A DNA stretch of 32,000 nt. Source: Cylindrospermopsis raciborskii Cr2010. GTDB lineage: Bacteria > Cyanobacteriota > Cyanobacteriia > Cyanobacteriales > Nostocaceae. The notes under the pieces are model-generated. The model did not search any database and was not told the DNA's origin. It worked only from the letters and a program-made list of their open reading frames with translations. A program made the position numbers and the translations under genes. Shown piece after piece: positions 1 through 32,000 of this stretch. The stretch lies in the NCBI RefSeq assembly GCF_003367075.2, contig NZ_CP065936.1, positions 1,830,001 to 1,862,000 on the forward strand, written 5' to 3'. Positions within the stretch are counted from its first letter, which is position 1. Each line of letters starts with the position of its first letter.

Positions 1-1133
1 ATTTGACTTTCTTTTAAAAAACCAATTGTGAGATCTAACAAATCATCAGCTTCTGGAAATTTGGGTTGGGCAAAACCTAATCTTTTCAACATCAAATTCC
101 CATATTCTGCATGATAGTATTCCTGAAATTTTGCTAACCCATAATCCAGATCCACTGGGTCAATCACCGCTTTTAATGGCTCTTGCAACAGTTCTAAATT
201 TAAATAACAAATACTTGGTTGCTGACCATAACAATAACGCCGATAATAGTCAAAATAGGCAGCAGTAAAATTTAAATCATAGGTGGGGATAAAAGCATAG
301 GGTCCATAGTCAAAACTTTCCCCTGTAATAGACATGTTGTCAGTATTTAAAACACCATGGCAAAAACCCGCGCACATCCATTGTGCCACTAACTGGGCTA
401 CTCTCTTCACTAGTTCAGCATAAAACAAAGCATATTTATTCTCCTGATTGTTTAGATCTGGATAATATTGATCAATCACATGATCTAATAATTTCTGGAT
501 TAAATCCGGGCGTTTTAAATAATGTAATCTCTCAAAAGTGCCAAATCTAATATGGGATTTACTCATGCGCACCATGACTGATGAACGGGTGGGAGAAGGT
601 TCATCTCCTCGCCATAAAGATAATCCAGTTTCAATCATACTTAAACACCGGGATGTTCTCACACCTAAACGATGTAATACTTCCCCTGCTAAAACTTCTC
701 TCACCCCTCCCTTGAGGGTTAGCATTCCATCACCACCACGGGAATAAGGCGTTCTCCCTGATCCCTTAGTGCCAAAATCATATAGTTCTCCATCCACACC
801 CCTAACTTGTCCATAAAGAAAACCTCTACCATCTCCTAAATGGGGGTTATATTCACCAAATTGATAGCCGTGATAACGCAGTGCTAAAAATGGTTTCTTT
901 CCTTCAAATTTGCCAAAGCTATCAATAAAGTTTTGGTCTGTAATTATTTGATGGTCTATTCCTAAACGTTCTAATAATGAATTATTTCGCCAGCGTAAAA
1001 TGTGTTGGGGAAATTCTTCCGCATCAACTTCATCATAGTAGTCATTACCTAATGACTCCAATTTATATTCATAGTTGAGAGAATGTAACCGGTTGGGGGA
1101 GGTTGTATCATTTGGCGTTTCAGCTGGGTTCAT
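1..1133 (-). CDS. selO: Protein adenylyltransferase SelO (YdiU/UPF0061 family), partial; C-terminus lies beyond position 1
   Basis: Absent from the ORF track because it runs off the window. Reverse-complement translation from the ATG at 1133-1131 gives MNPAETPND...[26 protein letters not shown]...[26 protein letters not shown]...[24 protein letters not shown] with no stops. These are hallmark SelO motifs. Confidence 0.85.
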
Positions 1134-1273
1134 TTTTACTATTTTTGGTGTTTTCTTGATTCTACATTATTACCAATTGCCATTGGTCGGTAGATAATGC
1201 TACTCTACTTGTATCCCACGGTTAAAATTTCCGTGTCTTTCTGTTCATTATAAAGGATAGCAAAAGGATAGTA

Positions 1274-2251
1274 ATGGCGCAAATACGCTACGATTGGCAA
1301 AAAGATGAGATTTTCGCTATCTACAATACACCATTTTTAGAGCTAGTTTATCAAGCTGCTACTGTACACCGTCAATTTCATAATCCTAAACAAATACAGG
1401 TATGCAAGCTAATATCTATTAAAACTGGTGGTTGCCCAGAAGACTGTGGTTACTGCGCCCAGTCCTCCCATTATAAAACTGAAGTCAAACCAGAAGCTTT
1501 ATTAGCTAAGGAAACAGTATTAAATATTGCTCACAAAGCTAAGGAAAATGGTGTCAGTCGAATCTGTATGGGCGCTGCTTGGCGCGAAGTACGAGATAAT
1601 TCCCAATTTGAACAAGTTTTGGATATGGTTAAAAATGTAACCTCTATGGGACTGGAGGTCTGCTGCACTTTGGGCATGTTAACAGCTAGTCAAGCTCAAA
1701 AGTTGCAAGATGCAGGTCTTTACGCTTATAATCATAACCTGGATACTTCCGAAGAATATTATAGTAGTGTTATTACCACGAGAACATATAGCGATCGCCT
1801 GAATACAATTAGAAATGTTCGATCAACTAATGTGACTGTTTGTTCTGGTGGTATTCTGGGTTTAGGTGAGAGTGTGGAAGACCGGGTGGGAATGTTATAT
1901 ACTCTATCTAGTTTGGAACCCCATCCTGAATCAGTTCCGATTAATATCCTCTCCCAGGTTGAGGGAACACCCCTGTCCGATCAACCGGAAGTTCCTATTT
2001 GGGATGTGGTGCGGATGATTGCTACTGCTAGAATCATTATGCCCACCTCTGACGTGCGTTTAAGTGCTGGAAGAGCTAGACTTTCTCCCGTGGAACAGTC
2101 TTTGTGTTTTATGGCGGGTGCCAATTCAATTTTTTCTAGTGATGACCAGAAAATGTTGACGGTTACCACCCCTTGTCCCGATTATGACACGGATGGGGAA
2201 ATGTTAAAGCTATTGGGTTTGCAAATGCGTCCTCCTTCTAAACTTTCTTAA
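1274..2251 (+). CDS. bioB: Biotin synthase (radical SAM)
   Basis: 325-aa ORF. It has the [11 protein letters not shown] radical-SAM cysteine triad, YNHNLDTS, and BioB-like length and overall pattern. Confidence 0.95.
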
Positions 2252-2300
2252 TATACCCAACCCACAAAACCAGTTGATTGAGAACCGACTTTGGCTTTCA

Positions 2301-2322
2301 GACAGGGAATTTATTCCCTGTC
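2301..2322. terminator. Perfect inverted repeat between convergent bioB and petL (possible bidirectional terminator)
   Basis: GACAGGGAAT tt ATTCCCTGTC forms 10-nt perfectly complementary arms. It lies between two convergent stop codons (2251 and 2334). Confidence 0.45.
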
Positions 2323-2333
2323 TCCCACAGTCT

Positions 2334-2426
2334 CTAGATTATCTTAGCAGCACGAAGACCAAATAATAGTCCCACTGCGATAACTGTAAACGCGGCTAAA
2401 AAAGCCACATATTCCACTACGGCCAT
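2334..2426 (-). CDS. petL: Cytochrome b6-f complex subunit 6 (PetL), 30 aa
   Basis: Too short for the ORF track. Reverse-strand ATG at 2426 translates to MAVVEYVAFLAAFTVIAVGLLFGLRAAKII*. This is a single-TM peptide matching my recollection of Nostocales PetL (...FTGIAAGLLFGLRSAKIL). Confidence 0.7.
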   Translation of the reverse strand: MAVVEYVAFLAAFTVIAVGLLFGLRAAKII

Positions 2427-2500
2427 TGATCTCGCTCCAGAATTTAGTTCACTAAATTTATTCAATCATATATAATTTCCCATTATATCCGGGTTTTTCA

Positions 2501-3598
2501 ATGACTTCCGTAATTAAAGTAGATATACCAGAAAATTCCTATCAAATCATTGTTGCACCAGGTAGTCTGGATCAACTGGGCCCACAAATGGCTAGTCTCA
2601 ATCTAGGTAAAAAGGCCCTTTTGGTTTCTAACCCCATCATATTTAAGCATTATGGAGAGCGGGCGATCGCCTCTTTGCAAAATGCTGGTTTTGATGTGGT
2701 TCACTATAATCTCCCACCTGGAGAGCGATATAAAACATTAAACTCTATTCAAAAAATTTATGATACAGCTTTAGAACATAAATTAGAGCGCAACTCCACC
2801 ATGATAGCTTTAGGTGGTGGTGTTGTCGGTGATATGACGGGATTCGCTGCTGCTACCTGGCTAAGAGGAATTAATTTAGTACAAGTACCCACTAGTTTAC
2901 TAGCGATGGTTGATTCTTCCGTAGGTGGAAAAACAGGGGTTAATCATCCCCATGGTAAAAACCTAATTGGTGCATTTTATCAACCCAGGTTAGTACTAAT
3001 TGACCCTCAAGTTCTCCAAACCTTACCCAGTGGTGAATTCAGAGCGGGAATGGCGGAAGTGATCAAGTACGGGGTAATTTGGGATCCCCAATTGTTTACT
3101 CAGTTGGAAGCGAGCAAGCACCTTGATCAACTCCGCTATGTAAAATCCGACCTGATAAACTATATCTTAACTCATTCTTGTGAAGCAAAAGCAAATGTGG
3201 TCAGTCAAGATGAAAAAGAATCTGGAATCCGGGCAATTTTGAATTACGGCCATACTATTGGTCACGCAGTGGAAAGTGTCACTAAATATCGAGTGTTTAA
3301 GCATGGTGAAGCCGTCGGTCTTGGTATGATAGCAGCGGGGGAAATTGCTGTTAGGTTGGAACTTTGGTCAAAATCAGATGCAGAGCGTCAAAATACACTT
3401 ATCCAAAAAGCCGGACTGCCAACTAAATTGCCAGTGGGTTTAGATATTAATCAACTAATTGATGCCTTACAATTAGATAAGAAGGTTAAATCAGGTAGGG
3501 TGAGATTTGTTCTACCTAGTCAAATAGGAAAGGTTCTAGTTACAGACCAGGTACCAACGGATATTATTACTCAGGTTTTGTCGAGTTTTGGTTTTTAG
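2501..3598 (+). CDS. aroB: 3-dehydroquinate synthase
   Basis: 365-aa ORF with [46 protein letters not shown] and NYGHTIGHA motifs typical of AroB. Confidence 0.93.
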
Positions 3599-3607
3599 AT
3601 GCGGTTA

Positions 3608-4696
3608 TTAAAGTCCCCTATCTGTTTCTTGGATTCCATTGGGCTCAGTCTTAGGCTGAAGTTGGGGAGTTTTGGTGATTAATAGGTAACCAATTCCTAG
3701 TAGAACCACACTAATCAGTGCTAGGATATAACCGAATGTCCGAGGTTTTTTAGTGTGTGATATTATTGTTTTAGGAGAGTTTGATGGGATAATACTATAG
3801 GGTTGTCTCAATTCTTCTAGTACCTTTTCCGCTAAGCTATAGCGGTTCTCAGAATTAGCTACTAATAACTTATCTAGAATCTGCTGCAATTTCTGACTTA
3901 GAGGTTGATTTAAATAGTTACGCCAGTTTGCAACCCAGTTGTAACCGTCTTTAAGCCAAAGCTCATAGGGATTTTTACTAGTAAGCAAATAAAAACAGGT
4001 TACACCAAGACTGTATAAGTCACCAGCCGTACTTGCCACACCATCAACTCTTTGTTCCCAAGGTGCATAACCATCTGTGCCAATCCGCGTTCCTGAAGTT
4101 GCTCCTCCTTGTAATTCTTTTGAAGCACCAAAATCAATCAACACCAATTTACCATCTTTATGACGACGCATAACATTTTCCGGTTTAATATCTCGGTGAA
4201 TAATCCCTTGCTTATGAACTTCCTGGAGGATGAGCAATAAGTCCTGCAAAAACTGGCGAATTTTAGCTTCGTTTAACACCCCTTCGGTTTGTAGTTCTTC
4301 GAGTAAATTTTTGCCATCAACAAACTGCTCTACTAAATATAACTGTCGATTTTCTTCAAAGTAGGCAAACAAGCTAGGGATTTGAGTGTGTTCCGCCAAC
4401 TTTTGTAATTGCTGTGCTTCTTGTAGAAATAACTCTGTAGCTTTGATTAAGGCTTGTGTTGTTTGATTACCTAAAGAAGGTGCCAGCTGTTTAATTACAC
4501 AGAGTTCATTTAATTTATGAGTGTCCAGTGCCAAGTAGGTTTTAGCAAATCCTCCACCCCCTAAACGTTTAACTGGTTGATAACGATTCTTCAAGATTAC
4601 TAAAGGAGTGCCACAGGTAGGGCAATAACTAGTACCCTCTGGAACTTGGGGGTTATCACATTCATAAGTAGGATTCAGACAGCATATCTGATTCAT
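3608..4696 (-). CDS. Serine/threonine protein kinase with N-terminal Cys-rich (zinc-ribbon-like) segment and C-terminal TM anchor
   Basis: Kinase motifs: GGGGFAKTY glycine loop, VIK, HRDIKPENV, DFG and APWE. The N-terminus has CCLNP...CPTCG. The C-terminus has the hydrophobic stretch FGYILALISVVLLGIGYLLI. Confidence 0.9.
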   Translation of the reverse strand: MNQICCLNPTYECDNPQVPEGTSYCPTCGTPLVILKNRYQPVKRLGGGGFAKTYLALDTHKLNELCVIKQLAPSLGNQTTQALIKATELFLQEAQQLQKLAEHTQIPSLFAYFEENRQLYLVEQFVDGKNLLEELQTEGVLNEAKIRQFLQDLLLILQEVHKQGIIHRDIKPENVMRRHKDGKLVLIDFGASKELQGGATSGTRIGTDGYAPWEQRVDGVASTAGDLYSLGVTCFYLLTSKNPYELWLKDGYNWVANWRNYLNQPLSQKLQQILDKLLVANSENRYSLAEKVLEELRQPYSIIPSNSPKTIISHTKKPRTFGYILALISVVLLGIGYLLITKTPQLQPKTEPNGIQETDRGL

Positions 4697-4949
4697 GGCT
4701 TTTGGTGAGCGGATATTGTTACTGAATATCTAAGGTGGTTTATTTTAGCACGAATGGTTCCGGGCGTGATCGTTATTTTTGCCAGGTGGAATGGTTAAGA
4801 AAAGTGGCACATAATGTATAATTATTAAAAGCTAGAAAAATATTGGCAAAAAGTCAACTTTAGTGTGTTATTTTTTTGTCAGTTGTTGTTGGTTAATGAA
4901 CTACCTGTCTCGACAGATATGTAAAGTACAGCATTTTGGTAAATAAGGT

Positions 4950-6722
4950 ATGTGGAAAAAAAGTAAAAATAATAATCTAAATCTAAATAGTCTAAGTAAA
5001 ATAACACGTAGTTTATTATTGTTGTTTTTGACATTAAGTGGCAGTTTGCTAACAACAAACCTTTTTGCACCAGCACTAGCACAATCAAATACGGAAAGTA
5101 ATGGTCTAGAACTATTACCAAGAGTTGCCAACAAGAATAAAGTCAGAATTGATGGTTCGATTAAATTGTTAATGATCAACCAAAAGCTGAAAAATAGTTT
5201 TCAGGAACTGTTTCCCCATACTCAGGTAGAAATAGGAACAAGCGGTAATGAGGCAGCTATTAAATCCTTATTGGACGGACAAATTGATGTGGCGGCGATC
5301 GCTAGAGGATTGACTCCAGCAGAAAAAGCTCAGGGACTGGAGCAAGTTCGTCTAACCAGAGAAAAAATTGCCGTTGTGGTTGGTGTTGATAATCCATTTC
5401 AGGGTGGTTTAACTATTGGGGAGTTTACGAGGATATTTAGGGGTAAAATTACTAACTGGTCTCAGGTAGGTGGGCCTCCTATGGCAATTCGGTTTATTGA
5501 TCGTTCTGTCACCAGTGAAACTCGCCGTTCTCTCGGTGGTTACCCGGTGTTCAATTTTCCTGAATTGACTAGTAACAGTGATAAATATCTTACTGTCAGC
5601 CGAGATAAAACTACGGAAATTATCCAACAATTGGGTAAAGATGGTATCAGCTACGCCATAGTCAGCCAGGTAAAAACAGTCCCCCAAGTAAGAATACTCA
5701 AAATTCAGGGTACTTATCCCGACCATTCCAAATATCCCTTTTCATTACCCCTGGTTTATGCTTACAAGCGTAACTCTGATCCTACAGTGGTGAATTTTGT
5801 GGATCTTGCTACTACCCAAGTAGGAAAAAAAGCTATATCCAAGGCTAAAGAAGAAGAGATGTCAGCAGTCGCGACACTACCAAATACGGCACAAAACTCC
5901 ACCCCCGGTTCCGAGTCTCTAGTTCCCATCTATTCCCAAAATGCCCTGCTGTCAACTTCTGTCTCCCCAGACGCTTCAACTTCAAGAAATAATGGTAATT
6001 ATTTTGGCTATGCTAGTCGGCTATTTTCCGGTGTAGTGGGAAACAGAAAACTCCTAGGACTATTAATTGGTTTATGCTTTCTAGTAATATTCCTAACGTT
6101 TTTACTTTGGCTATTAATGGGGAGAAAATCTCGACGAAAGAAAAATCTTGTTGCTGGAGGGATAAACGAATTGGAAACATCATACCCAAACACGGAGGAA
6201 GTAATTGGCAATGACTCCGATGTTTTCGATCAAGCAGTAGGCTTAGATTTCGGTGAGTTGGTTTGGGATATAGAAGCACCAGTCTCAGTCATCAATACTC
6301 TTGATTCTCCAGAATCCCCAATATTGACACCATCTGCACCAGTGGTAGAGAATCACATTCCCCCAAATACTTCCCAAATCGGTACCGGAAGCTCCATTAC
6401 TTTTGTACCACGCTCAGCCAAATGGGCCTATGTTCACTGGTATATTTCCGAGAGCGATCGCCAGTTGGCAAAACAGAGAGGAGGGAACATTCTAGCTATT
6501 AGACTTTATGATGTGACCAATCTGGATCTAAGTGTTCAATCTCCTCCTTTGGTTAAGGAATATGAGTGTGAAGAATCAGGATCAGATTACTACTTGGCTA
6601 TTCCCAGAACCCATCATGAGTACATGACAGAAATCGGGTATTTGACCGATGACCATCAGTGGCTAAACATGGCCCGTTCTCAAACCATTTGGACCTATAA
6701 TCTTCCCGATAAAGAGCTATAA
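4950..6722 (+). CDS. Exported PstS-like periplasmic-binding-domain protein with central TM segment and C-terminal DUF4912-like domain
   Basis: Signal-peptide-like N-terminus (LLLLFLTLSGSLLTTNLFAPALAQS). The PBP-type region includes GTSGNEAAIKSLLDGQIDVAAIARGLT. A TM segment follows (LLGLLIGLCFLVIFLTFLLWLLMG). The C-terminus (AYVHWYISESDR...LAIRLYDVTN) resembles DUF4912. Confidence 0.65.
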   Translation: MWKKSKNNNLNLNSLSKITRSLLLLFLTLSGSLLTTNLFAPALAQSNTESNGLELLPRVANKNKVRIDGSIKLLMINQKLKNSFQELFPHTQVEIGTSGNEAAIKSLLDGQIDVAAIARGLTPAEKAQGLEQVRLTREKIAVVVGVDNPFQGGLTIGEFTRIFRGKITNWSQVGGPPMAIRFIDRSVTSETRRSLGGYPVFNFPELTSNSDKYLTVSRDKTTEIIQQLGKDGISYAIVSQVKTVPQVRILKIQGTYPDHSKYPFSLPLVYAYKRNSDPTVVNFVDLATTQVGKKAISKAKEEEMSAVATLPNTAQNSTPGSESLVPIYSQNALLSTSVSPDASTSRNNGNYFGYASRLFSGVVGNRKLLGLLIGLCFLVIFLTFLLWLLMGRKSRRKKNLVAGGINELETSYPNTEEVIGNDSDVFDQAVGLDFGELVWDIEAPVSVINTLDSPESPILTPSAPVVENHIPPNTSQIGTGSSITFVPRSAKWAYVHWYISESDRQLAKQRGGNILAIRLYDVTNLDLSVQSPPLVKEYECEESGSDYYLAIPRTHHEYMTEIGYLTDDHQWLNMARSQTIWTYNLPDKEL

Positions 6723-6736
6723 CCACTTGTAGGCAT

Positions 6737-7636
6737 CTACATTAACCTCATACTCAGATCTAACCATCGTGATTGAGTTACAGGAGCACTGCTAGAAATA
6801 AAATCAACTCCCGCTTGTGCTACACTGCGAATAGTATCTAGGCTAATATTGCCCGATGCTTCAATTTTCACCCGTTTATCCTGTTGACGAATCAAACTTA
6901 CTGCTTGAGTCATCAGATCCAGGGACATATTATCCAACATAATAATTTCAGCTTGACATTGTAGAGCTTCCTCAACCTGCTCTATAGCTTCCGTTTCTAC
7001 CTCAATACTTAACGGGTATGGAACTTGCGATCGCACTTGTTGAATAGCCTTAGTAATACTGCCAGCTGCGACTATGTGATTATCCTTAATCATCACCGCA
7101 TCATCTAACCCCATACGATGATTAGTAGCTCCACCCACCGCACTAGCATACTTTTCTAAAATTCTCAACCCGGGAGTAGTCTTACGAGTATCAACAAACT
7201 TAGTGGGTAGATCCGCTATTTTTTCCACATACATATTAGTCAAACTAGCAATTCCACTCAACCGCATCACCAAATTCAGTGCCACCCGCTCCCCCATCAA
7301 TAACCCATCCCAAGCCCCTGTAATTTCCGCTACCACTTCACCAGCTTGACACTTATCCCCCTCAGCCTTGAGTGGCACAAAATTGATTTGGTCATTTAAT
7401 AGATAAAACACCCTAGCTGCAATTGGCAACCCAGCAATTATCCCCTCTGCTTTAGCTACCCACCTAGCTTGTACACTAGTGTGGTGCTGGGATAACAGAG
7501 CTTGGGTCGTGCGATCGCCCCTACCAATATCCTCCATCAACCAGACCCGCAGCATGGGGTCAAGCAACAAAACCGGTGGTAATACACCCAAAAAACCTTT
7601 CATCGAACTTTCCATCAGTTGTTTAAATATAATCAA
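6737..7636 (-). CDS. nadC: Nicotinate-nucleotide pyrophosphorylase (quinolinate phosphoribosyltransferase)
   Basis: WLMEDIGRGDRTT, ERVALNL, TRKTTPGLR, GGATNHRMGLDDAVMIKDNH and LDNM motifs. The true start is probably one of the internal Met codons (MESSMKG...) rather than 7636. Confidence 0.9.
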   Translation of the reverse strand: MIIFKQLMESSMKGFLGVLPPVLLLDPMLRVWLMEDIGRGDRTTQALLSQHHTSVQARWVAKAEGIIAGLPIAARVFYLLNDQINFVPLKAEGDKCQAGEVVAEITGAWDGLLMGERVALNLVMRLSGIASLTNMYVEKIADLPTKFVDTRKTTPGLRILEKYASAVGGATNHRMGLDDAVMIKDNHIVAAGSITKAIQQVRSQVPYPLSIEVETEAIEQVEEALQCQAEIIMLDNMSLDLMTQAVSLIRQQDKRVKIEASGNISLDTIRSVAQAGVDFISSSAPVTQSRWLDLSMRLM

Positions 7637-7748
7637 GTCTAAGCGGAGATTTCAACAGTTTACCAATGGTTCAAATGCCCAATCCATAAAGGATTCAGCC
7701 CCTAAAATTTTGGTAAAAAACTTTTTTCAAAAAAAGTGAAAAAAGTAG

Positions 7749-7777
7749 TTGACATTCTCAAAGAGGTTCGCTATATT
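7749..7777 (+). promoter_or_regulatory. rrn operon promoter (sigma-70 type)
   Basis: TTGACA (7749-7754), a 17-nt spacer, then TATATT (7772-7777). It sits about 170 nt upstream of the 16S 5' end and follows an A/T-rich tract (7715-7745). Confidence 0.6.
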
Positions 7778-7827
7778 GAATAAGTGGCTGAGAGAGACGC
7801 AAGAAACAGCGACTCCCAAGTCCACCC

Positions 7828-7839
7828 GAACCTTGAAAA
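7828..7839 (+). promoter_or_regulatory. boxA-like antitermination element in the rrn leader
   Basis: GAACCTTGAAAA occurs in the leader, and the identical 12-mer recurs in the 16S-23S spacer at 9752-9763. This matches the conserved cyanobacterial ITS boxA. Confidence 0.5.
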
Positions 7840-7945
7840 TAATATAGTTTGAAAGACAGTATAAAGCAATCTACTCGTCAAGTCAAGAAAATAATACCTG
7901 ACTGAGGTAATCAGTCAAAGAAAGAGCTAAAAACAAACTTAACAA

Positions 7946-9431
<1,486 letters not shown>

Positions 9432-9546
9432 TAGGGAGACCTACCCATTGAAGAATCGAAAGCCGAAGGCGAATAGAGAATCAAATGGTCTACTCTAGGT
9501 CGATGACGTGAGATTGTGAAGTCTTTCAAACTAATATTTGGTTCGC

Positions 9547-9620
<74 letters not shown>

Positions 9621-9623
9621 CCT

Positions 9624-9696
9624 GGGGGTTTAGCTCAGTTGGTAGAGCGCCTGCTTTGCAAGCAGGATGTCAGCGGTTCGAGTCCGCTAACCTCCA
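9624..9696 (+). tRNA. tRNA-Ala (anticodon UGC)
   Basis: GGGGGTTTAGCTCAGTTGGTAGAGCGCCTGCTTTGCAAGCAGGATGTCAGCGGTTCGAGTCCGCTAACCTCCA. The G3:U70 identity pair is present and the anticodon loop is UUUGCAA. Confidence 0.95.
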
Positions 9697-9751
9697 CATT
9701 AGGTATTATCAGCAACTAGGAAAGACCTAGACTGCTGGTGAGAACCAGCCA

Positions 9752-9763
9752 GAACCTTGAAAA
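9752..9763 (+). promoter_or_regulatory. boxA-like antitermination element in the 16S-23S spacer
   Basis: GAACCTTGAAAA followed by CTGCATA, identical to the leader copy at 7828-7839. Confidence 0.5.
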
Positions 9764-9823
9764 CTGCATATAGATAGATAAGAGAGCCGAAATCGAAAGA
9801 TAGAAGCAAGTGAAGAACCAAGT

Positions 9824-12644
<2,821 letters not shown>

Positions 12645-12720
12645 AAAAAGTAATTCATTCTTATCAAAATATATGCAGTCTTCAGGGTTTTGAAGTGGAA
12701 ACTTTGAAATCGACGAGTTT

Positions 12721-12838
12721 TCCTGGTGTCTATGGTGCGGTGGAACCACACTGATCCCTTCCCGAACTCAGAGGTGAAACGCTGTTGCGGCGACGATAGT
12801 ATGGGGGTTGCCCTATGTCAAAATAGCTCGATGCCAGG
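12721..12838 (+). rRNA. rrf: 5S ribosomal RNA
   Basis: TCCTGGTGTCTATGGTGCGGTGGAACCACACTGATCCCTTCCCGAACTCAGAGGTGAAAC...GATGCCAGG. The terminal helix CCTGGT/ATGCCAGG closes the molecule at about 118 nt. Confidence 0.93.
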
Positions 12839-12853
12839 TTTATTATTACATAA

Positions 12854-12893
12854 CCGCTCATTCCATGTATTATGGAGTGGGCGGTTTGATTTT
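12854..12893 (+). terminator. rrn operon rho-independent terminator
   Basis: 13-bp stem CCGCTCATTCCAT / ATGGAGTGGGCGG (two G:U pairs), loop GTATT, then TTTGATTTT. It lies 16 nt after the 5S gene. Confidence 0.6.
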
Positions 12894-13727
12894 ACTTCCA
12901 AAACAGCGATCGCCCGGTTTTAAAAACATTTACCGTAGGTTGGGTTGAGGAACGAAACCCAACAAACCCCACTGTTAATTATGGGCAGTTTGGTTTTACT
13001 TCCAAAACAGCGATCGCCCGGTTTTAAAAACATTTACCTTAATGTAAAACCCCACCGTTAATTATGGTGTACGTGAATTCATTGTATTATAGGATGGGCG
13101 GTTTGATTTTACCTACAAAACAGCGATCGCCCGTTTTTAAAAACATTTACCTTAATGTAGAACTGCACTATTAATTATGGGATACGTGAATTCGTTATAT
13201 TATGGAGTGGGCGGTTTGATTTTACTTCCAAAACAGCGATCGCCCGGTTTTAAAAACATTTACCGTAGGTTGGGTTGAGGAACGAAACCCAACAAACCCC
13301 ACTGTTAATTATGGGCAGTTTGGTTTTACTTCCAAAACAGCGATCGCCTATTTTTAAAAACATTTACCTTAATGTAAAACCCCACCGTTAATTATGGTGT
13401 ACGTGAATTCATTGTATTATAGGATGGGCGGTTTGATTTTACCTACAAAACAGCGATCGCCCGTTTTTAAAAACATTTACCTTAATGTAGAACTGCACTA
13501 TTAATTATGGGATACGTGAATTCGTTATATTATGGAGTGGGCGGTTTGATTTTGCTTCCAAAACAGCGATCGCCCGGTTTTAAAAACATTTACCGTAGGT
13601 TGGGTTGAGGAACGAAACCCAACAAACCCCACTGTTAATTATGGGCAGTTTGGTTTTACTTCCAAAACAGCGATCGCCCGTTTTTAAAAACATTTACCTT
13701 AATGTAGAACTGCACTATTAATTAGGG
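12872..13727. repeat. Higher-order tandem repeat: 330-bp unit x ~2.6, each unit made of three related sub-repeats (104/113/113 bp), 8 sub-repeats in total
   Basis: The core TTTG(A/G)TTTTAC(T/C)T(C/A)CAAAACAGCGATCGCC(C/T)(G/A)(G/T)TTTTAAAAACATTTACC recurs. Its HIP1 sites are at 12906, 13010, 13123, 13236, 13340, 13453, 13566 and 13670, giving spacings of 104,113,113,104,113,113,104. The 330-bp units are nearly identical (a few substitutions), whereas sub-repeats within a unit are clearly diverged. Confidence 0.95.
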
Positions 13728-13774
13728 GTTGCTGAAAAAGTTGAGAATAAACCTAATGAAAATTGGCTCAGTGG

Positions 13775-14665
13775 TCATGCAAGAAAAAAAGATAAGTTTT
13801 CCTCATCGAAATTTACGAAGTAATTAACTTTACTAATCAAACAAGGTAAAAAGGTATCTGGTTTAATGCTATTTTTCATTTCATCATTGACTTTAATACC
13901 CTGAATAAATTGAGTCAGAATTTCACCTGTAACTTTTGAAAAAAGGTTGAGTGCTGAGTTTTTGATATCCATTGTTATTTCATTCAGCTTGATAATAACA
14001 TCATCCATACCAAACTGAATAAGTTTGTTCTCTTTATCGCTAAGGTTTAAAACTTCAAATTTTTCCTCTGCGTAACCTAAATTTTTTAAATCTTCCTCGA
14101 TTCTTCTGTAAGTCGGAAAGTATAAAATGGTCTCGTTCAAATTTTGGATACTATCCTTAGTAGCAATTATATTAGCATTTATCTGTTTAATGACATCTTT
14201 TAGACTTTCTGGATTTTCCTCTTGCTTAATCCTTACCTCATCTAATATTCTAGAGTGGTATTGAATAGGGATCCTATAAGTTTTGATAATACGTTCAAAA
14301 TGCACACGAAGCAAATCATTACTCATCCGCGCTGCTTCCAACAAACTATCTATTTCTCTCCTGGGCAAAAGTCTTCTCAAGAAAGAACTTGGTGGAAATG
14401 GGTCACGTTGATAACTTTGATAAAAAGACCTCAGATCACTGTTTCTAATCTCAACGCTTTTAACCATTTCACCAGATGAGAATTCGAGAATGATAGAACT
14501 AAAGTCTATTGAGCTAAGTTTATCGAACCTACATGACATTGAGTAATACAGTGCATTGAGAATTGTGGTTTTACCGGAACCATTTTCTGCAATCAGAATC
14601 ATTGCTTCTTTGTCAAATAGTGGCGATACCTTAAAGTCAGAATATGCTGTTAGTTGTAAGAGCAT
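13775..14665 (-). pseudogene. ABC/AAA_15-type ATPase, N-terminal fragment only (Walker A present; no Walker B or H-loop)
   Basis: The 296-aa ORF starts with a typical SMC/OLD-like N-terminus and Walker A (LIAENGSGKTTILNALYY). It ends in FLPCLISKVNYFVNFDEENLSFFLA* with no hhhhDE Walker B or ATH(D/S) motif. It directly abuts the tandem-repeat array. Confidence 0.55.
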
Positions 14666-14700
14666 AAATACTTATTTTCGCCATGGTAAGGTAGAGGTAG

Positions 14701-14985
14701 TTAACTTAATCGAGTTAATTGGTTTATCGTGGCAACCAAATCGCTTATGGTTATAACCCTATAATATAAATCTATATTTAAAACTGTTCTATCAATACGT
14801 GAATCACTAGGAAAAACGATAATTCCATACACTTTAGTATCTTTCATAAAGACTTTATGACGTTTGCTAATTTTTAAATTTCTATTTCTCCTAATAGCAT
14901 CACAGTAAGTTTTTACTTGTTGGTAAGGATTGTCACCCCACGATGACAGAATTTCTACTTCTTTTCCTTTTATTTTGGGACTGAG
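14701..14985 (-). pseudogene. NERD-like nuclease-related domain fragment (no start codon, C-terminal half only)
   Basis: Reverse-strand translation gives ...GKEVEILSSWGDNPYQQVKTYCDAIRRNRNLKISKRHKVFMKDTKVYGIIVFPSDSRI...ISDLVATINQLTRLS*. The W-x-G-x-NP-x-x-Q pattern followed by a V-h-h-V-F strand is what I associate with NERD domains. A stop lies upstream in the same frame. Confidence 0.35.
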
Positions 14986-15883
14986 ATTGTAATTGGGCTA
15001 TTGATTGATTCAAAATACCAATTTCATTACGCAGGTGATTAACTTCCTGCTCAAATTGACTTCTTTGACTATCTATTTGTGCTTGTTGTAATTCACGACC
15101 CTTAATTTTTTCCGCCAGGTCTATTTGTAGCCTCCTATTATTTTCTTGTAATTGTTGTTCTCTTTCTCGGGCTAAGGTATGTTCTAAAGTGATCAAAATA
15201 ATCGTTACCACAATGGCAATTATAGTTACAGTATAAGACTCAATCCAACCACTAGTGGAAAAAGGATTATTAATCCATTTAATAATATCATCCTTAAATG
15301 TTCGTTTAGGTATTCTAATATAGTAAACTCTGCCGATTATGCGACCTTTATTAATAAATTTTGTAGCAGTTCGTTCAGTTGCACGAGGATTAGCATATAC
15401 CCCTTGAGGAAAAATAGGAGGAGGATCAAGCAGCACGTCATAAGGATGATTTTTTAGTTCTTCAGGGTTAAGAGCTGCTTTCCAGGATATGGGTCTTGAA
15501 GAATTTTTACCAGAATAGGAGATAATATTTTTTCCGGTTGCATCTGTAACTATTAAACCAAATAAACTATAGTTACTGTCTAAAGTACGTTGAATTTCTT
15601 CCTGGTTTTGTTTTATTATCACATAAGAAAGTTTAGTTGGTAATGTGTGAGATAACATATTAAAATCAACGGTTTGAACCCGAAATATAGTTTTATTCCA
15701 GTAGTCTTCATGAATATTAGATGCAATTATACTGCCTATACCTGTAAATACAGATGTTATTATACTTAGTCTAACTAATGCTTCTTTTCTCCTAGTTATG
15801 CTCATCATCCTTCTTATTAATGTAATAATCATTTTATACTCCTTAACTTGGTAAACAAACGAAGGTATAAATACTGTAATCAT
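14933..15883 (-). CDS. Hypothetical membrane protein: TM, ~170-aa extracytoplasmic domain, TM, then C-terminal coiled coil
   Basis: TM1 is LVRLSIITSVFTGIGSIIASNI and TM2 is YTVTIIAIVVTIILITL. The tail is Q/E/R-rich with heptad character (REREQQLQENNRRLQIDLAEKIKGRELQQAQIDSQRSQFEQEVNHLRNEIGILNQSIAQLQSQ). I recognise no family. The start may be the internal MIITLIRR (15832). Confidence 0.55.
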   Translation of the reverse strand: MITVFIPSFVYQVKEYKMIITLIRRMMSITRRKEALVRLSIITSVFTGIGSIIASNIHEDYWNKTIFRVQTVDFNMLSHTLPTKLSYVIIKQNQEEIQRTLDSNYSLFGLIVTDATGKNIISYSGKNSSRPISWKAALNPEELKNHPYDVLLDPPPIFPQGVYANPRATERTATKFINKGRIIGRVYYIRIPKRTFKDDIIKWINNPFSTSGWIESYTVTIIAIVVTIILITLEHTLAREREQQLQENNRRLQIDLAEKIKGRELQQAQIDSQRSQFEQEVNHLRNEIGILNQSIAQLQSQSQNKRKRSRNSVIVG

Positions 15884-15956
15884 AATATTATAGTATTAAT
15901 GAACATGGACTCTAGTTTAGTCCTTATGATTTTTTCTCATAGGTAGCACTTACAAA

Positions 15957-16103
15957 ACAGGAACAATAAGCGATCGCATTTATTACTGGAGTTTAGATTA
16001 AAATGGGGAGCGATCGCTGCCCATAATAGAAGTTTATCTGCGTGCGATCGCCTGTGATTTCTATATACTCCTAAATAAGACCACAGATATTTTTAAAAAC
16101 CAA
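15957..16103 (+). repeat. HIP1-containing dispersed repeat, copy 1 (modules X then Y)
   Basis: X is ACAGGAACAATAAGCGATCGCATTTATT (15957-15984). Y is ACTGGAGTTTAGATT...GCGATCGCCTGTG(A/G)TTT(C/T)TATATACTCCTAAATAAGACCA(C/T)AGATATTTTTAAAAACCAA (15985-16103). Both recur at 19396-19552. Confidence 0.85.
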
Positions 16104-16150
16104 AACCAAAGTGCTAAAACTGAGTCGATGATTTTAATTTGTAACTGTTA

Positions 16151-16729
16151 TCAAGCTAATTCCTCAAAAACAATATCCTCATAAACCGACTGAATGGGAA
16201 AACTTAAATCAATACTTTGTAGCTCGATATTATCCCCCGACTGATAATTAAAAATCTCCCAATTACCCCGATCATTTTTGCGGTATAAATCAATCGCTAT
16301 TTTCTCAGCATCAACTAAAAGATAATCTTGCAAACTAGGATTGCGACGATACAATCTAAATTTATCCCCTCGGTCATAACTGGCCGTACTGGGAGATAAA
16401 ACCTCAACAATTAGACAGGGATATTGAATTGCTTGGATTGCAGTGCGATCGCCCTCGTCACAAGTAACGCTCACATCAGGATAAACATAATCTTTTGTTT
16501 CCAAAATATTTACACGACAATCGGAATTACCAACCTGACAACCACTACCCCGTAAATGACCTTTAACAATGAAAATAATATTACTAGCAATTCGTCCATG
16601 ATTTTGAGTTCCCCCAGTCATAGCGTAAACTTCACCATTAATATACTCATGGCGAAGCAGTTGTTTTTCTTCCCAGACAAAATATTCTTCGGGTGTTAAC
16701 TTAGGAAACTTGTCTTTTACAGCAATCAT
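16151..16729 (-). CDS. Uma2 (DUF820) family endonuclease
   Basis: 192 aa with EYINGEVYAMTGGTQNHGRIASNI, PDVSVTC, PCLIVEVLSPSTASYDRGDKFRLYR and DYLLVD. This is the canonical Uma2 PD-(D/E)xK pattern. Confidence 0.9.
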   Translation of the reverse strand: MIAVKDKFPKLTPEEYFVWEEKQLLRHEYINGEVYAMTGGTQNHGRIASNIIFIVKGHLRGSGCQVGNSDCRVNILETKDYVYPDVSVTCDEGDRTAIQAIQYPCLIVEVLSPSTASYDRGDKFRLYRRNPSLQDYLLVDAEKIAIDLYRKNDRGNWEIFNYQSGDNIELQSIDLSFPIQSVYEDIVFEELA

Positions 16730-16746
16730 TTTTTGTTACCTCATCT

Positions 16747-17088
16747 ATGGTTGACCAAATTAAAATCGCTTTTATCAACAATACCTTGCCTATTTTTTGT
16801 AGCGACAGGGGAACCCAACCCATTTGTTCGGTTTGTAGGAGTATGTCACCTAACTGTATTTTAGTTAACTCCTTGCCAATAATGCAAATTTATCGCGAGA
16901 TCGCCACGAAATTAACCATTAAATTAATCCACGCCTGGAGATTGTCTGTGGGGATACCCTTAACCTGGGAACCAGTAAGAGAGAAATTTGGCTCACCCAT
17001 TAGAATCACATCCGGGTATCGTCCACCCGCAGTCAATAGTTCCCTAGGTGGTGCGCGTAACAGTCAGCATCTTTACTTTCGCGCCTAA
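16747..17088 (+). pseudogene. Peptidase M15A-like (D-Ala-D-Ala carboxypeptidase family) fragment, truncated after the first zinc ligand
   Basis: ...VREKFGSPIRITSGYRPPAVNSSLGGARNSQH then LYFRA*. The SGYR-x4-N-x3-GG-x3-S-x-H motif is present. The following G-x-A-x-D and distal His are absent because the ORF stops 19 nt before the convergent WD40 gene. The N-terminal ~60 aa of the track ORF are probably not genuine. Confidence 0.5.
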
Positions 17089-17106
17089 GTTTGGCTAAGT
17101 TTAATG

Positions 17107-18870
17107 TTATGTTTCGGGGTAATTATAGGGAAAGACTGTAATAGTTTTATCTCCACTCCCAGTGGCTAGAAGTTTGCCATTAGGACTAAAAGTAATTGTA
17201 TAAATGGCATCTTCGGCACATTTGACTGTGGAGATTTCTTCACCGCTCTCTAGGTTCCACAACTTTGCAGTTTTATCTTTACTCCCACTAGCTACTATGT
17301 TCCCATCGGGACTAATGGCAATGGTATAAACAGCTTGAGAGTGTCCATTTAAAGTTCTAATTTCTTCCCCAGTTTCCACATTCCATAATTTAATGATTGT
17401 ATCATTACCACCACTCACCAATATTTGATTATTAGGGGTAAAGGCTAAAGCATTTATTCCCCCATTAAACCAGTTGGAATTCACTACTATGGTTCTGACT
17501 TGTTTCTCAGCTAGTTTTAAAATCATAATGGTTCCATCACGACTACCACTAGCTAATAGCTGACCATCAGGACTAAAAGCTACACATAAAACACCATCTG
17601 AATGACCCTGGAAAGAATAAATTTCTTCACCACTTTCTAAATTCCACAACTTAATAGTTTTGTCATTGCTTCCACTAGCTAGGATTTTACCTAAAGGACT
17701 GAAAACTAAAGAGTTTACCTGTTCTTGGTGTCCTGTTAACGTGATGATTTTTTCACCGCTAGTGAAGTTCCATAATCTAATGGTTTTATCTTTACTTGCA
17801 CTAGCTACTATGTTCCCATCGGGACTAACTGCTACTGAGTTAATACCTCCATTCCAGGGAGAATCTTGATGTGCTGGTAGGGTGCGATGAGTCTGAGTTA
17901 TTAAATCCCAAATTTTGATTGTTTTATCATCACTACCACTAACTAAATTTCTACCATCAGGACTAAAAGCTACTGCGGAAACTTTAGACTCATGACCTTT
18001 TAAATTTTGTACAAATAATAATTGGTTGAGATTTTCATCTACACTTGCTTCCGATTTAGATGTGGCAAGAATTACCTGATTAAATTTTCCTGTGATTGGT
18101 GAAGTTTCTATATTTTCAATACATGATGTTTTGGGAGTATTGAAATTAGGTTCTTCGGTTTCTTCTAAATTGCTTACTGTGATTAAATCATCAAAGCACC
18201 TATCTAATTCTGTCAAAGAGTTATTCACGGATTCAAAAAGTTCATTGAATCTAGAATTTTCATGATTTTGATTCTGTTTGAGTTGATTAAATTCACCAAT
18301 TGTGACGAAGTTTTGATGACAAGCTTCATGTAGTTTCTGGATTGAATCATCCAGATTTTCACAGCGAGACTCAATCTGGTCAATTTGTTGACTAATTTCG
18401 GTTAATTCTAATTTATTTTCTGTTTGCTCTAGTAAGTTTTTAATTTCACTGTCTATTGTATTTAGGCGATTATATATATCACTAATTTGTTGAGGAATTT
18501 CTTCGGTTGATACTAGCAATTTTTGTATAGAAATTTGAATTTTCTGATCAATTATTTCGTTTAGTTGTTGTTTCCAAATTTCAATTTTTTTGATTCTTTC
18601 ATTAGATTGGTTCATTGTTTGTTTAATTTCATCAACTTGATTTGTCAGATTTGTCATATTTATTTGTAGTGTTGTAATTTGTGGAATTTGTGATGATGAC
18701 CAAGCATGATTATACCTAACATAATTTCCTAAGTGCAATAGCAATATATCTAATAGGATAGGTATAACCATATATAGTATGTCTTTGGTAGCCAAGAATG
18801 CGATCACACCCAAAGACAGAAGGCTTAAACCAATATATTCCCTAGCTTGGATTTCTGGAATTTTACTCAT
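17107..18870 (-). CDS. Membrane-anchored coiled-coil / WD40-repeat protein (7 WD40 blades)
   Basis: The N-terminus has hydrophobic segments (IGLSLLSLGVIAFLA, MVIPILLDILLL). A ~200-aa coiled-coil-like Q/E/N-rich region follows. Seven WD repeats complete the protein (GH...SPDG..LASGS.DKTIKLWN). Confidence 0.9.
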   Translation of the reverse strand: MSKIPEIQAREYIGLSLLSLGVIAFLATKDILYMVIPILLDILLLHLGNYVRYNHAWSSSQIPQITTLQINMTNLTNQVDEIKQTMNQSNERIKKIEIWKQQLNEIIDQKIQISIQKLLVSTEEIPQQISDIYNRLNTIDSEIKNLLEQTENKLELTEISQQIDQIESRCENLDDSIQKLHEACHQNFVTIGEFNQLKQNQNHENSRFNELFESVNNSLTELDRCFDDLITVSNLEETEEPNFNTPKTSCIENIETSPITGKFNQVILATSKSEASVDENLNQLLFVQNLKGHESKVSAVAFSPDGRNLVSGSDDKTIKIWDLITQTHRTLPAHQDSPWNGGINSVAVSPDGNIVASASKDKTIRLWNFTSGEKIITLTGHQEQVNSLVFSPLGKILASGSNDKTIKLWNLESGEEIYSFQGHSDGVLCVAFSPDGQLLASGSRDGTIMILKLAEKQVRTIVVNSNWFNGGINALAFTPNNQILVSGGNDTIIKLWNVETGEEIRTLNGHSQAVYTIAISPDGNIVASGSKDKTAKLWNLESGEEISTVKCAEDAIYTITFSPNGKLLATGSGDKTITVFPYNYPET

Positions 18871-18889
18871 ATTTATCTACTGATTTATT

Positions 18890-19135
18890 TTATTTTTTTA
18901 GGATCTCATTTACAGTTAACTTCACCTCAGAAAATAAAGGGGAACAAATCACCTCATCACCCGTAAAAACCTGCTCCTCATATAAACCTTCCACCCACTC
19001 CAAAACAGTCACCTTTTGCGCCATCGGAAGGTTGGTTTGAGCATCACTTTCTGGGTAGACAATTTCAGGCGCGATTGTCTCCCCAAGCTGATTTTTATTG
19101 GAATTTGCCTCATCATATCTATACCTCCCATTCAC
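18890..19135 (-). pseudogene. Uma2-family endonuclease C-terminal fragment
   Basis: The 81-aa ORF ends in VTVLEWVEGLYEEQVFTGDEVICSPLFSEVKLTVNEILKK. This fits the Uma2 C-terminal pattern (strand, Y, G-D-x-h-x-S-P-h-F-x-h-x-L-x-V). The catalytic N-terminal part is missing. Confidence 0.45.
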
Positions 19136-19395
19136 TTTGGTACTGACTCAATCGGTTTAATTTACTATAACATGGCTTCTGTAGGGATGTATTGCATACC
19201 TTCACTTAAAATTAATTGGGTTGACTTTAGCAGGAGGAAGGTTTTTAAAAATCTTTCTCCCGGGGGGACATTTTGGTGCACGTAATAGTTTGCGACACCC
19301 CCTACATTATCATACATTTAGCCTACTTATTTGGTGATTCTTATGACCACTCCCTTTTCTTTCAGCTTAGATATTGAATTATCTCTATCTAACTA

Positions 19396-19552
19396 ACTGG
19401 AGTTTAGATTGAAGAGAGGAGCGATCGCCTGTATGGAGTGCTTCGCGATCGCCTGTGGTTTTTATATACTCCTAAATAAGACCATAGATATTTTTAAAAA
19501 CCAACTCTCACCCACTTAGCACAAACAGGAACAATAAGCGATCGCATTTATT
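19396..19552 (+). repeat. HIP1-containing dispersed repeat, copy 2 (modules Y then X)
   Basis: Y lies at 19396-19504 and X at 19525-19552. Both have the same orientation as copy 1, but the module order is permuted (Y, 20-nt gap, X). Confidence 0.85.
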
Positions 19553-19563
19553 GCATTTATCGA

Positions 19564-19671
19564 TTATATAATTTGAGAGTGCGATCGCACATCCTTAAAA
19601 CGCCCGTTAGCAATTAGATCAGCCATCTTTTCTGACCAGAGAACAAAATCTTGTTCATACAAAGTTGTCAT
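19564..19671 (-). pseudogene. DUF29-family protein fragment (N-terminal 35 aa only)
   Basis: Reverse-strand ATG at 19671 gives MTTLYEQDFVLWSEKMADLIANGRFKDVRSHSQII*. The MTTLYEQDF-LW---A-LL--GRF opening is the conserved DUF29 N-terminus. Full-length members are about 140 aa. Confidence 0.5.
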
Positions 19672-19782
19672 AGTTTTAAAATGCTGGTTTTACTATTTTA
19701 ACAAGCGATCGCCCAGTGATAAGTAGGGAGGCACAATTTTCCAGTTAGGTTATTATTAAGTAAAAAGTAAAGGAATAAATCT

Positions 19783-20043
19783 ATGAATACTCGTGAAGTT
19801 GTGGTTAATAAGTTACAACAATTACCAGATCCTCTGATATCAAGAGTGGATGAGTTTATTAATTTCTTAATTGCACAAAAGCAAAATCAAGTAGTTAATG
19901 TTCAATCTTCAGAATCTTTAACAGATAGGTGGAAGCGGTGGTTTGAAAAGGTTGATCAATTACCTATACTAAATCATGAACCGCAGAATGAGTATCAACA
20001 ACGTTTGCTCCAAAAATATCGTCAGCAGAGTTTAGATTTATGA
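19783..20043 (+). CDS. Putative antitoxin (VapB-like, DUF2281-like N-terminus)
   Basis: 86 aa. The opening VVNKLQQLPDPLISRVDEFINFL resembles DUF2281-type antitoxins. Its stop overlaps the ATG of the downstream PIN fragment (ATGA at 20040-20043). Confidence 0.5.
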   Translation: MNTREVVVNKLQQLPDPLISRVDEFINFLIAQKQNQVVNVQSSESLTDRWKRWFEKVDQLPILNHEPQNEYQQRLLQKYRQQSLDL

Positions 20044-20171
20044 TTCTGTGTGATGCGGGAGTTTTGCTTTGTTTAGTAGATTACACACAACCTCAACATC
20101 AAATTTATAAAAATCTGGTGATGCGTGTCAGTAAACCTATGGTTACAACTCACCTACTTACATCAGATTAA
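20040..20171 (+). pseudogene. PIN-domain (VapC-like) toxin, truncated to 43 aa at the defence-island boundary
   Basis: Translation is MILCDAGVLLCLVDYTQPQHQIYKNLVMRVSKPMVTT then HLLTSD*. The MILCD-G-L--L-D first acidic PIN motif is present and the rest of the domain is missing. The last codons overlap the brxL stop on the other strand. Confidence 0.55.
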
Positions 20172-22204
20172 TCGACAGGGTCACAACGGAGAAATGTGAC
20201 CTCAAAAGCTTTACACCCCCGGAACTCCTGCAATCGGTTTGGAATCGAGAACACATCTTTTAGGTCGTAGTGCTGAAATATGTCTAATCCCCTGTCTAAT
20301 AATATCTTCCAGCCTGTATCTGTCACTATGTGTCGAGCGTGAATGGTAGAAGTACCATCAAATTCCCACTTGAAATCAATCCCAGCAATACTACAGGAAT
20401 CTTGTATCTTCACTAAATACTCAACCTGTTGCTCCCCTTTTAATTCATCTAGGGTTGTAATTAAATTAATCTTTACTTCGTCTCTGTTGGGCTTTAACTT
20501 GATTACGGTTTCTATCAAGTCCATTAAGTTGCAGGCCTGGTGAAAAACTCGGATGTAGGGATCGGTAATGGTAATCTCCTTTGCACCCTCTAAATAGGGA
20601 CCTAACAGGGTGTCAAATGAAACCCCTCGCTGATTCTCTTTAAAGGTCAGGTGCGCTTCCTGTGGAAAAACTTCTCCATCCTCTTCCCATAATGATGGTC
20701 TCTCTTTCTCTTCGGTCAGGATCTGGTGGTAGAAGCTGGCATACTCTTCTTCTTCCAGGGTGGTGACAGTTTTACAGGTGCCCTTTCTATTTTCGTAGGC
20801 AAAGTTAACTTTCCTATAGGTAGAATCTATGCGCAATAGCTGATCTTTAACCCGCTTGCGCCCCTCTATGGCAATTTGTAACATTTCCTCTACCTCGGAC
20901 TCTGTCCCACTACCCTGGGGAAAAAGGAGTTTCATTAAACCGGAAAAGGTCTTTTGAATACCATCGCGATCGCGGGTGGAAATATCAGGAGAAAGGGAAA
21001 AGTAAGTATGATAGTAATCTGAGTAATCAAGGTTACGCATGGCTCGGAGAATTTCCGCTAGGTAGTCTACGACAAAACCATAGCCATTGCAGAACATTTC
21101 CCCCCGGATGATGTCCACTTCCCATCCGGGAATGTAAAAATGAATGCGATCCAGGAAGGCGGAATCGTGGAATTTGTCGGGAAGTTCTTCAAAAAGATCG
21201 GAGTGCTTGAGCATATAGGGGACTGTATGCTTGGTGTTACCTACAAATACCATGGAGGCTTCGGCTCCAAGGGTTTCTATACCTCGTGAAAAGGATTTGT
21301 TGGCCATGTAGTTCTTCATGATGTCTACAAGAGATTTATTCACACTCTTTTGCTTACCAGCAAACTCATCAAAGGCCACCACATCCCAATAACCAACTAA
21401 ACCAATCCTACCAGTGGAATTATTGACAAACAATTTGGCTACGGTTACTTCGCCACCGGAGATGAGGATGCCATGGGGGGAGAATTCGGAAAAAATGTGG
21501 GATTTGCCAGTCCCCTTGGGTCCAAGCTCAATTAGGTTATAGTTGCGCTCACAAAATGGAATCAGACGGATGAGCTGAAGTAGCTTGCTTCGCCTACCAA
21601 ACATCTCGGGGTTAAAACCAATACTCTGGACTAGTAAGTCAATCCATTCTTCCGTGGTGAATGCTTGGCGGGCCTGCACGTAAGTATCAAAATCAAAGTA
21701 AGATAGTTGAATGGGTTTTAGGGAGGCCAGAATCCAGGGACTAGAATTCTTATCTTCGCTAAATTCGTATTCCAGGTCTGCAATGCACCACACTCCACTC
21801 ACTAGGAGTTTGGGGTGGCTCTTGACTGTGCTAGAATCAACTAACACCTTCTTAATGCCCAGATTGCCAAACTCGGCTTCATACACATCCGCCTTTTCGT
21901 TCAACTCAACGCTGATCTTATCTATGACCTTATAACGTCCCTTTTCCCTAATATTAGAGCGAATCAGCCCTGCTTCGTTGCGATGGACATAATGTTTCCG
22001 CAATATTTCCTTAACTGTTTCAATCCCTGTGTTAATAGTGGCTTCGTCATTGGTGGCACAATACTGACCGAGAAGGTATTCGAGTACATAGGAAGGAACG
22101 ATGGCGTTACCTTTGACCGTCTTAACCAGGTCTTTTCGCACCACAAGTCCAGGAAAATGGGCATTTATCTTTTGATCCAGGTTGTTCAAAGCAGTTCCTC
22201 CCAC
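20168..22204 (-). CDS. brxL: BREX system Lon-protease-like protein BrxL
   Basis: 678 aa with N-terminal LDQKINAHFPGLVVRKDL, the P-loop ELGPKGTGKSH, and Walker B VVAFDEF. It is the last gene after pglZ. The track start is GTG at 22204. A TTG at 22189 preceded by GGGAGG is an alternative start. Confidence 0.9.
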   Translation of the reverse strand: MGGTALNNLDQKINAHFPGLVVRKDLVKTVKGNAIVPSYVLEYLLGQYCATNDEATINTGIETVKEILRKHYVHRNEAGLIRSNIREKGRYKVIDKISVELNEKADVYEAEFGNLGIKKVLVDSSTVKSHPKLLVSGVWCIADLEYEFSEDKNSSPWILASLKPIQLSYFDFDTYVQARQAFTTEEWIDLLVQSIGFNPEMFGRRSKLLQLIRLIPFCERNYNLIELGPKGTGKSHIFSEFSPHGILISGGEVTVAKLFVNNSTGRIGLVGYWDVVAFDEFAGKQKSVNKSLVDIMKNYMANKSFSRGIETLGAEASMVFVGNTKHTVPYMLKHSDLFEELPDKFHDSAFLDRIHFYIPGWEVDIIRGEMFCNGYGFVVDYLAEILRAMRNLDYSDYYHTYFSLSPDISTRDRDGIQKTFSGLMKLLFPQGSGTESEVEEMLQIAIEGRKRVKDQLLRIDSTYRKVNFAYENRKGTCKTVTTLEEEEYASFYHQILTEEKERPSLWEEDGEVFPQEAHLTFKENQRGVSFDTLLGPYLEGAKEITITDPYIRVFHQACNLMDLIETVIKLKPNRDEVKINLITTLDELKGEQQVEYLVKIQDSCSIAGIDFKWEFDGTSTIHARHIVTDTGWKILLDRGLDIFQHYDLKDVFSIPNRLQEFRGCKAFEVTFLRCDPVD

Positions 22205-24727
22205 TTAAAAATCAAAGTCACTGGTGAACGAGCGGCGCATGGTATAAGAAAGGTGTTTATACTTCTTATGTTGAGATGTGCCGGGTAGTTTTTCGTTAAG
22301 GCGCAAGTAGACCTCTTGTCCATTGGCTTCATCCGCTTTGCGTGTTAGGGTGAAGGTGACGGAAATTTCCCTATCTCTGGGATTTTCTGATTCTAGGTCA
22401 AAGGTGAGGTCATGGGAGTCGGAGATCAGTTCCTCTGTCTGAGTATAGATTCCAGCTTGCAGAAACCGGGGGTGTACTTTTTCTGTAACTGCTTGTGTCT
22501 GGTATATAACTACAGTCAGTTGGGTGGCTGTGATAATAGAACTAGCTCCCCGGAGAATTTCCACTTCCACCATAGTGATATCACTGGTTCGCTTCTTGTG
22601 GATCTTCACAATAGGAATCACCACTTCTTGCAGGGAGGCGCCACCATGGACGTAACGACTTCCCGAACCTTTAAGACGGAGACGGTTGATTGATTTGGGG
22701 ATCTGCACTTCTAGTTCCCCTTGTAGACCAAGCTGATTGGAAGTAAATTTACGTAGGCTGGGGGTCTTTTTTAGTCCCTTACCCAGGACGAAGCGGCGGT
22801 TTTTAAACAGGATCTGTTCCCCCTGGGGTTCATCACTGGCAAAATCACTATCTTCGATCGCCCGTTTCTGGTAGATAAATCCGTGGTCTGCTGTTACCAA
22901 TATATTACTAGCATTTGCACTGGTTAGTTTCTTAATCAGCTTGATGAGTTGATCTAGGGTTTCTTCAACCGCATCAAAAACTCGGGACTCTGATTCTCGT
23001 TTATCACCTATGGCATCAATGTGGTTATGATACACATAGACCAAATCATGGTCACGGAAGAGTGTGCGACGATCGTCTGAGCTTAGTTCTCTTAGATCTT
23101 CTGCGGTTATGGCAGTGGCACGTTTGGAATGTCCGCGTTTGATTTGTTTTTTACGATTTTCGGTTCCCATGGAACTTTGAGAATCTACTAAAACCGAACC
23201 ATCATTAGCTAGGGCGAGAGTGCTATGGGGGAGTAAGGCAGCCATACCAAGCTGAGTATAGCTGGGGAGCATGGCCATGGCTGATTCTAGGGTGGCTTCG
23301 TAACGATCTTCTTGGCGGATTAAGCTGATCAGTTCATCACCAATTTCAAAGCGCAAAGCATCGGAGATAATTACAAATATTTTCTTATCTGTGTTGAGAA
23401 AGGGCAGTACCCAGTGGTGAAAAAATTTATTTTGGAGATAGATATATGGTGCAGACCAACTCGTAGTCTGATCAACCCATGATTGCCAGTGATCATTCAG
23501 CTTTAAGAGGTAATTGTTAGCGTAAAGGTTTTCTATCAAATCAACTAATCCTCCCATAAATGAACAGTCTGGGACTCGGCCTAGATGGTAGATAGTTTTG
23601 CGGTAAAGCTGGTCGATGCGAAACCATGATTTAGCGTATTTTTCCACCCCTTCAGCTAGGGATTCTATGGTAAAGCATGCCCTATCTAACTCCTGTATAA
23701 ACTTAGCTGCGGCCCCAACACATTCGTAGTAGTGTTGAAACTCTTCATACCAATGGCTTTGCTTGCGCCGCCATATCCACTGAGCAACATCACTACCAAG
23801 TAAAGTTCTCTGCTCCACACCGCGCACCAGTTCGCTCAATATTCTTTGGTCAATTAGGCGGAAGTAGTCCACATCGAGCAGTTCCCCAATCTCTCTTTCT
23901 CCTAGGTCATGTTCAATGCCAAGGTCTTTAGCACACCAGCTGGATAAAGTCTCGAAGGAATGTTGACATTTAATGCTATCCTTCCATCGTTTGAGAAATA
24001 CCACAGCGTCGGAGGAGAGGTTTTGAGTTCCTTTGGGGGTGGAGGCAAAGTTTTCAAAATAGCAGTAGCTGAAGAGTTGGAGAGCAAAATCCTTCATACT
24101 TGGTTTGGCACAGCTGTAACCATAGCAGTTCTTCATCTGCTCCCAAAAATACTGCTCTAGCTCGCACCGTACCATCAGGCGATATTTATCCCCAATTTGA
24201 CCTTTCTCATACTGGGCACAGTCACTAGAAAGCTCCCCTAAAAGTTGTTCCAGAATCGCTTCCAATCGTGAGTCCGACCCACAGCCGGTGCAGACAGCTA
24301 ACATCTTTAATTGGATTTGAGTGATAGTATCGTGGGATGTAATCAATCGTTTAAGCAACTCCCTCCGCTCAGAGGATTGGAAAAAGGCAATGTGACCTTG
24401 CACCAAATGGGTAAACTCCCTACTTAGTTCCAGTTCGGCGAGCCATAGAGAAGTCTGGTCAGCACGAAACTCTGTGTGGGCCAGTTGAACATCCAGCAAC
24501 CAGTTTTCTAGGTCAGGGGGTTGAGGTCCTTCTTGATAGAGTAGGAACTTACTTTTCGGTTCCTGGTGCAGGATACGGTACTTAACGGCGAACTGGTTGT
24601 TGGTAAGTTCTATTTTCTCTACACCACCCAAAAATTCCCGGACAAGTTCCGGTTTGGCATCATACCAGAACACAATGCGGTGTTTTTCAAAGAGTTTGGT
24701 GAGGGACTGGTTAATTCGGTTAATCAT
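22205..24727 (-). CDS. pglZ: BREX alkaline-phosphatase-superfamily protein PglZ
   Basis: 840 aa. The N-terminus (RIVFWYDAKPE...NNQFAVKYRILHQEPKSKFLLYQEGPQPPDLENWLLDVQLA) is typical of type-1 BREX PglZ. The PglZ domain carries VIISDALRFEIGDEL and VTADHGF. Confidence 0.93.
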   Translation of the reverse strand: MINRINQSLTKLFEKHRIVFWYDAKPELVREFLGGVEKIELTNNQFAVKYRILHQEPKSKFLLYQEGPQPPDLENWLLDVQLAHTEFRADQTSLWLAELELSREFTHLVQGHIAFFQSSERRELLKRLITSHDTITQIQLKMLAVCTGCGSDSRLEAILEQLLGELSSDCAQYEKGQIGDKYRLMVRCELEQYFWEQMKNCYGYSCAKPSMKDFALQLFSYCYFENFASTPKGTQNLSSDAVVFLKRWKDSIKCQHSFETLSSWCAKDLGIEHDLGEREIGELLDVDYFRLIDQRILSELVRGVEQRTLLGSDVAQWIWRRKQSHWYEEFQHYYECVGAAAKFIQELDRACFTIESLAEGVEKYAKSWFRIDQLYRKTIYHLGRVPDCSFMGGLVDLIENLYANNYLLKLNDHWQSWVDQTTSWSAPYIYLQNKFFHHWVLPFLNTDKKIFVIISDALRFEIGDELISLIRQEDRYEATLESAMAMLPSYTQLGMAALLPHSTLALANDGSVLVDSQSSMGTENRKKQIKRGHSKRATAITAEDLRELSSDDRRTLFRDHDLVYVYHNHIDAIGDKRESESRVFDAVEETLDQLIKLIKKLTSANASNILVTADHGFIYQKRAIEDSDFASDEPQGEQILFKNRRFVLGKGLKKTPSLRKFTSNQLGLQGELEVQIPKSINRLRLKGSGSRYVHGGASLQEVVIPIVKIHKKRTSDITMVEVEILRGASSIITATQLTVVIYQTQAVTEKVHPRFLQAGIYTQTEELISDSHDLTFDLESENPRDREISVTFTLTRKADEANGQEVYLRLNEKLPGTSQHKKYKHLSYTMRRSFTSDFDF

Positions 24728-25166
24728 AAATGCCCTCCAGCAGGTTAGAAATCGCTTCTGAGGAAGGTAATTGACCTTTTAGTTCCTTTATTCGGGGGAT
24801 AATGGCTTTTTCTAGTTCCCATGCAATTTCTCCAACCAGTGGTTGGAGTTTTTCATCCCCACTAAACTCCAGGTAATATTGGCGCATATACCAGAGATTT
24901 TGTACGGAAAACCCTCTGATACCGGGGAATTTTTCCTGGAGATCAGCAGATAGCCTTTCTACCACGGATTTCCCCCATCCACTATCTTTTTGTCGCTCCA
25001 CGATCATTTTGCCCATGTCCCAATATAATCCTACCAGCTGGGTATTTACGGCTTTGAGAGCTGCATACTGGGCTGTGCGAACTCGTTCTTTGACCTCTAG
25101 TAGGAGTTGGGAATACTCGACTGGAGATAGAGTTGATTGGATATCTTTCTTAGATTTCTCAGCCAT
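24720..25166 (-). CDS. DUF1016 (YhcG-like) N-terminal-domain protein lacking the PD-(D/E)xK nuclease domain
   Basis: 148 aa. VKERVRTAQYAALKAVNTQLVGLYWDMGKMIVERQ...WGKSVVERLSADLQEKFPGIRGFSVQNLWYMRQYY matches the DUF1016 N-terminal helical region. Homology ends at GEIAW and no nuclease core follows. It overlaps the pglX stop by 1 nt and the pglZ start by 8 nt. Confidence 0.65.
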   Translation of the reverse strand: MAEKSKKDIQSTLSPVEYSQLLLEVKERVRTAQYAALKAVNTQLVGLYWDMGKMIVERQKDSGWGKSVVERLSADLQEKFPGIRGFSVQNLWYMRQYYLEFSGDEKLQPLVGEIAWELEKAIIPRIKELKGQLPSSEAISNLLEGIYD

Positions 25167-26802
25167 TAGTCCTCCTCTTTTGTCTCCAATCCCGGGATTT
25201 TCTTTAAAGCTAACCCAAATTTTGGGTAATTTGCCTTGACACCGTCATCCAGGTCAATGTGGATTTGCTCTATGGCCAGGGGATAGAGGATCTCTCGTTC
25301 GTAGTCATCGAGCTCTTCGATTATGGTAGCAAGTTTGTTGATTTCTTTGACTGCTTTGGTTTTCTCTGACTGGGAGGCATCAGCACTTACTTCAACTCGT
25401 TTGAGGTGATTTTGACGGGCTTCTAGTTTGGCTCGGAATTCCCGCAGGTAATCGTTTAGCACTATACTGACTGTATCTGGGCGATAGCGGTGTAGGTAGA
25501 TGAGGGCGTTGAAGTTGCTTTTGGGGGAGGAGAAAAGCCAGTAGATGGGGCGTTTTTTGTAGCGTTTGACGTGGTCGTTGTAGAAGTCTTTGAGGAAGTA
25601 TTTGCGGATATCTTTGCCTAGGGCTTTTTCGATGAATTTTAGGTTTTCTTCGTAGTGTTGTTCACCAAAGGTAAGGCGCAGGAATTGGCGGAAGCGATCG
25701 CTCATATCGTCGGTGAACCATTGGCCATCGAGAATGGGGATAACGTTGGTTTTTGTGGGGGTAAAGGTGGGATTGGGGATTTGTTGGAGGTAGTCTGGGA
25801 GGGTTTCTCCTTGGTTGGCGAGGATGAGTCCTGGTTGGTCGAGGGAGTAGCGTCCAAACATGCACCCTACTGCGTAGGAGATGTATTCTTTAATGGTGTC
25901 GGCGAGGAGAAGGGTTTCTAGTTCTGTTTGGGGTTTGGTGTGGTCGTAGCGGTAGTGGGGGTTACAGGTGAGGGTGATTTCGTTCAGGGGAACTTCGGGG
26001 GTGAGTTCGTCTTGGAGTCCGTACGCCAAGATAAATATGCGGTTATTTTCTTCTTCTAGGCGTTGCATTTCTAGGGTTGTTTGCTGCCATTGATGGCGGA
26101 GTTTTTGGTAGGTGGTTTGGAGGGTGGGTTGGCGGTAGCTGGGGTCGAGGAGGGGGAGTTTGGTGAAGTCCCAGGAGGTTTCATAGGAGTCCCAGTCGCG
26201 CATCTCTACCAAAATTAAACTTAATGTTGTATTAATAACAGTATGCACTTGACTCACTATTATTGGCAGATCCCTCACATTTTTTATTTGCAGGTTCAAT
26301 GTAGGATTAAGTGTTTTATTCAAAACTCGTGCCACTTTGCTGTTCAAGAATGCTATTAAATACTCTAAAGGATGTTCATCCTTAATAAAAACAGTTGAAC
26401 CACCTTTATCAAAGGTCTCATCTTCTACAAGCAGACGGAAACTTTGTTTTGCTGATGTTATTAACGTCCAAGTAATACCTTTTCTGTACCAAAGATACTC
26501 TGCAATAATTCGGCAGCTTGGGTCTTGTCGATAATGTGTCCTTGCAGATTCAGACCAGTTGACTATATGCTCCCTATTCCCATACCATTTTCTGTAATCA
26601 CCACCTTTTGCATATGAAAGCCACTTTTTGTTTCTACCTATTAATGAAGCAGAAACCTCCCATGTATTTCTAACAAACTTGTCATTGTTAGCTGTTATGT
26701 TTTGCCCTTCAGAAATCGTCCATTCTTCCACCCGCTCTGAACTAAACGCATTTATGATATTTTCACTCACCCAATAGGCGATCGGACTCCCCGGAATCTT
26801 CT
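25166..26802 (-). pseudogene. pglX: pglX (BREX N6-adenine methyltransferase), C-terminal part downstream of the IS insertion
   Basis: KKIPGSPIAYWVS..., ...HVKRYKKRPIYWLFSSPKSNFNALIYLHRYRPDT...IDLDDGVKANYPKFG is the conserved PglX C-terminal region. The first 17 residues of the track ORF (MRLIGSIIVVYLHENCC) are read from the IS inverted repeat and are not genuine. Confidence 0.9.
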
Positions 26803-26813
26803 TACAGCAGTTT

Positions 26814-27317
26814 TCATGTAAATAAACCACAATGATTGAACCAATTAAGCGCATCCTCTGCTGTAATATAATTTACTGCACTTGTCATGGCCTCATTTAG
26901 GGCTTCTAATGTTCGTGCCTCCCGACTACGGAGAAATTGCTTTAATTTTGACCAACACAATTCTATCGGAGATAAGTCTGGAGAATAGGGGGGTAAAAAC
27001 TTAACTTTTGCACCGACTGATTCAATTGACAATCTCACGCGCTCGGCATAATGAACCTTTAAATTATCCATAACAACAATAGCCCCTTTCCATAATTGAG
27101 GTACTAAAACCTGATTTACATAAGTGAGAAATACTTCTGTATTTGTGCTTCCCTCTACAGTCATTGCTGCCAGAATTCCATCCATATTTAAAGCCCCAAT
27201 CAGAGAAATATTTTTGCCCTTGTTTCCTGGTACGCTACCAATTGCTCTTTGTCCATCTTGGCTTCTGGCAAACAACCTTGACATCCCTAAATTTATCCCC
27301 GATTCATCTAAAAACAC
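26814..27317 (-). CDS. IS630-family transposase, DDE catalytic part (orfB)
   Basis: LDESG, VMDNLKVH and SPDLSPIELCWSKLK make up the DDE triad. The frame stays open upstream through the A8 run (...KKSLNASEQETPRVQELRHDYRRWVDTVDIRNLVFLDES) and is +1 relative to orfA. Confidence 0.85.
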   Translation of the reverse strand: MFLDESGINLGMSRLFARSQDGQRAIGSVPGNKGKNISLIGALNMDGILAAMTVEGSTNTEVFLTYVNQVLVPQLWKGAIVVMDNLKVHYAERVRLSIESVGAKVKFLPPYSPDLSPIELCWSKLKQFLRSREARTLEALNEAMTSAVNYITAEDALNWFNHCGLFT

Positions 27318-27393
27318 TAAATTTCTAATATCAACTGTATCTACCCAACGACGATAATCATGCCTTAATTCTTGAACACGTGGAGTCTCCTGT

Positions 27394-27762
27394 TCACTGG
27401 CATTTAGACTTTTTTTTATGACGTAGACCCAACTTTTCTAAGGCTCGATGCATGGTTGTGATACTAACACTAGTGCCCGTCGTTTCTCTCAGGCGATCGC
27501 ACAATTCTGAAAGTAGTAAATCATTTTTCTCATCCAGCCAAGACTTGATCATGTTTAAATATTGGCCTGCAATTACAGGCTTTTCATATCCTCCACATTG
27601 CTTTGGCTCAACTTGCCCAGTTTCACGATAACGACGTACTAAATTTCTCACAAATGATAAGCTGACCTTGAATCTTTCTGCCAACTGGCGTTGAGATCCC
27701 TCTTGAGCAACCCATGCTACAATCACGCGATTACGCAAATCTATTGAATAAGGTTTTGGCAT
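27394..27762 (-). CDS. IS630-family transposase, N-terminal HTH part (orfA)
   Basis: 122 aa. MPKPYSIDLRNRVI...GSQRQLAERFKVSLSFVRNLVRRYRETG is the typical IS630 helix-turn-helix region. It ends just after an A8 run (27410-27417). Confidence 0.85.
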   Translation of the reverse strand: MPKPYSIDLRNRVIVAWVAQEGSQRQLAERFKVSLSFVRNLVRRYRETGQVEPKQCGGYEKPVIAGQYLNMIKSWLDEKNDLLLSELCDRLRETTGTSVSITTMHRALEKLGLRHKKKSKCQ

Positions 27763-27853
27763 ATAATTTGACAGTACTTCTACTCTATTTTAGTTTATTA
27801 CCCTTATTATAGCTTATCTTATTTTGTAGTTTAACTACATGAAAATTGCTGTA

Positions 27854-29691
27854 AAATCAGCAGCAGAAGCACGGAAAAACCAACCGCAATTGGGATTTTT
27901 AATGGCTTCACGAAGCGCAGACTCCTTCTCTCCTTCGGAGTTGCCATCAACTAAACGTACATAACTTCCTTTATATTCAGAATCATTGCTATTCGCTAAA
28001 ACAAAGGCAGTTGTGGATACAACCTCACCCCCAATACTGTCAAACCCTCTTGCGCCAAGATGGGCCATGGAAAGGAGAGTATCTTGACCCAAAATACCCG
28101 CTCGAAGTTTTTCAAATGAGGAGAGAAACATCCAACTCTGCATGGTTATCATCGCAACCAAACCGTGCTTTCTCGCAAGTTGCAGATTGCGCTCAATAAA
28201 CACAGCAAATAAATCCCCCTTGCTGTCAGGATAATTATCTTTAACCCACGCCCCCAACCTGCTATTCATCCCCTTCCCACCCATATAGGGGGGATTAGCC
28301 ACCACTACATGATACTTAGAACTCAAATAATCTGCCTGCTTTAACACTTGCAAAACCTTCTGATGGGTCTGGTAAAAAAGCAGTTGCCCAGAAACATTCT
28401 TCCCTTTCAACATGGCCACTATCCCTCCCACATCTGTCGCTGTGGGACGAATGAGAGAGCCAAAATTATCAGCCTCTTCAAACTCATGTAGGGTGCTTTG
28501 CACCTTATATGTAAACAGATCCCGCCCTATAAAATCCATGTACCTCTTTAGCTCATCCTTCTCAAATATCACCTTTTGTAATACGCAAATATTCGGTTGG
28601 AAAGGCTTACGCAAGAACCGCCGATATTTCTCCCGGGCCTTCATCACCAATGCAAACGCTGCCAACTCCCCTGCTCGTTCATCAATTTCCACACCATAAA
28701 GGTTATGGGTGAGAATCTTACCAGGAATCTCAGATGGTTCATAACCTTCCTCTTCATAAATGGCATACAGCAGCTCAAAGGCATATACCAATATATGTCC
28801 GCTACCGCAGGCCGGATCACATATCTTAATCTCCTCCGGATTTTCAATGGGGAGAAAATCAGATTCAGGTACTTCTGGTTTGATATAATATTCCATGCGC
28901 TCCACCAATGGAGAATGGGGACGATTCAGCATCCACAACCGACCCAAGGAATTTTCCACCAAATATCTAACAATCCAGTGGGGGGTAAAAAGCTGGGTCG
29001 CTGCGGGAATATTCTCTGGCGTAATCTTCTTATTCTTTTTTAATCCCTCAAATACCTCATCCTTCTTCTCCGAGATATAATACTGATACAACCATCCAAT
29101 CACCTCCACATCCTGACCAACATCAGGAGTCATAGCCTCACGGGTATAGGCGAGAATAGATTTCCCTGATAGCAAATCATCGGGTAACAACAGCTCAGTG
29201 TAATCTTGAATGCGCTGAAAAAGAAAAGGCATAGCTCCATGCCAGTAGTTACAAGCAGCTACCAGTAGGAGGCGATAGGCTTCCGTTTGTGGGTCTCGGC
29301 TGGTAGAAGTTCCGTTTAGTAAGGTCAAGACATGATTTCTAGTTTTAGCTATGGGCATCATATCCTCATCAATATGTCCCATCTTAGCTTCAGCCAAAAC
29401 CTCTGGTTGGAACTGTCCTTCCAAAGGGGATATAATGGCGGTGGTGGTGTAGCCATTTAAATCCATAAACCGCAGGGCACAGAATCGGTTAAACCAGATA
29501 TAAGCCACCTGCTCAATGACCTGTTGTTTTCCCTGTTCTTTAATTTGCTGTTCTAGCTTATCTACTGCTTCTGCGCTTTCGCGACGAGCTACACTGTCTT
29601 CAGCTATTATATGATTTAATTTACTAGAAACCTGTTCAATTAGGCTGCGACGGGCAAATTGGGCAAATCTTTTGAGTCTAGTTGTATCCAT
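27854..29691 (-). pseudogene. pglX: pglX (BREX N6-adenine methyltransferase), N-terminal part upstream of the IS insertion
   Basis: MDTTRLKRFAQFARRSLIEQV...AYIWFNRFCALRFMD, DPACGSGHIL (SAM motif I) and VVANPPYMG (NPPY motif IV). The last 6 residues of the track ORF (TAIFM*) are read from the IS end. Confidence 0.92.
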
Positions 29692-29696
29692 ATATG

Positions 29697-30233
29697 TTAA
29701 TTTTCTCTCCTTTCAGTGCTTTGATTTAGGCGTGTGACGGGCCACCCGGGGAAAGTTTCGTTCCATGTCTCCAAATTGAACACTTGACAATTTTCTACTA
29801 ATTGTCGTCTCCATCGCGGCACAGTCTTACCCATAGGAGGGATCACCTTTCTTATTTCATCTGAAAAATTATCCAGTAATACTGCATCATCCAATGTTAT
29901 AATATTGAGGTAGTCCACTGGTTTGTGAATCTTTTCTTCCGCCCAGCGATACAAGAATGAATCAACAAATTTGTTTGCAAAAGTCCTGCTGAGACTCCCA
30001 TTTTTCAATTCTTCCCAAAACTTTTCCAACCCCTTTACCTGTGCTTTTGGGTTGCCAGGATCTTTAATCTCGACAAACACGATGCGCGTTTCAAACTCAA
30101 CCACGAAATCAACACGGTACATTTCGGCTACACCATGATAGTCTGGGAGTGTTTTATCCTTCATTTGATCAAAAATTAGTGCCTCTATTGCATCAGTAAA
30201 GTCAATTTCCAAATCTCCCTCTCTCACTTTCAT
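29697..30233 (-). CDS. Small PD-(D/E)xK-like (restriction-endonuclease-fold) protein, family not recognised
   Basis: 178 aa. YRVDFVVEFETRIVFVEIKD gives D-x12-E-x-K on two predicted adjacent beta strands, preceded by an acidic helix (DAIEALIFD). Its start overlaps the ATPase stop (ATGA at 30230-30233). Its stop is 5 nt from the pglX ATG. Confidence 0.5.
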   Translation of the reverse strand: MKVREGDLEIDFTDAIEALIFDQMKDKTLPDYHGVAEMYRVDFVVEFETRIVFVEIKDPGNPKAQVKGLEKFWEELKNGSLSRTFANKFVDSFLYRWAEEKIHKPVDYLNIITLDDAVLLDNFSDEIRKVIPPMGKTVPRWRRQLVENCQVFNLETWNETFPGWPVTRLNQSTERREN

Positions 30234-31312
30234 TTGCCTAAATCCCCCATTTTTAGGTTTGCCTGTTGTTTGATAAGGTCGCTAAAGGTGTCGGCAATGG
30301 CATTTGGTGACATGCCTATGTAGTTATCTACACTATCTAGTTTGATGGTTCCAGATTCATCGTCACGGTAAAGAGTATGAAACAGAATATGATCCCCTTT
30401 ACTCTTGTCCATAAGTAAGTCAAACCACTTAAGTAGGACGTAATCATGGGTTGCCAGAATAATTTGCTGTCCATTGCGTGATAGCTCTAGCAAAATGGTA
30501 ACGAGACTTTTCATTAGTTTAGGATTCATGTTTGATTCGGGCTCATCCCACAACAGCAAACCACTAACACCGGGTTGAAGCGCTCCCGTTTCTAACAGAC
30601 GGTAAAGCATTCCAACTTTGCAAATACCCTCAGCTATAGAGTTAGCGGAGTATTCAGAATCCTCGGTTCTGAAGGTGACTTTGCCTCCTCCATAAAAAAT
30701 GAATCGACCACCGCAGATGGCTTTCAGCTCTTCCATGGCCCATTTGGATTTTTCGTGCAGGTTTTCTGGACGAATTTGGGGAAGGTCTAACAACAGGCAA
30801 ATATCTTGATAGGTCTGGTCAAAGGAGACTTGGTACATCTGGTACAAACTGTTAAATCCTTCCATAAAGGAGAGGACTTCTTTGGTGGGAAAGAAAACTG
30901 GTTTGGATTGGTATTGTTCCCAGCTATTTCTATCCTTGATCTTGATTTCCAAGGATTTAGATCTGGTGCTAAAGCTAACAGCTATCTGTTGATCATGGGC
31001 AAAGTGGGCTTCTAATGTGGCTTTTGCACCTCCACCGTGGTGACGCATTTTGTTTAACTTAGCATCTAAAGGCAAAAATAGGCGTAAAAGCTCAGGGGTA
31101 AGGGCGGAAGCAAGTTCCTTAACAAGTTCTTTGTCACTAATATGGGAATTGTTTTTGAATAGGGGAGCCACACCACTGAGGAAATAAGCAGCTTTGAGCA
31201 GATGGGTTTTTCCTGTGCCATTTTTCCCGATGATCACGTTGATCTTAGGAGAAAAATCAATTTTCACTTCGGTGAAGGCCATGAAGTTTTTCAGTTCTAA
31301 ATGTGTTATCAT
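30230..31312 (-). CDS. ABC/SMC-type (AAA_15/AAA_21-like) ATPase, 360 aa
   Basis: MITHLELKNFMAFTEVKIDF...IIGKNGTGKTHLLKA is the N-terminal strand plus Walker A. SIAEG is signature-like, LLLWDEPESNMNP is Walker B plus D-loop, and ILATHD is the H-loop. It is the first gene of the operon. Confidence 0.85.
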   Translation of the reverse strand: MITHLELKNFMAFTEVKIDFSPKINVIIGKNGTGKTHLLKAAYFLSGVAPLFKNNSHISDKELVKELASALTPELLRLFLPLDAKLNKMRHHGGGAKATLEAHFAHDQQIAVSFSTRSKSLEIKIKDRNSWEQYQSKPVFFPTKEVLSFMEGFNSLYQMYQVSFDQTYQDICLLLDLPQIRPENLHEKSKWAMEELKAICGGRFIFYGGGKVTFRTEDSEYSANSIAEGICKVGMLYRLLETGALQPGVSGLLLWDEPESNMNPKLMKSLVTILLELSRNGQQIILATHDYVLLKWFDLLMDKSKGDHILFHTLYRDDESGTIKLDSVDNYIGMSPNAIADTFSDLIKQQANLKMGDLGK

Positions 31313-31324
31313 ATTTATGTTATT

Positions 31325-31505
31325 TTGTACCCATATCTCTTAGTTTTTTCTCGACTCAGTGCTTTGATTTAGGCATGTGATGTACCACTTGGAATACACT
31401 TATGTATTTGTCTACACTATCTAGTTCGATGGTTCCAGATTCAGCCTTATTGTGTAGGCTATGAAACTGTGTATAGTCCCTTTTACTGTTGTCTATAAGT
31501 AATTA
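31325..31505 (-). pseudogene. Decayed paralogous copy of the ATPase 3' end, nuclease 3' end and pglX-start junction
   Basis: 31399-31503 aligns to 30316-30420 (ATPase codons for ...ESGTI(E/K)LDSVD(K/N)YI...). 31340-31393 aligns to 29697-29750 (nuclease C-terminus: KWYITCLNQSTESRKN* vs GWPVTRLNQSTERREN*). 31325-31336 TTGTACCCATAT matches 29682-29693 TTGTATCCATAT (pglX ATG). About 0.56 kb is deleted between the two pieces. Confidence 0.7.
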
Positions 31506-31577
31506 AATGGAGAATTGGTACTTCTTGTCAATACCTCAGCCCAAAAAAGATTATGAAATGCTAGGACTGACCATTTA

Positions 31578-31697
31578 AAAAAAAAGATTTATTGGAAAGA
31601 CTAGTATTATGGACCGGGGCTTATTTTGTAGCTAGTTGTGGAGGTGTCAGACCAACTTAAAAAATATGTAGAGAATCAAGATTCCCTTGAACATTAG
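31578..31697 (+). pseudogene. IS200/IS605-family TnpA (Y1 transposase) C-terminal remnant, frameshifted
   Basis: Pieces in two frames: KKRFIGKTS / LWTGAYFVASCGGV / DQLKKYVENQDSLEH*. This resembles the conserved TnpA C-terminus (LW-x-x-YF-x-S-x-GG...YI-x-x-Q). No intact ORF remains. Confidence 0.45.
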
Positions 31698-31746
31698 TTG
31701 TGCTTGTCTTATAGCGTTATAATGGATCGCTCTAGCATTCGGCGCA

Positions 31747-32000
31747 TTACGGGATGAAAATGCGTCTTGCGCCTTGATACTCTTCAATATCAACTACAAT
31801 ATCAACCAAACGATTAACGCAGCGATTGCGATAATCTGGCTCGGAAAGTAGTCGATCAATATTACCGATTGTAACGACGGGTAATGATGTGGGGGTATTT
31901 TCCTCCCGCATCACTTGCTCCAGGGAATCTTTGCCTTTCATGCTTCGGTTACCGGTGATCAGGATCATCTGATTGGCTTGAGCATACCGCCAAACAACGC
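31747..32000 (-). CDS. Conserved hypothetical protein, partial (N-terminus beyond window end); possibly PIN-like
   Basis: The frame is open to the window edge (...VVWRYAQANQMILITGNRSMKGKDSLEQVMREENTPTSLPVVTIGNIDRLL...GARRIFIP*). LITxNR and the C-terminal pattern recall small nuclease-like proteins, but I cannot name the family. Confidence 0.4.
   Translation of the reverse strand, partial: VVWRYAQANQMILITGNRSMKGKDSLEQVMREENTPTSLPVVTIGNIDRLLSEPDYRNRCVNRLVDIVVDIEEYQGARRIFIP

Follow-up and report, generated by a model that had tools for sequence, protein, structure and literature searches.

Type 1 BREX and the systems nested in it

Type 1 BREX loci, as described for E. coli HS, Acinetobacter NEB394 and Salmonella D23580, have the canonical order brxA-brxB-brxC-pglX-pglZ-brxL, and nested systems are common in the slot between brxC and pglX. 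BREX defence depends on brxA in Salmonella and Acinetobacter, but not in E. coli HS. Second defence systems nested among BREX genes include PARIS (ariA/ariB) in Salmonella D23580, which combines an ABC ATPase with the TOPRIM nuclease AriB, and the GmrSD enzyme BrxU in the pEFER BREX. PDC-S02/YhcG (DUF1016) is a single-gene candidate that occurs nested in type I restriction-modification (RM) systems, in DISARM or in BREX. HEC-02 (Hma-embedded candidate 02; PADLOC-DB) consists of an ABC ATPase and a NERD-like nuclease (Payne et al. 2024, bioRxiv 10.1101/2024.01.29.577857). The family was discovered as nested in methylation-based defence and defined from Hma systems, and a non-cyanobacterial homologue from an Hma context, not BREX, was anti-phage when taken out of its native context and placed in E. 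coli, with both genes required (bioRxiv 10.1101/2024.01.29.577857).

The DNA analysed here is a 32-kb stretch (the window; 32,000 nucleotides) from a Raphidiopsis/Cylindrospermopsis cyanobacterium. The region listed below very probably represents a type 1 BREX locus in its distal two-thirds, with brxB and brxC beyond the window edge and a nested HEC-02.

20168..22204, minus strand: brxL, a 678-aa ORF with a GTG start, annotated at 673 aa in relatives
22205..24727, minus strand: pglZ, 840 aa, BREX-1 phosphatase PglZ type A
24720..25166, minus strand: internally deleted yhcG / PDC-S02, 148 aa, Pfam DUF1016_N only
25166..26804, minus strand: 3' part of pglX, codons 614-1158, C-terminal specificity/TRD half
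26805..27851, minus strand: IS630-family insertion sequence, 1047 bp, interrupting pglX
27852..29691, minus strand: 5' part of pglX, codons 1-613, helical bundle and N6-adenine methyltransferase half
29697..30233, minus strand: HEC-02B, 178 aa, NERD-like PD-(D/E)xK nuclease, predicted effector of the nested HEC-02
30230..31312, minus strand: HEC-02A, 360 aa, ABC/SMC-head-type ATPase
31325..31507, minus strand: HEC-02 fossil cassette, direct repeats of the intact copy
31747..32000, minus strand: DUF5615 gene truncated by the window edge, its 3'-terminal 254 nt present; 131 aa in relatives

When the ORF positions were re-read, the six minus-strand ORFs of the earlier note and its junctions (a 4-nt overlap, a 5-nt gap, a 1-nt overlap, an 8-nt overlap and a 0-nt gap) were all recovered. 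Positions 31747-32000 are no gene remnant; they hold the 3' portion of a DUF5615 gene that is itself intact but truncated by the window end.

State of the BREX genes

Profile searches support the assignment of PglX, PglZ and BrxL to type 1 BREX, with NCBIfam scores above the cut-offs throughout. Against the BREX-1 PglX profile (cut-off 500), the 5' part of pglX reaches 779 bits over positions 1-666 and the 3' part 632 bits over positions 662-1208 of 1210. The 5' part also matches Eco57I, N6_Mtase and MmeI_Mtase in Pfam, the 3' part the PADLOC PglX models, and PglX residues 44-1149 align to the solved E. coli BrxX (E 1e-220). PglZ scores 899 bits against TIGR02687, BREX-1 PglZ type A (cut-off 270), with matches to Pfam PglZ (1.4e-62) and, end to end, to PADLOC PglZ (1027 bits). 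BrxL scores 659 bits against TIGR02688 (cut-off 329) and 1168 bits against PADLOC BrxL. Its Pfam domains are BrxL_N, BrxL_ATPase (AAA+ core) and MIT_C, and the C-terminus, unlike that of described type 1 BREX, is MIT_C/PLD-like in place of the Lon-protease-like domain; the alignment to the solved Acinetobacter BrxL is confined to residues 8-472, and residues 504-645 align to human MITD1. Further departures from described type 1 loci are the lack of brxA in the clade, the broken pglX of this strain and the presence of three nested elements, namely a DUF433/DUF5615 pair, HEC-02 and a yhcG remnant.

The start of pglX at 29691 was confirmed, but the earlier note understated that the gene is not in one piece here: an IS630-family element parts it between codons 613 and 614, at the inter-domain hinge. 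The element has 31-nt terminal inverted repeats (26802-26832 and 27824-27854) and two ORFs, one with HTH domains (27394-27762) and one with DDE_3 (26814-27317; Pfam DDE_3 2.2e-36), and the junction sequence shows the TA target duplicated on both flanks. It is missing from the otherwise 99.9-100% identical contig L006, where the TA lies at locus positions 13460-13461. The 5' pglX ORF reads into the element and stops at 27835; the 3' ORF (25166-26854) borrows its ATG and 17 codons from the end of the element. In BLASTP, residues 1-616 of the 5' part are 99.7% identical to residues 1-616 of the intact L006 PglX, and residues 18-562 of the 3' ORF are 100% identical to residues 614-1158, which argues for a recent insertion. 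Since the element separates the methyltransferase from the specificity half, BREX methylation and exclusion are most likely off in this strain, judging from the sequence. Natural splits of pglX at the same hinge were observed in ten other species, where defence genes occupy the space between the two parts.

The DUF1016 gene matches PADLOC PDC-S02 (2.6e-45) and lies between pglX and pglZ, the position also held by a full-length 349-aa yhcG allele with YhcG_C in CP091284 (L005) and by a PDDEXK gene in Methylomonas pLM6. Residues 1-128 of the 148-aa protein align to residues 1-128 of the full-length allele, with divergence setting in at about residue 117; its residues 127-148 align to residues 328-349. 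The gene is thus internally deleted: it retains the N-terminal DUF1016 domain and 22 residues at the C-terminus but, unlike described PDC-S02/YhcG, has lost the YhcG_C PD-(D/E)xK nuclease domain.

The window edge and the position of brxB and brxC

The earlier note described the operon as devoid of brxA, brxB and brxC. This holds for the 32-kb window, but for brxB and brxC it is an edge effect, and only brxA is truly missing. An identical 360-aa protein is found on ten related Raphidiopsis/Cylindrospermopsis contigs (L001-L010), seven of which are NCBI assemblies. Those that reach far enough upstream carry, in order, brxB, brxC, DUF433, DUF5615 and then the pair, so that the full locus in relatives, canonical in its BREX gene order, reads brxB, brxC, DUF433, DUF5615, HEC-02 fossil, HEC-02A, HEC-02B, pglX, yhcG, pglZ, brxL. 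BrxB (203 aa) and BrxC (1166 aa) are intact and lie directly upstream; in L006 they match PADLOC BrxB (5.9e-70), PADLOC BrxC (1717 bits) and NCBIfam BREX_BrxC (1207 bits). DUF5615 is the second gene of the DUF433/DUF5615 pair between brxC and HEC-02, as judged by Pfam and the gene tables of the ten contigs. Position 32000 corresponds to L006 position 9313, within the DUF5615 gene at 9171-9566, and because the window edge cuts the locus there, brxB and brxC fall outside it. The brxC stop in L006 lies at 8756, 557 nt past the edge and equivalent to position 32557, and brxB and brxC together occupy 0.5-4.7 kb past the edge in the closest relatives. From these relatives we infer that both genes follow position 32000 in this strain as well.

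It might be argued that a rearrangement past 32000, for example through another IS, has lost or displaced brxB and brxC in this strain alone, leaving a BREX stump beside a live HEC-02. One IS has indeed entered its pglX, and BREX decays in the clade, as seen in the sister assembly L003 (VHLJ01000001), where pglX and pglZ carry several frameshifts along with an IS1-family transposase. Nevertheless, the last 4149 nt of the window (32000-27852) are 100% identical to L006 and L007, in which brxC follows 557 nt on, the other relatives are 98.5-99.98% identical over the aligned 3.6-4.1 kb, all ten contigs agree, and the last kilobase of the window bears no sign of a breakpoint. Such a loss is therefore very unlikely. 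The BREX decay seen here consists of the insertion in pglX, the deletion in yhcG and the lack of brxA, and the locus is not a remnant without brxB and brxC. As brxA is absent from the BREX locus of the whole Raphidiopsis/Cylindrospermopsis clade, even relatives with an intact pglX may have a BREX that is not fully working.

Identity, age and context of the HEC-02 pair

Both proteins upstream of pglX fit HEC-02 profiles end to end: the 360-aa protein matches PADLOC HEC-02A PDLC04213 (8.2e-115, residues 1-356 on profile positions 1-335 of 337) and the 178-aa protein HEC-02B PDLC04229 (1.5e-69, residues 1-170 on positions 1-169 of 171). The earlier recognition of an ABC-type ATPase is borne out by the Pfam matches of HEC-02A (AAA_21, AAA_15, AAA_23 and SMC_N) and by a Walker A (G29-KNGTG-K35-T36) and a Walker B (LLLWDEPE) motif in its translation. 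HEC-02B has no family in Pfam or NCBIfam; its D42, E55 and K57 are invariant in 16 homologues, which fits a PD-(D/E)xK site as had been suspected. The arrangement, an ABC ATPase followed on the same strand by a NERD-like PD-(D/E)xK protein with overlapping ORFs and nested in methylation-based defence, is that of HEC-02, although the host here is a cyanobacterial type 1 BREX, not Hma. PARIS resembles it in pairing an ABC ATPase with a nuclease, but differs in nuclease type, as does BrxU, and AriA profiles match HEC-02A far more weakly (6.5e-23) than HEC-02A profiles do (8e-115). The pair is HEC-02, an already catalogued two-gene defence module with an experimentally validated homologue, nested inside BREX and no stand-in for missing genes.

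The earlier note raised the opposite, an undescribed BrxC-less system of pair-pglX-pglZ-brxL in which the small ATPase and nuclease replace BrxA, BrxB and BrxC. Such a system would accord with the lack of these genes in 32 kb, the translational coupling of the pair to pglX (4-nt overlap, 5-nt gap) and an old, recurrent pair-pglX junction. The 35 other HEC-02B loci surveyed argue against it: 24 of the 35 lie inside type 1 BREX, brxC is present in 22/22 BREX-nested loci with readable upstream sequence, and pglX/pglZ without brxC occurred in none of the 35 where the upstream was readable. With brxB and brxC just past the edge in the closest relatives, a homologue that works alone in E. coli and another (L026) within a type I RM operon without BREX, replacement of BrxABC is highly improbable. 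Of the fallback reading in the note, a BREX remnant joined to a separate module, the two-gene module stands and the remnant falls.

The suggestion that the linkage of the pair to pglX is old fared better, and so did the decayed second copy of the junction on which it was based. This fossil matches the intact cassette in two direct repeats (31401-31507 to 30317-30423 at 79%, and 31325-31388 to 29682-29745 at 81%) and contains a 107-nt 3' piece of HEC-02A', an internal deletion, the last HEC-02B' codons, a 5-nt spacer and the first pglX' codons. It is common to all relatives at 98.5-100% and shows an earlier, diverged HEC-02 cassette, a physical trace of cassette replacement in an old slot. The brxC, pair, pglX layout is kept in other phyla at only 35-40% HEC-02B identity; together with the fossil junction this indicates an old linkage.

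HEC-02 may instead be an accessory wired to BREX, for example a guard on PglX or a system that anti-BREX factors, Ocr-like DNA mimics among them, set off; comparable roles are proposed for PrrC in type I RM and for PARIS nested in Salmonella BREX. The distant homologues in the exact brxC-pglX slot have overlapping or abutting reading frames, and in nine species the pair lies between two split-pglX halves, with pglX_N overlapping HEC-02A by 4 nt. Guard-type logic has also been discussed for embedded ABC ATPase systems (Payne et al., bioRxiv 10.1101/2024.01.29.577857). On the other hand, HEC-02 defends alone in E. coli, some homologues occur in type I RM or in contexts without BREX genes, and it diverges independently of the BREX core (Spearman 0.1-0.44, not significant, against 0.85 for BrxC vs PglZ); for a Methylomonas plasmid the identity is 62% in BrxC but only 37% in HEC-02B. 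The embedded PARIS of Salmonella BREX shows no BREX dependence for methylation, nor has a trigger so far been identified. We consider such wiring possible but unlikely; it overlaps with an autonomous module and does not exclude it.

By analogy with the tested homologue, the HEC-02 in the brxC-pglX slot would be an autonomous nested two-gene defence module, in which the ABC ATPase probably acts as sensor of a phage cue and allows the NERD-like PD-(D/E)xK nuclease to act. Being co-transcribed with pglX-pglZ-brxL, it would serve as a second line of defence against phages that evade or inhibit BREX, and in this strain HEC-02 is intact where BREX is most likely off. As HEC-02 recurs across phyla next to or within pglX, it may be functionally linked to PglX in ways that the view of an independent passenger misses.

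Composition of the operon

The minus-strand genes of the locus and the junctions between them were reproduced by the ORF map exactly as the earlier note had listed them, and the genes are tightly coupled: in order, neighbours overlap by 4 nt, lie 5 nt apart, overlap by 1 nt, overlap by 8 nt, and abut (0 nt). A promoter scan of 31200-32000 returned three promoter-like sites against 2.7 expected, and a terminator scan of the same region found none.

Genes of the BREX locus in the window, from the ORF map
30230-31312, minus strand: HEC-02A, ATPase, 360 aa
29697-30233, minus strand: HEC-02B, small protein, 178 aa
start at 29691, minus strand: pglX, split by an insertion sequence (IS)
24720-25166, minus strand: DUF1016_N protein, 148 aa
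22205-24727, minus strand: pglZ, 840 aa
20168-22204, minus strand: brxL, 678 aa

Profile-HMM searches (NCBIfam, Pfam, and PADLOC) agree with the assignment of PglX, PglZ, and BrxL to type 1 BREX. PglZ matches NCBIfam TIGR02687, “BREX-1 system phosphatase PglZ type A”, with 899 bits (cut-off 270) and Pfam PglZ at 1.4e-62, BrxL matches TIGR02688 with 659 bits (cut-off 329) as well as Pfam BrxL_N and BrxL_ATPase, and both parts of pglX, with 779 and 632 bits, exceed the cut-off (500) of the NCBIfam family “BREX-1 system adenine-specific DNA-methyltransferase PglX”. A type IIG restriction/modification (R/M) enzyme and DISARM DrmMI were considered for pglX and rejected, since the corresponding PADLOC profiles score below the PglX profiles, the NCBIfam match is to BREX-1 PglX, and pglZ and brxL adjoin. 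The C-terminal domain of BrxL (residues ~504-672, window 20168-20700) is MIT_C/PLD-like, whereas the solved Acinetobacter BrxL has a Lon-like C-terminus. The MIT_C/PLD-like form was found in every surveyed HEC-02-bearing BREX locus with a brxL complete enough to judge, and earlier work had pointed out an MIT_C-like C-terminus in many BrxL proteins (PMC12065111).

The 148-aa protein matches Pfam DUF1016_N only, YhcG_C not being detected. A 349-aa yhcG allele that retains the YhcG_C nuclease domain is still found in the related strain CP091284 (L005), and alignment to it shows that the segment with YhcG_C, at residues 183-335 of the 349-aa protein, is missing; the 148-aa protein is an internally deleted YhcG/PDC-S02.

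A complete rRNA operon (16S, two tRNAs, 23S, 5S) lies on the plus strand at 7944-12839, ~7 kb from the BREX locus. Between it and brxL, a low-GC stretch (13778-19135, 31-39%) has a further defence-island flavour and contains a fragment (296 aa) of an ABC/SMC-like ATPase beside an unannotated 316-aa protein, a 587-aa WD40-repeat protein, a putative Uma2/PDC-S03 endonuclease (16154-16729), and an 81-aa Uma2 C-terminal fragment (18893-19135).

The window edge and the missing brxA

Exact copies of the 360-aa protein were found on ten contigs, and seven of these are NCBI assemblies of Raphidiopsis/Cylindrospermopsis. In every relative contig reaching far enough, the upstream order is BrxB (203 aa), BrxC (1166-1168 aa), DUF433 (124 aa), DUF5615 (131 aa), a ~430-nt spacer, and then the HEC-02 pair. 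The BrxB of the relatives matches PADLOC BrxB (5.9e-70) and Pfam BrxB (6e-41). In L006, the contig that served as main reference for BREX proteins, BrxC scores 1717 bits in PADLOC and 1207 bits in NCBIfam, and BrxB and BrxC both align over their whole length with their PADLOC, Pfam, and NCBIfam families. The DUF433/DUF5615 pair between brxC and HEC-02 is presumably toxin-antitoxin-like, in view of the COG2442/COG4634 pairing.

Neither brxB nor brxC is present within the 32-kb window itself. The last 4149 nt of the window (32000-27852) are 100% identical to L006 and to a second relative, L007, and the remaining relatives have 98.5-99.98% identity over the 3.6-4.1 kb aligned. Position 32000 falls within the DUF5615 gene (9171-9566 in L006), at L006 position 9313, and the 73-aa ORF at 31747-31968 is the 3′ end of this intact gene, cut by the window edge, and not a gene remnant. 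In window-equivalent coordinates taken from the relatives, brxC would start at 36057 and stop at 32557, and brxB would occupy 36067-36678. That both genes follow beyond position 32000 in Cr2010 too can be strongly inferred from these relatives. The earlier claim of a BREX with no brxA, brxB, or brxC thus holds for brxA, which is absent from the locus throughout the clade, and is a window-edge artefact for brxB and brxC.

With three BrxA proteins as queries, tblastn at E<=10 found no match in either the window or the ten related contigs. In the contigs L001-L007, 328 nt of non-coding DNA (~4307-4634) separate brxB from a divergent pmbA/tldD gene upstream. BrxA is located directly upstream of brxB in 18 other HEC-02-bearing BREX loci (PADLOC BrxA 2.6e-87), and it is annotated as DUF1819 in the BREX of plasmid pLM6; brxA is thus retained in all comparable loci of other phyla. 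BrxA is dispensable in E. coli HS and required in Acinetobacter and Salmonella, and a BREX without brxA may or may not be fully active.

HEC-02, a probably exchangeable module nested in BREX

HEC-02A matches PADLOC PDLC04213 at 8.2e-115, with residues 1-356 on positions 1-335 of the 337 in the profile, and its translation contains Walker A (G29-KNGTG-K35-T36) and Walker B (LLLWDEPE) motifs. HEC-02B, encoded directly downstream with a 4-nt overlap, matches PDLC04229 over its full length at 1.5e-69, and its residues D42, E55, and K57 (E55-x-K57) are invariant in 16 homologues from cyanobacteria and proteobacteria. An AlphaFold2 model of HEC-02B from a 16-sequence alignment reached a mean pLDDT of only 52.8, too uncertain for a fold search; the order of strands near D42 and E55/K57 would fit a PD-(D/E)xK/NERD fold. 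PARIS, Gabija, Septu, and AbiL were rejected as identities for the pair, as their ATPase profiles match at 1e-10 to 1e-23 versus 8e-115 for HEC-02A, which places the AriA, PtuA, GajA, and AbiL profiles at least 90 orders of magnitude behind. HEC-02 was discovered embedded in Hma systems and consists of an ABC ATPase and a NERD-like PD-(D/E)xK protein with a (D/E/Q)xK motif; a homologue lowered plaquing in E. coli, and both genes were needed (Payne et al. 2024, bioRxiv 10.1101/2024.01.29.577857). On these profile matches, the pair is assigned to a known autonomous defence system that is nested here in BREX; nesting of this kind has been described before in general terms. The proposal that it replaces BrxABC falls, since brxB and brxC are found just past the edge in the relatives and the pair is the catalogued HEC-02.

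More than 200 HEC-02B homologues were found, many proteobacterial ones at 62-72% identity. Genomic context was scored against the L006 BREX proteins in 35 loci, comprising 33 from species-representative genomes and two annotated plasmids. HEC-02 was nested in type 1 BREX in 24/35, and HEC-02B lay outside BREX in 11. All 22 BREX-nested loci with readable upstream sequence contained brxC (22/22), the upstream part of the other two was cut by a contig end, and pglX/pglZ without brxC occurred in 0 loci; the BrxC-less BREX with the pair that the earlier note had envisaged has no instance among the 35. Among the non-BREX loci, HEC-02 is found inside a type I R/M operon in the order HsdS, HsdM, HEC-02, HsdR (L026) or adjoins a MAD3-like ATPase (L029). 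The Methylomonas koyamae plasmid pLM6 has, by its RefSeq annotation, the same layout as the family of the window (DUF1819, DUF1788, brxC, ATP-binding protein, hypothetical, pglX, PDDEXK nuclease, pglZ, brxL), with a HEC-02B just 37% identical.

Identities of BrxC and PglZ co-vary across loci (Spearman 0.85), while those of HEC-02A and HEC-02B show no significant correlation with the BREX core (Spearman 0.1-0.44) and do not follow each other. Co-divergence of HEC-02 with the BREX core, which would have been a sign of functional integration, was rejected on this lack of significance. By the survey, the slot is old and its occupant is exchanged, and HEC-02 cassettes seem to be swapped in and out of a BREX slot that itself stays fixed. 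Other cargo nested in the same BREX slots elsewhere includes a HEC-01A-like ATPase with a 179-aa partner (L028, 6530-8189), an unannotated 395-aa protein between brxC and HEC-02 (L020, 7225-8409), and a HEC-05/BrxU-type GmrSD between pglX and pglZ (L017, 12402-14273).

A decayed copy of HEC-02 and the pglX start lies upstream of HEC-02A and is common to all relatives. In the window, 31401-31507 is 79% identical to the HEC-02A 3′ region and 31325-31388 is 81% identical to the HEC-02B stop, spacer, and pglX start. In light of the survey, the best reading of this fossil is a scar at the pglX start, left by the replacement of one cassette by another or by an old tandem duplication. It also supports the earlier argument that the linkage of the pair to pglX is old; it does not follow from this that the pair stands in for BrxABC.

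By analogy with defence ABC ATPases, HEC-02A would probably sense a phage-derived cue and then activate the HEC-02B nuclease. Nesting in the BREX operon would provide co-expression and a second layer of defence when BREX is evaded, a logic that has been proposed for PARIS in Salmonella BREX, BrxU in pEFER, and PrrC in EcoprrI.

PglX interruption, alleles, and natural splitting

Compared with a 99.9-100% identical relative, pglX carries a 1047-bp insertion at 26805-27851 with TA duplicated on its flanks, 31-nt terminal inverted repeats, and HTH and DDE_3 transposase ORFs (Pfam DDE_3 2.2e-36). This is an IS630-family element, inserted between codons 613 and 614 (between ...ADF and KKIPGSP...), for which L006 has a clean empty site. 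pglX is intact (1158-1180 aa) in five related assemblies and IS-split only in the window strain, and the insertion is recent, since the flanks are 99.7-100% identical to the intact allele. As PglX is essential for methylation and defence in studied BREX systems, BREX is most likely off in the Cr2010 window strain; of the whole locus, probably HEC-02 alone still functions.

The transposase is encoded in two ORFs (HTH, 122 aa; DDE_3, 167 aa), and an A8 run just before the first transposase stop (27394-27420) may serve programmed frameshifting or, alternatively, be a mutation that inactivates the gene. The right end of the element is open in frame into the C-terminal half of pglX, giving a 562-aa ORF with an IS-derived ATG at 26852-26854, GAGG directly before it, and 17 leader codons to 26805; its translation is putative.

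PglX residues ~500-850 are hypervariable (22-72% identity, window 25166-29691 versus L001, L002, and L004-L006) in Raphidiopsis/Cylindrospermopsis loci that are otherwise 98-100% identical, and at least three pglX alleles (1158, 1162, and 1180 aa) occur among these relatives. This pattern fits an exchange of the target-recognition region and hence BREX motifs that differ from strain to strain. The same locus has decayed independently in other strains: in R. raciborskii GIHE 2018 (L003, VHLJ01000001, 11622-17401), pglX is in three ORFs with an IS1-family transposase running into pglZ, and two read-assembled contigs (L009, L010) have HEC-02B shortened to 135 aa.

In nine other species (L012-L019 and L035; ~7000-15800 per locus), pglX is naturally split into two ~600-aa genes, with an N half of reference residues 1-597 or 1-578 and a C half of ~604-1158. 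The split at residues ~598-603 divides the methyltransferase half from the specificity half, and separate PADLOC PglX profiles of 607 and 593 positions fit the two. HEC-02 is nested between the halves in all nine, six of which also have a ~3.3-kb insert; SIR2 was identified in this insert in L014 and a SIR2-HerA pair in L011, where HEC-02 lies upstream of pglX and the split pglX encloses a 495-aa protein and SIR2-HerA (10462-19181). Both halves are under purifying selection, with dN/dS (NG86) of 0.04-0.25 and 0.08-0.30 at dS 0.1-2.9.

The solved Salmonella PglX has a methyltransferase NTD and a specificity CTD joined by a hinge (residues 654-659), which aligns, through E. coli BrxX, with about residues 612-623 of Raphidiopsis PglX. 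The natural split and the IS insertion in the window are therefore both at or near the hinge; they are 10-17 residues apart, and the insertion leaves two open half-genes. A description of split PglX was not found in the literature searched non-exhaustively. We regard it as improbable that the PglX hinge and the brxC-pglX junction are dedicated embedding slots of type 1 BREX, with PglX working as two polypeptides and HEC-02 perhaps tied to PglX in function and not just in position. If split PglX were functional, one could speculate that the IS630 insertion in the window does not abolish BREX. The survey suggests that pglX can exist as two selected half-genes split at the hinge, a point for BREX specialists.

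The reading of the earlier note, which does not survive, would have meant a new BREX class without the universal BrxC. The locus is instead a well-documented cyanobacterial case of defence systems nested in BREX, whose variant features are modest (brxA is lacking, an IS sits at the PglX hinge, and an old cassette has left a fossil), and a caution on window-edge artefacts. Strains of Raphidiopsis/Cylindrospermopsis, a bloom-forming cyanobacterium, offer natural comparative material, as they share the same HEC-02 and differ around it in intact or IS-split pglX, in three pglX specificity alleles, and in full or deleted yhcG. Such variation would permit comparative methylome and phage-susceptibility work.

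Follow-up and report, generated by a model that had tools for sequence, protein, structure and literature searches.

A BREX-nested ATPase and putative PD-(D/E)xK nuclease gene pair of Cylindrospermopsis raciborskii as a probable member of the HEC-02 anti-phage system

The analyzed region (the window) is a 32,000-nucleotide stretch of the Cylindrospermopsis raciborskii Cr2010 genome (contig NZ_CP065936.1, positions 1,830,001 to 1,862,000). It contains two overlapping genes, designated HEC-02A and HEC-02B after the system that they match, together with the following neighboring features.

31747..32000, minus strand: 3' end of a DUF5615 gene (ORF; Pfam assignment in sister genomes)
31401..31507, minus strand: HEC-02A ghost, non-coding, 79% identical to the HEC-02A 3' region 30317-30423 (repeat search, pairwise alignment)
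31325..31388, minus strand: HEC-02B/pglX ghost, 81% identical to 29682-29745 (repeat search, pairwise alignment)
30230..31312, minus strand: HEC-02A, ORF of 360 aa with an ATG start; ABC-type (AAA_15/AAA_21, OLD-like) ATPase, presumed sensor/regulator
29697..30233, minus strand: HEC-02B, ORF of 178 aa with an ATG start; PD-(D/E)xK-type putative nuclease effector (D42, E55, K57)
27852..29691, minus strand: pglX 5' part, BREX-1 methyltransferase N-terminal domain (NCBIfam BREX_1_MTaseX, 9.6e-234; PADLOC PglX)
26805..27851, minus strand: IS630-family insertion with an HTH ORF (27394-27762) and a DDE_3 ORF (26814-27317) identified by Pfam; TA duplication
25166..26804, minus strand: pglX 3' part, C-terminal motif-recognition domain (PADLOC PglX PDLC02521, positions 631-1173)
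24720..25166, minus strand: DUF1016_N-only ORF of 148 aa between pglX and pglZ (Pfam DUF1016_N, 1.2e-31)
22205..24727, minus strand: pglZ (Pfam PglZ, 1.4e-62; PADLOC PglZ, E 0)
20168..22204, minus strand: brxL, BREX Lon-like ATPase (Pfam BrxL_ATPase, 1.6e-132, and BrxL_N; PADLOC BrxL)

Both ORFs of the pair were found where the original prediction had placed them, and the overlap that it had proposed was confirmed: the stop codon of HEC-02A and the start codon of HEC-02B share the sequence ATGA. The two genes are neighbors in the same orientation with HEC-02A first, which is the gene order of HEC-02, and pglX starts 6 nt downstream of HEC-02B. In public records the products are described as "AAA family ATPase" (HEC-02A) and "hypothetical protein" (HEC-02B). 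Identical HEC-02A and HEC-02B proteins are encoded in many Cylindrospermopsis genomes; in some strains of this genus HEC-02B is truncated, which indicates that the system is dispensable. A promoter and terminator scan of positions 29500-32000 returned sites no more numerous than in shuffled sequence, and was therefore uninformative on the transcription of the pair.

The host locus is a type 1 BREX operon, and the nesting of the pair within it, directly upstream of pglX, had been overlooked in the original prediction. The pglX, pglZ and brxL genes are located in the window, while BrxB and BrxC are encoded upstream in the sister genomes L049-L052, where the gene order is brxB-brxC-DUF433-DUF5615-HEC-02A-HEC-02B-pglX-DUF1016_N-pglZ-brxL; brxA was not called in the gene tables of these genomes. 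The window pair sits between brxC and pglX of this Cylindrospermopsis (Raphidiopsis) operon, and the DUF433/DUF5615 pair recognized by Pfam in the sister genomes, which we take to be toxin-antitoxin (TA)-like, lies between brxC and HEC-02A. The IS630-family element that interrupts pglX in the window is absent from L052, which is elsewhere 99.5-99.98% identical, with a junction overlap of 2 nt; the boundary of the pglX 5' part was set by comparison with this uninterrupted sequence. Matches of PADLOC PDC-S02 models to the DUF1016_N-only ORF reach only the N-terminal ∼120 model positions, and longer versions occupy the same position in other loci (391 aa in L001, a 343-aa ORF in L008). Judging from these matches, the ORF appears to be what is left of the N-terminal part of an embedded PDC-S02 (YhcG-like PD-(D/E)xK) gene.

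Decayed remnants of an earlier cassette were detected just upstream of the window pair, an observation that may be new. The ghost at 31325..31388 corresponds to the 3' end of HEC-02B followed by the spacer between the genes and 10 nt from the start of pglX; it ends ∼12 nt ahead of the HEC-02A start codon.

The first protein of the pair had been credited with a complete set of ABC/SMC-type ATPase motifs. All of the quoted motifs were present, and they were 97-100% conserved among 45 homologous ATPases from the related loci: (i) the Walker A motif GKNGTGKT (residues 29-36; G29, N31, G34 and K35 in 100%), (ii) the signature-like SIAEG (225-229; A227, E228 and G229 in 100%), (iii) the Walker B motif LLLWDEPE (252-259; L253, W255, D256, E257, P258 and E259 in 100%), and (iv) the H-loop ATHD (287-290; T288 and H289 in 97%). 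HEC-02A scored above the cut-offs of Pfam AAA_21 (2e-21, 77.8 bits; cut-off 27) and AAA_15 (1.6e-18, 67.9 bits; cut-off 32.1), and also matched AAA_23 and SMC_N. On these sequence criteria, it is a member of the AAA_15/AAA_21 (OLD-like) class of ABC ATPases.

The second protein, HEC-02B, had been predicted to carry D-x12-E-x-K on two adjacent strands, in line with a restriction-endonuclease fold. The motif VDFVVEFETRIVFVEIKD begins at residue 41 and corresponds to D42-x12-E55-x-K57. All three residues were invariant in 51 close homologues. In a diverse set of 115 representatives (28-55% identity), D42 and E55 were again invariant, and K57, D58, K88 and D91 were conserved in at least 90%. An AlphaFold (AF2) model computed from the diverse set reached a pLDDT of 93.7. 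In this model D42 immediately precedes strand 43-46, and strand 51-57 contains E55 and K57, so that the motif is placed on a beta-hairpin with a short loop between its two successive strands, in agreement with the predicted arrangement. A first model, built from the 51 close homologues, had a pLDDT of 63 and gave no significant match in Foldseek; it was discarded.

A Foldseek search with the AlphaFold model, proposed earlier as a check of the fold, placed PD-(D/E)xK enzymes on top. The best matches were N.BspD6I and the R.BspD6I small subunit (probability 0.97-1.00), followed by XisH, McrC, RecB, HincII, Bse634I and Hjc, all of the PD-(D/E)xK type; the scores against solved nucleases were marginal (E ∼4e-3, TM 0.36-0.44). 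At the sequence level, the window protein had zero Pfam or NCBIfam matches. The Pfam NERD family (PF08378) did not match it, and 5 of the 115 relatives touched NERD with E values of 0.0086 or worse. The sub-threshold Pfam matches of the relatives clustered in PD-(D/E)xK families (NERD, SduA_C, DpnII, UPF0102, Hjc and PDDEXK_9). Comparison of the HEC-02B family profile with PDB sequences gave two matches, both insignificant; in one of them, the DUF1887 protein 8bao, the D..ExK motif does align with that of HEC-02B. The conserved triad supports the assignment of HEC-02B as a putative PD-(D/E)xK nuclease, and the predicted structure, with restriction-type nucleases as its best, though marginal, matches, is consistent with the proposed fold.

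Both proteins matched PADLOC models of HEC-02 over their full length. HEC-02A was recognized by the HEC-02A model PDLC04213 (E 8.2e-115; residues 1-356 corresponding to model positions 1-335 of 337) and HEC-02B by PDLC04229 (E 1.5e-69; residues 1-170, model positions 1-169 of 171), with eight more HEC-02B models matching at E 7e-39 to 9e-9. HEC-02 denotes Hma-embedded candidate 02, a two-gene system for which the pair of Dickeya dianthicola NCPPB 3534 was shown to reduce plaquing in Escherichia coli, with both genes required and from a plasmid carrying only these two genes; HEC-02B was assigned to the NERD / PD-(D/E)xK group by structural superposition (Payne et al., bioRxiv 10.1101/2024.01.29.577857). 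A cassette embedded in BREX, DISARM or R-M loci has been merged into the HEC-02 model. The window HEC-02A is 32% identical to the assayed Dickeya HEC-02A (E 2e-47). Pairwise BLASTP of the window HEC-02B against its Dickeya counterpart was not significant; hhalign of the window family profile against the same protein gave a probability of 97.2% (E 3e-11) and brought the D, ExKD and K88 positions into register.

The window pair is very probably a member of HEC-02, i.e. a BREX-nested anti-phage system composed of an ATPase and a small PD-(D/E)xK (NERD-like) nuclease. It is not a new system: PADLOC-DB already lists HEC-02, laboratory tests of which have been published, and in view of this clear match to a named system, the suggestion of an unrecognized two-gene module is not supported. 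The proposal of a defense module combining an ATPase with a PD-(D/E)xK protein stands, given the PADLOC matches, the conserved triad, the predicted fold, the BREX and R-M contexts described below, and the protection of E. coli by a homologue. Anti-phage activity is known for the homologous pair, and the window pair would share it by homology to that of Dickeya.

The window pair and the published HEC-02 have in common an ABC ATPase encoded upstream of a small NERD / PD-(D/E)xK protein in a two-gene arrangement, as well as nesting in a larger modification-based defense system. They differ in that the host system is type 1 BREX in the window and Hma in the namesake, and the window pair represents a subfamily far from the assayed Dickeya homologue, to which HEC-02B is linked by profile only. 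A recent survey reported OLD-ABC ATPase dyads with an alternative nuclease (HNH, PD-(D/E)xK or PIN) in BREX neighborhoods and interpreted them as backup effectors (NAR 2026, PMC12839542). The window pair is a dyad of this type and likewise resides in BREX, a likeness of kind to examples reported at survey level.

The analogy drawn earlier to other systems of an ATPase and a nuclease was sound in its logic, but not as a claim for a new variant, because both this logic and the fold of the partner had already been published. PARIS likewise joins a small ABC ATPase sensor with a separate nuclease effector, and PADLOC AriA models gave partial matches to HEC-02A (E 6.5e-23, far below the HEC-02A model); however, the PARIS effector AriB is a TOPRIM/DUF4435 protein, whereas that of HEC-02 is of the PD-(D/E)xK type. 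Membership of PARIS was rejected, as neither Pfam nor PADLOC gave HEC-02B a TOPRIM or AriB match and the AriA matches were partial. Septu and Gabija/OLD share the AAA_15/AAA_21-type ABC ATPase class with HEC-02A. The PtuA and GajA matches are limited to the ∼45-residue P-loop region (residues 2-54 of HEC-02A for the PtuA models), and a single, comparably short Old match falls in the C-terminal part, around residues 249-290. Septu was discounted, since HEC-02B had no HNH match in Pfam or PADLOC, and so was OLD/Gabija, since the 360-aa ATPase had no TOPRIM match and no helicase gene is adjacent. The R.BspD6I small subunit is comparable in size (186 aa) and also a stand-alone PD-(D/E)xK protein, but BspD6I-type domains are only 11-16% identical to HEC-02B (TM 0.36-0.44, E ∼4e-3), and the likeness concerns the predicted fold alone, not sequence-specific cleavage or a nickase partnership.

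Related loci were recovered through HEC-02B alone, and in 48 of 48 HEC-02A was located immediately 5' of HEC-02B. The linkage of the two genes is strict and beyond chance. The 4-nt overlap (ATGA/GTGA) was seen again in at least 27 of these loci. The pair is distributed from cyanobacteria to Proteobacteria, Chlorobi and Synergistetes at 55-72% identity. Identities of the two proteins to the window pair are decoupled (42% for HEC-02A and 65% for HEC-02B in L002-L009; 64% and 35%, respectively, in L033), and such independent variation is consistent with a division into sensor and effector. Co-occurrence with defense islands, another check that had been proposed, was assessed in the same loci. At least 37 of the 48 are embedded in BREX (36 with BREX genes beside the pair, and one more in which BrxHI follows), and in 35 of those 36 a pglX gene, or part of one, is the immediate neighbor of the pair. 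Two further loci have R-M neighbors: in one the pair is nested in type I R-M, and in the other type IIG enzymes flank it. The distant relatives L032 and L047 lie outside defense loci, among housekeeping genes that include translation genes.

A separate observation, which may be new, concerns a widespread proteobacterial BREX-1 clade in which pglX is naturally split and HEC-02 is located inside the split. This arrangement was found in 13 loci, with the start of HEC-02A overlapping the stop of PglX-N, so that the pair is coupled in translation to PglX-N. The split falls exactly at the linker between the PglX methyltransferase and motif-recognition domains, and HEC-02 is followed by a variable cassette slot occupied by SIR2-HerA, a DRT reverse transcriptase, or their 3' ghosts. 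A literature search on split or truncated PglX found nothing relevant, and the above survey (PMC12839542) neither contains the word "split" nor describes nesting in split pglX. The break in the window pglX was considered as a further natural split and rejected: it is caused by the strain-specific IS630 element, which is inserted ∼10 codons 3' of the point where the natural split falls. One tentative and rather doubtful reading is that HEC-02 is functionally tied to the BREX methyltransferase and guards PglX, firing, for example, upon binding of an Ocr-like inhibitor. The split would then be a hot spot for the exchange of defense cassettes and PglX specificity domains, and the ghosts located 5' of the window pair could be a trace of the same turnover.

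For the pair as a HEC-02 defense system, the most likely course of action would be the following. HEC-02A and HEC-02B, being translationally coupled, would form a complex in which infection is sensed by HEC-02A, probably through recognition of a phage component by its variable inserts; an anti-restriction or anti-BREX factor is a plausible candidate. ATP binding or hydrolysis by HEC-02A would release or activate HEC-02B, which would in turn cut nucleic acid (DNA or RNA) through a D42/E55/K57 metal site, so that phage replication would be stopped directly or the infected cell aborted. Within BREX, HEC-02 would constitute a second layer that still works when BREX is inhibited, and in the window strain it would still work despite the IS630-broken BREX. 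The combination of a broken BREX and an intact HEC-02 in this strain suggests that the functional part of the locus may be HEC-02.

The autonomy assumed here can be questioned, since HEC-02 might be an integral BREX accessory that works with or guards PglX and fires only in the BREX context, for instance by sensing PglX-binding phage inhibitors such as Ocr-like DNA mimics. The near-constant adjacency to pglX and the 13 split-pglX loci point in this direction, as do the presence of PARIS, an Ocr sensor, at the same brxC-pglX junction in Salmonella BREX and the backup roles proposed both by Payne et al. (10.1101/2024.01.29.577857) and in the NAR 2026 survey (PMC12839542). However, adjacency to pglX may merely mark a permissive operon junction, relatives also occur within type I R-M, next to type IIG enzymes and outside defense contexts, and the window pair is intact although pglX is broken by IS630. 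Furthermore, the Dickeya pair alone on a plasmid defended E. coli (bioRxiv 10.1101/2024.01.29.577857), and we regard a strictly BREX-dependent role as somewhat unlikely.

It is less probable still that HEC-02 is a selfish, toxin-antitoxin-like addiction cassette, in which the ATPase restrains a toxic nuclease, the main effect is its own maintenance and spread within defense operons, and phage defense is incidental. The label of AAA_21 in Pfam ("putative AbiEii toxin, Type IV TA system"), the movement of the pair among loci and distant taxa, the turnover evident from ghosts of earlier copies and from stacked cassettes, and the presumably TA-like DUF433/DUF5615 neighbors would all fit such a cassette. 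The bias toward modification-based defense loci is more easily explained by a defense function, and the measured anti-phage activity of the homologue needs both genes (bioRxiv 10.1101/2024.01.29.577857). A role in repair or housekeeping, with a RecF/Rad50-like ATPase and an inactive or purely DNA-binding PD-(D/E)xK fold as its adaptor, appears very improbable. Weak matches of the HEC-02A N-terminus to RecF, Rad50, SbcC and RecN models, the marginal fold-search scores of HEC-02B and the few distant homologues beside translation genes could be read in its favor. However, the RecF/Rad50-type matches do not extend beyond a P-loop stretch of ∼45 residues and score far under the cut-offs of these families, for which reason HEC-02A was rejected as a RecF/Rad50-like repair protein; the D/E/K triad and D58 are conserved throughout the diverse set of 115, as an active site would be; the surroundings of the pair are overwhelmingly defense loci; and the homologue has a defense phenotype (bioRxiv 10.1101/2024.01.29.577857).

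As a probable HEC-02 member, the window pair adds a cyanobacterial, BREX-embedded case to a system already present in PADLOC-DB and tested in E. coli. It has some practical value, as the public annotation of the two genes is uninformative as to this system. C. raciborskii forms toxic blooms, and its resistance to phages is of ecological relevance. The side observations on split pglX and on the ghosts could matter more than the pair itself. If true, a conserved two-gene PglX with HEC-02 inside would mean that, in BREX, the methyltransferase domain and the specificity domain can work as separate subunits, and the split in pglX would mark a defined site for the exchange of defense cassettes.

Both ORFs called for the pair are located on the minus strand, exactly where the original prediction had placed them, and overlap by ATGA in the window sequence:

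29697..30233, minus strand: HEC-02B ORF, the partner (178 aa)
30230..31312, minus strand: HEC-02A ORF, the ATPase (360 aa)
HEC-02A residues 29-36: Walker A, GKNGTGKT
HEC-02A residues 225-229: signature-like SIAEG
HEC-02A residues 252-259: Walker B, LLLWDEPE
HEC-02A residues 287-290: H-loop, ATHD

The conservation of these motifs, all present as quoted, was scored on an alignment of 45 ATPases from related loci. G29, N31, G34 and K35, A227, E228 and G229, as well as L253, W255, D256, E257, P258 and E259, were 100% conserved, and T288 and H289 97%; the catalytic positions of this conserved ABC ATPase active site are essentially invariant (97-100%). In HEC-02B, the sequence VDFVVEFETRIVFVEIKD, starting at residue 41, contains the proposed D-x12-E-x-K motif (D42-x12-E55-x-K57). 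All three residues are invariant among 51 close homologues, and D42 and E55 also in 115 family representatives of only 28-55% identity, in which conservation is 90% or more for K57, D58, K88, D91, F21, D22, W141 and W157. The observation of the gene pair and its motifs was confirmed, far beyond chance.

HEC-02A scored above the Pfam thresholds for AAA_21, AAA_15, AAA_23 and SMC_N. In comparisons with solved structures and NCBIfam, Rad50, RecF, OLD and PtuA were matched only at the N-terminal P-loop or a short Walker B segment. On the basis of these Pfam hits and partial matches, HEC-02A is classified by sequence as a small, OLD-like ATPase of the ABC type.

No match to HEC-02B was found in Pfam or NCBIfam; its family comprises 214 matches in a 90%-clustered database and 480 clusters at 50% identity. 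A first structural model, built from close homologues, was of low quality (pLDDT 63) and gave no matches in a fold search. The second, built from the 115 diverse sequences, was confident (pLDDT 93.7, pTM 0.89) and placed the motif on two adjacent strands, as had been proposed, with D42 immediately ahead of strand 43-46 and E55/K57 within strand 51-57. The search with this model agreed, at marginal scores, with the predicted restriction-endonuclease fold: the best PDB matches (probability 0.97-1.00) were the N.BspD6I nickase catalytic domain and the R.BspD6I small subunit of 186 aa, followed by XisH, McrC, RecB nuclease, HincII, Bse634I and Hjc, all of them PD-(D/E)xK enzymes. Two weak signals agree independently with these structural matches: sub-threshold Pfam matches of the family cluster on NERD, SduA_C, DpnII, UPF0102, Hjc and PDDEXK_9, and the D..ExK of the family profile was aligned to that of a DUF1887 protein (PDB 8bao). 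The conserved site of HEC-02B is of the PD-(D/E)xK type, and we accept this assignment for the modelled protein. Placement in the NERD sub-family received no support from the Pfam model.

Comparison with PADLOC-DB showed that the pair, whose partner sequence had not been recognised in the original prediction, belongs to a system that already has a name. HEC-02A matched PDLC04213 (HEC-02A; E 8.2e-115) and HEC-02B matched PDLC04229 (HEC-02B; E 1.5e-69), both over the full length, and HEC-02B also matched 8 further HEC-02B models. HEC-02, 'Hma-embedded candidate 02', was described as a pair made up of an ABC ATPase and a NERD / PD-(D/E)xK protein; the tested pair, from Dickeya dianthicola NCPPB 3534, lowered the plaquing of phages in E. 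coli, and both genes were needed (Payne et al., bioRxiv 10.1101/2024.01.29.577857). The window ATPase is 32% identical to Dickeya HEC-02A (E 2e-47). BLASTP similarity between the two HEC-02B proteins was not significant, while alignment of the family profile with Dickeya HEC-02B by hhalign (probability 97.2%, E 3e-11) brought the D, ExKD and K88 positions into register. In the table of BREX-, DISARM- and type I R-M-embedded cassettes of Payne et al., one cassette (count 347) is marked 'Incorporate into HEC-02 model' (bioRxiv 10.1101/2024.01.29.577857). As late as December 2025 that work was being cited in its preprint form, and no alternative name for HEC-02 was found in the literature to that date. 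In public records, cluster members of the window proteins are annotated as 'hypothetical protein' (HEC-02B) and 'AAA family ATPase' (HEC-02A).

A scan for the HEC-02B family, with one genome per species, yielded 48 loci. The two genes are strictly coupled, an ATPase gene lying directly upstream of HEC-02B in 48/48 loci, with an ATGA or GTGA overlap in at least 27 of them. They are also embedded in modification-based defence loci: BREX genes adjoin the pair in 36/48, and beyond these one pair is followed by BrxHI, one separates the hsdM and hsdR genes of a type I system, and one has type IIG enzymes on both sides. A few distant family members adjoin housekeeping genes. Identities to the window pair vary independently for the two proteins (A 42% and B 65% in L002-L009; A 64% and B 35% in L033), which suggests recombination between the two genes and fits a diversifying sensor with an exchangeable effector. 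Compared with the window, L033, L002-L009 and L034-L042 carry other combinations of ATPase and nuclease subtypes.

The window pair sits within a type 1 BREX operon on the minus strand (Pfam, PADLOC, NCBIfam). Between an rRNA operon and BREX lies a low-GC (31-39%) island (13000-19000) that may hold further defence genes:

13775-14665: SMC_N/AAA_23-like ATPase, 296 aa, weak PtuA-like N-terminus
14933-15883: protein without match, 316 aa
16151-16729: Uma2 putative endonuclease (PADLOC PDC-S03)
17107-18870: WD40 protein
20168-22204, minus strand: brxL
22205-24727, minus strand: pglZ
24720-25166, minus strand: DUF1016_N-only ORF, 148 aa, between pglX and pglZ and overlapping both
26805-27851: strain-specific IS630-family insertion with TA duplication, splitting pglX (compared with the near-identical sister locus L052)
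29691, minus strand: start of pglX, the BREX methyltransferase gene, 6 nt past HEC-02B

Exact look-up found the window proteins in Cylindrospermopsis (Raphidiopsis) raciborskii/curvispora. In sister genomes the full locus has the order brxB, brxC, DUF433, DUF5615, HEC-02A, HEC-02B, pglX, DUF1016_N, pglZ, brxL, with pglX intact (1158-1180 aa). Since IS630 splits pglX, BREX is probably inactive in the window strain, with HEC-02 intact. In the sister strain L051, pglX is fragmented and pglZ carries an IS1 insertion; together with the window IS630, this indicates that BREX is decaying in this genus with HEC-02A kept identical. Truncated HEC-02B proteins (64-154 aa) in several Cylindrospermopsis strains imply that HEC-02 is being lost in some lineages. 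Between window 26197-28102 and sister loci L049/L050 (13211-14079), the middle of pglX, which takes in the domain boundary and the beginning of the recognition domain, shows no match at the nucleotide level save a 62-nt island (27852-27913), with flanks 98-99% identical, which suggests that a PglX specificity segment was swapped by recombination. The DUF1016_N ORF appears to be what remains of the N-terminal part of an embedded gene for PDC-S02, a YhcG-like nuclease; at this position, L001 has a full-length copy of 391 aa, and L008 and L029 have longer ORFs. The DUF433/DUF5615 gene pair, which we suspect to be toxin-antitoxin-like, is embedded between brxC and HEC-02 (window 31747-32000 onward; L049 8800-9566).

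The window pair is therefore a catalogued, experimentally supported and already known HEC-02 system in a typical location. The proposal of an ATPase-nuclease defence module holds, given the conserved sites, strict coupling, defence-locus embedding and phenotype of the homologue. If the pair works like PARIS and other systems with an ABC ATPase, HEC-02A and HEC-02B would form a complex; the ATPase would sense something made by the phage, plausibly a factor directed against restriction or BREX, and would then license the nuclease. The main rival suggestion, a functional link of HEC-02 to PglX in place of autonomy, draws on its position relative to pglX and is weakened by the activity of the Dickeya pair on its own. 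A 2026 BREX survey describes, in the neighbourhood of BREX, OLD-ABC ATPases paired with nucleases of the PD-(D/E)xK, HNH or PIN type and interprets them as backup effectors (PMC12839542).

In nine loci of the scan (L002-L009, L029; about 7000-15800 in each), pglX consists of two intact ORFs enclosing HEC-02. PglX-N (about 602-621 aa) ends ...RLVDGNSEAEKMEMLAEAIAQGRAA and PglX-C starts MSxSQAS...KKYFFRASAxDFxKIPGNPIAYW; the cut lies exactly in a linker, ...EAIKNPNCGW/FFRASAADFKKIPG in intact PglX, near the N-/C-domain hinge and shortly before the C-terminal end of the region homologous to methyltransferases (residues 227-661 as mapped in the Salmonella structure). The IS630 insertion in the window lies ~10 codons downstream of this point. 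The HEC-02A start overlaps the PglX-N stop codon, HEC-02B comes next, and the slot before PglX-C is variable, being either empty or occupied by SIR2+HerA or by a UG5-nitrilase DRT reverse transcriptase. Lengths in the best 120 clusters matching PglX-C all fall within 579-602 aa, and four loci chosen via PglX-C alone (L053-L056; P. aeruginosa, Stenotrophomonas, Herbaspirillum, Comamonas) are likewise split, with HEC-02 inside in 4/4. No description of a naturally split pglX enclosing HEC-02 was found in the searchable literature. Slots and ghosts (decayed remnants) are as follows:

L002 10251-14014 and L056 5987-8998: slot between HEC-02B and PglX-C
L053 8780-9004: 74-aa C-terminal ghost of the UG5-nitrilase DRT reverse transcriptase, in the slot
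L055 8358-9008: 216-aa C-terminal ghost of HerA, in the slot
Window, within 31325-31507, directly upstream of the HEC-02A start: 107-nt non-coding stretch, 79% identical to the HEC-02A 3' region
Window, within 31325-31507, abutting the 107-nt ghost: 64-nt stretch, 81% identical to the HEC-02B 3' end, spacer and first 10 nt of pglX

The C-terminal stubs, which overlap the PglX-C start in some genomes, indicate that a cassette, once deleted, leaves its 3' end behind as a ghost, perhaps retained because it couples translation. The window ghosts are what decay has left of an earlier HEC-02-pglX junction, and imply that a cassette was duplicated or replaced; a mini-ORF of 4 codons begins at the ghost pglX start and ends 7 nt before the HEC-02A ATG. 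Stacked cassettes occur in one BREX locus, L019 (6530-15983), where a 376-aa HEC-01A-like ATPase and an unassigned 179-aa partner are followed by a pglX 5' remnant (8402-8659), HEC-02A/B, an intact pglX and a HEC-01A/B pair before pglZ; the remnant between the ATPase pairs is analogous to the window ghost. Split-pglX nesting and the window ghosts point to repeated cassette replacement at pglX edges; of all the results, only the nesting and the cassette ghosts may be worth pursuing.
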